This document shows, in pieces, positions 1 through 64,000 of a DNA stretch of 64,000 nucleotides. Numbering within the stretch: position 1 is the first letter of the stretch; every line of letters begins with the position of its first letter. The notes beneath the pieces are model-generated. The model made no database searches. It saw only the letters and a list, made by a program, of their open reading frames with translations, and was not told the origin of the DNA. A program made the position numbers and the translations under genes. The stretch lies in sequence record SRR33789315_92; one strand, 5' to 3'.

Positions 1-30
1 TACTTTTTTAAGACTTGTTCTAATACTCAT
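1..30 (-). CDS. 5' end of a gene running off the window (MSIRTSLKKV...), possibly a FadE-like acyl-CoA dehydrogenase
   Basis: Minus-strand ATG at 30 preceded by a GGATGAG RBS-like sequence and open to the window edge. The N-terminus resembles my recollection of Alteromonadales acyl-CoA dehydrogenases, and a FadR-like box lies just upstream. Only 10 codons are visible. Confidence 0.45.
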   Translation of the reverse strand, partial: MSIRTSLKKV

Positions 31-42
31 AATTTGCTCATC

Positions 43-59
43 CGCTCATCTGACCAGTT
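43..59. promoter_or_regulatory. FadR-like operator
   Basis: CGCTCATCTGACCAGTT matches 12 of 16 defined positions of the FadR consensus AACTGGTCnGACCAGTT, with a perfect right half. It lies just upstream of the minus-strand start at 30. Confidence 0.55.
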
Positions 60-432
60 GTTATTTATAATACTGCTTTTCAGAAATAGATCAAAATAGT
101 TTTGTGATTTTGTAAATTAAATGTAGTCATGCTGTACCAGTAAATCACTAAAAATCCATAACTATCAAGGTACTAAGTCATATTTTTATTTGATGTTTTT
201 TTTACAAAAGAAGTGTACTTTGCTGTGTATATTACTTTTTTGGCAGGTTATTTAAGCGAATAGGTGATGTTTTTTGGTGAGGTAATGCTTAACGTGAATA
301 ACATTACGCCCTAAATAAATATTTATGTGCTATTAAATGGCTGAGGCATTCATCAGTGGAAGTGTTCTGAAATATCTCGAGCGTTTAAGTAAAAAAGCAT
401 CTTGGTCCAATCATTGTTGATAAGGAAATGAA

Positions 433-2727
433 TTGAAAACATCTGTACTTAATTTACCCATTAAATACCCAAAGGCAGTGTTGGTGATTTGCTTGTTTTT
501 AGTTTGTTTAGCGGCGCTGGGTAGCAAAAATCTCTATTTTAGAGGAGATTTCCGCGTTTTTTTTGAAACGAATAACCCCCAATTAATTGCCTATGAGCAA
601 ATGCAAAATAGTTTCAGTAAAAACGATAATGTCAGCATTATTGTCGCTCCACATTCGGGTAAGGTATTTGATATGGTCACTTTACAGCTGATTAAGCAGC
701 TAACCGAAGAGGCATGGCAAACACCTTTGTCTTCTCGGGTCGATTCAATAACCAATTTCCAGCATACATGGTCAGAGGACGATGATTTAATTGTCGAAGA
801 CTTAGTCAATGATGTGCCGCATTTGGATGCACTTAAAATTGAAAGTATACAACAGACTGCGCTTAATGAGCCTAATTTGGTGGGCCGCATGGTTTCAGCG
901 GATGGGAAGGTAACCATGGTTAATATCAACATTAATTTACCCGATGGTGATCAAACCCTTGAAGTGACAGAAGTAACACAGTTTGTTACCGCTCTGACAG
1001 AGCGTTATAAGTTGCTATACCCTGAATATGATTTTTATCACACTGGCGTCGTGATCATGAATGATGCTTTTACAAGCGCAGCCAAAAAAGATGCCTCGAC
1101 TTTAGTTCCTCTGATGTTTTTAACCATTATTATTGTAATGTGGTTAGCACTTAAAACCGTAGTTGGCACTTTTTCCACTGTTCTGGTTATTGTGGCTAGT
1201 ATTGTGAGCACTATGGGATTAGCCGGTTGGTTGGGCATTTTTTTAAGTACAGCAACGGTAAATGTACCTACCATGGTAATGACCTTGGCCGTAGCTGACT
1301 GTATTCACGTCGTTTCATCAATGTTACTTGGAATGCGCCAAGGCCAAGTTAAGTCAGAGGCTTTGTCCAATAGTCTACAACTCAACGTAAAACCGGTATT
1401 AATCACCACATTAACCACAGGCGTTGGTTTTTTAACACTTAATTTTGCAGAAGTGCCTATTTTGGCTGATTTGGGTAATTTAACCGCAATAGGCGTGTTA
1501 TTTGCCTGTGCGTTTTCACTCATACTCTTGCCCGCTTTAATTATGGTTTTACCAATCAAACCGTTAGCTCAACAATCGGTAAAAGTAGGACGCACTGAAG
1601 CGTTTGGGGAATGGGTTATTCATCATCATAGAAAATTATTGCCACTTTGTTTAGCTGTAACGGCACTGGCCATAGTGTTTGCTGTGAAAAACCATTTAAA
1701 TGATTCACCCACCCAGTATTTCGGTCAATCAACTGCATTTAGGCAATCCACTGATTTTCAACAAGCCAATTTGAGTGGTATGACATACATTGATTTTGCC
1801 CTGTATACCGAGCAAGAAAGTGGTATTAACGCGCCATCAGTATTGAAAGTAATCGACGAGTTTACTTACTGGTTACGCAGCCAGCCCGAAGTTGATCATG
1901 TTTCATCCATTAGTGATACGTTCAAGCGCCTAAATAAAAATATGCATAGCGATGAGCTAGGCTATTATGCCTTACCTGGTGATCGTGAATTGGCTGCACA
2001 GTATTTGCTGTTGTATGAAATGTCTTTGCCCTACGGACTTGATCTCAATAATCAGACCAATATGGATAAGTCAGCGACGCGTATTGTTGTAACCCTTCAA
2101 AATTTAGGTAGTAATGAACTCACAGGCTTTGAAAGCAGAGCCAAAAGTTGGTTTGAACAACGTGCTTCAAACTTAACGATTATAAGTGCCAGTCCCGGTT
2201 TAATGTTTGCGCATATTGGTGAGGCTAATATGGCAAGTATGATTGAAGGGACATTGCTGGCTTTATTGCTTATTTCTGGCCTGTTAATACTCGCACTTAA
2301 GTCTGTACGTTTAGGGCTTATCAGTTTATTACCCAATTTATTGCCAGCGGCCATTGGTTTTGGAATTTGGGGTGCCTATTCGGGAGAAATTAATTTAGGT
2401 TTATCCGTGGTTTTAAGCATGACCTTAGGTATCATCGTTGATGATACGGTGCACTTTTTAACTAAATACCAATATGCTCGTCAAGCAGGGAAAACGTCAG
2501 AAGAGGCTGTTCGTTATGCCTTTGCTAGTGTCGGTAGAGCATTGTGGATTACGACGATTGTTTTATCGTTGGGCTTTTCGGTTTTAATGTTATCGCCCTT
2601 TGCTTTAAATGCCGATATGGGCATGTTAACTAGTTTAATTATTCTAGTGGCCTTGGCGGTCGACTTGATATTTTTACCCGCATTTTTGATTGTTTTTGAT
2701 CGTAAAGAAAAACTTATAGGAGAGTAA
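433..2727 (+). CDS. MMPL/RND-family membrane transporter
   Basis: 764 aa with two halves, each a TM helix, a periplasmic loop and 5 TM helices. Motifs LAVADCIH and GIIVDDTVHF are typical of MMPL/SSD-type RND proteins. TTG start after AAGGA. Confidence 0.9.
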   Translation: MKTSVLNLPIKYPKAVLVICLFLVCLAALGSKNLYFRGDFRVFFETNNPQLIAYEQMQNSFSKNDNVSIIVAPHSGKVFDMVTLQLIKQLTEEAWQTPLSSRVDSITNFQHTWSEDDDLIVEDLVNDVPHLDALKIESIQQTALNEPNLVGRMVSADGKVTMVNININLPDGDQTLEVTEVTQFVTALTERYKLLYPEYDFYHTGVVIMNDAFTSAAKKDASTLVPLMFLTIIIVMWLALKTVVGTFSTVLVIVASIVSTMGLAGWLGIFLSTATVNVPTMVMTLAVADCIHVVSSMLLGMRQGQVKSEALSNSLQLNVKPVLITTLTTGVGFLTLNFAEVPILADLGNLTAIGVLFACAFSLILLPALIMVLPIKPLAQQSVKVGRTEAFGEWVIHHHRKLLPLCLAVTALAIVFAVKNHLNDSPTQYFGQSTAFRQSTDFQQANLSGMTYIDFALYTEQESGINAPSVLKVIDEFTYWLRSQPEVDHVSSISDTFKRLNKNMHSDELGYYALPGDRELAAQYLLLYEMSLPYGLDLNNQTNMDKSATRIVVTLQNLGSNELTGFESRAKSWFEQRASNLTIISASPGLMFAHIGEANMASMIEGTLLALLLISGLLILALKSVRLGLISLLPNLLPAAIGFGIWGAYSGEINLGLSVVLSMTLGIIVDDTVHFLTKYQYARQAGKTSEEAVRYAFASVGRALWITTIVLSLGFSVLMLSPFALNADMGMLTSLIILVALAVDLIFLPAFLIVFDRKEKLIGE

Positions 2728-2731
2728 TATC

Positions 2732-3547
2732 ATGCAACGACTTCACGTTAGGCAAGCACGTAGGCTGGCTAATTCACTCGCTTTTATGGCATTAGCCTTA
2801 TTGGTCAGTTCATTTTCTTTTGCGCAAAGTTCAGAAGAAAAGGGAGGGGCCATCGCTAAAGAACGCAAAGCACGTGACGTAGGTTGGGGTGACAGTGTGG
2901 CCGATACCAGTATGATCTTACGTAATCCAAGGGGAGACGAAACAGAGCGAAAAATGCGTGTTAAATCACTTGAAGTAGTTGATGATGGTGATAAAGGTTT
3001 AACGATTTTTGATCAACCTTTGGATGTCAAAGGCACCGCTTTTCTTAATTTTTCACATCCTTTAGAAGCGGATGATCAATGGATGTATCTACCTAAACTT
3101 AAAAGAGTAAAAAGTATCCAGTCTAGGAATAAATCAGGTCCATTTATGGGCAGTGAATTTGCTTTTGAAGACATGAGTTCATTTGAAATTGAAAAATTTA
3201 AGTTTAATTATTTACGTGATGAGCAATATCAGGGATTAGCTTGTTTTGTTGTTGAACAAATACCGCTGGAAGAAGACTCAGGCTACAGTAAAAATATTAC
3301 TTGGGTAGATAAAGAACATTATCGGGCTTTTAAAGTGGAATACTATGATCGTAAAGGCAGTTTGTTGAAAATACTGACCATGCATAATTATCAGTTATAT
3401 TTAAATGAATACTGGCGGCCATTAGAATTAAGAATGGATAATCGTCAAAATGGTAAAAGTACCGATTTGATCACTCATTCACTCCAGTTTAAAACAGGCT
3501 TAACTGAAAATGATTTTGATAAAGATAGCCTAATGCGCGCTCGTTAG
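2732..3547 (+). CDS. Outer-membrane lipoprotein-sorting (LolA-like) protein
   Basis: Signal peptide; DDQWMYLPKLKRVK..KSGPFMGSEFAFED and EYYDRKG motifs characteristic of LolA-like proteins found next to MMPL genes. Confidence 0.85.
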   Translation: MQRLHVRQARRLANSLAFMALALLVSSFSFAQSSEEKGGAIAKERKARDVGWGDSVADTSMILRNPRGDETERKMRVKSLEVVDDGDKGLTIFDQPLDVKGTAFLNFSHPLEADDQWMYLPKLKRVKSIQSRNKSGPFMGSEFAFEDMSSFEIEKFKFNYLRDEQYQGLACFVVEQIPLEEDSGYSKNITWVDKEHYRAFKVEYYDRKGSLLKILTMHNYQLYLNEYWRPLELRMDNRQNGKSTDLITHSLQFKTGLTENDFDKDSLMRAR

Positions 3548-3555
3548 AGGAACAA

Positions 3556-4764
3556 ATGAATTACACACCGATTAAATATTTGCTCGCTAGTACTTTGGTA
3601 AACTTGTTTTGCTTGTCTCATGCTCACGCTGATATTGAGTACAGCGGAAGTGCGGCATTTGAACAGCGTTATTTTTTGCAAGACGCATTGTATCCCCAAC
3701 AAACTCGAGATAGTGCTTCTGTTTATTTTGCGCCAGAGATGTATACCTCTTTAAACGAAGGTAACGATACTATCTTGTTTAGAGGCTTTTTTCGTTTAGA
3801 TCAACGAGATCAAGAACGTACTCATGGCGATATTCGTGAACTACTGTGGGCGCATGTAGGTGACGATTGGGAAGTTAAAACGGGTATAGGTAAAGTTTTT
3901 TGGGGACAAACTGAGTCCCTACATTTGGTTGATATTATTAATCAAACAGACTCGATTGAGGCTATTGATGGCGAAGATAAGTTAGGTCAACCCATGGTGG
4001 CTTTATCGATGTATAAAGATTGGGGTAATTTTAGTGCATTTGTTTTGCCCTATTTTAGAGAGCGAACCTTTGCGGGTATTAAGGGGCGTTTGCGGGCACC
4101 ATTTGTCATCGATACTGACAATGCGTTGTTTGAATCTAATGATAAAGAAAAAAACTTAGACTGGGCGCTTCGTTGGCAACATACCCTAGGTGATTGGGAA
4201 GTGGGTTTATCTTATTTTGATGGTACTTCACGTGAACCTGATTTTGTACCAGTAGTTAATGCACAAAATGAAACAATGTTACGTCCTTATTATGCACAAA
4301 TCGAACAAGTTGGTTTAGATGTATTAACGATTGTGGAAGCTTGGATTTTTAAATTGGAAGCGATTCAGCGTAGTGGCAATACTCAAGATTACTGGGCAAT
4401 GGTAGGGGGTTTTGAATATACCTCGGTAGGTGTTATGGACTCGGTATATGATATTGGTTGGCTGATGGAGTATCAATATGATGATCGCCAAGAGTTAGCG
4501 ACATCGAGTGCGCAAAATGATCTCTTATTAGGAGCACGATGGGTACTGAATGATATTGATGGTACCGAAGTACTCATGGGCATAATACAAGATCTGGATT
4601 ATTCAGGTGTACGCTCTGGTTTTATTGAAGCATCGAGTCGCATTAATGATCATTGGAAATGGCGGCTAGACGCCTACCTGTTTTCAAGTGATGAACCCAA
4701 TGAAGCATCATTTTTGTTACGTAGAGATGATTATGCGCAATTTAGCTTAGAGTATTATTTTTAA
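3556..4764 (+). CDS. Putative outer-membrane beta-barrel protein
   Basis: Signal peptide (AHA-D), amphipathic strands and a C-terminal YYF. Third gene of the MMPL/LolA-like operon. Confidence 0.7.
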   Translation: MNYTPIKYLLASTLVNLFCLSHAHADIEYSGSAAFEQRYFLQDALYPQQTRDSASVYFAPEMYTSLNEGNDTILFRGFFRLDQRDQERTHGDIRELLWAHVGDDWEVKTGIGKVFWGQTESLHLVDIINQTDSIEAIDGEDKLGQPMVALSMYKDWGNFSAFVLPYFRERTFAGIKGRLRAPFVIDTDNALFESNDKEKNLDWALRWQHTLGDWEVGLSYFDGTSREPDFVPVVNAQNETMLRPYYAQIEQVGLDVLTIVEAWIFKLEAIQRSGNTQDYWAMVGGFEYTSVGVMDSVYDIGWLMEYQYDDRQELATSSAQNDLLLGARWVLNDIDGTEVLMGIIQDLDYSGVRSGFIEASSRINDHWKWRLDAYLFSSDEPNEASFLLRRDDYAQFSLEYYF

Positions 4765-4826
4765 GCTATCCGCTAGCCACTATACACAAGAAAAAACAAG
4801 AGTGTGCTGTTGTTCAATATAACGAT

Positions 4827-4850
4827 AAAGGGGCCAACGTGAGGCCCTTT
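4827..4850. terminator. Bidirectional intrinsic terminator
   Basis: AAAG-GGGCC-aacgtga-GGCCC-TTT hairpin between convergent genes. Confidence 0.6.
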
Positions 4851-4855
4851 ACATA

Positions 4856-5734
4856 CTACTTCTCGGCTTTTTGGCTGACTTTATCTTGAGTCTTTGTATC
4901 AAAGTCACTGGCGTCATGACGTTCATGTAACTGACTTGATGGTTCTCCCCAAGTGCGGTTTACCATTCTACCTCGCTGCGCTGCGGGCCTATCTGCGATT
5001 TCATTGTTCCATCTAAGTACATGGCTGTACTCATGGGTTTGTAAAAACTCAGCCGCTTCATAAACCTTATTGGTGACTAACGCACCATACCAAGGCCAAA
5101 TTGCGATATCAGCAATACTGTAGTTGTCACCACACATATAGCGATTGTTCGCAAGATGTTGATTTAGTACATCTAATTGGCGTTTAACTTCCATGGTATA
5201 GCGATCAATTGGATATTGATATTTTTCCGGGGCATAGGCATAAAAGTGACCAAATCCCCCCCCTAACAGGGGCGTGCTAGCCATTTGCCAAAATAGCCAA
5301 GATAAACATTCAGCACGCTCAGCTGGGTCGGTTGGTATTAGCACATTAAACTTGTCAGCCAAATACAACAGCATGGCTCCCGATTCAAATAAGCGGGTAG
5401 GTGGGGTAGTCGAATGGTCTACTAATGCCGGTATTTTAGAATTTGGATTAACGGCAACAAAACCACTGGTGAATTGCTCGCCTTGCATAATATTCACAAG
5501 ATGAGCGTCATACTCAGCATTTTGGATACCTAAAGCTAATAACTCTTCGAACATGACAGTCACTTTTACACCATTAGGTGTAGCAAGGGAATACAGTTGA
5601 AAAGGATGTTTACCCACGTTTAATGCTTTATTTTCCCGAGCCCCCGCTGTAGGGCGGTTTATCCCGGCAAACTTTCCACCAAAACCTGTGTCCCATTTCC
5701 ATATTTTTGGAGGTGTATAGGTATTTTTGCTCAA
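4856..5734 (-). CDS. yghU: Glutathione-dependent disulfide-bond oxidoreductase (GST family)
   Basis: YTPPKIWKW, QLYSLATPNGVKV, NPNSKIPAL and LHERHDASDF are diagnostic of YghU. Confidence 0.93.
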   Translation of the reverse strand: MSKNTYTPPKIWKWDTGFGGKFAGINRPTAGARENKALNVGKHPFQLYSLATPNGVKVTVMFEELLALGIQNAEYDAHLVNIMQGEQFTSGFVAVNPNSKIPALVDHSTTPPTRLFESGAMLLYLADKFNVLIPTDPAERAECLSWLFWQMASTPLLGGGFGHFYAYAPEKYQYPIDRYTMEVKRQLDVLNQHLANNRYMCGDNYSIADIAIWPWYGALVTNKVYEAAEFLQTHEYSHVLRWNNEIADRPAAQRGRMVNRTWGEPSSQLHERHDASDFDTKTQDKVSQKAEK

Positions 5735-5965
5735 AGTATTTACTCCACAATGTCGTATTGGTTTATTTTAGATTGTTGTCTAGGATACTTAAAGTGCTTA
5801 TAAATTGATCATATATTTGCGCTTTATCCCCTGTAGTAGCGTGGTGAAAAAGTAAAGGTTGTGTTTACATTAGCCGTCATAATAGAGGGGTTTTAGACCA
5901 ATTTAAACATCTCTGCCAAGACATTCTATACTTGTCAATATTCAGAAGGAGAGGGGTCTAAAGTT

Positions 5966-6322
5966 TTGACTGAAAAACGCCAGAATTCGAGAGTATTAGT
6001 GCGGGACTTACATGCCGATATTAGTGTAATTGGGCCCGATTCACTTCTGGTAACGACATTGACCGGAGGGGTTGTTGATATGAGTTACTCAGGGATTAAA
6101 ATAAAACTACTAACAGCAATGCCCAATATTGCTTCGCAGAGTAAAATTACAATAATATTAACAGGTGCAAGTTTGTCTACTCCTATGACGATTAAGGGCA
6201 TGGTTCGTCATATTTCAGCGGCTAATGAGTGTGGCATCGCGTTTACGAATGAGCTTGGCATGCCAGAAATTGATAGTTTTGTGTTTGAATGTATTCGGAA
6301 AATTCCAAATCATGTATGGTAA
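5966..6322 (+). CDS. Single-domain PilZ protein
   Basis: RQNSR (RxxxR) and DMSYSG (DxSxxG) c-di-GMP-binding motifs; RBS GGAGAGG. Confidence 0.8.
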   Translation: MTEKRQNSRVLVRDLHADISVIGPDSLLVTTLTGGVVDMSYSGIKIKLLTAMPNIASQSKITIILTGASLSTPMTIKGMVRHISAANECGIAFTNELGMPEIDSFVFECIRKIPNHVW

Positions 6323-6337
6323 TTATAGTGCTAAATC

Positions 6338-6370
6338 TAAGAGTCAAACCAACCATTGGTTTAACTCTTA
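6338..6370. terminator. Hairpin/terminator between convergent genes
   Basis: TAAGAGTCAAACCAA-cca-TTGGTTTAACTCTTA inverted repeat. Confidence 0.55.
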
Positions 6371-6402
6371 TTGTCTAATTTTTTTTTAGTATCTTGGAAG
6401 AC

Positions 6403-7266
6403 TTATAAATATTTTGCGTGGAAACGTAAGTGGTCTTCAATCAAACTAGATATAAAATAGTAGCTGTGATCATAGCCTGCATGGTAACGAAAATCAGCTT
6501 CGTAACCAATCTCCCTAGCTACCTCTTCCAGCGGTTTTGTTAGTTTTTGACTGAGATAAAAATTGTCGTCTAAACCTTGATCAATTAGCATGGGGATATG
6601 TAAAAATTGCCCTTGTTGACGCATCAAATGACAACTATCATAAGCGTGCCAATCGGCTTTGTTGTCACCTAAATAATGCGTAAATGCTTTCTGACCCCAT
6701 TGGCATTCCATTGGGTTAACAATAGGTGCGAAGGCGGATACCGAACAATATTGTTTCATATTCGACAGGGCTATAATTAGCGCACCATGCCCCCCCATAG
6801 AATGACCTGCAATGGCGGCTTTGGATTTAACATTAAATTCTTTTTTTACCAACGCTGGCAATTCTTCGACGATGTAGTCGTACATTTTATAGTGTTCTTG
6901 CCACGGTGTTTGGGTTGCATTGAGATAAAAACCTGCCCCTAAACCCAAATCATAAGCACCATCAGCAGCGTCAGTCACATGCTCACCACGAGGACTGGTA
7001 TCGGGCATAACTAACATAATGCCTAATTCCGCGGCGATGCGTTGAGCACCTGCTTTTGTTGAAAAATTCTCATCGGTGCACGTCAGCCCACTTAACCAAT
7101 ACAGTACGGGTAACTTCGCGTTTTTTTCAGCCGCGGGTGGCAGAAATACACTAAAATGCATTTCGCAATTAAGTACTTCTGAGCGATGGCTATAACGCTT
7201 TTGCCAGCCTCCAAAACATTTGTTTGCACTTAATTCGGCAAGTTCTGTAACATTTGTCATGGGCAT
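6403..7266 (-). CDS. fghA: S-formylglutathione hydrolase
   Basis: [15 protein letters not shown] nucleophile elbow and GYDHSYYF; directly downstream of frmA. Confidence 0.95.
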
Positions 7267-7275
7267 GTCTCCTAC

Positions 7276-8403
<1,128 letters not shown>

Positions 8404-8447
8404 TTACTATTATTCAATGTGAGTGAGCTGCATACTGACATAAAAGA

Positions 8448-8888
8448 TTATAAACAGTGGCCCAATAAACGAATGTCTGCATCACGCCAGAATACTTCGG
8501 ATATTTGATGACCATTAGCGCAGAGTTTTTCTTTTTTTAAGCGCTTTTGCAGGCTCTCTGCTGCTTTGTCTTCCAGTTCTAATTTTGTTTTGTTATCAGC
8601 TATAACCCCAAAACGTTTGGCTTTTTGCTCGCGCTCAGCACTATCGTCTATTATTCCGCCGCGAGGAGTCACAGGGCGCTCATATTCTCTCTGATTATTA
8701 CTGCGTAAAGAATCTTGTGAGGTATTGCGCCAAGATATGCCAAATACAAATTCAATCGTGCCATTGTCTAAAGTTCGGCTTTCAAATTTTTCGTCTGTCA
8801 TTATGGGTTCAGGTTGGCTGGCAGCACAGGCTGTTAATGCAACGCTGAAACAACACAGTTGTATAAAATTTCTCAAGGTAACGTCCAA
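8448..8888 (-). CDS. Hypothetical lipoprotein
   Basis: 146-aa ORF with lipobox LTAC, co-oriented upstream of frmA. Confidence 0.7.
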   Translation of the reverse strand: MDVTLRNFIQLCCFSVALTACAASQPEPIMTDEKFESRTLDNGTIEFVFGISWRNTSQDSLRSNNQREYERPVTPRGGIIDDSAEREQKAKRFGVIADNKTKLELEDKAAESLQKRLKKEKLCANGHQISEVFWRDADIRLLGHCL

Positions 8889-9086
8889 TGGTCTGCTATT
8901 CGCTCTATACTAACGAATTGTGAAAGACAGTGACAAACTTTAATAATACTGTGACGCATTAGATGTAATCAATATGAGCAGCAACTGTCATGATCTTTGT
9001 TTGTAATTCAGTATGTTATATTGCAGAATTTAGTTCATTATTATTGGTATACCTGTATCCCAATTCAGATTTAAGGAGTTGTCAGT

Positions 9087-9704
9087 TTGAAATTTAAAAT
9101 GTCGGTTTGTGCGACGTTATTGTGCGCGTCAGTTGGGCACTCTTACGCGACTGAAGGCTTGTACGCTGTATCAACCATGGGTGGTGCTAAAACAGAATTC
9201 AGTACTGCTGACGTCAACAATTTTTCGTATAAATTAGGTATGGGCTACCAATTTGATCGCCAATGGTATTTCGAAGCGGGTATCCAAAAGCTAGCCAGCG
9301 ATGCTATGGCAAGCGAATTACCTAGTACCATGGCACAATTACAAGATGACAGTTTACAGTTAGATGCAAGCGCTCTTTATGCCTCATTGTTAGGCAAAGC
9401 TGCTGGACCATCAGGTGAATTGTTTTATCGTATTGGGATCTTAAAAACGGACATTCAAGGACAGCACACTTTAGCCGGTAGTCAATCTTGTGAGCTGGGT
9501 AAAGGAACAGTAGTGACCGTTAATACCAATGAAAGCTATACGTTCTGTCAATTTGACGAAGGAGGCATCGCAGGTGTGGTGGGCTTAGGATTCGATTTTT
9601 TTATTGGTAGCCGAACCATGCTCCGAACCGAAATTGAGTATATTAAGGGTGAAAATAATTTGGCTGTAAGTGCCGCCTATGTTGGCTTACGGTATAATTT
9701 TTAA
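9087..9704 (+). CDS. OmpA-like 8-stranded outer-membrane beta-barrel protein
   Basis: Signal peptide, GMGYQF..FEAG motif and C-terminal GLRYNF; RBS AAGGAG. The stop overlaps that of the convergent gene (TTAA). Confidence 0.8.
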   Translation: MKFKMSVCATLLCASVGHSYATEGLYAVSTMGGAKTEFSTADVNNFSYKLGMGYQFDRQWYFEAGIQKLASDAMASELPSTMAQLQDDSLQLDASALYASLLGKAAGPSGELFYRIGILKTDIQGQHTLAGSQSCELGKGTVVTVNTNESYTFCQFDEGGIAGVVGLGFDFFIGSRTMLRTEIEYIKGENNLAVSAAYVGLRYNF

Positions 9705-10570
9705 ATAAATTTATACCATCGAGCGGCATTGGTATAGGTAAGTTGTTGGAATAACTCAGGTGTTAACTGCAACTCATGATAATAGCCCTGCCACAATGTT
9801 GCATAAGTATAACTTAAAGTGCACAAAGGAAAGTTACTGGCTAACATGAGCCTAGTATGACCAAAACAATCGAGGCTATGTCTGAGTATTTCTTTGGCCA
9901 CATCAAATAACCAATGCCTATCGTGCATTTCCCAAGCCGAAAGTTTGATAGCGATATTAGGGTGGGCGCTTAAGCGCCTTAAATTACGTTGCCAAATAAT
10001 AAAATCATCTGATCCTAAAGTGGGTGGCCATCCGCCATGATTTATAATAATGGCCATATTAGGTTGTTGTTTAGCGACTTTAATTAAAGCCTCGACGTCG
10101 GCGGTATTGCCTATTGATAACTGTGCGTCAAATATCAAACCTAGTGAATTTAACGCAGCGATATTATTGTTCGTGTGTGGGTTATTTAATATTTCCAAAG
10201 CCTTGTCATCAAGTATGTGTCTAATACCAACCACTGATTTACGTTGGCTTAATTGCTGCAACGTATTGTTAAAATTTGCTGTGGTTAAATCGGCATAGGC
10301 CACTGTTCTAAACGGTGTCCGACAGGTAGATTCAAGCCAATCTATTTCTCGCCATGGTTGCTGATTATCAAATCCTGCTTCAATGTGCACAAAACCGGCC
10401 AGTGCCAGGTTTGTAGTAAGTTGCACATCGCTTTCAGAGTAGTTGACGGCAATCTTTTTTTTATCAGGCCAATAGGGCGGATTTTGTGGTTTTAACCAGG
10501 CGTATTCACCTAAATCCAAATTAAATAGATGTAGGTGAGGGTCAATAATCTTAAGACTACTTGCGGGCAT
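9701..10570 (-). CDS. Amidohydrolase_2-family protein (sugar-lactonase-like)
   Basis: IIDPHLH, VGIRHIL, IINHGGWP, IKLS and ASNFP motifs as in L-fucono/L-rhamnono-lactonase-like enzymes. The ATG at 10570 is preferred over the TTG at 10582. Confidence 0.8.
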   Translation of the reverse strand: MPASSLKIIDPHLHLFNLDLGEYAWLKPQNPPYWPDKKKIAVNYSESDVQLTTNLALAGFVHIEAGFDNQQPWREIDWLESTCRTPFRTVAYADLTTANFNNTLQQLSQRKSVVGIRHILDDKALEILNNPHTNNNIAALNSLGLIFDAQLSIGNTADVEALIKVAKQQPNMAIIINHGGWPPTLGSDDFIIWQRNLRRLSAHPNIAIKLSAWEMHDRHWLFDVAKEILRHSLDCFGHTRLMLASNFPLCTLSYTYATLWQGYYHELQLTPELFQQLTYTNAARWYKFI

Positions 10571-10613
10571 GATGGCTCTCAAATTAGGGAGTAATGGGGG
10601 GATTTACCTTTGC

Positions 10614-11369
10614 TTATTGCGCAGTGTAACCACCGTCGATGACTTGTAAGCTTCCGGTAATAAATCCGGCATCATCGCTGGCCAAAAAGTAAGCTAGCGC
10701 GGCTACTTCGTGTGCTTTACCTAAACGTCCTAAGGGCTGTAATGCTGCTTCTTCGTTATGTATTTGTTGTATATCTGCGCCGGACTTCTCAACATATTTA
10801 TTAATGGCTTGGTGATACAAGGGCGTTTCAATGGTGCCTGGGCAGATGGCATTGGCTCTAATTTTATAAGCAGCATAATCTAGTGCTGTTGTTTTAGCTA
10901 ACGAAGCCAGCGCGGCTTTACTCATGTTGTAAGCAAATGAATTTTGTTTGGCGATAATGGCTTGGTCTGACGCCATATATAAAATCACCCCTTTTTTTTG
11001 TGATTTCATCAAAGGCAGTACCGCTTTGGTTGCGGTAATTGCACCGCGTACGTTCAACGAAAATACGCGTTCAAAATCAGCCTCAGAAGTTTGTTCAATA
11101 GTGCCAGAAAAGTGTATACCTGCATTTGATACCAATACATCCACTTGCTTGTATTGCTCTAGTAGTTTAGTAAAAACCGTTTTGGTTTCGTTATTGTCAG
11201 CCATATCACATGACCACCAATCAACGTATGTTGATTTTATCAGAGGCTTTTTTATGTCAACATTGACCACAGTGTACCCTTGCTCAGCAAAACGCTCACA
11301 GATTGCTGCACCAATACCTAAGCTTCCGCCGGTAACGATACAAACAGGACGAGAAGAATGATCAGTCAT
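10614..11369 (-). CDS. SDR-family oxidoreductase
   Basis: TGGSLGIG, NAG, YNMSK, NAICPG and IDGGYTA. Confidence 0.92.
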   Translation of the reverse strand: MTDHSSRPVCIVTGGSLGIGAAICERFAEQGYTVVNVDIKKPLIKSTYVDWWSCDMADNNETKTVFTKLLEQYKQVDVLVSNAGIHFSGTIEQTSEADFERVFSLNVRGAITATKAVLPLMKSQKKGVILYMASDQAIIAKQNSFAYNMSKAALASLAKTTALDYAAYKIRANAICPGTIETPLYHQAINKYVEKSGADIQQIHNEEAALQPLGRLGKAHEVAALAYFLASDDAGFITGSLQVIDGGYTAQ

Positions 11370-11656
11370 AATTAAACTACGCTATGCAAAATTACAGAAG
11401 AGGCTAAGAGTAAAACAAAGTTTATTCCTCACCAAGGGAAAACTTATTTGTATAACGTTGGTAGGGGTATTTAGTCTTGTTTACAAATTAATACTAAAAA
11501 TTTTCTAGGCGTGGCATACATGGCTGCTTGATTATTGTAAAATTGCTAATGTTAACGCAGTTAAAATCAATTACCCATGAACTCTCAGCGTGTCTAAGGT
11601 TCCAACAAGACTGGCCAATCTGATTACCCATTAACTACAACAGAGAGATATAATTT

Positions 11657-13408
11657 TTGTTTTTAAGATTGAAACGAATTTTGAGTAATGTGATGTTATT
11701 CATATTACTCACGAGCTCAACTGCGGTGTGGGCTGCGAATGTCGATGTGAAGGGCATTAAAAATGACAAAGTATTAGCTAACGTTAATGCGCATATAGAC
11801 AGCATAGAACCACCTGTAGCAGATTATCAGTTTGATCAATACCAGATGCAGATAGCTGAAAAGGTCAAGTTAGCTGTTGAAGTATTTGGTTATTATCAAA
11901 CTCAAGTGGTGGTAACTAAGCCCGAGGTGACGGTTAAAAATAGTCGCTGGCAAGTGGCAATCGAGTTAGGCCCAGTAACAACAATAAAGCAGTTAATTGT
12001 AGAAATTGAAGGAGAAGGCGAAAACAACCCTATTATTCAACTTGTTTTAAAAAGTATCCCGCTCACGCTTAATAAAGCTTTACACCATGCAGACTATGAA
12101 ACAAGTAAGTCGCAATTGCAGAATGTGGCCTTGGCTTTAGGTTATTTTGACTTTGTATTTACTGAGCACAATATTAAAGTTTCAGAGTCGGCATTTTCTG
12201 CTGATATCACACTTAAAATGCAAACGGGTAAACGTTATAACTTTGGTGAACTGCGTTTTCCTGAAGATGTGAGAGCCGAGGCACTAGTTCGTGAAACATT
12301 GCCATTTCAAGTTGGAGAACCTTACGATGCCGACAAATTGGCGCTGTTAAATCAACGCTTAAAACAAACACAATATTTCAAACATGTTTTAGTCAGGCCG
12401 TTAGTAACTGAAGCTAGAGATTTTGTGGTGCCTATTGATATTATTCTTACGCATAAACCGCAAGATAATTTTGATTTAGGTGCTGGTATATCTTCTGATA
12501 TTGGGCCTAGATTTACCGCTAAATGGCAACGTCCTTGGGTGAATAAGTATGGTCATTCATTGGGCACTCAGCTGTTTATTTCACAACCTGAACGGTCAAT
12601 TAGTCTTGATTATCGCGTGCCAATTGAAGATCCCGTGCAAAATTATGCGAGCTTTCAAATTGGCTTCCAGTCGCAAGATGACAATGATACTACCAGTGAA
12701 CGCTACACTATGTCGGCCACGCGTAATTGGACGGTGGTTGACTCTGAATGGCAAAGGGCGATGTTTTTACGTTTAGAACAAGAAACCTTTACTCAAGGTT
12801 TAGATGCAGAACAAACAACACGTTTATTAATACCAGGATTTACCTTGAGTCGCTTACGCACTCAAGGCGGTCTTGATGTGTATTGGGGCGATAAACAATC
12901 AATTACTGTTGAGGGCGCGGCTGATGCACTTTTTTCTGATATTAATTTAGTACGGGTAACCGCACAATCAAAATGGCTGCGCAGTTGGAACGAACATCGT
13001 GTTTTATTTCGGGCTGATGTTGGCGGGATAAATACCAACGATTTTGATCAAGTGCCGGCCAGTATGCGTTATTTTGCCGGTGGCGATCAAAGTATTCGAG
13101 GCTTTGGTTACCGTACATTGTCACCCTTTGAACTGGATGAAGAGGGGAAACGACAATTAACGGGGGGACGTTATTTAGCGGTGGGTAGTGTTGAATACAG
13201 TTATCCCGTTGCAGAAAATTGGCGCATGGCGCTATTTTTTGATGCAGGTACTGCCACCAATAAATTTTCTAGTGATTTCGCCAGAGGCATAGGTACAGGG
13301 GTTAATTGGTTAACGCCTGTAGGCCCTGTACGACTTTATGTCGGCCGGGGACATAGTAGTTACGAAAACAGTTGGCGTTTGCACTTTTCTATGGGGCCGG
13401 CGCTATGA
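11657..13408 (+). CDS. tamA: Translocation and assembly module outer-membrane protein TamA
   Basis: POTRA region plus Omp85 barrel (RYFAGGDQSIRGF, TPVGPVR) ending HFSMGPAL; directly upstream of tamB. The exact start is uncertain. Confidence 0.92.
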   Translation: MFLRLKRILSNVMLFILLTSSTAVWAANVDVKGIKNDKVLANVNAHIDSIEPPVADYQFDQYQMQIAEKVKLAVEVFGYYQTQVVVTKPEVTVKNSRWQVAIELGPVTTIKQLIVEIEGEGENNPIIQLVLKSIPLTLNKALHHADYETSKSQLQNVALALGYFDFVFTEHNIKVSESAFSADITLKMQTGKRYNFGELRFPEDVRAEALVRETLPFQVGEPYDADKLALLNQRLKQTQYFKHVLVRPLVTEARDFVVPIDIILTHKPQDNFDLGAGISSDIGPRFTAKWQRPWVNKYGHSLGTQLFISQPERSISLDYRVPIEDPVQNYASFQIGFQSQDDNDTTSERYTMSATRNWTVVDSEWQRAMFLRLEQETFTQGLDAEQTTRLLIPGFTLSRLRTQGGLDVYWGDKQSITVEGAADALFSDINLVRVTAQSKWLRSWNEHRVLFRADVGGINTNDFDQVPASMRYFAGGDQSIRGFGYRTLSPFELDEEGKRQLTGGRYLAVGSVEYSYPVAENWRMALFFDAGTATNKFSSDFARGIGTGVNWLTPVGPVRLYVGRGHSSYENSWRLHFSMGPAL

Positions 13409-16400
13409 AAATAATCAAATGGATAAGCGCTCTGGCGCTTAGTCTTATATTAACGTTAGTACTGTTAAGTGGATTTGTTTTTACCCCATGGGGTACACAG
13501 TTATTACTTAATAGTGCAGATGCCTTACTTGACGAATTAAGCATAGATTACAAAGGCGGTGGCTTGGGTACAGAGCTGCATTTGAACAGGGTGCGATGGC
13601 AACAAGAAAACGTGAAAGCCACCACGCACAATATTGAATTAAACGTCGATTGGTCTTGTGTATGGTCGTTGGCGGTGTGTATTGAGCATATTAAAAGCGG
13701 CAAAATAGAGGTGCTAATAAGCACTCAAGCGGATAATGAGGCTACATCAACAAACCCCGACCCGATTATTTTACCCTTTGATTTGCGAATAGAAAACCTA
13801 AATTTAGGTGAACTCAATTTAAGTATAAAAGACCAATTAAGCGTTTCTTGGAAAAAGTTAGATAGTCGTTTTTCTTTTGGGCAGATTTTAGACGTGTCAT
13901 CACTTAAAGTAAGCTTACTGCAAGTCGACATGTTGTCATCAGAGCCCTCAGCACCTGTTGACTCTATTGATTGGTCAACCTGGCAATATCAGGGAATTAA
14001 GCAGCTACCCATCAATTTACCTTTAGTGTTCAACATGGCTAAGCTTGAAATTAGCCCCTTTAAGCTCAGTACAAACGGACAAGAAAGCTTACTGTTAGCT
14101 TCACTCTCTGCGTCAGCTAAAGCAGATCATAAGACACTCAGCTTGAGGCAATTAAAACTACGCCATGACTTAGCCGATATTTCTGCCTCGGCTGAAGTTG
14201 GACTGACAGGCAACCTGCAACATGAGCTGAATGTGAAGGCGCAATATTCTGCTCCCCAAGGTGGCGTGGTTAAACTTGTTTTGTCGTCGTCGGGTAATTT
14301 GCAGCAACTAAGCGCGGATGCTCAAGTGACTGGCTTATTAACAGCAAGCCTAAAGGTTAAGGCTGAACTGGCCTCTAATAATCTTCCTTTGGACGTGAAT
14401 TTGTCTTGGAAAAATTTAAATTGGCCGCTGACCAACAAAGCTGCTTTACCGCCAGACTTTCAGTCAGCTAACGGTGAATTGAATATGTCAGGCAACCTTG
14501 ATGGCATGCAGCTCAAAGGGCAGGGTAAGTTATCGGGGCAGGTGATTGCAGATACTACGTTTAATGTGCAGGCCAGTGCTGATCGCAAACAACTTTTACT
14601 TGATGCATTAACCCTAAATACCCTTAATGGAAAAGTCATAGCTAAAGGCAGTGTTAATTTTTCCTCCAGTATAGAAATCATGACTAGCCTAGATTTACAG
14701 CATATTAATCCCGGTGTTTTAGTGCCTGAATACCAAGCGGACATCAACGGACAGTTACAAGCTAAAGTGTCAAATTCAACAGGGCAATGGCAAGCTAAAT
14801 TAAGCGAATTAAACATCAATGGCATGTGGCGAGATTTTCCACTGCATATAAACGGCAACGCCGAGCTTGATGAAACAAGTAAAGTTGCCCTTAAGCAATT
14901 TAGTATCAAAAATGGTGACAATAGTGTGGAGCTTAATGGGCATTTAAATGCTGATCACAGTGTAGACTTTACTGCGCAAGTTAATGCACCAAGCATTGAA
15001 CAGAGTGTGGCTAACGTACAGGGCAGCCTCACGGCAACCGTACAGTTATCTGGTACTCTTGCAGAACCGGCCTTGCAATATAGTTTGAGCGGTAAAAGTA
15101 TTGCCTTTGCTGATATTCATATTCAAGGCTTAGATGGCAAAGGCCAGCTGTTGTGGGATGATATTAAACCCGTTTCGCTCGAATTAAATGTACAACAAAT
15201 CATAGGTGTAAATAATCAGATTGATGAAGCCAAACTTAGTTTGACGGGTAATGCGGCTGCCCATGAACTGCTACTTGATACCACTAGCAATAAAACTAAT
15301 TTACTGGCTAAAATACAAGGTTCACTGCAATCATCTACTTGGCAAGGCCATTGGCTTGAAGGTCAAGTTGAGTCTACGTATGCCTCACTGAAGTTGGCCG
15401 AACCTTTTACAATTTCAGCCGATTGGCAAAATCAAGACTATTCAATTTCATCCCATTGTTGGCAACAAGCCAATAGTGATTTATGTATTAAGCAAGCCAG
15501 TTTTAAAGATAAACAAGCGCATTGGGATGTTGAGTTACATGACTTAAACTTGATCCCTTTACTGCAACGTATTATTCCTTCCTTCCCGCCAGTTGAATCG
15601 AATAGTCAATTAAGCATGCAGCTAAAAGGTGATTGGCGAATGGATGAGCTGCCTCAAGCTCAAATTCACGCAAGTTTAAGCCCTGCCGCATGGCGCTTTA
15701 AAGATAAAAAAACACTGTCGCTCGACATCAATGAATTTCTATTAGATGCACAAATTTCAGCACAAAATATCAGTGCTCAAGCAAGCCTTTCTGGGCCACA
15801 AATCGGCTTGCTGTCGCTCAATCTTAAGGGGCAAGCCGGTAATTTTAGTGAACAGCTTGAACGGCCAATTAGCGGAGAGTTAAGTTTAAGTAAAATTAAC
15901 CTAGCGCCATTTCGTGTATTGCTACCTCAATTTAATAAGTTTGAAGGGAAACTGGCCGGCGAAGTGCAGATCAGCGGCACCCTACAAGAGCCTTTGGTGC
16001 ACGGTTCAATCACCCTGAATGAAGGTGCCTTACAAGGCAAAGATGTACCACTGATCATCAGTGGTGTTAGTCAAAAATTAGAGTTACAAGGTGATAAAGC
16101 CGCACTCAGTGGCAGCTATTTACTGGGTAAAGGCAAAGGTACCTTAAGTGGTAACCTAACCTGGCGCCCTGAGTTGAATGGTCAAATAAATGTTGCTGGG
16201 CAAAACTTAGAGCTAGATTATCAAAGTATGTTGCGGGCGCAAGTGAGTCCTAATATTGATATACAGTTTTCACCCGATGTTGTGAGAGTGCGGGGGGAAT
16301 TAATTGTACCTTACGCACGTTTTAAATTGCGCTCGCTGCCGCAAGGCACGGTTTCACCCTCTAAAGATGTGATATTGGTTGAGCAACAAACTGAAAATAC

Positions 16401-17178
16401 TCAAATTGAACAATTAATTGATATGAATGTTTTGGTCTCGGTCGACCCTAGTTTAAGCAATAACGTTAAATTAGATGCTTTCGGTTTGACCACCGATCTA
16501 CGCGGAAAAATGCAATTAGAAAACAGTAAGTTAGGCATGGTTGCTAACGGTGAAGTACAGTTGGTTAACGGGCGTTACCGTGCTTATGGGCAAAATTTAA
16601 TTATTCGTGAAGGAGACATTAATTTTAATGGTCCCCTAGACAGGCCTTTTTTAAATATCGAAGCGGTTCGTGATCCTAAGCTGACAGCCGATGATGTGGT
16701 AGCCGGTATCCGTGTTGCTGGTAGTGCAGATAATCCAAAAGTTGAGGTGTTTTCTGAACCGACAATGGAGCAGCAACAAAGTTTATCTTACATGCTCACT
16801 GGGCACGGGTTAGGCCAATCTAGCGGTGATAGTCAAGAAACCGTATTAACCAATATGTTGCTTGGCTTTGGCTTAGGACAAAGCGAAAATATGGTGAGTA
16901 ATATAGGTCAAAAATTAGGTTTTAAAGATGTTAATTTAGACACCAGCGGTCAAGGAAGTACTACCCAACTCTCAGTTTCAGGTTATGTCGCACCCGGTGT
17001 GCAGTTACGTTACGGTATTGGCGTTTTTGACTCCCTATCAGAGGTTGCCATTCGTTACGAACTATTACCTCAGCTCTATATAGAAGCGGTGAGTGGCCTA
17101 AGTAACGCGATTGATATTTATTATAGTTTTAGTGTTGAGGGGAGCAGTAATCAAGCAGTTAAAGATAAAAGTAATTGA
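13405..17178 (+). CDS. tamB: Translocation and assembly module TamB
   Basis: N-terminal TM anchor and C-terminal DUF490 (GRYRAYGQNL, SGYVAPGVQLRYGIGVF). ATG at 13405 overlaps the tamA stop (ATGA). Confidence 0.92.
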   Translation: MKIIKWISALALSLILTLVLLSGFVFTPWGTQLLLNSADALLDELSIDYKGGGLGTELHLNRVRWQQENVKATTHNIELNVDWSCVWSLAVCIEHIKSGKIEVLISTQADNEATSTNPDPIILPFDLRIENLNLGELNLSIKDQLSVSWKKLDSRFSFGQILDVSSLKVSLLQVDMLSSEPSAPVDSIDWSTWQYQGIKQLPINLPLVFNMAKLEISPFKLSTNGQESLLLASLSASAKADHKTLSLRQLKLRHDLADISASAEVGLTGNLQHELNVKAQYSAPQGGVVKLVLSSSGNLQQLSADAQVTGLLTASLKVKAELASNNLPLDVNLSWKNLNWPLTNKAALPPDFQSANGELNMSGNLDGMQLKGQGKLSGQVIADTTFNVQASADRKQLLLDALTLNTLNGKVIAKGSVNFSSSIEIMTSLDLQHINPGVLVPEYQADINGQLQAKVSNSTGQWQAKLSELNINGMWRDFPLHINGNAELDETSKVALKQFSIKNGDNSVELNGHLNADHSVDFTAQVNAPSIEQSVANVQGSLTATVQLSGTLAEPALQYSLSGKSIAFADIHIQGLDGKGQLLWDDIKPVSLELNVQQIIGVNNQIDEAKLSLTGNAAAHELLLDTTSNKTNLLAKIQGSLQSSTWQGHWLEGQVESTYASLKLAEPFTISADWQNQDYSISSHCWQQANSDLCIKQASFKDKQAHWDVELHDLNLIPLLQRIIPSFPPVESNSQLSMQLKGDWRMDELPQAQIHASLSPAAWRFKDKKTLSLDINEFLLDAQISAQNISAQASLSGPQIGLLSLNLKGQAGNFSEQLERPISGELSLSKINLAPFRVLLPQFNKFEGKLAGEVQISGTLQEPLVHGSITLNEGALQGKDVPLIISGVSQKLELQGDKAALSGSYLLGKGKGTLSGNLTWRPELNGQINVAGQNLELDYQSMLRAQVSPNIDIQFSPDVVRVRGELIVPYARFKLRSLPQGTVSPSKDVILVEQQTENTQIEQLIDMNVLVSVDPSLSNNVKLDAFGLTTDLRGKMQLENSKLGMVANGEVQLVNGRYRAYGQNLIIREGDINFNGPLDRPFLNIEAVRDPKLTADDVVAGIRVAGSADNPKVEVFSEPTMEQQQSLSYMLTGHGLGQSSGDSQETVLTNMLLGFGLGQSENMVSNIGQKLGFKDVNLDTSGQGSTTQLSVSGYVAPGVQLRYGIGVFDSLSEVAIRYELLPQLYIEAVSGLSNAIDIYYSFSVEGSSNQAVKDKSN

Positions 17179-17510
17179 TATCAGTTCAGGGCTAAAGATA
17201 CGTGATGTTGAGTGCTAAGTCTGATTACCAAAATGAAGTATGTTAGCCTTAATTATGGCTGACAAAGCCTGCTCACGCCTCATACCTTGTTAATCGGTTG
17301 CAATTCAGATATCCAAACTTTTACTCTAATATTAGCCTCATCTAAGCGTTTGAATTGCTTTGAATTAAATATTCGATTTTATTGGTCGATAGCGTTTTTT
17401 ACTTTAAAATGTCACGATATTAACGGCTAGTTGAAATTTTTCTATTTTATTTACTTTATGAAAAAGTAACTCGGGAAGATGTTAATAGTATTTATTTTTT
17501 AAATATTAGA

Positions 17511-17537
17511 TAAAGTTTTCAAATATGTTGTCGATAT
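17511..17537 (+). promoter_or_regulatory. Sigma28 (FliA)-type promoter
   Basis: TAAAGTTT-N11-GTCGATAT compared with the consensus TAAAGTTT-N11-GCCGATAA; about 136 bp upstream of the pilin-like gene. Confidence 0.7.
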
Positions 17538-17616
17538 ACTTGTTGAGAATTAACAAATTGTTAGTTTTACATTAATTTAAGTCAGTTTCTGATCCGTAGC
17601 ACTTTAAGTTACGTGT

Positions 17617-17633
17617 TTGGCAACCTTATTGAA
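17617..17633 (+). promoter_or_regulatory. Sigma54-like -24/-12 element (variant)
   Basis: TTGGCAACCTTATTGAA (GG-N10-GA; -12 is TTGA rather than TTGC), 40 bp before the start. Confidence 0.45.
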
Positions 17634-17673
17634 TAATTAAAAAGCGCAGTAGTGCTGCATTGAGGAATTAATT

Positions 17674-18279
17674 TTGAAAATACATTCTATTACGCGAGCT
17701 TTAGCTGTCTGTGCATTGGTTACAACAGCTCTAGGTTCTACGTTGAAGATCAATGCTGCTACATTAAGCACTGGCGTTGGGTTTGTTACCGTTCAGGATC
17801 TCGTTATTACTCAGTCTAATGCCCTTAGTTTTGGTCAAAGCGTCATCGGAAAAGCGTCTACAAGTTGTGTATTGGCTGTTACAGTTTACGGTGGTGCTAC
17901 TACAACCGCTGCTGCGGCGACTGCTGCCATTAATGATAACATTACTGGAGTTGGCTGCATTCCTGTTGCAGGGGCCCTAACCAATAATTTGGCTGGTGTG
18001 TATGGTATTACAGGGGCTACTAGTCAAGCTTTTAACGTTACCGTAAAATCAGCGACAAATGCTGACTTTAGTTTCACTCCTACTGCAAAAGTAGGTAATG
18101 TAGCTGCTGGACTTTCTGCTGCTGGTAATGTTGTATTTGCCGATACATCACAGGCTACGACGACTGATTCTGCGGGTTTAGCTATGGTTGTTGTAGCGGG
18201 CACCATTACAATAGGTTCAGCTAATTTGGTAGCAAATACACCCTACTCACAAAATTTTGATATTGTGGCAACATATTAG
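17674..18279 (+). CDS. DUF4402-like secreted protein, putative major pilin
   Basis: Signal peptide, Ala/Thr/Gly-rich, LSFG motif, a Cys pair and a C-terminal G-x-I-x-I..Y...F-x-I-x-x-x-Y pattern. First gene of a chaperone/usher-like cluster; RBS GAGGA with TTG start. Confidence 0.7.
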   Translation: MKIHSITRALAVCALVTTALGSTLKINAATLSTGVGFVTVQDLVITQSNALSFGQSVIGKASTSCVLAVTVYGGATTTAAAATAAINDNITGVGCIPVAGALTNNLAGVYGITGATSQAFNVTVKSATNADFSFTPTAKVGNVAAGLSAAGNVVFADTSQATTTDSAGLAMVVVAGTITIGSANLVANTPYSQNFDIVATY

Positions 18280-18325
18280 CATTGACATAGTGGCTGTAAC
18301 CTTCAGCCCTTTAGCTGCATTAACG

Positions 18326-18363
18326 AAGACTAAAGACGTGGAATACATGTATTTGGTCTTTTT
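18326..18363 (+). terminator. Hairpin with U-tract after the pilin-like gene
   Basis: AAGACTAAAGACGTG-gaata-CATGTATTTGGTCTT followed by TTT (imperfect stem). Confidence 0.5.
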
Positions 18364-18522
18364 CGCATAAGTTTAGCCTGATAAATGTGCATCACGCTGG
18401 TGCGGTTTTATGCCACGCGATGGTGATCCTAATATATATAGGCGGGAAAGCATTTATTACTGCATTACCGCGGTAAATGTTGCCACTTAGTGGCCACGTC
18501 AAGTAATCCGCTAACAATAAAT

Positions 18523-18539
18523 TTGGCATGATTTAAGCT
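18523..18539 (+). promoter_or_regulatory. Sigma54 -24/-12 promoter
   Basis: TTGGCATGATTTAAGCT (GG-N10-GC), about 55 bp upstream of the chaperone ATG. Confidence 0.6.
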
Positions 18540-18594
18540 AAATATTAACTTCACAAAATAATACACCTCTAATTTTTAGTTAGGAGAATATCTT

Positions 18595-19368
18595 ATGTAT
18601 TCGTTTCGTTTATTAGGCAACGCTTTAATAGTTAGTAGCTTATTTTATGTGTCGTTTTTTAGTTCTGCCGCCTCGCAAATCCACTTTACAGAATACAAAA
18701 TATTACTCACTGAAAAAGACAGCTCATCTGAATATAGAATATTTAATCAGGGCGATTCTGCCGCTTTATGCAGCACTTCATTTATCGACTATATGATTGC
18801 CCCTGATGGAAAATTGACTCCGCCAGAAGAAGGGCAATTACCTACAAATAGTGCCAAAGCCATGCTTAGAGCTTCACCTAGTCGAGTTGTTATAGACGCT
18901 AACGGTGCGCAAAAATTAAAGGTAATAGCTCGAGGTGTTAGTAAAAAGTCTGACGGAGAATGGCATAGTTATCTCAATTTAAGATGTAAAGATGCTGACG
19001 TTAATTTACAAAATGGTATTAATATTATCCCCAACTTTGTTTTTAATATTCCTGTGACCATCAGAAAAGGGCAACTTACTGCCAGCGTTGAAATTTCTCA
19101 GGCTAAACTGATTAGCCACGCAGAAAGTGTCTGGGTCGAGTTGATGTTAAATCGGCGTGGTACTCGTTCTTTATATGGTGATTTTAATATTTTTGAAGAG
19201 TCAGGTGAACTGCTCGGTCAGTTAAAAGGGGTGGCTCTTTATGTACAATCTAGCTCTGTACCGTTCAAGATAATGCTCAGTAAAAGACCAATCGGTAAAC
19301 TAAACATTACATTTAAAGAAGATAGTCGTTTTGGTGGGGAGCAGTCTGCTACTATCATGATTAACTAA
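18595..19368 (+). CDS. PapD-like periplasmic pilus chaperone
   Basis: Signal peptide; N-x-G, LRASPSRVVI...QKLKV, GEWHSYL, IPVTIRKG and RRGTRSLYGD motifs of PapD-like chaperones. Confidence 0.78.
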   Translation: MYSFRLLGNALIVSSLFYVSFFSSAASQIHFTEYKILLTEKDSSSEYRIFNQGDSAALCSTSFIDYMIAPDGKLTPPEEGQLPTNSAKAMLRASPSRVVIDANGAQKLKVIARGVSKKSDGEWHSYLNLRCKDADVNLQNGINIIPNFVFNIPVTIRKGQLTASVEISQAKLISHAESVWVELMLNRRGTRSLYGDFNIFEESGELLGQLKGVALYVQSSSVPFKIMLSKRPIGKLNITFKEDSRFGGEQSATIMIN

Positions 19369-19631
19369 CTACAATACTAAAGATATTTTAACTACAGCTC
19401 AGTGCTACATGGATGGAAAGGGGCCATTGCGAGCTTTGAAGGTGACTTAGTTGTAAAACTGGGGGTGCCAAAGGGGGTCTACCTTTCCACGTTAAGCAAT
19501 GGTTGCTAAGCGAGAAGTTACAAGGTCATTGAGTTATCAATTCCTCTGTGTGATTAATTCAAATCAAATCAAATCAACGATTTTACGGCCAGTATTTTAA
19601 AGTGGTTGAGATCTACCCTATAAATTCTCTC

Positions 19632-19648
19632 TTGGTATATTCTTTGCT
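19632..19648 (+). promoter_or_regulatory. Sigma54 -24/-12 promoter
   Basis: TTGGTATATTCTTTGCT (GG-N10-GC). A second variant, CTGGCACGAGTATTACA, lies at 19694-19710. Confidence 0.6.
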
Positions 19649-19785
19649 TTATTTAACCCTACACTCAATAAATTCAGAGCTTACGCTATTTTTCTGGCAC
19701 GAGTATTACAACCAGATAATTATTGTAGGATAGGCAGATACTTACAGTAAACATTAGGTTTGGCTGCTCCGGATAGGTAAATTAT

Positions 19786-22700
19786 ATGCTGTTTGAAATC
19801 CGCTGGCTGACTTTTTTGGGATTGTTTGTGAGTTTATTACTTACATGGCAATCTAAGGCCGATACGCTTCAATTAAAATCGACGTCTGTTGACTTTGAGA
19901 TCTATGACGTGTTTTTAGATGATGGATTGTTGTTGTTTGAAAGTACTGATGTGTATATATATGAAGGCAAGGTTTTATTGCCGTTTAATACTTTAATATC
20001 AGCACTTGAAATAAACCTCAGTTACGATCATCGACAACAGCGTTTTACTGGCCGACTAAATTCTAAGGATGTTGACGTATCACTGCTTAACCTTGTTGAG
20101 GCTATCAAATGGCCAGTAGTTGTTGTAGATGAAAAAGAACAGATTTTTATTGATTCTCAGACTTTCGGATTTTTAATTGACGCAGAAGTATCGGTTGAGA
20201 GTAAGGAGCTTAAACTTGTATTAAAAAGCAAAACCGAGTCATTCCCACTGCAAGTTCGTATCGCCCGTATTAATCGAAAGGTTGTAGCACCAAACGAGTC
20301 AATGTTAGACAATTATGATTTCATAATCGACGATCAGTACCGACTGTTAACTCCCTTTAGTGGCAATGTTAGTTTTGCACTCACCGCCAATGAAACTGAA
20401 CAAGACTATAATATTAATGTTAATACCTATAATGACCTATTTTATCACTCTGCTAACCTAAGTTTAGCGAAAAACACTGAGGGTGAGTTGACGAAACGCT
20501 TAACACTTTCCCGCGAAACAGCCAACCCCACGGAAAAGTTTATAGGCGGCATAAACCGTTATTCGTTCGGAGATGTATCCTCGTCTAACAATAGGAGTAA
20601 CTCTTCTTTTTCGGGTACTGGTTTTGTATTTAGTAGCTTTGAAAATCGTTATAGCAGTCATTTTGGTAAAGTCACGATTGATGAATATGTGACTGCCAAC
20701 TGGTCGGTAGAACTCTACAGGGACGGTTTTTTAATTGATACCGGGGTTGCGGGGGCGGATGGACACATTGTCTTCAATAATATTGATGTAAATTATGGCA
20801 GTAATCGTTTTGAAATAAAAACCTATGGGGATTTTGGCGAAAAACAAAATATTATTCGTGAAGTGTTGGTGGGGCAAAATCTACTCAGGCCAGGAAAGTT
20901 TCAGTATGCTGGTGGCGTTGTTGATACCACCCATTCACTGCTTAATGATAATGGCATATTCAATGCCAGAGGTAATTACAGCCCTGCGGTGTTTTTTCAA
21001 AGTGAATATGGTCTTAACCAAACGACCAGTTTGGGCCTGTCGGTTTTTGTAGACAGCGATCAGGCAACCGATATATCAACAAAAAAAGCGATAATTTCCG
21101 TCACTCACCAACTTTCAAATGCACTATTAGATATTAATTTTGAGGCTAATGACAACAATAGCTATCAGTTAGATGGCAACCTTATTGGTAGTTTGAGTAC
21201 ATGGACCCGTTATAATCTTGGTATAAACTATAACAACAGTAAGGATAGTGCGATTGGCAATGGACAAACACAAGCTGAAAAAGTTGGAATTCGCGGCAAT
21301 ATTAGCGGTCGAGTAGGACTACTAACGTATGGCTTTAGTGGCAGCATTGACAGTGATCAACAAACGTTGGGCGCTAATATAATAGAAAATCGACGAGAGA
21401 CACTGAGTAACACCCTGTCGTGGCGTTATAATAACTTTAATATTAACAACCAATTGAGTTATAGCAATTTTAACCTTGATAATGGTGTAAGTGAAATAGG
21501 GGCTAGTGCAACTATCAATCAAATTTCTGTGTCTAGTGCTTTAAGTCATTCTGTTTATTTACGTTCTACTGGTAAATTTAATCTCAGCGACAATGGTGAT
21601 CCGTTTAGGTCTATTGATGCTAATCTAAATTGGAATGTATCAAATAAATTAAATATTAATACCAGTGCCGAATATTTCAAAAATGGTAATTTTAAAGTAT
21701 CAAGTTATACCAACTGGCAACGTGATGATTACAATTTGACCTTTGGTGCTAATTTTTCTAATGATGATCGCTGGCAACTAAGCTTAGGAGTCAGTTTTGG
21801 CCTCGATTATGACTACTATCAGAACAAGCTAAATTTGACTAGTGAGTACGGGGCTGCATCGGGTACATTAGATTTGTTGACTTATATCGACAACAATAAA
21901 AATGCTGTTTATGACGAGTATGATGAGGCTCTAGAAAATGTAGGATTTGGCTCTTCATCCTACTGGCGCAATAATTTTACAAATAAAAATGGCAATGCTT
22001 ATTTACCTGGGGTCAGTACACGCACACCAATTAAAGTGTATTTTGATACTAGCAACACTCGGGCGCCTAACCTTAAACCTGTTCATGACAACTTTGTGTT
22101 TTACACCCATCCTGGGGGTATTACTAGCTTAGATGTCCCCATGAATTATGGTGCAGACCTGCAAGGTCAAATTGTCATGGGGGATTCTGATAGAGGACTT
22201 TCTGTTAGGTTAATCCCAATACAGTTGCTGAATAAACAAGGTGATATCATCAAGGAAACCATAACAGACATAGATAATTTTTATGCTTTTAGTGACTTAT
22301 GGCCAGGGCAGTATCAAATGAGAATTGAGCCTGAGTTTCTAAGTGATAAGTCATTAACTTCGGTTCCAGAGACTATGGCCTTGCAATTAACGGGGGCTGA
22401 TGATTTTGTAAATGTGGCTGATTTTATTCTAAATTATATTGATGCAATAGATGTCAATATTGAAAATAATAGTAGCGCAGGCACTGAAGTAAACGTCAGC
22501 TCTATGCTTGGTGAAGTGATACCCTATTCAAATGTTAACCCAAGACAAAGTTCAAATATGCAGGAGTTGAGCGTAGCTCCTAGTTATTACTATAGTATTC
22601 AATTGGGCGCCTACTCAGACAGTGAGAATTGTATTATTAGAGTCAATGAATTGAAAATAGGCGGCATGGATAATCCCTACTACCAAACAGATAATCGTTT

Positions 22701-23088
22701 ATGTAAGGTATTATTGGGAAAATTTTCCAATAAAATAACAGCGCATCAAGAACTGAAAAAAATCCAATCAAGCAATGCTGCCATTCAGGGCTTTGTCACT
22801 CGTTTGGCTAATTTACCCGCAGCAGTAAGCGTTTTTAGCCCTATAAAAGAACCTGCAATGACGGTGAATCTCTATTGGATCCAGTTGGGTGCCTATTCAA
22901 CAACCACTGCTTGTGATGAAAAATTACAACAGGCGAAACAACTAGATCTGCCACTACCAAAACAACAGCAAGTGAATGGATTGTGTAAAGTTTTTATTGG
23001 TGAATTTGATAACAAAGAGCAGGCATTGAAGATACTTGCCAGTCTACCTGCACTGATAGTAAAAGGAGCCTTCGTTGTTCGTATTTAA
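19786..23088 (+). CDS. Usher-like outer-membrane protein with Ig-like domains and two C-terminal SPOR domains
   Basis: Signal peptide; usher plug-like segment (WSVELYRDG..G..F.NI.V.YG.N.FEI..YG..GE); long amphipathic beta region; DNNKNAVYD SdrD-B-like motif; two IQLGAY..(V)xxGxF..A..GFV SPOR repeats. Confidence 0.72.
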   Translation: MLFEIRWLTFLGLFVSLLLTWQSKADTLQLKSTSVDFEIYDVFLDDGLLLFESTDVYIYEGKVLLPFNTLISALEINLSYDHRQQRFTGRLNSKDVDVSLLNLVEAIKWPVVVVDEKEQIFIDSQTFGFLIDAEVSVESKELKLVLKSKTESFPLQVRIARINRKVVAPNESMLDNYDFIIDDQYRLLTPFSGNVSFALTANETEQDYNINVNTYNDLFYHSANLSLAKNTEGELTKRLTLSRETANPTEKFIGGINRYSFGDVSSSNNRSNSSFSGTGFVFSSFENRYSSHFGKVTIDEYVTANWSVELYRDGFLIDTGVAGADGHIVFNNIDVNYGSNRFEIKTYGDFGEKQNIIREVLVGQNLLRPGKFQYAGGVVDTTHSLLNDNGIFNARGNYSPAVFFQSEYGLNQTTSLGLSVFVDSDQATDISTKKAIISVTHQLSNALLDINFEANDNNSYQLDGNLIGSLSTWTRYNLGINYNNSKDSAIGNGQTQAEKVGIRGNISGRVGLLTYGFSGSIDSDQQTLGANIIENRRETLSNTLSWRYNNFNINNQLSYSNFNLDNGVSEIGASATINQISVSSALSHSVYLRSTGKFNLSDNGDPFRSIDANLNWNVSNKLNINTSAEYFKNGNFKVSSYTNWQRDDYNLTFGANFSNDDRWQLSLGVSFGLDYDYYQNKLNLTSEYGAASGTLDLLTYIDNNKNAVYDEYDEALENVGFGSSSYWRNNFTNKNGNAYLPGVSTRTPIKVYFDTSNTRAPNLKPVHDNFVFYTHPGGITSLDVPMNYGADLQGQIVMGDSDRGLSVRLIPIQLLNKQGDIIKETITDIDNFYAFSDLWPGQYQMRIEPEFLSDKSLTSVPETMALQLTGADDFVNVADFILNYIDAIDVNIENNSSAGTEVNVSSMLGEVIPYSNVNPRQSSNMQELSVAPSYYYSIQLGAYSDSENCIIRVNELKIGGMDNPYYQTDNRLCKVLLGKFSNKITAHQELKKIQSSNAAIQGFVTRLANLPAAVSVFSPIKEPAMTVNLYWIQLGAYSTTTACDEKLQQAKQLDLPLPKQQQVNGLCKVFIGEFDNKEQALKILASLPALIVKGAFVVRI

Positions 23089-23578
23089 TATCAGTAAAAT
23101 TACAAAACTTCAATTGTGTTTGTTCTGTTTATTACTAATCAGTACTATGCGGCTTAGTGCTGTTGAGGCAAGGATTCAGCAAGTACAAGCGGTTTATTTT
23201 GGCTCCGTTATTACTCGGTTAGGATCTTGTGAAATGGATGCCATTACAGGTACTATTACTAGTTCTGGTAATATTTGCATTGGTTCAGAGTCTCTGGGGC
23301 ATTACAGAATATTTGGTGATCCCAGTGAGTTGCAAGAAATTAAGTTGAACGTAGTTAGTGATTTACCTAGAGGGATTGTTTTTTCGCCTAAAGGACGATT
23401 GGTTAATAATTTTGGCGATGATATGTTAGCTCCTATCGCTGGTCTTGGTTACAATATTAGGATAGGTAGCGATGGCGTGCTTGATATTTATATTGGTGGA
23501 ACATTAACCTTTAGCCAGGTGCAAACGAGTAACTTGCCCATTGTTATTTTTTATGAAATTGAATTTAATACTTTATAA
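23075..23578 (+). CDS. Second DUF4402-like protein (putative minor pilin)
   Basis: AAGGAG then a TTG start overlapping the end of the usher gene. Signal peptide, VYFG, a Cys pair, IYIGGTLTF and a C-terminal YEIEFN. Confidence 0.68.
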   Translation: MFVFNISKITKLQLCLFCLLLISTMRLSAVEARIQQVQAVYFGSVITRLGSCEMDAITGTITSSGNICIGSESLGHYRIFGDPSELQEIKLNVVSDLPRGIVFSPKGRLVNNFGDDMLAPIAGLGYNIRIGSDGVLDIYIGGTLTFSQVQTSNLPIVIFYEIEFNTL

Positions 23579-23817
23579 CAGAAGTAAATTAAGAATGTGC
23601 TAGGCCAGCATTAAAATTCGCGCACTGTAAAATTAATAAAGGTTGTATCATTTTTAAAAAAAAGATTACAAGAGGATGTAACGAATTTTGTGTAACTTGT
23701 TTCGCCTAGATTAAGTGATTAGTTATTCAAAAGCTTACTGTTTTTTCTCCGGTAAGAGAAATGTTAGAAGCGCTTTTATATAAAAAATTATCTATCCTTT
23801 TTGGAGTGATCCAATTT

Positions 23818-24432
23818 TTAGTTTAATAAGGGTACACCGTCTTTTGATTTGTCTAGTGATAATAAGGACAATTCTCCTTTAGCTGCAGAATATATTTTAC
23901 TTGAATTTGGAAGTTTAAAAAAACAATTTATTTTATATTTATCTTGACGTTTATAAATTTCTGTATCAAGTATAAACAAGTGATTTTGCATATCAGGTGC
24001 AGTTTGAAATATCGACTCATCCACCACAGTTATTCCATATTCGATTAATTCTTTTATAAGAAGCATATTTATAAGTATGTTGTTCTCAAACGCATAGGGA
24101 CGTGTCTCTGCATCTATAACGGTGACAGGATTGACCAATACCATCATCCCTTCTGTATTGTCGATATTTGCGAGTAGATCCATGGTCAAATTGCGGACTT
24201 GACGTTCAATTTCAGCATTTTGAATTGTTGATTTATTTTGTTGTATTTGTTCAATATTTCTACTTTTAAATAGTTCGTATTTTTCTGCTTTTTCGAGATC
24301 AATTATGTTGTTGTCATTTGGCATTAAAATTCTTTCTGGACTGTTTTTTTTCATATTTTCAGTCGTATTTATGTTTTTTGCACAGGCTGATATTAATGAC
24401 ATAATTATGACTATTGATATTTTTTTGTACAT
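23818..24432 (-). CDS. Divergent FlgO-like lipoprotein
   Basis: Likely ATG at 24432 after GGAG; lipobox ISAC. The pattern ELIEYGITVVD..YKIN..KIYSAA parallels the two upstream FlgO-like genes. Confidence 0.55.
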   Translation of the reverse strand: MYKKISIVIIMSLISACAKNINTTENMKKNSPERILMPNDNNIIDLEKAEKYELFKSRNIEQIQQNKSTIQNAEIERQVRNLTMDLLANIDNTEGMMVLVNPVTVIDAETRPYAFENNILINMLLIKELIEYGITVVDESIFQTAPDMQNHLFILDTEIYKRQDKYKINCFFKLPNSSKIYSAAKGELSLLSLDKSKDGVPLLN

Positions 24433-24634
24433 TGGATTACTCCTTTTAAAATTATTACCTAGTGCAGCTTTTGTTAAATGTAAACCTAACAAATCTTATT
24501 ATGAGCAATATAATGCTAACTCGAATCCGCCGCTTGGTTAGGTAAAAAGTTGGAACGGGGATAAATTAGCGTCAATCAATGCTGCTTTTTTTCATATTTT
24601 CTTAAACTTCTTTATCCACCCAGCGCAAATAGGT

Positions 24635-25255
24635 TTATTCAGTTTTAATGAATAAATTTGAACCTTCAACTAATGGGAACTCATTTTTCAACATAAAATT
24701 AGGTAAAAACAATGAATTGACCGCTAAAATTTGAGCGTTTTTAGTTTGAATTAATCGTGAATTAATGGTCGCTCCAGTTTGGGTATAATTAATTATTCCC
24801 GACACCATATAGGGGGCTAGTTGTTGAGATTGATGAGTTCGGTCAAAGATAAAATTGCCCTTTTCATTTATTTCAATAGCTGTAGAGAGATTTAATTCTT
24901 TTACACTAAAGCCAACTTCGCGGAGAGATATTATTAGGGTCTCAGCGAGTTTATTGCCTAACGCATTTGAGCTTGTCAAGTTGTCATCTAATTCTACAAA
25001 AGAGGCAACGCCTAATTGTACAATGCTTTCAACTTCTACTTGAAATGACAGTTCATTAGCAATTCGATCTGCGTATTTTTTTAATATTTTAAATGAGTTT
25101 GCATTGCTTGGCTGTTCACTTAAAATATTTTGTTTCGGCTCATAACCATAACCATATTCACTGAAGCGGCTTGGATAATGGTCTGAATGAAACATATTAG
25201 ATGAGCACCCTTGCAGAAGAACAGTTAATATAAGTGGTACTCGATACCAGTTCAT
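24635..25255 (-). CDS. FlgO-family outer-membrane lipoprotein
   Basis: Likely ATG at 25255 after GGAG; lipobox LQGC; VASFVEL..LGNKLAETL..GF.V.E..INSRLI core. Confidence 0.75.
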   Translation of the reverse strand: MNWYRVPLILTVLLQGCSSNMFHSDHYPSRFSEYGYGYEPKQNILSEQPSNANSFKILKKYADRIANELSFQVEVESIVQLGVASFVELDDNLTSSNALGNKLAETLIISLREVGFSVKELNLSTAIEINEKGNFIFDRTHQSQQLAPYMVSGIINYTQTGATINSRLIQTKNAQILAVNSLFLPNFMLKNEFPLVEGSNLFIKTE

Positions 25256-25412
25256 TGGGTCTCCTTTAATTAAGGTGTGCATGTATTAAAAATATCGATT
25301 TATTGAGTATTTTTGGTATTTAGAAAGCCTAGCCCCACTTAGAAACACACTGTAATTATTGAAGTAGATTGTGACAGTAGCGCTAAATACTAAAATGAGG
25401 AGGGACGCCTTA

Positions 25413-26318
25413 TTATTCTTTAATTAACAATACAAAACGTTCATCGCTATTTTCTGGTTTTACAGGCTCAGATGTATTTTGGTTTTTTTCAATCTTGGCA
25501 GCGCTAATGGCTAGCTTACTATCTTTAATTGGACTATTGGCTTCATTCGATTCGCCTGTAACACTTGTTAAAATTGCGTTTGATACGTCGTTAGGTATAA
25601 AGCTCTGAGCTGACGCCACAACTGCTTTAGACTCTATTCCGACAATTCTTGCATTAATAAGATAACCATCTGGCTGTTTTAGCATTGTTCCCCCAACGAT
25701 ATAAAGAAAAGGAAAATTTGCACTGATTTCTTCGTAATCACGGGTAAAAGCAAAGTCTCCTTGTCCTGTTACCCTTATATAATCAGTTGTTTTGAAATCA
25801 ATCACCGGAATGCCAAATTTATGGATTTCATGCATTAGACTTTCGGCTATTTGGTTACCTAGTAGGTTACTGGTTGTGTAATCACTGTCTAACATCACAA
25901 AACTGACCACCGCCACAGGCGTAGTCGAATTGACGTATTGTAGGTTTGATACTAAATCCTGCATCAAACCTTGTACGTAAAAATTAATATTAGGTTTTTT
26001 GGCTTGATTGGCCTGATTGGCTTGTGCTTCACTTATTACGTTGCCGAATTGGCTCACGATAGCTTTTAATTCTGCAATAGATTCTGATTGTGCCGTTGTT
26101 TTTAACTGAGATTGTTGTTGATTTGCCACCGCCATCTGGTTTGCCGTATTTTGTGCGGTTACTTTTTGTTTGAACTGTTGTTGAAAGTTCTGGCTGGCAC
26201 TTAATTGTGCGCTACCTTGCGGACTACTAGTAACTGACATGTCCGTCTGATTGTCATCAAGCGTGGCGCAGCCGCTAAGGGATAATATGCTCAATAGTAC
26301 GAGTTTATGCAGCGTCAT
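25413..26318 (-). CDS. FlgO-family outer-membrane lipoprotein with Gln-rich linker
   Basis: Lipobox LSGC; VAVVSFV..LLGNQIAESLMHE..GIPVIDFK..GDFAFTRDY..INARIV..VVASAQ FlgO core. Confidence 0.85.
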   Translation of the reverse strand: MTLHKLVLLSILSLSGCATLDDNQTDMSVTSSPQGSAQLSASQNFQQQFKQKVTAQNTANQMAVANQQQSQLKTTAQSESIAELKAIVSQFGNVISEAQANQANQAKKPNINFYVQGLMQDLVSNLQYVNSTTPVAVVSFVMLDSDYTTSNLLGNQIAESLMHEIHKFGIPVIDFKTTDYIRVTGQGDFAFTRDYEEISANFPFLYIVGGTMLKQPDGYLINARIVGIESKAVVASAQSFIPNDVSNAILTSVTGESNEANSPIKDSKLAISAAKIEKNQNTSEPVKPENSDERFVLLIKE

Positions 26319-26448
26319 AGCGCTCTCCTAAATGTAACGATTAGGTTGGCAACGTTTAACCGAGGTAGTAACTAGTGGGCAAATACCTGCCGCTTTTGCT
26401 TCCTACTATCAGTATGCCAAGTATAAATTGTAGTTATTGCTTAGCTTC

Positions 26449-26465
26449 AGCAATTAAGGTGCCAA
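26449..26465 (-). promoter_or_regulatory. Sigma54 -24/-12 promoter for the flgO-like cluster
   Basis: The minus strand reads TTGGCACCTTAATTGCT, a consensus TGGCAC-N5-TTGC. Confidence 0.8.
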
Positions 26466-26524
26466 CGATCGTTTAGTTAAAGGAATATTAAATATTTATT
26501 AATTACAACGATGGCATGGGGTGC

Positions 26525-26565
26525 GAAAAAGGAGTGCCTTATTAAATAGTAGGCACTCCTTTTTC
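26525..26565 (-). terminator. Intrinsic terminator after rimO-DUF2721
   Basis: GAAAAAGGAGTGCCT...AGGCACTCCTTTTTC perfect stem with A/T tracts. Confidence 0.85.
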
Positions 26566-26573
26566 ATTAGGTA

Positions 26574-27035
26574 TTAATTATTGTTGTCGTCATCGACAAA
26601 TTCTTTGCCCATTTGTAAAGTACGCGTGGCTAATTGCACTTCTTTTAAAAATGTTAACAAAGCAAAAATGAGCAAAACTAACGAAATAGTAAATAAAGCG
26701 ATCACTGCATTACGAAAATTAATTTGCCATAAATCGCCAACAAATAAACACACCACTACACCACATACAAATAAGGCTGAAGCAACACATAAACCGATGG
26801 CACGGTTAATCAGCTTAACTCTGCGCCAGAGGTTGTTAAGTTCTTTATGTGACATTTCAATATAGGTTGGATTTTTGAGCATCATGAGTCTACGCTCCAT
26901 GACTCTTGCTCTATCCACTATACGACCTAGTCGCCCTGACATTACATTTAAAAATCCAGCTATGCCGGTCAACATAAAGACGGGCGCCACTACAATTTGT
27001 ATAATTTGTGCTAGGTCGTTGGTTGATGCGTCCAT
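26574..27035 (-). CDS. DUF2721-type membrane protein
   Basis: IQIVVAPVFMLTGI..RLGRIVDRAR and FLKEVQLA; three TM helices. Confidence 0.8.
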   Translation of the reverse strand: MDASTNDLAQIIQIVVAPVFMLTGIAGFLNVMSGRLGRIVDRARVMERRLMMLKNPTYIEMSHKELNNLWRRVKLINRAIGLCVASALFVCGVVVCLFVGDLWQINFRNAVIALFTISLVLLIFALLTFLKEVQLATRTLQMGKEFVDDDNNN

Positions 27036-27050
27036 GTTTGCTTATCCTAT

Positions 27051-28478
27051 TTATGCTTCTTCTGCGGGCTCTTCATCGGCAACTTTGACTGCCCATAAGT
27101 CATGTTCGTTGGCATGAATAATTTGTGCCCATATAATATCACCTGGCTGTACATCAAATTCATCGGTTAAATGTACATTACCATCAATTTCAGGTGCATC
27201 GGCATAACAGCGGCCTACTGCGCCTTCTGAGGTGACTTCGTCGATCAATACTTGATACTCCAAGCCAATCTTAGCTTGTAGTTTGGCGGCACTGATAGCA
27301 GCTTGTTTATGCATAAATCGCTCATGGCGTTGCTGTTTTACTTCTTCACTGATTGGATCAGGTAAATCGTTGGCCTTGGCACCGTCAACATCTGAATACA
27401 TAAAACAGCCAACACGATCTAACTGTGCTTCATCTAAAAAGTCGAGCAACATTTGGAAGTCTTCTTCGGTTTCACCGGGAAAGCCTACGATGAAAGTTGA
27501 ACGAATAACTAAATTAGGACAGATGTCACGCCAGGCTCTAATTCGTTCCATGGTGCGTTCAGCTGCTGCTGGGCGCTTCATTAACTTTAGAATACGCGGG
27601 CTGGCATGTTGGAAAGGAATGTCCAAGTAAGGCAATATTTTGCCTTCAGCCATTAAAGGCATGATTTTATCAACCGAAGGGTAGGGGTAAACATAATGTA
27701 AACGTACCCAAATACCTAAGTCAGCGAGTTTTTCACATAAGGCTTTCATGTCGGTTTTTACCGGCATGCCATCCCAAAAGGCCATTTTATTTTTAACATC
27801 TACCCCATAGGCGCTAGTGTCTTGCGAAATGACTAATAGCTCTTTCACACCGGCATTTTTTAGGCGCTTTGCTTCGTCTAATATTTCACCAATAGGGCGA
27901 CTGACTAAGTCACCGCGCATTGAGGGAATAATACAAAACGTACAGCGGTGATTACACCCTTCGGATATTTTTAAATAGGCATAATGCCGTGGCGTTAATT
28001 TAACCCCGATATCAGGCACTAAGTTTAAATACGGATTATGTACTGGCTGTGGCAAGTGAGTATGCACCTGATTGACCACTTCTTCATAAGCATGAGGGCC
28101 GGTGATCGCTAATACATTGGGGTGTACTTCACGTATATCGTCTTCTTTAATCCCTAAACAACCAGTTACAATGACTTTACCGTTTTCAGCTAAGGCTTCG
28201 CCAATAGTATCTAAAGATTCTTGTACCGCTGAATCAATAAAGCCACAGGTATTTACAATCACTAAATCAGCGTCTTTGTAAGTGGGTACCACGTCATAAC
28301 CTTCAGTACGCAACTGCGTAAGAATACGTTCAGAATCGACTAGGTTTTTTGGGCAGCCGAGGCTCACAAACCCTATACGAGTGCCTTCTGCTGATTTGAC
28401 AGGCGTACCTGATTCAAGCACTTTTACAGGCGTTTCTAGGGTGGTGGTTTGTTTGGGATTAAATGTTTCGACGGTCAT
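27051..28478 (-). CDS. rimO: Ribosomal protein S12 methylthiotransferase
   Basis: [18 protein letters not shown], radical-SAM CNHRCTFC and a C-terminal TRAM domain (DAPEIDG). Confidence 0.97.
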
Positions 28479-28748
28479 GCTGTGCCTTGCTGCTTTGTTT
28501 GTGAGTAATTCAAGCTAAAGTGATAAAAGATATTTAGCGACCTTTGATAAAATTCTGCGTGCGCTTTTTATGCAAAGGTGTGTTTATTAGCGGCATTATA
28601 CAGGAGAAACAGCTGCGGTGTAATGAGTAAGTACAATTCATAATGGCTTGTGAAAATGCTGTATTAGGGACTTTTTATGTTACATTTCAAGCACACTCGC
28701 TAGTGAATTAAGGCATGCTCGAAAAGCATTAAATATCCGCTTTTAAGT

Positions 28749-29120
28749 CTAAATTAATAATTCGTCAATCTGATTTTTGCTGATAGGTTTAGTCACGTAT
28801 TTTTTAACACATGCATGCGCCAGTGCTTTTTCTTTATCTATTTCTTTATCTGACGAACTCAACATAATAACCATTGTTGTTTGGTGGTTGTCTTTATCAT
28901 ATTGTTCTAAAAATTCATGGCCGTTCATGCGTGGCATATTAATGTCTAAAAAGATGATATCGGGAGGCTGTTCTAATGAGTTTAATATTTCAAGCGCTTC
29001 TTGCCCGTCATATGCCTGTAAAATTTCGACATGCGCATCACAATCTTCAATCATTAATTTAGCGAGATATTGATCAATCTCACTATCATCAACCACTAAT
29101 ACGAGGTTAGCCTTCATCAT
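28749..29120 (-). CDS. Single-domain response regulator
   Basis: VVDD, FLDINMPRMNG and TKP; no output domain. Confidence 0.9.
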   Translation of the reverse strand: MMKANLVLVVDDSEIDQYLAKLMIEDCDAHVEILQAYDGQEALEILNSLEQPPDIIFLDINMPRMNGHEFLEQYDKDNHQTTMVIMLSSSDKEIDKEKALAHACVKKYVTKPISKNQIDELLI

Positions 29121-29164
29121 TTCTTCCTCAATCTGCTGCTTTGATATTTCACTAATATACCCGA

Positions 29165-31000
29165 TTAATTATTAGCCGGAAGTGTCAGTTTAAAAGTAGT
29201 CTTATCATTTGCGCCGTCAAATGTTATTTCACCGTGCAGAATATCTGCGCTTTTTTTCATCATGTAAAGACCCAGTCCAGAGCCAAAAGCAGTTTTAGGA
29301 TGAAAACGTTTGAACATTTTGAACAAGTTTTCATGTTGATTTTTAGGGATGCCTAATCCGTTATCACACACTTCTAATACAAAACATCCATTTGAGCTGT
29401 AACTTGAAATTCTGATATAGGATTTTTCTTTTTTCACATCCTGATATTTTATTGCGTTTGATAATAGGTTTTCAACAATGAGTGCCAGGCGGTTTTTTTG
29501 GGCTGTGAGTTCGCCGTCAAATCGTAGGTCAAACTCTATGTTTAGCCTTTCAAAATGTACCATATGTTTTAATTTGTCGAGAGACTCATCTAAAAGTACT
29601 TTAAAGTTAATAGATTGCTGTTGTTCTTCGGCGTTTTTTACTTGGGTTAATACTAGTATATCTTTGACAAGTTCTTCTAACTTTTGCAAGGACGTTTGAA
29701 TTAACTTAGTACTGAAAAGGGCTTTGTCTTTCTCGCCTGCACGTATGGCATTTTCGACCATGTCCAGTAGTCTTATCGATGAAACTAGAGGTGACCTTAA
29801 GTCATGTGATGTGCGGTAGGCAAATTCTTCTAATTCGCTATTAATTTGTTTTATCTCGGCTTCTGCTTTTTTCCGCTCTGATATATCACGCACAATTCCG
29901 CTATAAAGTTTACGGCCTTGAACATTCACTTCACTCACCGATAAATCAAGTGGAAAAGTACTTCCATCTTTGCGTTGACCTTCTACTTCACGTCCGCTGC
30001 CAATGATCTTTTTAACACCCGTGGCATGGTAATTTTTAAGATAGCCATCATGCTCACTATGATAGGGTTCAGGCATTAATAATTTAACATTCTGACCAAC
30101 AATTTCGTGTGCTTTAAAACCAAATATTTTTTCACAGGCTTTGTTGTAATGCTCGACTAAGCCTGTTTCATCAATGGTAATTAAACCGTCTACTGTATTA
30201 TCAAGTACCGCGGCAAGACGCTTTTGAGTCTCTTGTAACTCAGTAATATCACGCACAATCCCACTGTATATTTTACGCCCTTTGATTTTTACTTCGCTAA
30301 TGGAAAGATCAAGGGGGAAAATGTTGCCATTTTTTTTCTGTCCTTCTACTTGCCGACCAGTACCGATAATTTTTTTTTGGCCAGTGTCGTGATAATTTTT
30401 GAGGTAACCATCATGCTCACTATGGTAGGGCGCGGGCATTAACATTTTTACATTTTGTCCAATTACTTCCTGCGCGGTATACCCAAACAAGACTTCACAT
30501 GCTTTATTAAATGACTCAATTAAGCCTTTTTCATCAATGGTGATTAAGCCATCTACCGTATTGTCTACTATGGCTTGGAGCGTGGCTTGATTATCACCTA
30601 ATGCTTGTTCGGCTATTTTTCGATCAGAAATATCGCGAATTGTACCGACGAACATCATTTCGCCTGATATATCCATTTCATTAACACTCAATTCCATGGA
30701 AAAAATATCACCATTTTTACGTTTCGCTTTTACTTCGCGTCCAATACCGATGATTTTTTTATGACCGGTTTTAACATAATTTTTTAGATAATCGTCATGT
30801 TCGTTAAAGTAGGGCGCGGGCATCAACATTTTAACATTTTGCCCAATCACCTCGTCGGGCTCATACCCAAAGATACGCACAGCAGAGGGGTTGAAACTTT
30901 GCACTATACCGAGTTTATTAATGGTTATTATGCCATCGACAACGGTTTTCAAAACCGCTTCTAACTTTGATGCATAATCTGCCAGACTTTTTTTATTCAT
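29165..31000 (-). CDS. Cytoplasmic histidine kinase with three FixL-like PAS domains
   Basis: Three NVKxLMPxPY..EHDxYLxNY..TG.KKIIG.GR repeats; H-box SHDLRSPL, NLLSNAIKY, DNGLG and GSGLGL; no TM helix. Start probably at 31000 (the ORF extends to 31033). Confidence 0.9.
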   Translation of the reverse strand: MNKKSLADYASKLEAVLKTVVDGIITINKLGIVQSFNPSAVRIFGYEPDEVIGQNVKMLMPAPYFNEHDDYLKNYVKTGHKKIIGIGREVKAKRKNGDIFSMELSVNEMDISGEMMFVGTIRDISDRKIAEQALGDNQATLQAIVDNTVDGLITIDEKGLIESFNKACEVLFGYTAQEVIGQNVKMLMPAPYHSEHDGYLKNYHDTGQKKIIGTGRQVEGQKKNGNIFPLDLSISEVKIKGRKIYSGIVRDITELQETQKRLAAVLDNTVDGLITIDETGLVEHYNKACEKIFGFKAHEIVGQNVKLLMPEPYHSEHDGYLKNYHATGVKKIIGSGREVEGQRKDGSTFPLDLSVSEVNVQGRKLYSGIVRDISERKKAEAEIKQINSELEEFAYRTSHDLRSPLVSSIRLLDMVENAIRAGEKDKALFSTKLIQTSLQKLEELVKDILVLTQVKNAEEQQQSINFKVLLDESLDKLKHMVHFERLNIEFDLRFDGELTAQKNRLALIVENLLSNAIKYQDVKKEKSYIRISSYSSNGCFVLEVCDNGLGIPKNQHENLFKMFKRFHPKTAFGSGLGLYMMKKSADILHGEITFDGANDKTTFKLTLPANN

Positions 31001-31171
31001 ATTTTCCCTGTACGTTTTAATGACATGGGTCAATTTAGTTTTGTAAGAATGATAGTTTAGTTAGGACAGAGGTCAATTCTATGAATCATTTTATTTAGTT
31101 AAAGAGTTTTCAAAAACGATTTCATTAAAGCTATTGTAGTTAAGGTTATATTTTTTCACATAATATGACGT

Positions 31172-31207
31172 CATTAAACCAAGACAGTGCTTCGTCTTGG
31201 TTTAATG
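31172..31207. terminator. 14-bp hairpin downstream of the esterase gene
   Basis: CATTAAACCAAGAC-agtgcttc-GTCTTGGTTTAATG. Confidence 0.6.
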
Positions 31208-31266
31208 CAAACGCGGATGTGAATGCTGTTATTTGCGTTTTTAGTGCGGTAAAAGCTCTTTATAGG

Positions 31267-33270
31267 CTATAGATCATGCCTAAACGGTAGCGCTGGTAAA
31301 TCCATTGAGTTGTATAAATTGGCAGGGCTGTTATCAGCCCAAGCATAGCGCACAGATGTGGGGTGTTTTATTTGGGCGGCACTGACTATAACGGTGTTGT
31401 CCTCAATCCTTGCTTGCGCATTAACAAATTTGCCATCTTTACCTGCAATTGCGAAACCGAGCAGTTCATTGCCTTTGACTCTTAAACCATCAGCAATATC
31501 TTGGTAAGATAATACTAAGACGTTTTTACCTGACAATGTCTGTTGTTCAACCAGTTTTAAACTTGGGCCAGCGTACGGTATGTCTTCGTTTAGCACTATA
31601 TATTGCGCCGCGCGCCATAAGCGTTCACCGACATCGGCTTTGTTACGTGGGTGAATATCGTCGGCATTGCCTATGTCGATGGTGACGGCCATGCCTGTAT
31701 TGGGTAGGTCTAAAGCAGAGGCTTGTGCTTCTCGTAATAAAGCCCAATCACTGTTCACGGGCTGTTCTTTTTGTTTGAGGTAACTGGCTAATTGTACAAA
31801 CAAAAATGGCATGTCTGGCTGGTGCCACTGTGCACGCCAATCATTGATCAAACCTTTAAAAAGTTTACTATATAAAGCATTAGCTCCCACATTATTTTCA
31901 CCTTGATACCAAATAACGCCCGCAATAGGGTAATTGACTAAGGGATGGATCATGGCATTAAACAATACACTGGGTTTCCAGTTATAAAACTTCACATCTG
32001 GCATTTTGGGTTCGATGTTATTTGACACCTGCCACTGACCACTCAAATCGAGCCTTTCATCATCTAGTTGCAGATAAAAACGAGAATCTTTGCCAATCAA
32101 AACGTTGTTGTCCCAGCTGTTAACTGCCCGAACAACAATGATGTTATCACCTTTGTGTAATAATTCAGTTGGAAGGTTGATTTCGTGAGTCGTGTCTTGC
32201 CAACCTTCTGAATAGATTTGTTGCCCATTAATAAATACTCGCCCAATTTGATTGAGTTCACCAATATCGAAACTGACCTTGTTAGGCACAACATCTAACT
32301 GAAAGTGCTTTCTGGCCCACACAATATCACTTAACGGCTGATTTTCAGCGGTTGGCAAAGTAAAGGGTTTCCATTGGCTATCATCATAATCAATGTTTAA
32401 TATTTTGCCGTCAGCATAGGCTAAAGGGCTGTCAATCAGTTGCCATTTTTGTTGTTCTAATTCGTCGTTATGGCTAAATTCTTGTTGCCATTTTTGTGCA
32501 TTTTGTAGCATGTCATTTGCATCAGTTTGGTAACCCTCAATTGATTGCAAGGCAGTTACTGAGGTCCATGCTTCAGCGGGAGTGCCGCCCCAAGTACTGT
32601 CAATAATCGCTACTGGAATGCCGGTATGTTGTTGATAACGTTTGGCAAAGTGCCAAGCAACGGCTGAAAACTCGCCAGTAGTAGTGGGGCTCGCTATTTT
32701 CCAACTGTCCCCAGTGATGTCAACTTGTGGAAGGGCATGGTACTTTTTGTTGAGTTCAAAATAACGAATGTTTGAATTGGCACTTTTAGCGACTTCGTCT
32801 TGCCAGTTATCCACTTGCCAGCTTAACTTCCATTCCATATTAGATTGTCCAGAGGCTAACCATACGTCACCAATGAGTACATCTTTAATATCAACGTTAT
32901 TATTTGCTTGGCTGATCGTTATTTCAAAAGGTCCACCAGCGACGTGAGCTGGCAAACTCAGTTGCCAGTAGCCGGACTGTTCGGCTACTGTTTTTTGTAA
33001 ACTAATCGCTTGTTGATCTTTTAGTAAACTAACAGTGATGTTTTCACCGGGTACTGCTTGACCCCAAATCTTGATAGGTTTGTTACGTTGCAACACCATG
33101 TGATCAGAAAATATGGCGGCCAGTTTTAAACTTGATTGCATTTTGGGCTCTTGTGTTTCGGGGCTTGTACCGTTTGGTTTGGCCTTATTGTCTGCAGTGC
33201 AAGCACCTAACAAACTCATAAAAACAGCCACTAAACAGAGGCCTTGTATATTAAATTTCATGTTATGCAT
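31267..33270 (-). CDS. Sialate O-acetylesterase-domain (SASA/CE20-like) carbohydrate esterase, lipoprotein
   Basis: Lipobox LGAC; FSDHMVLQR, GQSNM (catalytic Ser), WYQGENN and DIHP (Asp-x-His); a beta-sandwich is inserted between the catalytic halves. Confidence 0.85.
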   Translation of the reverse strand: MHNMKFNIQGLCLVAVFMSLLGACTADNKAKPNGTSPETQEPKMQSSLKLAAIFSDHMVLQRNKPIKIWGQAVPGENITVSLLKDQQAISLQKTVAEQSGYWQLSLPAHVAGGPFEITISQANNNVDIKDVLIGDVWLASGQSNMEWKLSWQVDNWQDEVAKSANSNIRYFELNKKYHALPQVDITGDSWKIASPTTTGEFSAVAWHFAKRYQQHTGIPVAIIDSTWGGTPAEAWTSVTALQSIEGYQTDANDMLQNAQKWQQEFSHNDELEQQKWQLIDSPLAYADGKILNIDYDDSQWKPFTLPTAENQPLSDIVWARKHFQLDVVPNKVSFDIGELNQIGRVFINGQQIYSEGWQDTTHEINLPTELLHKGDNIIVVRAVNSWDNNVLIGKDSRFYLQLDDERLDLSGQWQVSNNIEPKMPDVKFYNWKPSVLFNAMIHPLVNYPIAGVIWYQGENNVGANALYSKLFKGLINDWRAQWHQPDMPFLFVQLASYLKQKEQPVNSDWALLREAQASALDLPNTGMAVTIDIGNADDIHPRNKADVGERLWRAAQYIVLNEDIPYAGPSLKLVEQQTLSGKNVLVLSYQDIADGLRVKGNELLGFAIAGKDGKFVNAQARIEDNTVIVSAAQIKHPTSVRYAWADNSPANLYNSMDLPALPFRHDL

Positions 33271-33441
33271 CCTAATGAGTCTTGTATCTATCTACCAGCG
33301 ATTTTAGAAATAGTCTATTTGTAAATACAGCGTTATATTGCCACCTGAAACCAGTGTTTTTTGCACAGGTATAGACATGTTTTTACTCTACGTTATACAA
33401 AGTCTGACTTAATAGTACCTGTATTCAACAGTCTAAATGTA

Positions 33442-33453
33442 GTAACCGGTTAC
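33442..33453. promoter_or_regulatory. LacI-type operator GTAACCGGTTAC
   Basis: Perfect palindrome in the divergent esterase/GH27 intergenic region. Confidence 0.8.
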
Positions 33454-33661
33454 AGTCTTTTAGGATGCATGTAAGCACCACGTAAATCAATATGCTAAAT
33501 CGTCATTTTTATTGAAAACTAGATACATGTTGAAAAATAGCGACCCCACCTTAAATCTAAGCCACCTTAGGATGAGGGCCTAAACTTAGAAGTAAAAGTG
33601 TCTTTTAAGTTTATTTTAAATACTTAATAGTAATCTATTTAGACTTTGCGTAATATAAAAT

Positions 33662-33673
33662 GAAACCGGTTAC
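33662..33673. promoter_or_regulatory. LacI-type operator (GAAACCGGTTAC)
   Basis: One mismatch; about 50 bp upstream of GH27. Confidence 0.72.
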
Positions 33674-33724
33674 CACATTGTTTAATTCAATGTAGTCACT
33701 ATAAAAAAATCAAATGGGAAAACT

Positions 33725-34939
33725 ATGTTACGCATCTGTTTAATACTGACTTGCTTATTTATTTCGATTTCGAGTGAAGCTAAAAAATTTGCACAACTGG
33801 CACTCACTCCACCCATGGGCTGGAATAGTTGGAATACCTTCGCCTGCGAAATTGATGAACAATTAATTAAAGATATGGCAGACACTATAGCGAATAATGG
33901 CATGCAAAAAGCGGGTTATGAATACATTAATATTGATGACTGTTGGCATGGTGAGCGCGACGTTAATGGCAATATTCAAGTGAATAAACAGCGGTTTCCT
34001 TCTGGTATGAAAGCCTTAGCTGATTATGTACACAGTAAAGGCTTGAAACTTGGACTTTATTCCGATGCGGGATGGAAAACATGTGGTGGGCACCCTGGCA
34101 GTCGGGGCTATGAATTTCAAGATGCACAACAATATGCCAATTGGGGCATCGATTATTTAAAATACGATTGGTGTAATACGGAAGGTTTAAAAGCTGAAGG
34201 TGCATATTTGACTATGCGTGAAGCATTATACAAAGCCGGACGACCAATTGTATTTAGTTTGTGTGAATGGGGTGATAACCAACCCTGGGAATGGGCTAAG
34301 GATATTGGCCAGTTGTGGCGCACAACAGGCGATATTTACCCGTGTTTTGATTGTGAATATAATCACGGAACATGGTCTTCATGGGGAGTATTAAAAATAC
34401 TGGACATGCAAAAAGGCTTACGTCAGTACGCCGGTCCTGGTCATTGGAATGACCCAGATATGATGGAAGTGGGTAATGGCATGTCACCGGCAGAAGATCG
34501 CAGTCATTTTGCCATGTGGGCAATGTTAGCGGCACCACTCATTGCGGGAAATGATTTACGTACAATGAATGCTCATACATTAGGTTTGTTGACGAACAAA
34601 GACATCATTGCGGTAGATCAAGACAAGTTAGGCATTCAGGGCTTTATCTATGCTGAAAAGTTTACTGATACAGATTTGCAAGTTTGGTTTAAACCTTTGG
34701 AAAATGGTGATTGGGCAGTGGCCGTGTTAAATCGCGGTGATAAAACAGCAACATTCAACTTTGATTGGAAAGCGCACAGCGTAAGTGATGAGTTATCACA
34801 ACGAGATGCGCAATTTTCCACACTGAATTATCAGGTGAAAAACTTATGGAATGGTCAGCAAATATCGACTTCCCAACAACCATTACAACAAAAAATCGAT
34901 GCTCACGATACGCTCATATTGCGATTGATTCTTAAGTAA
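33725..34939 (+). CDS. Alpha-galactosidase, GH27
   Basis: Signal peptide; TPPMGWNSWN, IDDCW, YLKYDWC (nucleophile Asp), WRTTGDI (acid/base Asp) and WNDPDMM. Confidence 0.95.
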   Translation: MLRICLILTCLFISISSEAKKFAQLALTPPMGWNSWNTFACEIDEQLIKDMADTIANNGMQKAGYEYINIDDCWHGERDVNGNIQVNKQRFPSGMKALADYVHSKGLKLGLYSDAGWKTCGGHPGSRGYEFQDAQQYANWGIDYLKYDWCNTEGLKAEGAYLTMREALYKAGRPIVFSLCEWGDNQPWEWAKDIGQLWRTTGDIYPCFDCEYNHGTWSSWGVLKILDMQKGLRQYAGPGHWNDPDMMEVGNGMSPAEDRSHFAMWAMLAAPLIAGNDLRTMNAHTLGLLTNKDIIAVDQDKLGIQGFIYAEKFTDTDLQVWFKPLENGDWAVAVLNRGDKTATFNFDWKAHSVSDELSQRDAQFSTLNYQVKNLWNGQQISTSQQPLQQKIDAHDTLILRLILK

Positions 34940-35030
34940 ACCCGCGACAGAATGATTGTGATATGTGGAAATATTTGAATTATAGTCATTGATACACCAA
35001 CTATTTTTCTGTGTGAGTTTTAAATTAGAT

Positions 35031-35070
35031 TAACTGCTGGGTAAATTTTATTTACTTAGCAGTTATTTTT
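35031..35070 (+). terminator. Intrinsic terminator after GH27
   Basis: TAACTGCTGGGTAAA-tttta-TTTACTTAGCAGTTA-TTTTT. Confidence 0.7.
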
Positions 35071-35285
35071 ATTTAAAACAATTGTACTCAAATGTTTAAA
35101 TCGCGATGATTTCACCTAGTGCCTTAAGCCAATAAAACTATAAATAGTAGCCTGCTCGAGTCAAAAAACTCTCATCATTAAATGAAAAATAACGGTATTT
35201 CCCTCTCTTTAGCACTGTTTAATTGTAAAACCATGCAGCGTAATTATAAAAATATAGCAATGTGAATATTTATTTAAATTAGTTG

Positions 35286-35373
35286 TTGTAAGTCTGTAAC
35301 CGGTTACTGTAAACTTTTTGTTAATTTAAAGTAACGGCTTGCATTTTTATTTTACCTTATTGTAACCGGTAAC
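35286..35373 (+). promoter_or_regulatory. Sigma70-like promoter with an operator in the spacer and a second operator 66 bp downstream
   Basis: TTGTAA-18bp-TAAACT with GTAACCGGTTAC at 35296-35307, and GTAACCGGTAAC at 35362-35373. Confidence 0.75.
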
Positions 35374-35486
35374 AATTAATGTGTTGTATCAAAACATGGT
35401 TGATAGCCGATGAATAAGCAAATTTTAATTGATGGCTCAGGATGTATAGCGAGTTTAGCTTAATAATAAAACAGGGACCTTTCCTC

Positions 35487-38400
35487 ATGTTTATAAAGAA
35501 GAAATTGAAAACACAGGTAACATCTATTGCTTTGGCAGTGAGTTGCGCCTTGATTCATAGTGCGGTATTTGGCCAACAGGTTGCTGTTGAGCCAGCAGCA
35601 ATAGATGACACAACTGAAATTATCGAGGTAAAAGGCATTCGTACCTCCCAAGCGGCCGCTATCGATTTAAAAAGAGAAGCCGCTACGATAGTTGATTCGA
35701 TTGTTGCGGAAGACATTGGTAAATTGCCAGATGCGACCATTGCTGATTCACTTTCTCGGATCTCGGGAGTACAGGTTAAACGTGAGGCCAACGAAGCCAC
35801 TTCGCTAAACATCCGTGGTATGCCGCAAGTTTTAACCACGCTTAATGGTGAGCAATTTTTAAGTCCGTGGACCATCACCGATGTGGGCGCTAATTACGGT
35901 GATATTCCTGCGAGTATGATCACTGGAGTAGATGTTTATAAATCGATTAACTCAAAAGCCTTGTCTGGTGGTATTTCGGGTTTAGTTGACTTAAAGACAG
36001 CCAATGCCTTAACACTTAAAAAGGGCTGGACCGGCAATTTGCGTTTGGAAGGATCTCAGGGCGATTTGACTAACGAAGAAGTGCATAGTGATGGAACTGT
36101 CACAACTCGAATTGACCCAAATGTGAATGCTTTTGTTGGTTATAACGGCGGTAAATTTGGTTTTACTGCAGGTTTATTTAAATCTGAATCCAACGCGGCA
36201 AACTACCAAATGTGGGATGACAACCGACTGGCATTTTTAGACTCACAAGGTGGTCAACCAGGCGACCCACTGGATTTAGATAACGACGGTGATTTAGTCA
36301 ATGATTGGTACATGGTGCCAGGTAACTTTGGGGTGCGCAGTAACTTTATGGAGCGTCAACGCAAAGGTGGCGCCCTAAGTATTGAAGTGCAATTAACGGA
36401 TAATTTTAAATTAAGTGGAGATGTGTTTTATACCCAGATGGATCAGTATGATCGTGGGGTAAACATTAATTTTAATGGTCAATCCAGTATAAATTCCATC
36501 TCTATTAACAATGGTCCGCAAGAGCAGGAAAACTTATATAACGTCTTGGTTAAAGAGGGAACCATTACCTCACCAGGCGCTGATATTAGTTATGTGGATG
36601 CCGATGGTAATACCCAAACAAAAACCATACATACTGTGCAAGTGGCACACATTAATTCCCGAGATTTTCAAACTAACTCTAACAATACCATTAATCATAC
36701 AGCGGCATTGAATACTAACTTGCAGTTGGATTATAACAACCACGACAATATTGAAGCGTCAATTCGTTACGTTTATGCCCACGCTGAAAAACAATATCGT
36801 ACAGCCACCTTGAATCAGGGAACACCTGCTTGGTTATGGGTTGATGAAGACGGTATCTCAGGTCATGATCCTATCAACGTTTATGATGTGGTGGTGGATT
36901 ACCGTGGTGAGGTACCCACTTTTAGCTATGATCCTATCGCTAATGATCTATCAAAAGCCTCTTATTTAAGAAAATATCAAGCCGCGGGGGATGGTAGTAA
37001 TACTGAAGCCGATCTGGATGTGCTGCGCGCTGATGTGACCTACTTTCTCGACAGTAACAAGTTTATCCAGTCGGTTGATGGCGGTCTGCGCCGTGGTGTA
37101 CGACAAGCTGACCATACTAAGTTTTTCTACGCTACACCAACTGGTCGTTACTCAACCTGGAATGATGCAACCGTGCCAGAAGACAAACGTTATAAGTTAC
37201 TACCGGGTAACGAAGTCTGGCAAAAATACCCTGAATGGCGTGATTTTTATTATGAGTTAGAAGACGCTAATTTGCGCGCTCAGGATGATTATATCGATAA
37301 CGGTTTTAGTGTTAGAGATACCGATGTATTTACCGATTTTGGCCCGATTAAAGGTTTTGAAAACGGCGTTTCCTCACTTGACCCCAATAATTGGGATAGC
37401 CCCTTAGATTTTCTTAATACTCTTTATCCTGGAACTAAAACCATTGAAGATCCCGGTTTTACTTATGCTGTAAAAGAGACTTCTACGTCAGCATTTTTAC
37501 AAGCTAACTTTGCCAATGATGAGCTGTTTTTTGGCATTCCTGTGCAAGGTGATATTGGGGTTCGTGTAGTACGTACCGAAAGAGAAATTACTAAAGCGGT
37601 GATCCCTGCGGTACTCGATCGTAATAATTCTGTGGGGGCTGGTTCTCAGCCTTGGCAGAAAATTGCCTTTGTGTCTGATACCGAAACTGTTGATCGTTCG
37701 TTTACTGATGTTTTACCTTCACTCAACTTAAACGTTTTCCCTAGTGATGAAGTGATATTACGTTTTGGTGTATCCAAAAATATGACCCGTAATAATTTGG
37801 AAAACCTCGGGTCGGGATTAGTCTTGTGGTATCAGCAATGTGTTAAAACCGCAGCTGATGGTTTTCCAGTTAAGGTACGTGATGGCAGCGGCCAATTACG
37901 CGACGCACTGGTAGGTTGTTCTGGTGGTGGTAGTGACAACGGTGATCCTGATATGAAACCTTGGCGCGCCACAGTCTATAACAGTTCTGTGGAATGGTAT
38001 TTTGCTGAGAATTCGATTATCGGCCTCGGTATGTTTTTAATTGACGTAGAAAGTGCGGTAGCTAGTTATCAAGAACAACGCAATTTTGCCGACGCTGATG
38101 GCATCAACCGTGGCAGAACGGTCAATGTGTGGACTACAGGTAACGTAGACGCCTCTGATTTAATGGGTTTTGAGATTGGTTATAAACAACCTTTTACCTT
38201 CTTTGAAAACCCCATTTTGAATTCTTTGGGCATTGAATTTAACTATACCTATTCAGACAGTGAATCACCCGATATTGATGTAGAAGGTAATGCCTTACCC
38301 TTACCCTCGAACTCTAAACACCAGTCGAACGCCATTTTGTGGTACGACAAAGATGGTTTGAATATGCGTGTGGCCTACAACTGGCGTAGTGAAGAATACG

Positions 38401-38639
38401 TGGACAGGGTTGGACTCAATACTAACGGCGTACCGCTTAATTTGGGTAACTGGAACGAGTCTATTGGTTATCTAGATGCGCAGGTTAATTATTGGGTAAA
38501 TGAGCATATTAGCTTCTCGTTGAGTGGTACTAACTTGACCTCAGAGGACCGCAAATCCTATGCACAGTTTGAAAATCAATTTCAATCACTTTGGGTACAA
38601 GAACGGCGTTATACCTTAGGTATGTCGTTGAGCTTTTAA
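35487..38639 (+). CDS. TonB-dependent receptor
   Basis: Signal peptide, TonB-box-like EIIEVKGIR, plug DSIVAEDIGKLPD..IADSL.RI.GV and a C-terminal LSF. ATG at 35487 preferred (the ORF extends to 35442). Confidence 0.95.
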   Translation: MFIKKKLKTQVTSIALAVSCALIHSAVFGQQVAVEPAAIDDTTEIIEVKGIRTSQAAAIDLKREAATIVDSIVAEDIGKLPDATIADSLSRISGVQVKREANEATSLNIRGMPQVLTTLNGEQFLSPWTITDVGANYGDIPASMITGVDVYKSINSKALSGGISGLVDLKTANALTLKKGWTGNLRLEGSQGDLTNEEVHSDGTVTTRIDPNVNAFVGYNGGKFGFTAGLFKSESNAANYQMWDDNRLAFLDSQGGQPGDPLDLDNDGDLVNDWYMVPGNFGVRSNFMERQRKGGALSIEVQLTDNFKLSGDVFYTQMDQYDRGVNINFNGQSSINSISINNGPQEQENLYNVLVKEGTITSPGADISYVDADGNTQTKTIHTVQVAHINSRDFQTNSNNTINHTAALNTNLQLDYNNHDNIEASIRYVYAHAEKQYRTATLNQGTPAWLWVDEDGISGHDPINVYDVVVDYRGEVPTFSYDPIANDLSKASYLRKYQAAGDGSNTEADLDVLRADVTYFLDSNKFIQSVDGGLRRGVRQADHTKFFYATPTGRYSTWNDATVPEDKRYKLLPGNEVWQKYPEWRDFYYELEDANLRAQDDYIDNGFSVRDTDVFTDFGPIKGFENGVSSLDPNNWDSPLDFLNTLYPGTKTIEDPGFTYAVKETSTSAFLQANFANDELFFGIPVQGDIGVRVVRTEREITKAVIPAVLDRNNSVGAGSQPWQKIAFVSDTETVDRSFTDVLPSLNLNVFPSDEVILRFGVSKNMTRNNLENLGSGLVLWYQQCVKTAADGFPVKVRDGSGQLRDALVGCSGGGSDNGDPDMKPWRATVYNSSVEWYFAENSIIGLGMFLIDVESAVASYQEQRNFADADGINRGRTVNVWTTGNVDASDLMGFEIGYKQPFTFFENPILNSLGIEFNYTYSDSESPDIDVEGNALPLPSNSKHQSNAILWYDKDGLNMRVAYNWRSEEYVDRVGLNTNGVPLNLGNWNESIGYLDAQVNYWVNEHISFSLSGTNLTSEDRKSYAQFENQFQSLWVQERRYTLGMSLSF

Positions 38640-38697
38640 TCTGAATCATTCACCCAAATGTGAACAGACAGCCTTGATGCTGTAAAGAGAGAGAAAT

Positions 38698-41600
38698 ATG
38701 AAAACACTAAATAGTAAGCGCTCAAAAATAGGCAGATATCTCAGTTATTTGCCTGTTGTTATGGCAGGATTATTACTGCAAAGTTGTGGTTCTGAGCTAT
38801 TGGATAAAAATGCCGATATTGATACCTTGGTGCCAGAGGCTCCAGTTGAATTACCTAATCGTCCCGCGCCTTCAGAAGATGCTTTGGTTATAGCCACTAG
38901 CAGTAATGAAATTTTTGATGCCTCAACCGACCCCATCTTATTAAGAGGAATTAACCTGCAATATGGTGACAATCCCGAGGTGCGTTTAGCTGGCATTGCG
39001 GCCATTAAAGAAACCGGCGCTAATGTGGTAAGGTTGCAACTCAGAGCCAATACCACAGCGGAACAATTAGAAGCCGCGCTAGACGAAATTGTGGCTAACG
39101 GCATGATTGCCATGCCCATGTTGTGGGAAGGTGAAGGGCAAATTACCTGTACCGAAAGTTCTGAATTTATCGAAAAATACACTCAGGAATTATGGTTTGA
39201 CCGCTGGATAAATGTATTAGTCAAAGATAAATACCAACCCCATTTAATGATTAATATTGCTAACGAATGGGGCCCCATGAATGTATGGGATGCCAATAGT
39301 GTAGGGTATGCTGAATATATAGACGTATATAAGTCGATTATTCGAGAGTTTAGGACGATAGGTTTTCGGGTTCCTCTGGTTATCGATGCACCCCATTGTG
39401 GCCAGGACTATAACGCTTTTTTGGCTGATCGTGCGCTAGAGCTGCAAGCGGCTGATGTCGAATCTAATATTGTCTTATCTGTTCATGCTTACGGTGCGAA
39501 GTGGAATTCGAGTAATAAGATTGTTGCGGCGACTGATGCTATGTCAAAAACCGGTGTGCCTTTTATCATTGGTGAATTTGGTGGTTCTATGGCATTTGGT
39601 GCGGCTTCTATCGACCATACCGATCTGATTACCAAAGGGGTGGGGGATCAGGCAATGGTCTTTAACTTCCCGTGGAATGGTGGTGACAATAAATCTGCTT
39701 ATCAACATGAATTGCCCGAAGTGCTGGACTTACAAGGTTCAAATATTAGTGCTGATGTGTATATTCCTGTGCGTTATGTGGAAAATGGTAAGTTAGCTGT
39801 GCAAATGTATCTGCGTGATGGTTCTGACCGTTATGCGAGTTTGGGCTTTATGCAGGCTAACGATACCGACTTGAAAGGTAACGCTTGGACCAAACTGAAT
39901 TTTAGTGTGGAAAGTGTCGCTGACTTTGGTGGTTGGGTTGAAGAGGGTTTTGATCTTGCTGATGTGAAAAAGATAGGTTTTGAAGTGTCTGCCAATGGCA
40001 AATCTACTAATGTGGTTGGTGATATCAAATTTGATAATATCAAAATTGAAGCCGGTGGTGCGGTACCCGCCATGTATCAAGCTGATTTTATTGGCGAGAC
40101 TGAAGGTTGGGGTAAAGACTGGACTGCGGGTACTGTAGTGTCTTCTGATGCCGACAATCTGGTTATTACTCAGGATTGGGCAGCTAGTGATTCCTTCGCC
40201 GTTTTTGTTGGTGGCGCGAATACCGGTATTGATACCAGTAAGCCGCTGAACATCAAGGTTAATATGTTTTTGCCAGCTGAGTACGCTAGTGAAACTAGTT
40301 TGTATTTTAAAATCTATGTTAACCATGGCGATGCGTGGGATTGGGCCGAAACGAGTACAGCAACAATTGCTGATTTTACTCCAGGTGAGTGGAGTGAAGT
40401 GGTATTTGAAAATGTAGATTGGACTACTTTGGGCGAATTAAAAAAATTCGGTATGTTACTTGGTGGCGTTAGCGCGGGTAAAACCGAAGCGATACTCGTG
40501 GATTCTATTACTGTCGTTGACCCAGATGCCACTGAAAGTGCCGGTGAACCACCGATGTACAACGCTCAATTTGCTGCTGATGCTGAAAGTTGGGGTAAAT
40601 TCTGGGGCGGGGATACCACAGTTGCCGCCGATGCTGCAGGTTCATTGGTTATCACGCCTGATTGGGTGACTGAAGGTAAACTTGGATTTGGCGTTGCTGG
40701 CAGCAATTTTGATACCTCAGCTCCGGTTACCATCAAAACTAAAGTTTTTATTCCAGCCTCTTATGTGCAAGAAAGTGGATTGTACTTCAAAGTGTTTGTG
40801 CAGGATCAAGGCTGGGGCTGGTTCTCTGCACCTCAACCAGATTTAACATTGGCTGATTTTACTCCTGGCGAATGGACTGAAATTACAATTGAAAATGTGG
40901 ACTTATCTTCACAAGTTGCGCCTTTCCAACGTTTTGGTATCGAAATGGGTGGAGTGGTAATGACGGAAAACACCGATCCTATCTTGATTGATTACTTGGC
41001 AGTGCTAGGTGATGGTCAATCACTGGATGCTGGTGGTGTGTTGGGCCTAATTACTCAATATGAGCAGGACTTTATTGGCGAACTAGGCGGTTGGGAACGT
41101 GATACTTGGGAAGATCCTACCGGTTCTATTATGGTAGAAGGTACAGACTTAGCCTTGAGTCAACAATGGTCAAGTAAAGATCAACTTGGTTTCTATGTAG
41201 GTGGTAGTGTAGCGAATTTGGACACCAGCGCGCCGCTCACCTTAAGCGCCCGAGTGTATATTCCAGCGTCATACAGTGATGCCAACAGTTTATTTTTCCG
41301 CTTCTATGTACAACACGGTGATGATTGGTCTGGTTGGAATATCACAGAGAATAAGGTTTTTGCTGATTTTAATGTTGGTGGTTGGACTGAGTTAACCTTC
41401 GAAGATGTTGATTTTACTATGGTACAAACACTACAACGTCTTGGTATTCAAGTGGGTGGCGTAGGTGCTGATAAAGCAGAGCCGATTTTGATTGATTATG
41501 TCAAAGTGGAGAAAATTGGTTTAGTACCTTTAGAGTTAGAAACACTCTTCAACATGAGCTTTAACGACCCAGCTGAAGTTGAGGCGTGGACCTTGGATTA

Positions 41601-41832
41601 CGCTGAAGGTGGCTTTGATACAGAAGTACTGAGAGAAGCCAAAGTGCACGGTTTTGGGGTAGTGCCTTATGGCTGGATGGCGTGGTCATGGAAAGGCAAT
41701 GGTGAAGCGACTATTGGATTGGATATGTCGACCTCAGAAAACAGTGTTGAGTTAACCACTCGTGGTAATGAGATTGTCAACGGACCAAATGGCATTAAAG
41801 CCAGTTCGGTAGCGGCAGGATTTGGTAATTAA
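38698..41832 (+). CDS. Lipoprotein GH5 (GH5_8-like) endo-beta-mannanase with a split catalytic barrel and four inserted CBM-like modules
   Basis: Lipobox LQSC; LRGIN, GANVVRL, NIANEW (E190), SVHAY and IGEFG (E293). The last strand GWMAWSWKGN..LDM..LTTRGNEIV.GPNGI appears only at about aa 992-1040. Confidence 0.85.
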   Translation: MKTLNSKRSKIGRYLSYLPVVMAGLLLQSCGSELLDKNADIDTLVPEAPVELPNRPAPSEDALVIATSSNEIFDASTDPILLRGINLQYGDNPEVRLAGIAAIKETGANVVRLQLRANTTAEQLEAALDEIVANGMIAMPMLWEGEGQITCTESSEFIEKYTQELWFDRWINVLVKDKYQPHLMINIANEWGPMNVWDANSVGYAEYIDVYKSIIREFRTIGFRVPLVIDAPHCGQDYNAFLADRALELQAADVESNIVLSVHAYGAKWNSSNKIVAATDAMSKTGVPFIIGEFGGSMAFGAASIDHTDLITKGVGDQAMVFNFPWNGGDNKSAYQHELPEVLDLQGSNISADVYIPVRYVENGKLAVQMYLRDGSDRYASLGFMQANDTDLKGNAWTKLNFSVESVADFGGWVEEGFDLADVKKIGFEVSANGKSTNVVGDIKFDNIKIEAGGAVPAMYQADFIGETEGWGKDWTAGTVVSSDADNLVITQDWAASDSFAVFVGGANTGIDTSKPLNIKVNMFLPAEYASETSLYFKIYVNHGDAWDWAETSTATIADFTPGEWSEVVFENVDWTTLGELKKFGMLLGGVSAGKTEAILVDSITVVDPDATESAGEPPMYNAQFAADAESWGKFWGGDTTVAADAAGSLVITPDWVTEGKLGFGVAGSNFDTSAPVTIKTKVFIPASYVQESGLYFKVFVQDQGWGWFSAPQPDLTLADFTPGEWTEITIENVDLSSQVAPFQRFGIEMGGVVMTENTDPILIDYLAVLGDGQSLDAGGVLGLITQYEQDFIGELGGWERDTWEDPTGSIMVEGTDLALSQQWSSKDQLGFYVGGSVANLDTSAPLTLSARVYIPASYSDANSLFFRFYVQHGDDWSGWNITENKVFADFNVGGWTELTFEDVDFTMVQTLQRLGIQVGGVGADKAEPILIDYVKVEKIGLVPLELETLFNMSFNDPAEVEAWTLDYAEGGFDTEVLREAKVHGFGVVPYGWMAWSWKGNGEATIGLDMSTSENSVELTTRGNEIVNGPNGIKASSVAAGFGN

Positions 41833-41861
41833 TCCTTAGTTTAAGGTAATATAGCTTTTTT

Positions 41862-41891
41862 AAAAAGCCGGACTTAAAGTCCGGTTTTTTT
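41862..41891 (+). terminator. Intrinsic terminator after GH5
   Basis: AAAAAGCCGGACT-taa-AGTCCGGTTTTTTT. Confidence 0.88.
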
Positions 41892-42063
41892 GGTTTTAAA
41901 TTAGATATACACCTTTGAGTCACAGCAAAGTCCGTTTAAATTATAGTGATAAAGTTGCCGTTTTTACTGGCCAAACGATGTTATTTTTACTTTATGTTCG
42001 CCTCCAAAGTCAGAGTAAAATTTAATGTTTGTGAAAATAAATATTTATTATGTAAATTAATTG

Positions 42064-42151
42064 TTGAATGTGTGTAACCGGTTACGTTAGACTTGAATTC
42101 AATTAATAGGTCTATCCATCTATTTTTTTAAATATAAATGTAACCGGTTAC
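42064..42151 (+). promoter_or_regulatory. Sigma70-like promoter with an operator in the spacer and a second operator 66 bp downstream
   Basis: TTGAAT-18bp-TAGACT with perfect GTAACCGGTTAC at 42074-42085 and 42140-42151. Confidence 0.78.
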
Positions 42152-42272
42152 TCTTGTTCGGCAATATAACTGGCATTTGTGTACTGACATAAATAGGGCA
42201 CTGATAACCGCTGGCTAAAGAGTTGCTCTTTGGCGGGCTGATAATAAATGACATGCATGTAAGAGGTTAATA

Positions 42273-45200
42273 ATGATACTGAAAACCAAACTTAAACCAC
42301 TTGGGTCCTTTGTGGCCCTTGCTTTACTGACTAGCCTAACAACAGGTTGTATTAAAGAAGCGAAATTAAATACTGATACGGTAGTGTATACACCTGAAGA
42401 GAGACCCTTAGGTGTTATCGCTGGCGAACCGGCAGAATATGCCTTAGGTGAAACGGAAAATATTACTCTTACAGGACGTTTAGTCGGTACCGTCACCACA
42501 GAATCTGTATTGTGGACCCAAACCGGTGGCACATCAATTACGGGTGACATTGATTGGACTAAAGGAAATCTGACTTTCCCGACACCTGATGTTGAAGGTA
42601 TTGAAACCTTTATCTTTGAAATCACCGCATTGGATAGTGATGGTAATGTTATCAATGATGCAGATGGCAATCCACTGGTAGCCTCTACCAGCATTACGGT
42701 TTTCGATCCGGCAATCTTAGTCACTTACGAAATCGAAGACGCCTCAGTGGCTGAACTTGTTTCAGTGGCAATGGTGTCGTCTGGTGATGCTAATTATCTC
42801 ACGGGGGCTTCTGGTTCACATACAGCTGATATTGTTCCTGGTGCATCAGTGGTGTTTACGGTTAATCAAGAGCAAGACGCCTTCTTTACTTTGTATGCTC
42901 GTTTGGGTATTCCTTCAGCAGGTTACGGCAGTAAAAATGCTGTAGTGACAGTCAATGGTGTTGATACTGAATTGACGGTTGATGCCACTGGCAGTTTTTC
43001 TAATTATCGTGTTGGCATTATCAAGTTAACTGCTGGGGAGAATATTATCGAAGTGGGTGGTGGTTGGAATTACTATCGCTTGGATAGTATTTTAATGATC
43101 CCCGCCGCTGAGCCACCCGCACCATTAGCCGTAGCGCCAACCTTAGTTAACCCTAATGCTCAAGCATCAGCTTTGGCTGTTATGGAGTTTTTGGCGGCCA
43201 ATTATGGTACGGCGACTTTATCGGGTCAAACAGAGTATCCCAATAAAATTGATGGTGCCTTTCCTTTAACTGAATTTGATAAGGTTGTGGCGGCCACTGG
43301 CGATGATGCTCCTGCCATTGTGGGGTTCGATTTTATCGATTTCTCTGCCACTCGAGTGGCCAATGGCAGTGATACTACTGGTTTGTCAGAAGCCATGATT
43401 GCACAACATCAAACTAAAAACGTCATGCTTTCTGCCCTGTGGCACTGGAATGCACCCATGCATTTACTCGATGCCGATGGTGACGGGGTAGGTGATGTGT
43501 CAGGTAGTGATCAACAAGCGTGGTGGGCTGGTTTTTATTCACGAGCAACATCCTTTGATTTAGCTGCGGCGCTCGCTGACACTAATAGCCCAGAATATGC
43601 GGCACTGTTAGCCGATATTGATACGGTTTCAGCTGAGCTTAAAAAGTTTGCCGATGCGGATATTCCTATCTTGTGGCGCCCTTTACATGAAGCTGAAGGA
43701 GAGTGGTTTTGGTGGGGTACAGCAGGGCCTGAAGCATTAAAAGAATTATGGGTACTGATGTATGACCGTATGACTAACATGCATGGTTTAAACAATTTGA
43801 TTTGGGTTTATACCCATGCACAAAGTTTAGATGCTAACTGGTACCCCGGTGATAACTATGTGGACATTGTGGGTTACGACGGCTATGACGGTAACAATCC
43901 AGATAATCCCTTCAAAGGACAATATGCCACTTTAAAAAATCGTCATAACGGTAAAAAAATTGTAGCCCTAACTGAAACGGGCACTATTCCTAATGTTGCC
44001 TTGATGCATGAACAAAATGCCTGGTGGTCATTTTTCATTACGTGGAATTCAGGCGGTGACTATGGTCCTGATGGCATAGACGCGGCGGTAATTGATGCAA
44101 ATTATGCCGATGATGGTGTGATTAACTTGGCTGATATTCCTGGTGGCCGCGCTAAAATTGAAGTGGGAACGTGGGAAGACTTCGAAGTCAGCACTGCCAA
44201 TTTTGAAGCGCAAATTAATTGGGCTGCAACTAGTGGTATTGCTACTTCTGAAAAGTGGGCAACCAGTGGCTCACGGTCATTAATATTAGCTAAAGATCTT
44301 TCCTTAGAAACGGCGCCAACTGGCGCGATGTTCCAAGTTTATCCTACGGGTGGACTGGACGTCAGTGACGTCAGTACAGTGACTGTCAGTGCTAATGCAA
44401 TTAATGCAGGCGCAGGCACAACCGTAAAACTATTTGTTAAACATGGTGATGATTGGGAATGGGTAGATAGTGGTCCCGTAGCCATTGTAGATGGTGGTGT
44501 TGAGTTACAAGTGGATGTAGCAGCATACGATTGGTTAGCTGGTTTAGGTTTTCAATTTGAAGGAATAGACCCAAGTGCAACAGCCGCGGAGTTTTACCTT
44601 GATAATGTCAGGCTTGATGACGCCGTTATCTATGACTTTGAACCAGATGCTTCTGGTTTTGAATCACAAATTAACTGGACTGGTGTACCCGGTATCACAG
44701 TAACCAATGATTGGGCAGCCAGTGGTAGTCGCGCTTTAACAATGAGCAAAGATCTTAATACCTTTACCGACCCTACTGGTGCGATGTTTCAGGTTTATCC
44801 TGAAGGCGGTATTGATGTCAGTGAAGTATCGAAAGTGAAGGTCAGTGCCAACGCGATTGGCGCAGGTGCAGGTACGACCGTTAAGTTATTTGTTAAATAT
44901 GGAGATGATTGGGCATGGGCTGATAGCGGCGCGGTAGCCATTGTTGATGGCGGCGTTGAGCTCGAAGTGGATGTGTCTGGTTATGCATGGTTAGCTGGTT
45001 TAGGTTTTCAATATGAAAGTATTGATGCAACGGCCAACGATGCACGCTTTTATTTAGACAATGTGCGTCTTGATGAACAAAATATTTACGACTTTGAAGG
45101 CACAGGTAGCTGGGAGTTTCAAGTAAATTGGTCACCCACCAGTGGTGTGCAATTAGCTCAAGATTGGGCGGCTGAGGGTGAAAATTCATTGGCAGGAATA

Positions 45201-45521
45201 ACTCAACTAGTTGATGGTGATGACAATATCATCTTGCAAGTTTACCCCGCGGGCGGCTTGTTGCTTGGTAATGTTACGACTTTAAAAGTCACCGCTAAAG
45301 TGCAAGACGCTGGTGACAATGTGCAAGTTCAGTTATTTGCTAAAGACAAAGATTCAACGTGGCGAGATGGTGGTGCTGTAACGATGACACCAGAAGGAGT
45401 TGAGCTCAGTTTAGATATTGCTGATATGGGTGAAATAAGCGGCTTTGGTGTGCGTTTTATGAGTCCTTCTAACAGCACCAGTGAATCTAGTTACTATATC
45501 GATAAAGTGGTTTTTGAATAA
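42273..45521 (+). CDS. Multimodular lipoprotein GH26 beta-mannanase (Ig-like + CBM35-like + GH26 + three CBM-like repeats)
   Basis: Lipobox TTGC; WTQTGG Ig/PKD-like domain; YEIED..GGWNYYRLD CBM35-like module; WRPLHEAEGEWFWWG (acid/base), WYPGDNYVDIVG.D.Y and ALTETG (nucleophile); three DFE..INW..YLDNV repeats. Confidence 0.9.
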   Translation: MILKTKLKPLGSFVALALLTSLTTGCIKEAKLNTDTVVYTPEERPLGVIAGEPAEYALGETENITLTGRLVGTVTTESVLWTQTGGTSITGDIDWTKGNLTFPTPDVEGIETFIFEITALDSDGNVINDADGNPLVASTSITVFDPAILVTYEIEDASVAELVSVAMVSSGDANYLTGASGSHTADIVPGASVVFTVNQEQDAFFTLYARLGIPSAGYGSKNAVVTVNGVDTELTVDATGSFSNYRVGIIKLTAGENIIEVGGGWNYYRLDSILMIPAAEPPAPLAVAPTLVNPNAQASALAVMEFLAANYGTATLSGQTEYPNKIDGAFPLTEFDKVVAATGDDAPAIVGFDFIDFSATRVANGSDTTGLSEAMIAQHQTKNVMLSALWHWNAPMHLLDADGDGVGDVSGSDQQAWWAGFYSRATSFDLAAALADTNSPEYAALLADIDTVSAELKKFADADIPILWRPLHEAEGEWFWWGTAGPEALKELWVLMYDRMTNMHGLNNLIWVYTHAQSLDANWYPGDNYVDIVGYDGYDGNNPDNPFKGQYATLKNRHNGKKIVALTETGTIPNVALMHEQNAWWSFFITWNSGGDYGPDGIDAAVIDANYADDGVINLADIPGGRAKIEVGTWEDFEVSTANFEAQINWAATSGIATSEKWATSGSRSLILAKDLSLETAPTGAMFQVYPTGGLDVSDVSTVTVSANAINAGAGTTVKLFVKHGDDWEWVDSGPVAIVDGGVELQVDVAAYDWLAGLGFQFEGIDPSATAAEFYLDNVRLDDAVIYDFEPDASGFESQINWTGVPGITVTNDWAASGSRALTMSKDLNTFTDPTGAMFQVYPEGGIDVSEVSKVKVSANAIGAGAGTTVKLFVKYGDDWAWADSGAVAIVDGGVELEVDVSGYAWLAGLGFQYESIDATANDARFYLDNVRLDEQNIYDFEGTGSWEFQVNWSPTSGVQLAQDWAAEGENSLAGITQLVDGDDNIILQVYPAGGLLLGNVTTLKVTAKVQDAGDNVQVQLFAKDKDSTWRDGGAVTMTPEGVELSLDIADMGEISGFGVRFMSPSNSTSESSYYIDKVVFE

Positions 45522-45619
45522 GCCTTATTGCCATTAAACCTTAATCTGGCTCAGGCTTTCACACTTTATTAGGCACTGAATGTCTGGACCAAACTGAACA
45601 AAAAGTAAAAGGATAAAAC

Positions 45620-48600
45620 ATGCCTTCTCATAAAAAATTTAAACACAATTTATTATCCGTCAGTGTGCTCGCTGGGCTGACGTTGTTACCACTAAGCATC
45701 CATGCACAACAAGTGAATGATGACACAGAAGTCGCAGAAAAAGATGACGCTGAAGTGATTACAGTGCGCGGTATTCGTGGCTCACTTATTCAATCCATGA
45801 ACAACAAACGTTATGCCGGTAGTGTGGTGGATTCCATCAGCGCGGTGGATATCGGTAAATTACCTGATAGTACCATCGCTGACTCATTGCAGCGTATTAC
45901 CGGTATTCAAATCACGCGTTCTGGTGGTGAAGGAGCCTTGGTTAATATTCGTGGTAATGGCAATGTAACAACAACACTCAATGGTGAGCAAATGTTGTCG
46001 GCAGGTAACGTCACAACTATTACGCCTGATTTTGCCGATATCCCCTCAACTATGGTATCGGGTTTAGACGTGTATAAATCGTCACAAGCGCGCAATGTGG
46101 TGAGTGGTTTAGCTGGCACAATCGATCTTAAAACCAATCGCCCTTTTATGTTAACCGAAGAGTGGACAGTATTAGGTAAGGCCGAAATGACACGTGGCTC
46201 ATTAGGCAAAGAAAATGATGGTTTAGTCTCGGCATTTATTGGTTATAACAATGATGACAAGTATGGATTTACCTTGAACCTTGCCAAATCTTCTAGTCAT
46301 TTGGCTGATTATACCAATGGTTCACAAGGTGGTGAACCGGGTCAATATGGGGGATGGTCGTTTAATGCCAGTGAAGCGGCTAACTTTGTGCAAGATGATG
46401 TAGATGTGAATGGCGACGGTGACTTTAACGATGTGTATTACGGTTTTCAGGGCCATCAGGCCAGCAATCGTTTTATTGATCGCGATCGCACTGGGGTGAA
46501 TAGCTCTGTGCAATTTCAATTGACCGATTCCTTGAAATTAACCGGTGATGTGTTTTATACCAAGCTGGAAGAGTACCAATATTTTGCGGGTGTAGTGGCC
46601 AGCCAAGCATGGCAAGGTGTAACCGGATGGTATACTCCCACTGAAACCACTGAATACCCTAACATTACTAGTCAAGATGGGGTCTTTACTACTAACGAAG
46701 GCAGTTATTACACTATTCAAGAGGCCGACTACCAAGCGCGGGCAGTAAAAACTCACTCACAAACCTGGGCAGTAGAAAAAGAAGCATTGAATACCAATCT
46801 TGAACTCGCTTTTGATAATGGTGGAGCCTTTACCGGCAAAGTACGTTGGGTGCATGGTGAAGCCAATAATGATATGAGTCGCAGTATTATTGACTCCTTT
46901 ATCACCTCAGGTTCACAAATTGGTGATACTTATCATGGACCCGGTACAGAATTTATTAGTAATGCCAACCCATGGGGTTATGACGGAGTATCTGCCACAT
47001 TGCCTGATGGCGCAGCCGTTGACGCATATACGCAAATTCCGGTAACAATTAGCTATCGAGGTGGTCAACAAAACTGGAACTTCGGCTCTATTGATGTCAC
47101 TGAACAAGACGGTAGCATTACCAATGAAGTGTTTGGCAGTAACTTAAATCGTTACAGCAACAAATCCAGTAACCTCTATGGTGAATTTTCGAATGCTCAG
47201 CTTGATATCGCTCGATTTGACGGTTCTTATGTTATTGATATCGAGGCACTAGGTATGGTCAGCTCAGTTGATTTTGGCCTACGTCAAGGTCAACGAGAAG
47301 TGTCTAAAAATGGTTGGTATGGCGGTGTAGCCCGCACTAACGCTTATGGTGATGCGTTTTTAGCTCGTTGGAAAGATACTGCAACCCAAGCACCTCTCAC
47401 CTTGGAATCTTATATTCCTCCTATGTCATTTACTGAGTTAGATGCCAAAGGAATGATCACTGGTATTAGTGATTTTCACGGCTCTACTGGTTTAGGTACG
47501 CTGTACTTTATTGATCCTAAAGCCATGAAAGATCCTATTGCCTGGCACAATGAAATATATGGCACTAATGTATTGGTACCTGATGCGGCTAATGTATATA
47601 AGGTAAAAGAAAAAACGCAGAGTGTTTACTTTCAGGCTAACCTTGATGGCGACATAGCAGGCATGTCATACACAGGGAATATTGGTTTTCGTTACATCAA
47701 AACCGAGTTTGATATTACTCAGAGTGAGGGTTTACAGGGTACTGTGGCAAATTTTAATGGCCAAGACTTTTTAATTGGCCCAGGTATTTTGCAACCTGAC
47801 GGTAATAAAATAAATACCATCAATGCATACAATGATTTGCTACCCGCTTTAAACTTGGCGTTAAATTTAGATGAAGAACAAGTTTTAAGGTTCTCTTATA
47901 CTGAAACTGTATCGACCCACAATACCGATCAACTCGCTGGTGGTTTAACCGTGAATCGGGTTAAAAACTGTGGAATTAACAACGCTCAGGGTGAAGAGGT
48001 GTTTTGTGCCACGGGCGGTGGCCAGGATGGTAACCCTAACCTTCAACCTAACCGCAATGATAATCTGGAAGCTTCCTATGAGTGGTACTTCAGCGAAACC
48101 GGTATGTTTAATGTCGGCTTATTTTGGAGTAGAGGTAATACGGAATTTAGAACATCTTTAGTATTACGTGATGACATAGTTGACAGTGATGGGGTCGTGC
48201 GCGGTTATAATTTATCGACCGGTGAATTTACCGGCACCGTGCCCATTCAAACTACTGAAACCTTTGATGTTACTGGTGATTGGAACTTTGACAAACCCGG
48301 TTTAGAAATGGGTTATCAGCAAGGTTTAGACTTTCTAGATGGATTTTGGAGTGGTTTTGGGATTACGGCCAACTACACCTATTCACCTAGTGAAAGTAAT
48401 GACATGGATTTTTATGGTAGTTCTCTACCCGGTATAGGAAATTCTAAACATCAAACCAACTTAGCTTTATGGTATGAAAAAGATGGTATACAAGCCCGTA
48501 TCGCCCATAACTACCGCAGTGAAATGTTTAACGGGGTAAAATACGAAGGGGCTTATCAGTTTGCTTATTGGACAGCAGCGACTAGCTACTTAGATGCCTC

Positions 48601-48757
48601 TGTGAGTTATGACATTAACGAGATGGTGACCCTCTCTTTGCAAGGCACCAACCTGACCGAGGAATATCAAGAAAACTACCATCAGTGGGAGTCGAATATT
48701 GATAGTCGAGTCTATGGTGAACGTCGTGTGACCTTAGGTGTGCAAGTCAAACTTTAA
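45620..48757 (+). CDS. TonB-dependent receptor
   Basis: Signal peptide, EVITVRGIRGS, DSISAVDIGKLPD..IADSLQRITG and a C-terminal barrel strand; RBS AAGGA. Confidence 0.95.
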   Translation: MPSHKKFKHNLLSVSVLAGLTLLPLSIHAQQVNDDTEVAEKDDAEVITVRGIRGSLIQSMNNKRYAGSVVDSISAVDIGKLPDSTIADSLQRITGIQITRSGGEGALVNIRGNGNVTTTLNGEQMLSAGNVTTITPDFADIPSTMVSGLDVYKSSQARNVVSGLAGTIDLKTNRPFMLTEEWTVLGKAEMTRGSLGKENDGLVSAFIGYNNDDKYGFTLNLAKSSSHLADYTNGSQGGEPGQYGGWSFNASEAANFVQDDVDVNGDGDFNDVYYGFQGHQASNRFIDRDRTGVNSSVQFQLTDSLKLTGDVFYTKLEEYQYFAGVVASQAWQGVTGWYTPTETTEYPNITSQDGVFTTNEGSYYTIQEADYQARAVKTHSQTWAVEKEALNTNLELAFDNGGAFTGKVRWVHGEANNDMSRSIIDSFITSGSQIGDTYHGPGTEFISNANPWGYDGVSATLPDGAAVDAYTQIPVTISYRGGQQNWNFGSIDVTEQDGSITNEVFGSNLNRYSNKSSNLYGEFSNAQLDIARFDGSYVIDIEALGMVSSVDFGLRQGQREVSKNGWYGGVARTNAYGDAFLARWKDTATQAPLTLESYIPPMSFTELDAKGMITGISDFHGSTGLGTLYFIDPKAMKDPIAWHNEIYGTNVLVPDAANVYKVKEKTQSVYFQANLDGDIAGMSYTGNIGFRYIKTEFDITQSEGLQGTVANFNGQDFLIGPGILQPDGNKINTINAYNDLLPALNLALNLDEEQVLRFSYTETVSTHNTDQLAGGLTVNRVKNCGINNAQGEEVFCATGGGQDGNPNLQPNRNDNLEASYEWYFSETGMFNVGLFWSRGNTEFRTSLVLRDDIVDSDGVVRGYNLSTGEFTGTVPIQTTETFDVTGDWNFDKPGLEMGYQQGLDFLDGFWSGFGITANYTYSPSESNDMDFYGSSLPGIGNSKHQTNLALWYEKDGIQARIAHNYRSEMFNGVKYEGAYQFAYWTAATSYLDASVSYDINEMVTLSLQGTNLTEEYQENYHQWESNIDSRVYGERRVTLGVQVKL

Positions 48758-48779
48758 AAGTGTAAAAATCATAGTGTGC

Positions 48780-48813
48780 AAAGGGCTCAGTGTTTACACT
48801 GAGCCCTTTTTTT
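48780..48813 (+). terminator. Intrinsic terminator after the second TonB-dependent receptor
   Basis: AAAGGGCTCAGTGT-tt-ACACTGAGCCCTTTTTTT. Confidence 0.9.
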
Positions 48814-48911
48814 GTTTAAGAGGCTAAGGTCTTTTTAATTGAATAAATTTTGCTCTTAGCTTAGGCTTAAGCTTACATAAATATCTGATTATTTGGCCTT
48901 TTTATAAATTC

Positions 48912-51900
48912 ATGAAGATTATTAAGCTGTTAATCTTGCTTGTATTCACTGTAAACATTCAATTGCTTAAAGCCAATGAATATAGCCAAATCGGCTTACC
49001 TGTGTCCCAAGTGTTTGGCATTAAACAGCACCAAGGTAGTGACCAAAATTGGTGGCTCAGTACAACCGATGATGGCTTGATTTATGTCGGCTCAGGCACC
49101 GGCTTAAGCCAATGGGATGGCGAACAATGGCATAAATACGCGACGCCTAATAATACTCGTATTCGTTCAATTGCACCTTGGGCAGACGGTGGTTTGTATG
49201 TCGGCACCATTGATGAAATTGGTCGTTTTCTGCCTGATGAACTTGGCCGTTTGCACTACCAATCTTTATTAGAAAACTTACCCTCTGAGCAGCGCCAGTT
49301 TGGTGAAATTTGGTCTACGGCCGCCAATGAACATGGTGTGGCTTTTATCAGTAATCAGCAGGTGTATTTTTGGGATGGTTCGCAACTACAGGTTTTGCCT
49401 AATATACCTGGCGGTAAACATCGACTATTTGCTTTAGATGGCGATTTTTTATTTAAACAGGCTGATGATCCCACATTGTATAAAATTCAGATTTTTGCCT
49501 CTGGGACTGAATTTACATTAGAAGCAACGAATTTTTCCTTGCCCGCTAAATCTTATGTACGCAGTGTTTTTACTAATCAAGCGGGTAAATTGGTAGTCGT
49601 CACTTCTCAACACGGTGTATTTGAGCAAAATGCTGATGAACTAGTGTTAAAAGTGGATGCTCAGCTCTTTGGTCAAGATGTCATTATTTACAATAGCATT
49701 CAGGCCAGTGATGGTTTTTATTATTTAGCGTCTTTATATGACGGTTTGTTTATTCTCAAACCTTCACTTGAGTTAGTCAGACATTATCAACAACAAGATA
49801 ATTTAAGTGCTAATAGTTGGTACTCGGTATTAGAAGATAAGCAGGGTAATATCTGGCTGTCAGGCATTCCAAATGTTATTAAAATCGTGCCACCTCACCG
49901 CTACAGTACCTATGACATAGGTGATAACTCCACCATTATTGATAAATTGGCTGTGGCCAATAAGCAAGTTATCGCTGCTGGAGATGGACTATTTGGACTT
50001 ACACCAGCAGGAGTTAAGCTCTCTCCAGCTAAGTTTGACAGCCTTGTTGTCAGTAAACACATTAATTTTGATGTACTTGAATACCATGGATATTTTCTTT
50101 ATGCGGGTAGTGGTGGTGTATTTGCCCGTGCGATAAATGCCGACACTGAAGATTTTGAGAATATTATTGTTACCAGTTGGGCTAGAGGGCTGAGTGTTGA
50201 TCCCATCAGTGATACCTTGTTTGTCGCCTCTTATGCCGGTTTGTATCATCTAACCTTAGACCAACAACAATGGGTCGCACAACTGATTGAGCAAACCGAA
50301 GATGAACTTGAATTTGTTGCCGTTGAAGACAATGGCGTAGTGTGGGCAGGCACACCCAGCCAAGAACTATATCGTATTGAAAATGCCCAGTTTGCAGAGC
50401 ATGACACTCAAGTCCGTAAATTTACCGAGCAAGATGGTTTACCGCGCGGTAATGTGATGCCTTTTAAATTGCCCTTTGGTGTGGGGATCGCGACTACAGA
50501 TGGATTGATGGATTATCGGGCTGGTCGCGTACCTGAGTTACAATTTATGTCAGGGCTTCCAGCTAAATTTACCATCAAGGGTCAAGACGTTTTTCGTTTA
50601 CATGCTGATGAACAAGGCCGCATCTGGTACCGCATCGGTCAAGATAGCGGTTATATACAACAGGATGAAACAGGTGTTTGGCAAGATAATGAGACTTTGT
50701 TTAAACCCTTTGCTGACTCGGGATTTAAAGACTTTCTGAGTGTGGCGGAAAACACTATCTGGTTTGCGCAAAGTTCAGGTGAAGTATATCGCGCCAATAT
50801 TGAACTTAGTGAACTTTTACCTGAGCCTAGTCAATTAGCGATTCGACAGATCACCGACCTCAATAATAATAGTTTGCTCTATGGTGGTCTGCTGCCAACA
50901 GCTACTTTGCCCACCCTTGAGCACAATGGTAATTCCATTCGTATTGCATATTCACTTACCAATCCCATTACTAAACAAAGTACTTTGTATCGACATCGTT
51001 TACTCGGCAGTGGCCATGATGACTGGAGTGAATGGAGTAGGGAGCACCAAAAAGATTATACCTTGTTGCCGGGTGGGGAGTTTAGTTTTGAGTTGCAAGC
51101 CCAGGATCAGTGGGGCCGCGTTTATAACCAACAGTTGGTGTTTGCCGTTCAGCCACCTTGGTATTTAAGTCATTTAGCCTGGTTTATTTACCTAACATTG
51201 TTATTGTTAATGCTAGGCATGAGTGGTTGGCTAACCCAACGTTGGCGTACTAATAAGTTGCGTAAACAAAATCTAGCCTTAGAGCAAACCGTGACTCAGC
51301 GAACCCAACAATTAGCCGTTAAAGTGGATGAGCTTGAGCAGCAAAAAATCTTAAAAGAGCGATTTTTTACTAATGTAAGCCATGAATTTCGTACCCCGTT
51401 GACCTTAACTATTGCCCCATTGCAAGAGTTATTGCGTGAGCAACAAGAGTTACCACAAACTATTGTTTATCCAGTGACTACCGCACTTAATAATGCCAAA
51501 AATATGTTGAGCTTAGTCGGCCATATTTTGGATATTAATCGCTTAGAACTGGGGCAGTTCCCGCTGCATATTGCCCAATATAATGTGGCTGAATTAATCA
51601 CTAACGTAACACAACGTTTTACTACTTTAGCCAGCCAACAGCGGCAAACTTTGCTGATAACTGATGCCCAAGATCCCCTGTTATTGTATTGCGACCGTGA
51701 CCAGTTAGATAAATGTTTAGCTAATCTACTATCTAATGCCATTAAGTACAGTGGTGAAAAAAGTAAGATTGTGATCACCTTAGTCAGAGATGAAACAGAA
51801 GTGGGTATTCAAGTGGCTGATAATGGCACTGGCATAGCAAGTGATGAACTAGCCAATATTTTCGAACGTTATTATCAGGGCAAAACCGCGGAGTCAGTGT

Positions 51901-52886
51901 CTCAACCTGGCACTGGTATCGGCTTAGCCTTAGTAAAAGAATTGATTGACTTACACCATGGGCGCGTTGAAGTCAGCAGTGAGTTGGGCCAGGGCAGCTG
52001 TTTTACCTTGTGGTTGCAACGAGGTAAACAACATTTTAATGAAGCTGAATTAGCGGAAAATATCGACCTGGCTTCAACGACTGAATCACTAACCAAAGCC
52101 CTCAGCCCCGTTGAATTACTCCCGCCCTTTACTTTGTCTGGCAAAGAAGATGTGGCTACCGTCCTGGTGGTGGATGATAATCTTGAGTTGCGCCAGTTTA
52201 TTGCCCTGCGTTTAGCTGGCTATTATTGTATTATACAAGCCGGCGACGGCGAGGAAGGGGTAGCCAAGGCCTTGACACTGTTACCCGATATTATAATTTC
52301 AGACGTGATGATGCCTAAAATGAATGGCATTGAGATGCTCACTGAGCTTAAAAAATATGCCAGTACCAATACTATTCCTCTTATTTTACTCAGTGCCAAA
52401 TCTGCCAAACGAGACACCGTTGCCGGTTTACAAACAGGGGCAGATGACTACTTAACTAAACCCTTTGATACATCAGAACTGATCGCACGGGTCGACGGTT
52501 TAATTAAAAGTCGCAAATTGATCCGCCAAAAACTGCAAAGTGAATTTATCTTAAGCGACAATCCAGAAACAAGCTCAAACAGTTTTGTAAGCAAGTTGCG
52601 TAAAGAGGTACTTGCCCATTTAACTAAAGCTGAGTTTTCTATTGATCTTTTAGCCCAATCAATGGCCATGAGCCGCCGTTCATTGAGTCGTAAATGTCAG
52701 GAAGAGTGTCAGCAGACACCTGGCCAATTTATTACTGAAATACGCATGCAAGCAGCACTTAAATTAATTAATGACAACAAACTCAGTTTAAGTGAAATAG
52801 CTTACGGTACTGGTTATGAAAGTTTGTCGTATTTTTCCCGTACCTTTAAAAAATTCTACGGTAAAAGTCCCTCAGCTATCGATTAA
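48912..52886 (+). CDS. Hybrid two-component system (beta-propeller sensor, Y_Y_Y, TM, HisKA, HATPase, REC, AraC HTH)
   Basis: Signal peptide; propeller repeats (EDKQGNIW); Y_Y_Y domain then PPWY-TM; SHEFRTPLT; NLLSNAIKY; SDVMMP; EIAYGTGYESLSYFSRTFKK. Confidence 0.93.
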   Translation: MKIIKLLILLVFTVNIQLLKANEYSQIGLPVSQVFGIKQHQGSDQNWWLSTTDDGLIYVGSGTGLSQWDGEQWHKYATPNNTRIRSIAPWADGGLYVGTIDEIGRFLPDELGRLHYQSLLENLPSEQRQFGEIWSTAANEHGVAFISNQQVYFWDGSQLQVLPNIPGGKHRLFALDGDFLFKQADDPTLYKIQIFASGTEFTLEATNFSLPAKSYVRSVFTNQAGKLVVVTSQHGVFEQNADELVLKVDAQLFGQDVIIYNSIQASDGFYYLASLYDGLFILKPSLELVRHYQQQDNLSANSWYSVLEDKQGNIWLSGIPNVIKIVPPHRYSTYDIGDNSTIIDKLAVANKQVIAAGDGLFGLTPAGVKLSPAKFDSLVVSKHINFDVLEYHGYFLYAGSGGVFARAINADTEDFENIIVTSWARGLSVDPISDTLFVASYAGLYHLTLDQQQWVAQLIEQTEDELEFVAVEDNGVVWAGTPSQELYRIENAQFAEHDTQVRKFTEQDGLPRGNVMPFKLPFGVGIATTDGLMDYRAGRVPELQFMSGLPAKFTIKGQDVFRLHADEQGRIWYRIGQDSGYIQQDETGVWQDNETLFKPFADSGFKDFLSVAENTIWFAQSSGEVYRANIELSELLPEPSQLAIRQITDLNNNSLLYGGLLPTATLPTLEHNGNSIRIAYSLTNPITKQSTLYRHRLLGSGHDDWSEWSREHQKDYTLLPGGEFSFELQAQDQWGRVYNQQLVFAVQPPWYLSHLAWFIYLTLLLLMLGMSGWLTQRWRTNKLRKQNLALEQTVTQRTQQLAVKVDELEQQKILKERFFTNVSHEFRTPLTLTIAPLQELLREQQELPQTIVYPVTTALNNAKNMLSLVGHILDINRLELGQFPLHIAQYNVAELITNVTQRFTTLASQQRQTLLITDAQDPLLLYCDRDQLDKCLANLLSNAIKYSGEKSKIVITLVRDETEVGIQVADNGTGIASDELANIFERYYQGKTAESVSQPGTGIGLALVKELIDLHHGRVEVSSELGQGSCFTLWLQRGKQHFNEAELAENIDLASTTESLTKALSPVELLPPFTLSGKEDVATVLVVDDNLELRQFIALRLAGYYCIIQAGDGEEGVAKALTLLPDIIISDVMMPKMNGIEMLTELKKYASTNTIPLILLSAKSAKRDTVAGLQTGADDYLTKPFDTSELIARVDGLIKSRKLIRQKLQSEFILSDNPETSSNSFVSKLRKEVLAHLTKAEFSIDLLAQSMAMSRRSLSRKCQEECQQTPGQFITEIRMQAALKLINDNKLSLSEIAYGTGYESLSYFSRTFKKFYGKSPSAID

Positions 52887-52932
52887 ATAGTGACAGAACT
52901 AAACACGCTCTTAGCCCCATGTACTGTGTAAC

Positions 52933-52997
52933 TTGGCCAGTTTGTGCAAACAATTGGCCAAAAAGTACAAACCACTTTTCCCACTTAACTCTATGAT
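52933..52997 (+). promoter_or_regulatory. AraC-type tandem direct repeat overlapping the -35 position, with -10 TATGAT
   Basis: TTGGCCAgtttGTGCAAAC (52933) and TTGGCCAaaaaGTACAAAC (52954), 21-bp period; TATGAT at 52992-52997. Confidence 0.6.
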
Positions 52998-53135
52998 ATC
53001 AATTATAAAAAGTCTGAAATCAAACTAGCCAAATTAGTTCATGACGTTAAAAAGTGCATTAAGCCCGAACACTTAGTTAATCAAACTGCATTGCAGAATA
53101 TGGATTAATTTAGGGCAAACTTTTCAGGAGAAACC

Positions 53136-56100
53136 ATGTTAAAACTAGCCACTACTTACCTGCCACAAAAAACCGGATTGGCCATTGCCATATCGACTGC
53201 CTTGTACTTATGGGGAGCACCGAGTGCCTTAGCCGGTGAAGTATCACAAAAAGTTACCTTGGCAACTAGTGGGCAAAGTATGTGGGGCACTGGCGGTTCT
53301 GTGGCTTTTTCTAATCTGGACAAACCTTTATTTTTAGGTGCGCAGTGGGATAAAAGTGGCAAAATTTTTGAAGTGGGTAGTGCAACGTGGGGCAGCAATG
53401 GTTTAAGAGTTGATGGTGCGACAAGCGGCAGAATTGGCTTGGAAACCGGTTGGGAAATAGACAGTGGTACGGTCAATGCAAGTCTGCCTTTTGAATTTAC
53501 TTTTGATTTACCTGATTTTAATGATTTGCAAAACAATCAAGCTTTTTCCATGGGGGTCATTAATTCCACCCTGTTAAATAGTGCTTTTTTACAAACCATC
53601 TCGCCAACAATTCAAACCTACGTTGATTTTATTGTTGAAGCTAACGCATCAGTTACCGCAACAGGCTGCTATGACGTTTGGGTGGATACAGACTGTGGTA
53701 GTAAAAAGAAAAACCTGTTCAATATCAACGAAAGCTTTGAGTTGTTATCACTTAATCGTGACAAAGATGGTGAAGTAAGAGTATTGGATGGTTTTAGTAC
53801 TTTGTTTGCTGTGGGTGAGTCGGTAGCCAGTGTGGTTGAAGTGACAGAAGAAAAGGATCCCGATGATCCTGAAGGCAAAAAGAAGAAAAAAGTTTCCATT
53901 GATTTAAAACCAAAAGTCAGTATTGGTAGTTCGCCCTTAGTTGAGGTGGATGTGCGTTTGCCCGACATCATTGAAAAAGAATACTTAGGCGGTGCTGGTC
54001 TTAATGTTGGGGCCAGTGGTGTAAAAGATGTGTTGTCTACTAGTGGCTCGGATAACTTTTTAGATATCAGTTTAGATGTGGATCAATTAGGTACCAGCTT
54101 AGGCATATTACCGCCTTTAGGCGTCACCGCAGACGTGGATTTTGGTATTGGTAGTGTATCGGCATCGGTGGATTTAATCGATTTAACGCTAACGCCTTCT
54201 TTAGCCTTAACGCAAGACTTTAGCTTGTCTATCGGCAAAATCGGTATTAGCTATGCCTTCGATGAAGCGGTATTGGCTGGCGTAAGTGGTGGGCTATTAA
54301 GTAGTGTGACTCGCCTAGATAATCTCAATTTAAATCAGCAAATCGACGTCACCTGGACCGACGATAAAAATTTAGGGATCACGCCGATTTATAGCGTGGA
54401 TGTCAGTTTAACCAACAAAACTGGTTTGCGGATTGATACCACCTTTGACATTGATCTTCTTAAAGGCAGTATTTCAGGTGAAGTGTTTGGCATTGACATG
54501 GGCAATTCTAACTTTGGGCCTTTAGCTTCAATTCCTTTTGATTTAGGCAGCATTGAGCTCCCGCCATTGTTTAATAACACCTTTGCTTTGGCTGGTTTTG
54601 GCGACCAAGCAGGCAGTAAATTTTTATTTAGTACCGACAATGTTGACTTAAAGGCGGGCTGGCATTATTGGAATACTGCCAGCAGTTGGGAAGGTGACAG
54701 TGTTCCTTTAATTAATGATGTGACGATACGAAATCATAACAACAATGCCAGTTATGATACCGTTGCGCTCGTTACAGACAATGCACAAAGCGGTGCTCTG
54801 AGTATTTATGGTGCCAGTGGAGTTTTGATTGATACTGGCGGTGTATTGTCAGTTGGTGGCGATTTTATTCGCTTAGATTCTGTCCAGAGTGCATTAAATG
54901 TGGCCAGTAATGGCCAGCTAAAATTGAGCAATATGGATATTATCGGTGAGGGCAGCATTCAGTTAAGTGATACCGCCAATCTCAGTTCACTTGGCAGTAA
55001 AGCCAATGTGAAGTTACAAGGCGCCACGATAGATTCATGGAGTGGTAACGCCACTATCAGCGATATTGATTTGGAACTGAGTAACGACAGTACTATTACC
55101 GCCAGTAACAGCAGTTTAAATATCAATAATTCCTCAATAAAAGGCGATGGTTACACCACACTTAGCACGGCTAATTATGGCTCTATGGCCTTTAATTCTG
55201 CGAAGTTAGACAGCGTCAATTTAAACGGTGAGTTTTATATAGGTGATAAAAATAATACTCAGTGCGTCTATTACGATCCAGAGGCTGGCTGTTATCTGGT
55301 ACAAAATATTAATAATGTCGAATGGAAAGCGGGTACCTCAGGCGTACTAGCATTAGAAGGTAGTATCGAAGTATTCAGTTTCGGTGGAAGTGGCGTTGCA
55401 GCCAATGTTAAAGCGCTGATTTTAGATGGAAGTGAGCAGAGTAATGTTCTAGTTAACAATGGCGATATTATTATTTCGTCAGACAATGACGGCAAGGTGA
55501 TCAATAGTTTTGGTATCGCCAATCAATCATCACTCACTGTCAAAAAAGATTTTACCTTAGCAGGGGATGGCACGGTTACTTTGTGGGGAGCACAAGATAG
55601 TGTAAACCGCATGGGCGAGGGGGCGGCACTTCGCGCCAGTGGTTCAGGCATCGATTTAGTCAATGGTGCTGAACATACTATTCGTGGTAACGGGGCAATC
55701 GTCGGATTTGCCAGCATTGATAATCAAGGCACCGTCGTTGCACAAGGCGACGAGTTATATTTGGCCAACACTTCGCTAACTAATAATGGTAATTTGGGCG
55801 CAGATTCTGGCGGTAACTTATATACCACAAGCGCTTGGAGCAATAACGGTCGTGTATTTGCCAACGGTACTGGCACTGTTACAAACGATATATTATTAGC
55901 ACAAGGCACAACTAACCTTACTAATTTAACTGTTGCTGGCAACAGTATCAGTTTAACCGACGGTCTATGGGAAGCCAGCAACGGTGGCAGAATCGATCTT
56001 GGCCGTGCATCCGCAGCGAGTAATTATACAGGCTTTAATAATAGTGCCGACATTCGTTTAGATGGCGCAACCGCAGAGATTAAAGTCGCTAAATCTATCG

Positions 56101-58613
56101 AAAACTTTGTGTTATTTAACAACCAACAAGATGGTTCATTGAGCTTAAGTAATGGCGCGTCTTTCGACTCTACCAAACTGCAAAATTCTGGAACGATTAA
56201 TTTAGCTAATGCCACAGTTAAAGGCCTTGAAAACCAAACTGGCGGTTTAGTGCAGGGCCATGGGCAAGTTTATATAAATCACACGACTGATGCCTCTACT
56301 GGGGTAAGACAACTGATTAACGAAGGCACCATTCGTTCCGACGGTGGCTACTTGGCGATTAGTAACCTTGATAATAGTGTGCCGAGTACCTTTATTAACC
56401 GTGGCACGGTTGAGGTGATGGGTGGTTCAAACCTAAATTTTGGCGGCTATACCTACAATGTATTTAATGGCACCGGGGGCACTTGGGCTGCTTATGGTGA
56501 AACGGCTGAAGCCACTATTGCGCTGCGTAACTTTAGCACCACAGATTTAGGCGCAGATGGTGTGACCAATCTAGATAATGTCACCGTAAAACTCAGCGGT
56601 GCTTATGCTAATTTAGAAGCGCAATATCCAACAGATGGCCCAACTAAGATCATCAATCTGCAAGAATCTCTGCAAGACATCAATGCAACCGCAAGCCTGC
56701 ATTTGGCTAATGGCCAGCAGTTTGTTGCTAGCAATGATATTGATAATAAAGGCCAAATTAAACTGCAAGCGGCTGACTTAAGCGTGAGCAATATAGTTAA
56801 CAGCGGGACAGTGAGCGGCCATGGTGATCTTGTTACTAACAACATTGAAAATAGTGGTGTTATTAGTGCGGTAGGTGGGCAGCTTAACCTGCACAATACG
56901 ATTACCAACAGCGGTAGTATTCAAACCGGTGAGCAATATGGCGATGTATTACATTTAAATTCTGCCACCATCAACGGTGGTAATGTAACTGTAGGCCAAA
57001 ATGCACTACTTAACGGTGATGGTGTCTTACATAATGTGCTGCTCGACAACCAAGGCACTATTTCTGCGGATGCGACTGGCTTAAGTATGAACCTTGCCAG
57101 TGGTTCAAGTAACAGTGGTTTGATAGAAGTCAGCTCGGGTGTACTCGCATTACAAGGTGATAGCTTGCAAAATGCCGGTGGTTTACTTGCCGCCAGAGCC
57201 AATAGCGAGTTGCAACTGCAAGGCATAACCGTGCTGGGTGGTGCTATTGATGTAGTAGGCAATGGTTCAGTATTAAGTGGTTATGGCACCTTGGATAATA
57301 TTGCTCTGCAAATATCGGAAGGTACGGTTACTGCTAATGTGAATGGCCAGCGTTTAACTCTAGACCCTGGCGATGCCGCACAATTGATGCGCGCTACTTT
57401 GCGGGCCGAAAATGGCGGTATTTTATTGTTAACTCAAGGTGATTTTGATAACGGCGGTGGCACCTTAATTCAAGCCAGAGAAGGCTCGGTGGTTGAGATT
57501 AAAAATATCTCCATGAATGGTGGCAGGTTAGAAACCATAGGTGATGGCAAAATCATTGATCTTGGCTCAAGTGATTTTACTAACATGAGTTTTAACGCGA
57601 ATACCGAAGTGGCCAACGGCGGAGAATTTAACTTACATGGCACTATCATCAATACCTCGTCACTCACCGCCTTAAACGGTGGTGAAATTGTCATGCATGA
57701 TGCCAATCTAACCGCTTATACCTTAAAAACTATTACTCATCCTGATGGCAGTGTGACCTTTGAACCGGTAGCCAGTGATGGGCAATTAAATATCGCCGCT
57801 GGTGGTACTTTTAAAGGTGAGGGTAGAGTGGATGAGCTCGCTATGGATAACCAAGGCACTATTCATGCCGATGGCACTAAAGCATTAATTTTTGATTTAA
57901 AAGGCGACTTATTTACTAACAATGGCACGGTTGAAGTTAGCGGTGCGGGCGGTATGCAAATTGACGACAATCAAGTGCTTAATAATGGCAAAGTGAATGT
58001 TCAATCAACCTTGACCTTAGCTAACAACTTTATTCAACAAGGTGGTGAACTGAATGTTGATGGTGAGTTGGTGGCCAGTAACGTGACTATTGATAAAGGC
58101 AGTTTAGCTGGTAGTGGTGTAGTGGATGCTGATGTAACAGTGAACGAAGATGGAAGGATAGGCCGTGGCAGTTTGATCTTAATGCAAGATTTAAATTTAT
58201 TTGGCACCCTTGAAGTTGATATGAATAAATCCAGTCTGTTTAATATGTTAGATGTTAGAGGCATAGTAACAGTAGATTCTACGACAAAGTTTGATTTAGT
58301 TTTTGCACCTGATTATGACCCATTAGCGGGTGTCGACTTTGATTTTGACTTTATTAAAAACTTTGTTGGTTTTGATTTATTAAGTGTGACTAACTTTATT
58401 GTTACCGGTTTAAGTGACGCTTTTGATTGGGCAGTGGTGTGGGATGAAATCAACGGCGGATTTGCAGTGGATATATTTGACGACAAGTCAGATGTTAGCG
58501 CTGATGTTCCTGAACCTTATACAGTCATGCTCTTCCTATTTGGTATCGCCTTTTTGATTTTACGTCGTAAAGAACCGGCGCCAAAACGTAAGAGTGATTT
58601 AACAGATAATTGA
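53136..58613 (+). CDS. Giant PEP-CTERM surface protein with beta-helix-like repeats
   Basis: Signal peptide (ALA-G); more than 1000 aa of Gly/Asn-rich NxGxIxA repeats; C-terminal VPEP, hydrophobic helix, then RRK. Confidence 0.85.
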   Translation: MLKLATTYLPQKTGLAIAISTALYLWGAPSALAGEVSQKVTLATSGQSMWGTGGSVAFSNLDKPLFLGAQWDKSGKIFEVGSATWGSNGLRVDGATSGRIGLETGWEIDSGTVNASLPFEFTFDLPDFNDLQNNQAFSMGVINSTLLNSAFLQTISPTIQTYVDFIVEANASVTATGCYDVWVDTDCGSKKKNLFNINESFELLSLNRDKDGEVRVLDGFSTLFAVGESVASVVEVTEEKDPDDPEGKKKKKVSIDLKPKVSIGSSPLVEVDVRLPDIIEKEYLGGAGLNVGASGVKDVLSTSGSDNFLDISLDVDQLGTSLGILPPLGVTADVDFGIGSVSASVDLIDLTLTPSLALTQDFSLSIGKIGISYAFDEAVLAGVSGGLLSSVTRLDNLNLNQQIDVTWTDDKNLGITPIYSVDVSLTNKTGLRIDTTFDIDLLKGSISGEVFGIDMGNSNFGPLASIPFDLGSIELPPLFNNTFALAGFGDQAGSKFLFSTDNVDLKAGWHYWNTASSWEGDSVPLINDVTIRNHNNNASYDTVALVTDNAQSGALSIYGASGVLIDTGGVLSVGGDFIRLDSVQSALNVASNGQLKLSNMDIIGEGSIQLSDTANLSSLGSKANVKLQGATIDSWSGNATISDIDLELSNDSTITASNSSLNINNSSIKGDGYTTLSTANYGSMAFNSAKLDSVNLNGEFYIGDKNNTQCVYYDPEAGCYLVQNINNVEWKAGTSGVLALEGSIEVFSFGGSGVAANVKALILDGSEQSNVLVNNGDIIISSDNDGKVINSFGIANQSSLTVKKDFTLAGDGTVTLWGAQDSVNRMGEGAALRASGSGIDLVNGAEHTIRGNGAIVGFASIDNQGTVVAQGDELYLANTSLTNNGNLGADSGGNLYTTSAWSNNGRVFANGTGTVTNDILLAQGTTNLTNLTVAGNSISLTDGLWEASNGGRIDLGRASAASNYTGFNNSADIRLDGATAEIKVAKSIENFVLFNNQQDGSLSLSNGASFDSTKLQNSGTINLANATVKGLENQTGGLVQGHGQVYINHTTDASTGVRQLINEGTIRSDGGYLAISNLDNSVPSTFINRGTVEVMGGSNLNFGGYTYNVFNGTGGTWAAYGETAEATIALRNFSTTDLGADGVTNLDNVTVKLSGAYANLEAQYPTDGPTKIINLQESLQDINATASLHLANGQQFVASNDIDNKGQIKLQAADLSVSNIVNSGTVSGHGDLVTNNIENSGVISAVGGQLNLHNTITNSGSIQTGEQYGDVLHLNSATINGGNVTVGQNALLNGDGVLHNVLLDNQGTISADATGLSMNLASGSSNSGLIEVSSGVLALQGDSLQNAGGLLAARANSELQLQGITVLGGAIDVVGNGSVLSGYGTLDNIALQISEGTVTANVNGQRLTLDPGDAAQLMRATLRAENGGILLLTQGDFDNGGGTLIQAREGSVVEIKNISMNGGRLETIGDGKIIDLGSSDFTNMSFNANTEVANGGEFNLHGTIINTSSLTALNGGEIVMHDANLTAYTLKTITHPDGSVTFEPVASDGQLNIAAGGTFKGEGRVDELAMDNQGTIHADGTKALIFDLKGDLFTNNGTVEVSGAGGMQIDDNQVLNNGKVNVQSTLTLANNFIQQGGELNVDGELVASNVTIDKGSLAGSGVVDADVTVNEDGRIGRGSLILMQDLNLFGTLEVDMNKSSLFNMLDVRGIVTVDSTTKFDLVFAPDYDPLAGVDFDFDFIKNFVGFDLLSVTNFIVTGLSDAFDWAVVWDEINGGFAVDIFDDKSDVSADVPEPYTVMLFLFGIAFLILRRKEPAPKRKSDLTDN

Positions 58614-58639
58614 TCTGTTAATAAAAAAGTAAATGTGTA

Positions 58640-58663
58640 AAAACCGGTGTGACGACCGGTTTT
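58640..58663. terminator. Bidirectional terminator
   Basis: AAAACCGGT-gtgacg-ACCGGTTTT between convergent genes. Confidence 0.75.
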
Positions 58664-58680
58664 GTCATTTTTACTCTGAG

Positions 58681-59856
58681 TTATTTGAGTAAAAATTGAT
58701 GATGGTATTTGCTCGCTTCCGTTGCTGCTAAAACAAAATGGTAGAGCGTACTGGCGGGAGCATGATCGCTGAGTACTTGGTTATCTTCGTCCACTTTATC
58801 GATATAACTACCTTTGATTTTAGGGTGTAGGTAGTAGTCAAATAAGAGTTGAATGCCCAGTGATGCCTTCTCTTCATAGTACTTACGTTGGCTGTCGTGC
58901 TGCAAAGAAGCTTGCGCCAAGCTGGCTTTTATTAATTCAGTTAATGGCCAGCAGCGTTTAGTGCCATTGATTACTTTACCTTGCTTGTCAACAGCGTCAT
59001 AGATTAATTGGCTGAGTGGGTCAAAGCCTATGGCTATGGCATTTTGATATAGTGCATCACAATAATGACCTGTAGGTGTGGCGGTTAAACGTTCGTACCA
59101 ACGTAATAGCCAAACCCATTCAAACATATGTCCTGGCTCGACTGTTTTACCTAGGTAATTTTTCGCCAATTGCCAATCTAATTCAAAAAATTCTCGTAAT
59201 ATTCCGGATTTTGGGTCGAAGAATACCTGTTCAAATAAGCTGAATACTTGGCCGGCCTTGGCCAACCATTTACTATCATGGGTAACTTCGTAGCCCGTCA
59301 TAAAGGCTTCAAACAAGTGCATGTGTGGGTTTTGACGGCGTATGGGAGAGAAGTAATTACCTTCTAACCAACCTGCAGAGCTATTCTTAAAATGGCATTC
59401 TATATAGGCCAATAGTTGGTTGGCTTCGTCCAGTGCCGATGTATCTTGATAGGCGTTAAATCGATGAAAACAGGCTAATAAATAAAAGGCAAAATCATAG
59501 GTGTCGAGCTTAGGTTCAAGTATTTTATTGTCGGGCGTTAGGCACTGCGCGTAGCCTGCAATACTGGGGGAAATTTTCCCATGAGTTTTCATAAAAGCAA
59601 CAATGTTATTAGCTAAAGGCAAGCTGTTTGTAAGCCATCCTTGTTGCTGTGCAATGCTAAAAACCACTATTTGTCTGGCTTGTACTCTAGTTCTTTGGTT
59701 TACATTGATATCAGGCTGTCCATTAAATAATAACTGTTCATACACCGCCCCCGTCTTTGGATTAATTCCTGCGCTTGCCCAGTACGGCAAAGCATCTTCA
59801 TTTATCCAAGTTGGTAATCGTTCTATTTGTTGTTTTAATGTACTTGTATTTGACAT
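58681..59856 (-). CDS. AGE (N-acylglucosamine 2-epimerase) superfamily isomerase/epimerase
   Basis: RVQARQ, RQNPHMHLFEA, EPGHMFEW, WPLTE and PASTLYH motifs. Confidence 0.85.
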   Translation of the reverse strand: MSNTSTLKQQIERLPTWINEDALPYWASAGINPKTGAVYEQLLFNGQPDINVNQRTRVQARQIVVFSIAQQQGWLTNSLPLANNIVAFMKTHGKISPSIAGYAQCLTPDNKILEPKLDTYDFAFYLLACFHRFNAYQDTSALDEANQLLAYIECHFKNSSAGWLEGNYFSPIRRQNPHMHLFEAFMTGYEVTHDSKWLAKAGQVFSLFEQVFFDPKSGILREFFELDWQLAKNYLGKTVEPGHMFEWVWLLRWYERLTATPTGHYCDALYQNAIAIGFDPLSQLIYDAVDKQGKVINGTKRCWPLTELIKASLAQASLQHDSQRKYYEEKASLGIQLLFDYYLHPKIKGSYIDKVDEDNQVLSDHAPASTLYHFVLAATEASKYHHQFLLK

Positions 59857-59889
59857 GATGAAACTGATTGACGACGAGATATTATGAAT

Positions 59890-59901
59890 GTAACCCGTTA
59901 C
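59890..59901. promoter_or_regulatory. LacI-type operator (GTAACCCGTTAC)
   Basis: One mismatch, within the extended palindrome AATGTAAC-cc-GTTACATT upstream of the AGE gene. Confidence 0.75.
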
Positions 59902-59967
59902 ATTTGTGTCGGCAAGTAAAAATATAAGATTTTTACTTTAGACTCATCTAATAGGGTTAAATCAAAG

Positions 59968-60963
59968 CTAAGTGCGCGGTGGTGCGGTACTTTGACGAAT
60001 AATAAACTCAATGGGTAATACATATTCTGTTTGAGCCGGTTGTTGTTCTAATAATAATTGAAAAAGCAACTCAGCAGAACGTTCGCCAATTTTTTCTGCG
60101 GGCTGCGCCACAGTGGTTAAAGGGGGATCACAATAACGTGATACATCTAAATCATCGAAACCGGTAATTGAAATATCTTGCGGGAGGCGTAAGCCCTTAG
60201 ATTTAAGGCCTTTCATCGCGCCAATAGCCATTTCATCATTCATGCAGAATATGGCAGTAGGAATATCTTGCATACGACTAAAATGTTCGCTGGCTTGTAA
60301 GCCTGACCATAAAGTAAAGTCACCTTCGGCTAGCAGTTTTTCATCATACTCAATATTTGCTTCAGCTAGTGCTTGTTTATAGCCTTTTAAGCGGTCAATG
60401 GTATGCGGGTTATTATGAAGGCCGCTTATCACTCCAATGCGCTTATGACCCAATGAAATTAAATACTTAACCACTTCTTTTGCTACGCCTACATTATCGA
60501 TACGTACTGTGGGATAGGGGGTGTTTTCACAACCACTGGCGTTGACGGCCGGTACTCTAGATATTGGCAATAAAGAATCATTTTCGCTATAAGGACGTAA
60601 CTGTATAATGCCGTCTGCTTGGCGCGTTTCAACTAAACTAATATATTGTTTTTCCAAAGCTTTTGAGTCACGAGTATCACCGAGTAATACGCTAAAACCT
60701 TTTTTTTGCGCCACACTCTCAATACCACTGATGACTTTGGCAAAAAATAAGTTGGCAATATCAGGTACCAATATAATAATGGTATTGGCTTGTTTATTAC
60801 GGAATTTTTGCGACAGCATATTGGGCCGGTATTGTAATTTCTCGATTGCATCATGTACTTTTTTTAGGCTTTCTTTTGTGACTTTTTCTGGCGAACTTAA
60901 GGCCCTTGAAACGGTGGCGATTGACAGGCCAGCCTCTTTTGATACATCTCTAATGGTCGACAA
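59968..60963 (-). CDS. LacI-family transcriptional regulator (probable mannan-locus repressor)
   Basis: TIRDVSKEAGLSIATVSRAL HTH, YRPN hinge and ISITGFDD..PPLTTVAQP; flanked by operator copies. Confidence 0.95.
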   Translation of the reverse strand: MSTIRDVSKEAGLSIATVSRALSSPEKVTKESLKKVHDAIEKLQYRPNMLSQKFRNKQANTIIILVPDIANLFFAKVISGIESVAQKKGFSVLLGDTRDSKALEKQYISLVETRQADGIIQLRPYSENDSLLPISRVPAVNASGCENTPYPTVRIDNVGVAKEVVKYLISLGHKRIGVISGLHNNPHTIDRLKGYKQALAEANIEYDEKLLAEGDFTLWSGLQASEHFSRMQDIPTAIFCMNDEMAIGAMKGLKSKGLRLPQDISITGFDDLDVSRYCDPPLTTVAQPAEKIGERSAELLFQLLLEQQPAQTEYVLPIEFIIRQSTAPPRT

Positions 60964-61055
60964 ATTATAACTCCAACGGCGTACTTACTTATAGTTAATG
61001 AAACATTTTACATTATTTTTAACTTATCGGTAGAAACGCCAATAAAAATAGCTTG

Positions 61056-61133
61056 ATAACCGGTTACATTTAAGTAACAATTTCACTTCTTTAAGGTAAC
61101 CGGTTACATTTTGAGTTGGAAGTAACGGGTTAA
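61056..61133. promoter_or_regulatory. Cluster of LacI-type operators between lacI and the symporter
   Basis: ATAACCGGTTAC (61056), GTAACCGGTTAC (61096) and GTAACGGGTTAA (61122). Confidence 0.8.
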
Positions 61134-61160
61134 TAAGCAAAACCCCATTAAGTGATATCA

Positions 61161-63017
61161 ATGAATTTATCCCTATTAGATCTGAGTATTATTGTTGCCT
61201 ATTTAACGTTGTCTTTAGGTATTGGCTTTTGGATTTCTAAACGCGCAAGTCGCAACATTGAGGGGTATTTCTTAGGTGGTAATGAACTTAAGTGGTACTA
61301 CTTGGGTTTGTCTAATGCCTCTGGCATGTTTGATATTAGCGGCACCATGTGGATGGTCTATTTACTGTTTATTTATGGTTTAAAAAGTATTTTCATTCCT
61401 TGGTTATGGCCAGCATTTAATCAAATTTTTATGTTGGTGTTTTTGTCTATTTGGCTGCGCCGTTCTGGCGTCATGACTGGAGCTGAATGGATCCGTTTTC
61501 GTTTTGGCGATAGTACTGGCGCCAAACTCAGTCATATTGTGGTGGTTGTTTTTGCCTTAGTGAATGTCTTGGGTTTTTTGGCTTATAGCTTTATTGGAGC
61601 TGGTAAGTTTTCTGCCGGTTTTATGCCCTGGCAATTGTCTAGCGATCCTCATCTAAATGAAGTGTATTACGGTTTAATTTTAACCTTTATTACCATGCTT
61701 TATGTCGTGAAAGGCGGTATGTATAGCGTGGTGATCACAGAAGTGGTGCAGTTTGTCATTATGACCATAGCCTGTGTGGCCATTGGCATTATCGCCATGC
61801 AGCAAGTGTCTCCTGAAATGTTAGCGAAAGCCGTGCCCGCAGGTTGGGATAAAATTCAGTTTGCTTGGCAGCTTAACTTAGATTGGTCGACTATTTTACC
61901 TAGTGCAAATACCAAAATTTCCGAAGATGGTTACTCGATGTTTGGCATTTTTATGATGCTAGTTATTTTTAAAGGCGTATTACAAAGTATGGCAGGACCC
62001 GCGCCAAACTATGATATGCAGCGTGTATTGTCTGCTCGCTCACCTACTGATGCGGCAAAAATGAGTTGGTTTGTGAGTGTCGTACTACTTATTCCCCGTT
62101 ATATGATGATTACTGGCCTCGCTATTTTGGCGTTGGTGTTTTTTAATGATGAATTGAATGGTATGGGCAGTGATGTCGATTTTGAGCAAATATTACCTTT
62201 TGCTCTAGCTAACTATGTACCCTCAGGTTTGTTGGGATTAGTCTTGGCAGGACTGTTAGCGACATTTATGTCAACTTTCGCCGCGACCACTAATGCAGCG
62301 CCCGCTTACGTCGTCAATGATATTTACAAACGCTATATCAATCCCAATGCGGCAGATCGCACCTATGTATATTTAAGCTACCTAGTGTCTATCGTCTTTG
62401 TGGTATTAGGTACTACTATCGGATTATTTATTCCGACTTTAAATGGCTTGATCATGTGGATAGTGTCAGCCCTTTACGGGGGCTATACTGCCGCGAATGT
62501 CCTCAAATGGTATTGGTGGAGATTTAATGGTTATGGTTATTTTTACGGAATGTTGACTGGTATCGTTGTAGCTATTCCTATGATGTTTACTGATATTTCT
62601 CCTTTATATGCTTTCCCTTTTCTGTTTCTACTGTGTCTGATTGGTTGCCTAGTAGGGGCATTATTAACGCCTCCCGATGATATGCAGGTATTGAAGCACT
62701 TTTATGCGAAAACGCGACCGTGGGGTTGGTGGAAACCCGTATTGCTTGAGATCCAAAAAGAGTACCCAGAGGTGCAGCCAAATCGCCATTTTAAGCGAGA
62801 CATGGCAAATGTAGTGGTAGGTATTATTTGGCATAGTGGTTTAATTGCCGCACCGATATTTTTAGTTATTCAACAATTTGAACCTATGACTTTCGCGTTG
62901 GCGGTGGTTATATTATGTTCAATCTTTCTTAAGGTTTATTGGTGGAATACTTTGGAGGATTACCCTCATGATATGCCTCCTGCCATGCTGAATAGCCCTA
63001 TAAGTTTAAAAATTTAA
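61161..63017 (+). CDS. Sodium:solute symporter family transporter (probable manno-oligosaccharide importer)
   Basis: About 14 TM helices; YFLGG, GGMYSVVITEVVQF, DMQRVLSARS and FMSTF SSS motifs. ATG at 61161 (the ORF track starts at GTG 61152). Confidence 0.9.
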   Translation: MNLSLLDLSIIVAYLTLSLGIGFWISKRASRNIEGYFLGGNELKWYYLGLSNASGMFDISGTMWMVYLLFIYGLKSIFIPWLWPAFNQIFMLVFLSIWLRRSGVMTGAEWIRFRFGDSTGAKLSHIVVVVFALVNVLGFLAYSFIGAGKFSAGFMPWQLSSDPHLNEVYYGLILTFITMLYVVKGGMYSVVITEVVQFVIMTIACVAIGIIAMQQVSPEMLAKAVPAGWDKIQFAWQLNLDWSTILPSANTKISEDGYSMFGIFMMLVIFKGVLQSMAGPAPNYDMQRVLSARSPTDAAKMSWFVSVVLLIPRYMMITGLAILALVFFNDELNGMGSDVDFEQILPFALANYVPSGLLGLVLAGLLATFMSTFAATTNAAPAYVVNDIYKRYINPNAADRTYVYLSYLVSIVFVVLGTTIGLFIPTLNGLIMWIVSALYGGYTAANVLKWYWWRFNGYGYFYGMLTGIVVAIPMMFTDISPLYAFPFLFLLCLIGCLVGALLTPPDDMQVLKHFYAKTRPWGWWKPVLLEIQKEYPEVQPNRHFKRDMANVVVGIIWHSGLIAAPIFLVIQQFEPMTFALAVVILCSIFLKVYWWNTLEDYPHDMPPAMLNSPISLKI

Positions 63018-63058
63018 TTATGTTTTAAATATCAATCAACAGACATCTTGCTATGATG

Positions 63059-63070
63059 GTAACCGGTTAC
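63059..63070. promoter_or_regulatory. LacI-type operator GTAACCGGTTAC
   Basis: Perfect palindrome 75 bp upstream of the GH130 start. Confidence 0.8.
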
Positions 63071-63145
63071 TGAAAAGGTTTTCATTTTTAGTTTGGCGAG
63101 ATGTGAGCCTGTATTAGCTAGTTTATAAAGATAAAAGAGTACCTT

Positions 63146-64000
63146 ATGCATTTTAAACAAAAAGTTGAAAAATTGAACACAGAGTATGAAGCACTTGTTG
63201 GCTTAAAAAACTCGCCAACGACCAATAATAATGGCATTTATCAGCGTTGGCAGTTGCCCATTGTTACCGCCGCACATACTCCTATTTTTTGGCGTTACGA
63301 TTTAAATGAGAAAAGTAACCCGTATTTGATGGAGCGAATTGGCATCAACGCGACCTTTAATTCCGGTGCCATTTATCTAGGGGGTAAATATCTGCTTGTT
63401 GTGCGGGTTGAAGGCAATGATCGTAAATCATTTTTTGCCGTGGCGCAAAGTGATAATGGTGTAGATAATTTTCGGTTTTGGGATTATCCCGTCGTAATGC
63501 CAGAAACCAATGAGCCTGATACTAATATTTACGATATGCGTTTAGTCAAGCATCAGGATGGCTATATTTACGGCTTGTTTTGCACAGAGCGTAAAGATAA
63601 GACTCGTCCAGATGACCTGTCTGCAGCCACCGCACAGTGTGGTATTGCGCGTACTAAAGACTTAGTTGAGTGGGAACGATTGCCTGACTTAGTGACTTAC
63701 TCTGGACAACAACGCAACGTAGTATTACATCCGGAATTTGTGGATGGCAAATATGCGTTGTATACCCGCCCTCAAGACGGTTTTATTAGTGTTGGCAGCG
63801 GGGGGGGTATTGGCTGGGGATTGTGTGACGCCATGGAAAAAGCTGAAATCAAACAAGAATTAATTGTGGATGGTAAGGTTTATCATACCATTAAAGAGAT
63901 AAAAAACGGTCAAGGCCCTGCACCAATAAAAACGTCTGAAGGCTGGTTACATTTGGCTCACGGAGTGCGTAATACTGCGGCCGGCTTACGTTACGTATTA
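63146..64000 (+). CDS. GH130 4-O-beta-D-mannosyl-D-glucose phosphorylase (3' truncated; absent from the ORF track)
   Basis: Manual translation from ATG 63146 gives [10 protein letters not shown]...[93 protein letters not shown], which matches Bacteroides-type MGP. It is open to the window end. Confidence 0.92.

Follow-up and report, generated by a model that had tools for sequence, protein, structure and literature searches.

A probable GH5_8-type mannanase with a discontinuous predicted barrel and an apparently nested four-module insert between α7 and β8

Gene product and catalytic motifs

Does an open reading frame (ORF) whose two catalytic glutamates stand in its N-terminal third, and whose WSWKGN motif stands at its very end, encode one GH5 barrel? 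The question is raised by a gene in a DNA stretch of 64,000 nucleotides (sequence record SRR33789315_92), referred to below as the window. Positions 38698..41832 (+) form a single ORF of 1044 aa, and the frame is open from end to end. The acid/base motif NIANEWG occupies aa 186-192 (E190, codon 39265-39267) and the nucleophile motif FIIGEFGG aa 289-296 (E293, codon 39574-39576). YGWMAWSWKGN is found at aa 991-1001, with the codon of Trp996 at 41683-41685, and is followed by LDM...LTTRGNEIVNGPNGI. The translation agrees with an earlier note on this DNA, which had placed E190, E293 and a C-terminal WSWKGN in the same way. In canonical relatives from the same searches, the nucleophile and the WSWKGN motif are 31-34 residues apart, and the gap between the aligned motif columns is 693 residues in the query against 14-39 in those relatives.

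We compared the translation with Pfam and PDB. PF00150 covers aa 74-301 only, i.e. profile positions 2-243 of 272. In PDB, it turned out that phmmer matches the query to GH5_8 mannanases in two pieces, the split match that the earlier note had predicted. For 1bqc, query 69-301 aligns with chain residues 8-233 and query 990-1037 with 248-295; for 1wky, query 56-301 aligns with 3-235 and 991-1037 with 251-297 (i-Evalue of the second piece 3.2e-5). N189-E190 and E293 align with GNE and IGEFG of both structures. Besides the glutamates, an Arg, a His, a Tyr and the Trp of β8 are conserved in the GH5 active site, and the query has all seven residues considered (R112, N189, E190, H263, Y265, E293 and W996). 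The note had also expected a "truncated" label from automated annotation; the domain match is indeed partial, but public names of relatives are generic, such as "cellulase family glycosylhydrolase".

At the N-terminus, a signal peptide (38698..38787, +) read from the sequence ends with the lipobox-like L27-Q28-S29-C30, which comes after a hydrophobic stretch; Gln at -2 is atypical, and LLQGCGG is the consensus of the family. Of 90 aligned sequences, at least 90% have Cys30. A lipobox-bearing signal peptide with such a conserved Cys suggests that the split GH5 is a bacterial lipoprotein. It is followed by a linker of aa 31-60 (38788..38877, +), predicted to be disordered (pLDDT below 50 for residues 31-48).

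Predicted structure of the barrel and site of the insertion

The full-length model has a mean pLDDT of 86.7, and the C-terminal barrel tail reaches 93-97. PF00150, the PDB matches, DSSP and the junction alignment delimit an N-terminal barrel part of aa 61-316 (38878..39645, +), which includes β1-β7, α7, E190 and E293. The C-terminal part, aa 989-1044 plus the stop codon (41662..41832, +), is the second piece of the PDB matches and includes β8 (WMAWSWKGN) and α8. With VIA-align, 292 residues within the model range 63..1044 can be laid over a solved barrel of 308 residues at 1.4 Å, while the N-terminal part can contribute at most about 255 residues; this speaks indirectly against an N-terminal part that makes a complete barrel by itself, which the earlier note had named as a refutation. 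These aligned ranges and residue counts, rather than contacts, argue for closure of the barrel in the model, and the expectation that residues ~60-315 and ~970-1040 form one barrel is borne out by it. The (β/α)8 fold is nearest to GH5_8 structures. The model is not independent of homology, because the folding alignment contained unsplit GH5_8 sequences.

DSSP places β7 at 289-294 and α7 at 307-314 of the model. In the junction alignment, the α7 sequence IDHTDLITKG matches α7 of unsplit relatives and stands ahead of the insert, so the insertion point is the α7-to-β8 connection, which has 0-4 residues in unsplit relatives. The proposed interruption between β7 and β8 is therefore right in outline, but the insert follows helix α7 and not directly β7, and its net length is about 670 aa (~317-988) instead of about 650. 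In (β/α)8 barrels, the α-to-β connections sit on the face opposite the active site; an insert in this place thus leaves the catalytic loops untouched. The full model has a pTM of only 0.60 and the insert model one of 0.51, so that the relative placement of the modules is not fixed by the models.

The insert and its apparently nested first module

The insert begins with the core of module 1 (aa 317-456; 39646..40065, +), a divergent jelly-roll, followed by module 2 (aa 457-614; 40066..40539, +), a CBM-like β-jelly-roll. Module 3 (aa 615-782; 40540..41043, +) and module 4 (aa 783-947; 41044..41538, +) are paralogs of module 2 and of each other by BLASTP; against module 2, module 3 has 43% identity (E 4e-38) and module 4 has 40% (E 2e-40). 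With hhalign, module 1 matches module 2 with a probability of 98.9% (E 1e-17), residues 1-137 falling onto 28-153, and it is without the first ~27 residues present in modules 2-4.

Beyond module 4 lies a closing segment (aa 948-988; 41539..41661, +), which has three strands and two short helices according to DSSP and a pLDDT of 93-97 even when the insert is modelled alone. The best profile alignment of the insert tail is to module 2 residues 1-27, the very stretch that module 1 lacks, at a non-significant E of 0.18; none of modules 2-4 matched the tail significantly at the profile level (E 0.07-0.18). The single-domain CBM structures 4mgq (138 aligned residues) and 4yu5 (143) span residues 1..673 of the insert model, and both alignments are sequential, which fits awkwardly with a strictly permuted module 1. 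A complex prediction of module 1 (317-457) with the closing segment (945-990) scored 0.01 and counts for neither side. On aligned ranges and residue counts rather than contacts, module 1 appears to pack with the insert tail, and the closing segment probably supplies what module 1 lacks before the chain re-enters the barrel. The four CBM-like β-sandwiches proposed earlier are thus kept, but not as a simple string: the array appears to be nested, because the truncated module 1 appears to be completed by residues ~948-988 beyond module 4.

For the function of the modules, we considered fold and sequence matches. The highest-Z fold matches of the insert are CBMs, including mannan-binding CBM27 and the CBM59 of a GH5_8 mannanase, and its structural matches include the CBMs that interrupt PbXyn10C (4mgq) and BiXyn10A (4qpw). 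In sequence, the insert has 0 matches to PDB at E ≤ 1, and PF21253 (Mann_GBD_bact) matches single modules weakly, with 18.9 and 20.4 bits (20.4 for module 4) against a gathering threshold of 27. The neighbouring GH26 mannanase gene (42273..45521, +) encodes one CBM35 and three Mann_GBD (CBM59-like) repeats at its C-terminal end according to Pfam. Its last repeat matches 1wky residues 313-464 (E 7.6e-7), and the modules are distant homologs of these repeats. Fold similarity and the weak Mann_GBD/CBM59 homology suggest that the inserted modules may bind mannan chains at the cell surface. An ORF of 1825 aa in the locus has nothing in common with the insert (best E 1.5).

Genomic context

Upstream of the split GH5, at a distance of 58 nt, lies the gene of a TonB-dependent receptor, TBDR1 (35442..38639, +; Pfam Plug and TonB_dep_Rec_b-barrel). 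In each of the 8 genome loci compared, the gene immediately before the split GH5 is an ortholog of it (61-95% identity); these loci come from a scan with a single protein and represent close relatives only. The pair is flanked by hairpins at 35031-35065 and 41862-41890. The latter (+) is terminator-like, with 13 pairs and then a T run, and starts 30 nt past the stop codon. The consensus scan that found them is a pattern match only, and its site counts in the region are not above those of shuffled sequence. TBDR1 is a probable operon partner of the split GH5.

The locus also encodes a SASA-type esterase, GH27, GH26, a second TBDR, a hybrid sensor/AraC-type regulator, an epimerase, a LacI-type regulator, an SSF transporter and GH130. 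Among the subset of window ORFs that was scanned, none matched the SusD family. The company of GH26, GH27, GH130, epimerase and esterase points to endo-β-1,4-mannanase as the putative activity of the split GH5.

Conservation among relatives and alternative explanations

This unusual layout is shared by all 77 long relatives that were aligned, which have 2, 3 or 4 modules and come from marine bacteria of the genera Saccharophagus, Teredinibacter, Colwellia, Neptunicella and Catenovulum. Module 1 and a closing segment are found in all of them (77 of 77), against the 0-4 residues of unsplit enzymes in the place of the latter. Module 4 is restricted to the four-module clade; 14 of 90 aligned rows cover half of it or more. 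In a tree of 74 rows, the three- and four-module forms make up one clade (SH-aLRT 99). One long relative, P0048, ends before the tail. The residue counts below refer to 76 split relatives.

Could the barrel be split as described, while the modules, instead of binding carbohydrate, form a rigid spacer or scaffold by which the barrel is positioned relative to the outer membrane or docked onto the TBDR? The strict pairing with the receptor in 8 of 8 loci would suit this, and so would the inferred exit of both the insert and the lipid-anchored N-terminus from the non-catalytic face. Besides, no part of the insert is more conserved than module 1 and the closing segment, which even catalytically dead relatives still have, and the kinetics of BcWH2_GH26 are unchanged without its internal CBM, for which the authors propose positioning in a utilisome (PMC13357471). 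We regard such a scaffold as rather unlikely: the top-Z folds are CBMs, mannan-binding ones included, the modules share distant ancestry with the Mann_GBD repeats of the adjacent GH26, and a module number that varies from 2 to 4 is easier to reconcile with avidity than with docking in one fixed geometry.

Many of the split relatives have lost catalytic residues. Both catalytic Glu are kept in 28 of the 76, only the nucleophile in 24 and neither in the remaining 24; with 48 of 76 lacking one or both, the scaffold evidently also serves non-hydrolytic roles. All 28 relatives with both Glu have R112, H263 and W996; position 265 is Tyr in 22 of them and Phe in 6. These four positions are degraded in relatives that have lost both Glu. 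The query itself might be a glycan-binding pseudo-enzyme like many relatives, those 48 lacking the acid/base or both Glu, and a non-catalytic lipoprotein subgroup near GH5_8 is described by Aspeborg et al. 2012 (PMC3526467). This is quite improbable, since a short branch leads to the query in the tree and the query and its whole four-module clade (12 of 12) keep N189-E190, E293, R112, H263, Y265 and W996. Each of 5 related genomes has one split copy and no dead paralog.

It is also conceivable that the N-terminal part is self-sufficient, possibly as a seven-stranded barrel, and that the WSWKGN segment is all that remains of a decayed second GH5 domain and plays no part in the first. There are GH5_8 proteins with two domains (P0066 has two IGEFG...WSWKGN sets), so a GH5-CBMs-GH5 ancestor could have decayed. 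This is very improbable: the superposition of 292 on 308 barrel residues has a model range up to residue 1044, the tail is predicted with high confidence (pLDDT 93-97), and eight of its residues (W993, A995, W998, G1000, L1019, T1020, G1023 and G1032) are at least 90% conserved, W993 and W998 in 76 of 76 split relatives. All 28 relatives with both Glu retain W996, as do 20 of the 24 with the nucleophile only and 4 of the 24 that lost both. Its retention or loss thus goes along with that of the catalytic Glu in the N-terminal part, which is fold-independent evidence for a single barrel. The single barrel of today could nevertheless have arisen by a deletion inside a two-domain ancestor.

Nothing was found in favour of a frameshift, a two-gene fusion or a chimeric assembly, which is hardly credible, as the frame is open throughout, 8 independent genome records have the same layout without internal stops, and the 77 aligned relatives that share it come from several sources: the split layout is neither chance nor an assembly artefact.

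Comparison with known systems

Internal CBMs are known in GH10, GH13 (SusG), GH26 and GH148. Our literature search, which covered mostly sources other than subscription journals, CAZy and supplements, returned no description of a split GH5_8 barrel. The solved GH5_8 mannanases (Bacillus agaradhaerens 2whj/2whl, Bacillus sp. JAMB-602 Man5A-CBM59 1wky, Thermobifida fusca 1bqc and Streptomyces 4fk9/3wsu) have a contiguous barrel with any CBM at a terminus, whereas the query has about 670 residues between α7 and β8. As in the known cases of internal CBMs, β-sandwich modules lie inside a catalytic domain that is predicted to close around them; the insert is not in a loop of the catalytic face, as β3/α3 is in GH10.

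The Xyn10C-like GH10 xylanases of Bacteroidota (Pm25, PbXyn10C and BiXyn10A) have 1-3 CBM4/CBM22 modules inside the barrel (PMC7848910). They share with the query a clan GH-A (β/α)8 barrel interrupted by tandem jelly-roll CBMs of varying number, and they are surface lipoproteins as well, with the gene beside an outer-membrane transporter. Their modules, at most three, sit in the β3/α3 loop on the catalytic face, while those of the query, up to four, sit between α7 and β8 on the opposite face; the first module of the query is apparently nested, and its host is a gammaproteobacterium. BcWH2_GH26 and BuGH26 (PMC13357471) resemble the query as surface lipoprotein β-mannanases of a mannan locus with a β-sandwich inside a clan GH-A barrel. 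They differ in family (GH26) and in their single module of ~115 aa, assigned to CBM112 and thus presumably of another module family. Deleting the inserted CBMs of Pm25 (PMC7848910) or the internal CBM of BcWH2_GH26 (PMC13357471) barely changed activity in these accounts, so a binding role may not affect catalysis.

Within GH5, plant GH5_14 glucosidases with a fascin-like module after β1 are a precedent for domain insertion into the barrel, differing in subfamily, position, kind of inserted domain and kingdom (PMC3526467). The same paper (Aspeborg et al. 2012) describes an "emerging non-catalytic GH5 subfamily" near GH5_8, whose three lipoproteins have an inactive GH5 and a "large C-terminal extension". 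Like the split family, these are lipoproteins near GH5_8 with a long region past the recognisable GH5 part, and judged from that description they are probably the catalytically dead branch of the split family. Their extra region was read as a C-terminal extension, and the section on them does not mention a returning β8/α8. That subfamily is inactive, as would be the 24 of 76 split relatives that have neither Glu, whereas the query retains its catalytic residues.

Proposed explanation and implications

In conclusion, the gene very probably encodes a lipid-anchored GH5_8-type endo-β-1,4-mannanase with a discontinuous barrel and an apparently nested insert of four modules, for which mannan binding and partnership with the TBDR are predicted. 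The split barrel, the fold and homology of the modules, their conservation and the synteny are observations; that the enzyme is active, that its modules bind a ligand, that it is exposed at the surface and that it cooperates with the receptor are predictions. Residues ~61-316 would supply β1-β7, α7 and both catalytic Glu, and residues ~989-1044 would supply β8, with Trp996 of the -1 subsite, and α8, the two pieces closing one (β/α)8 barrel. The ~670 residues in the α7-to-β8 connection would form four homologous CBM-like β-jelly-rolls. Module 1 would begin right after α7 without the first two strands of its module type; strands beyond module 4 would probably complete it, so that the ends of the insert meet at the barrel. 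In the setting of a galactomannan-utilisation locus, the modules would bind mannan at the cell surface, and the enzyme and the probably co-transcribed TBDR would cut and pass on manno-oligosaccharides.

More tentatively, and with considerable doubt, the split family could be seen as a gammaproteobacterial counterpart of the Bacteroidota surface "utilisome", with dead binders and an origin through a hybrid domain. A TBDR would be paired with a single lipoprotein that is both surface endo-mannanase and built-in glycan-binding array, and the insert would take over the job of SGBP/SusD-like proteins. Relatives without the catalytic Glu would have evolved from the enzyme into proteins dedicated to glycan binding. 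The insert would stem from a tandem array in which the first and the last repeat are truncated and together make up one hybrid domain, which would let a long array sit in a very short turn of the barrel.

If the model is right, the barrel can accommodate an insert over two times as large as itself, in a connection of 0-4 residues in unsplit relatives and on the face opposite the active site, unlike the known cases in GH10, GH13 and GH26. For annotation, a PF00150 match that stops at 243 of 272 together with generic names means that the returning β8/α8 is missed and the insert is easily misread as a C-terminal extension; constructs trimmed of this "extension" would lose β8 and the Trp of the -1 subsite and should be inactive. 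With its strict TBDR pairing and many dead relatives, the split family would be a good system for SusD-less polysaccharide capture in marine Gammaproteobacteria, and it would also suit the study of enzymes turning into binding proteins.

Split match to GH5_8 mannanases and insertion point

The ORF at 38698..41832 (+) proposed in the earlier note is open throughout and real, with 1044 aa, and its motifs lie where the note had placed them: NIANEWG at 186-192 (acid/base E190), FIIGEFGG at 289-296 (nucleophile E293) and YGWMAWSWKGN at 991-1001. The Pfam GH5 model PF00150 matched only residues 74-301 (profile positions 2-243 of 272). We ran phmmer against PDB and obtained eight matched sequences, all of which are GH5_8-type beta-mannanases. 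The best three each aligned in two pieces, which is the split alignment the note had predicted. For example, chain 8-233 of the solved mannanase 1bqc corresponds to query 69-301 and chain 248-295 to query 990-1037; for another, 1wky, chain 3-235 corresponds to query 56-301 and chain 251-297 to query 991-1037 (i-Evalue 3.2e-5 for the second piece). In the same searches, the nucleophile and the motif of strand b8 are 31-34 residues apart in unsplit relatives, and 693 residues separate the aligned motif columns in the query, compared with 14-39 in unsplit relatives.

To the junction alignment, the query contributes IDHTDLITKGVGDQ, which pairs with the segment of helix a7 in unsplit relatives, such as IDHLRLMERAQLDS, where the gap from a7 to b8 is 0-4 residues. 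DSSP on the full-length model assigned b7 to 289-294, a7 to 307-314, the first insert strand to 317-322 and b8 to 992-995. The pairing and this order together place the insertion in the a7-to-b8 connection. The note had located it between b7 and b8; it does interrupt the barrel ahead of b8, but comes after helix a7. (b/a)8 barrels have their helix-to-strand connections on the side away from the catalytic face. In contrast, Xyn10C-like GH10 enzymes are described as carrying their CBMs in the b3/a3 loop (PMC7848910). The full-length AlphaFold2 model, built from an input alignment of 90 rows, has a mean pLDDT of 86.7 (93-97 for the last 95 residues), and its Foldseek alignment covers only about 260 columns, namely the N-terminal part. 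The GH5_8 barrel of this protein is discontinuous, and its catalytic residues are intact.

Modules of the insert

Four homologous CBM-like modules, as many as the earlier note had suggested, occupy the a7-b8 connection. Modules 2 (aa 457-614), 3 (aa 615-782) and 4 (aa 783-947) share 40-44% identity with each other. Module 1 (aa 317-456) is a divergent homolog, for which hhalign against module 2 gave a probability of 98.9% and an E-value of 1e-17; its positions 1-137 aligned on 28-153 of module 2, so module 1 lacks the ~27 residues with which the module type begins. The insert-only model (aa 318-990) has a pLDDT of 88.8. The pTM is 0.60 for the full-length and 0.51 for the insert-only model, and both leave the relative orientation of the modules unfixed. 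Module 2 of the insert-only model, searched against 48,161 PDB representatives, matched jelly-roll CBMs, with CBM28, CBM15, CBM4 and CBM29 close behind the best; with scores so tied, no CBM family is assignable to the modules. By sequence, the insert had zero matches in PDB. PF21253 (Mann_GBD_bact) gave a weak signal: with the cut-off at 27 bits, the whole protein scored 27.1, module 2 alone 18.9 and module 4 alone 20.4. Besides, the insert modules matched the Mann_GBD repeats of the adjoining GH26 with an E-value of 3e-5, and one of those repeats matched 1wky residues 313-464 with 7.6e-7.

The closing segment, aa 948-988, consists of three strands and two short helices (DSSP, full-length model), keeps a pLDDT of 93-97 in the insert-only model, where the barrel is absent, and is found in 77 of 77 long relatives, 2-module forms included. 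We lean towards the reading that these strands after module 4 complete module 1, with modules 2-4 nested in module 1 and module 1 in the barrel. A tandem array in which the truncated repeats at either end complement one another could have given rise to such a layout. The alignment of 4mgq, the inserted CBM of PbXyn10C, to the insert model is sequential, an imperfect fit to a strictly permuted module 1.

Trp996 and the catalytic residues

For the 76 split relatives with the tail in the 90-row alignment, we compared Trp996 of b8 with the catalytic Glu residues. Trp996 is present in all 28 relatives retaining both Glu and in 20 of 24 with the nucleophile only, and in just 4 of 24 without both, while the flanking Trp993 and Trp998 are retained in 76 of 76. 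Trp996, ~700 positions downstream, thus goes the same way as the catalytic residues of the N-terminal part, as expected for one active site, and this evidence is independent of the fold. Its position equals W254 of 1bqc (phmmer alignment), and in GH5 this Trp has a role in the -1 subsite.

Catalytic Glu residues were lost in several subclades (alignment and tree). The 48 deficient relatives, among P0021-P0062 and P0082-P0100, comprise 24 without the acid/base Glu and 24 without both; in the latter the -1 subsite Trp, His and Tyr are degraded too, and the scaffold, module 1 and tail are still conserved. The deficient relatives are probably enzyme-derived glycan-binding lipoproteins. C151 and C234, both in the N-terminal portion of the barrel, are kept by at least 90% of the 90 aligned sequences, unsplit relatives included, and may form a disulfide.

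Mannan locus

We read the locus as a system for galactomannan utilisation. It contains a SASA-type esterase (31267-33270, (-)), a GH27 alpha-galactosidase (33725-34939), a TonB-dependent receptor (TBDR1, 35442-38639), the split GH5, a GH26 with CBM35 and three Mann_GBD modules (42273-45521), TBDR2 (45620-48757), a 1324-aa hybrid sensor kinase/response regulator (48912-52886, (+)) and an unannotated 1825-aa ORF (53136-58613, (+)), followed by a 2-epimerase, a LacI-type regulator, an SSF transporter and a GH130 of which only the start lies within the window. In 8 of 8 genome loci the gene directly upstream of the split GH5 is a TBDR1 ortholog, so this pairing is conserved, and GH26 is downstream in 4 of 8. 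Terminator-like hairpins (35031-35065 and 41862-41890; pattern matches only) flank the TBDR1-GH5 pair, and the N-terminus of the split GH5 has a lipobox-like LQSC30 with a conserved Cys.

The regulator contains Reg_prop, HisKA, HATPase, receiver and AraC-type HTH domains, an architecture typical of Bacteroidota PUL regulators, here found in a gammaproteobacterial mannan locus. The 1825-aa ORF had zero Pfam families above threshold (the sole sub-threshold match being a phage tail-tube family) and is not similar to the GH5 insert (best E 1.5).

Distribution and phylogeny

Relatives were collected by word-index search (80 proteins) and by exhaustive search of 50%-identity representatives (60 at E <= 1e-30). 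The split-barrel layout is conserved in the 77 long relatives aligned, whose inserts are ~378 residues long in 2 proteins, 514-580 in 62, 685-694 in 12 (the query among them) and 727 in 1. Split relatives occur in Alteromonadaceae bacterium BrNp21-10 (85% identical), Neptunicella (78-79%), a Colwellia MAG, Saccharophagus degradans (879 aa), Teredinibacter turnerae and T. franksiae, to which the genome loci added Paraglaciecola hydrolytica S66 and Catenovulum, once on a plasmid. In Catenovulum sp. SX2 (NZ_CP182494.1), a TBDR and a 3-module split GH5, then GH26, lie on a 456-kb plasmid; in Catenovulum agarivorans YM01 the same pair, then GH26, is on a chromosomal scaffold. All relatives are Alteromonadales-type Gammaproteobacteria except NZ_JBGQOM010000016.1, labelled Flavobacterium sp., which is syntenic with the window (seven proteins 72-96% identical); its label may stem from a mixed culture or a mis-assigned assembly.

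The tree was built from barrel columns only (88 rows; P0048 and P0101, both truncated at the C-terminus, were left out). In it, the 3- and 4-module forms group as one clade (SH-aLRT 99, 74 rows), within which the 12-member 4-module clade including the query (SH-aLRT 100) has a 3-module protein as sister. The two 2-module proteins and unsplit enzymes form an unresolved polytomy. The tree allows a single origin of the split without demonstrating it (support 59).

Precedents and proposed role

Internal CBMs are on record in GH10, GH13 (SusG), GH148 and GH26/CBM112, as PMC13357471 lists them, and plant GH5_14 enzymes carry an inserted fascin-like module after b1, according to PMC3526467. The latter (Aspeborg et al. 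2012) also mentions three lipoproteins close to GH5_8 that have an inactive GH5 module and a long extension at the C-terminus; they are probably catalytically dead members of the split family whose insert was taken for an extension. Table 7 of a S. degradans review gives Man5Q (gene 2541) as a 92.3 kDa GH5 with a lipobox and no CBM (PMC3124978), and Man5Q is probably a homolog of P0016, one of the aligned relatives. The word "insert" gave no hit in a term search of a 2022 survey of GH5_8 architectures (PMC8952944), and a description of a split GH5_8 was not found in the literature searched, whose coverage excludes CAZy and most subscription journals. The principle of internal modules is already known; its family, position, size and nesting in the present case seem not to have been described. 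GH5 proteins that bear CBM112 at the C-terminus finish with a "domain of unknown function" of 30-40 aa, as the legend of Fig. 6B states (PMC13357471); the same tail occurs in CE7 and unknown-class proteins there, which argues against its being a returning b8/a8.

The split GH5 would serve as an outer-membrane lipoprotein endo-mannanase, whose module array may bind mannan chains, with avidity through repeated modules, and help hand fragments to the receptor. The anchor linker and the insert both leave the non-catalytic face, so the catalytic cleft would face away from them. The main rival gives the modules a scaffolding or docking role instead of a binding one; it is favoured by the little change in activity reported after internal CBM deletion in Pm25 (PMC7848910) and in BcWH2_GH26 (PMC13357471). 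The split GH5 is a solid case for structural enzymology and a useful lesson for annotation, and no conceptual surprise to CAZyme specialists.
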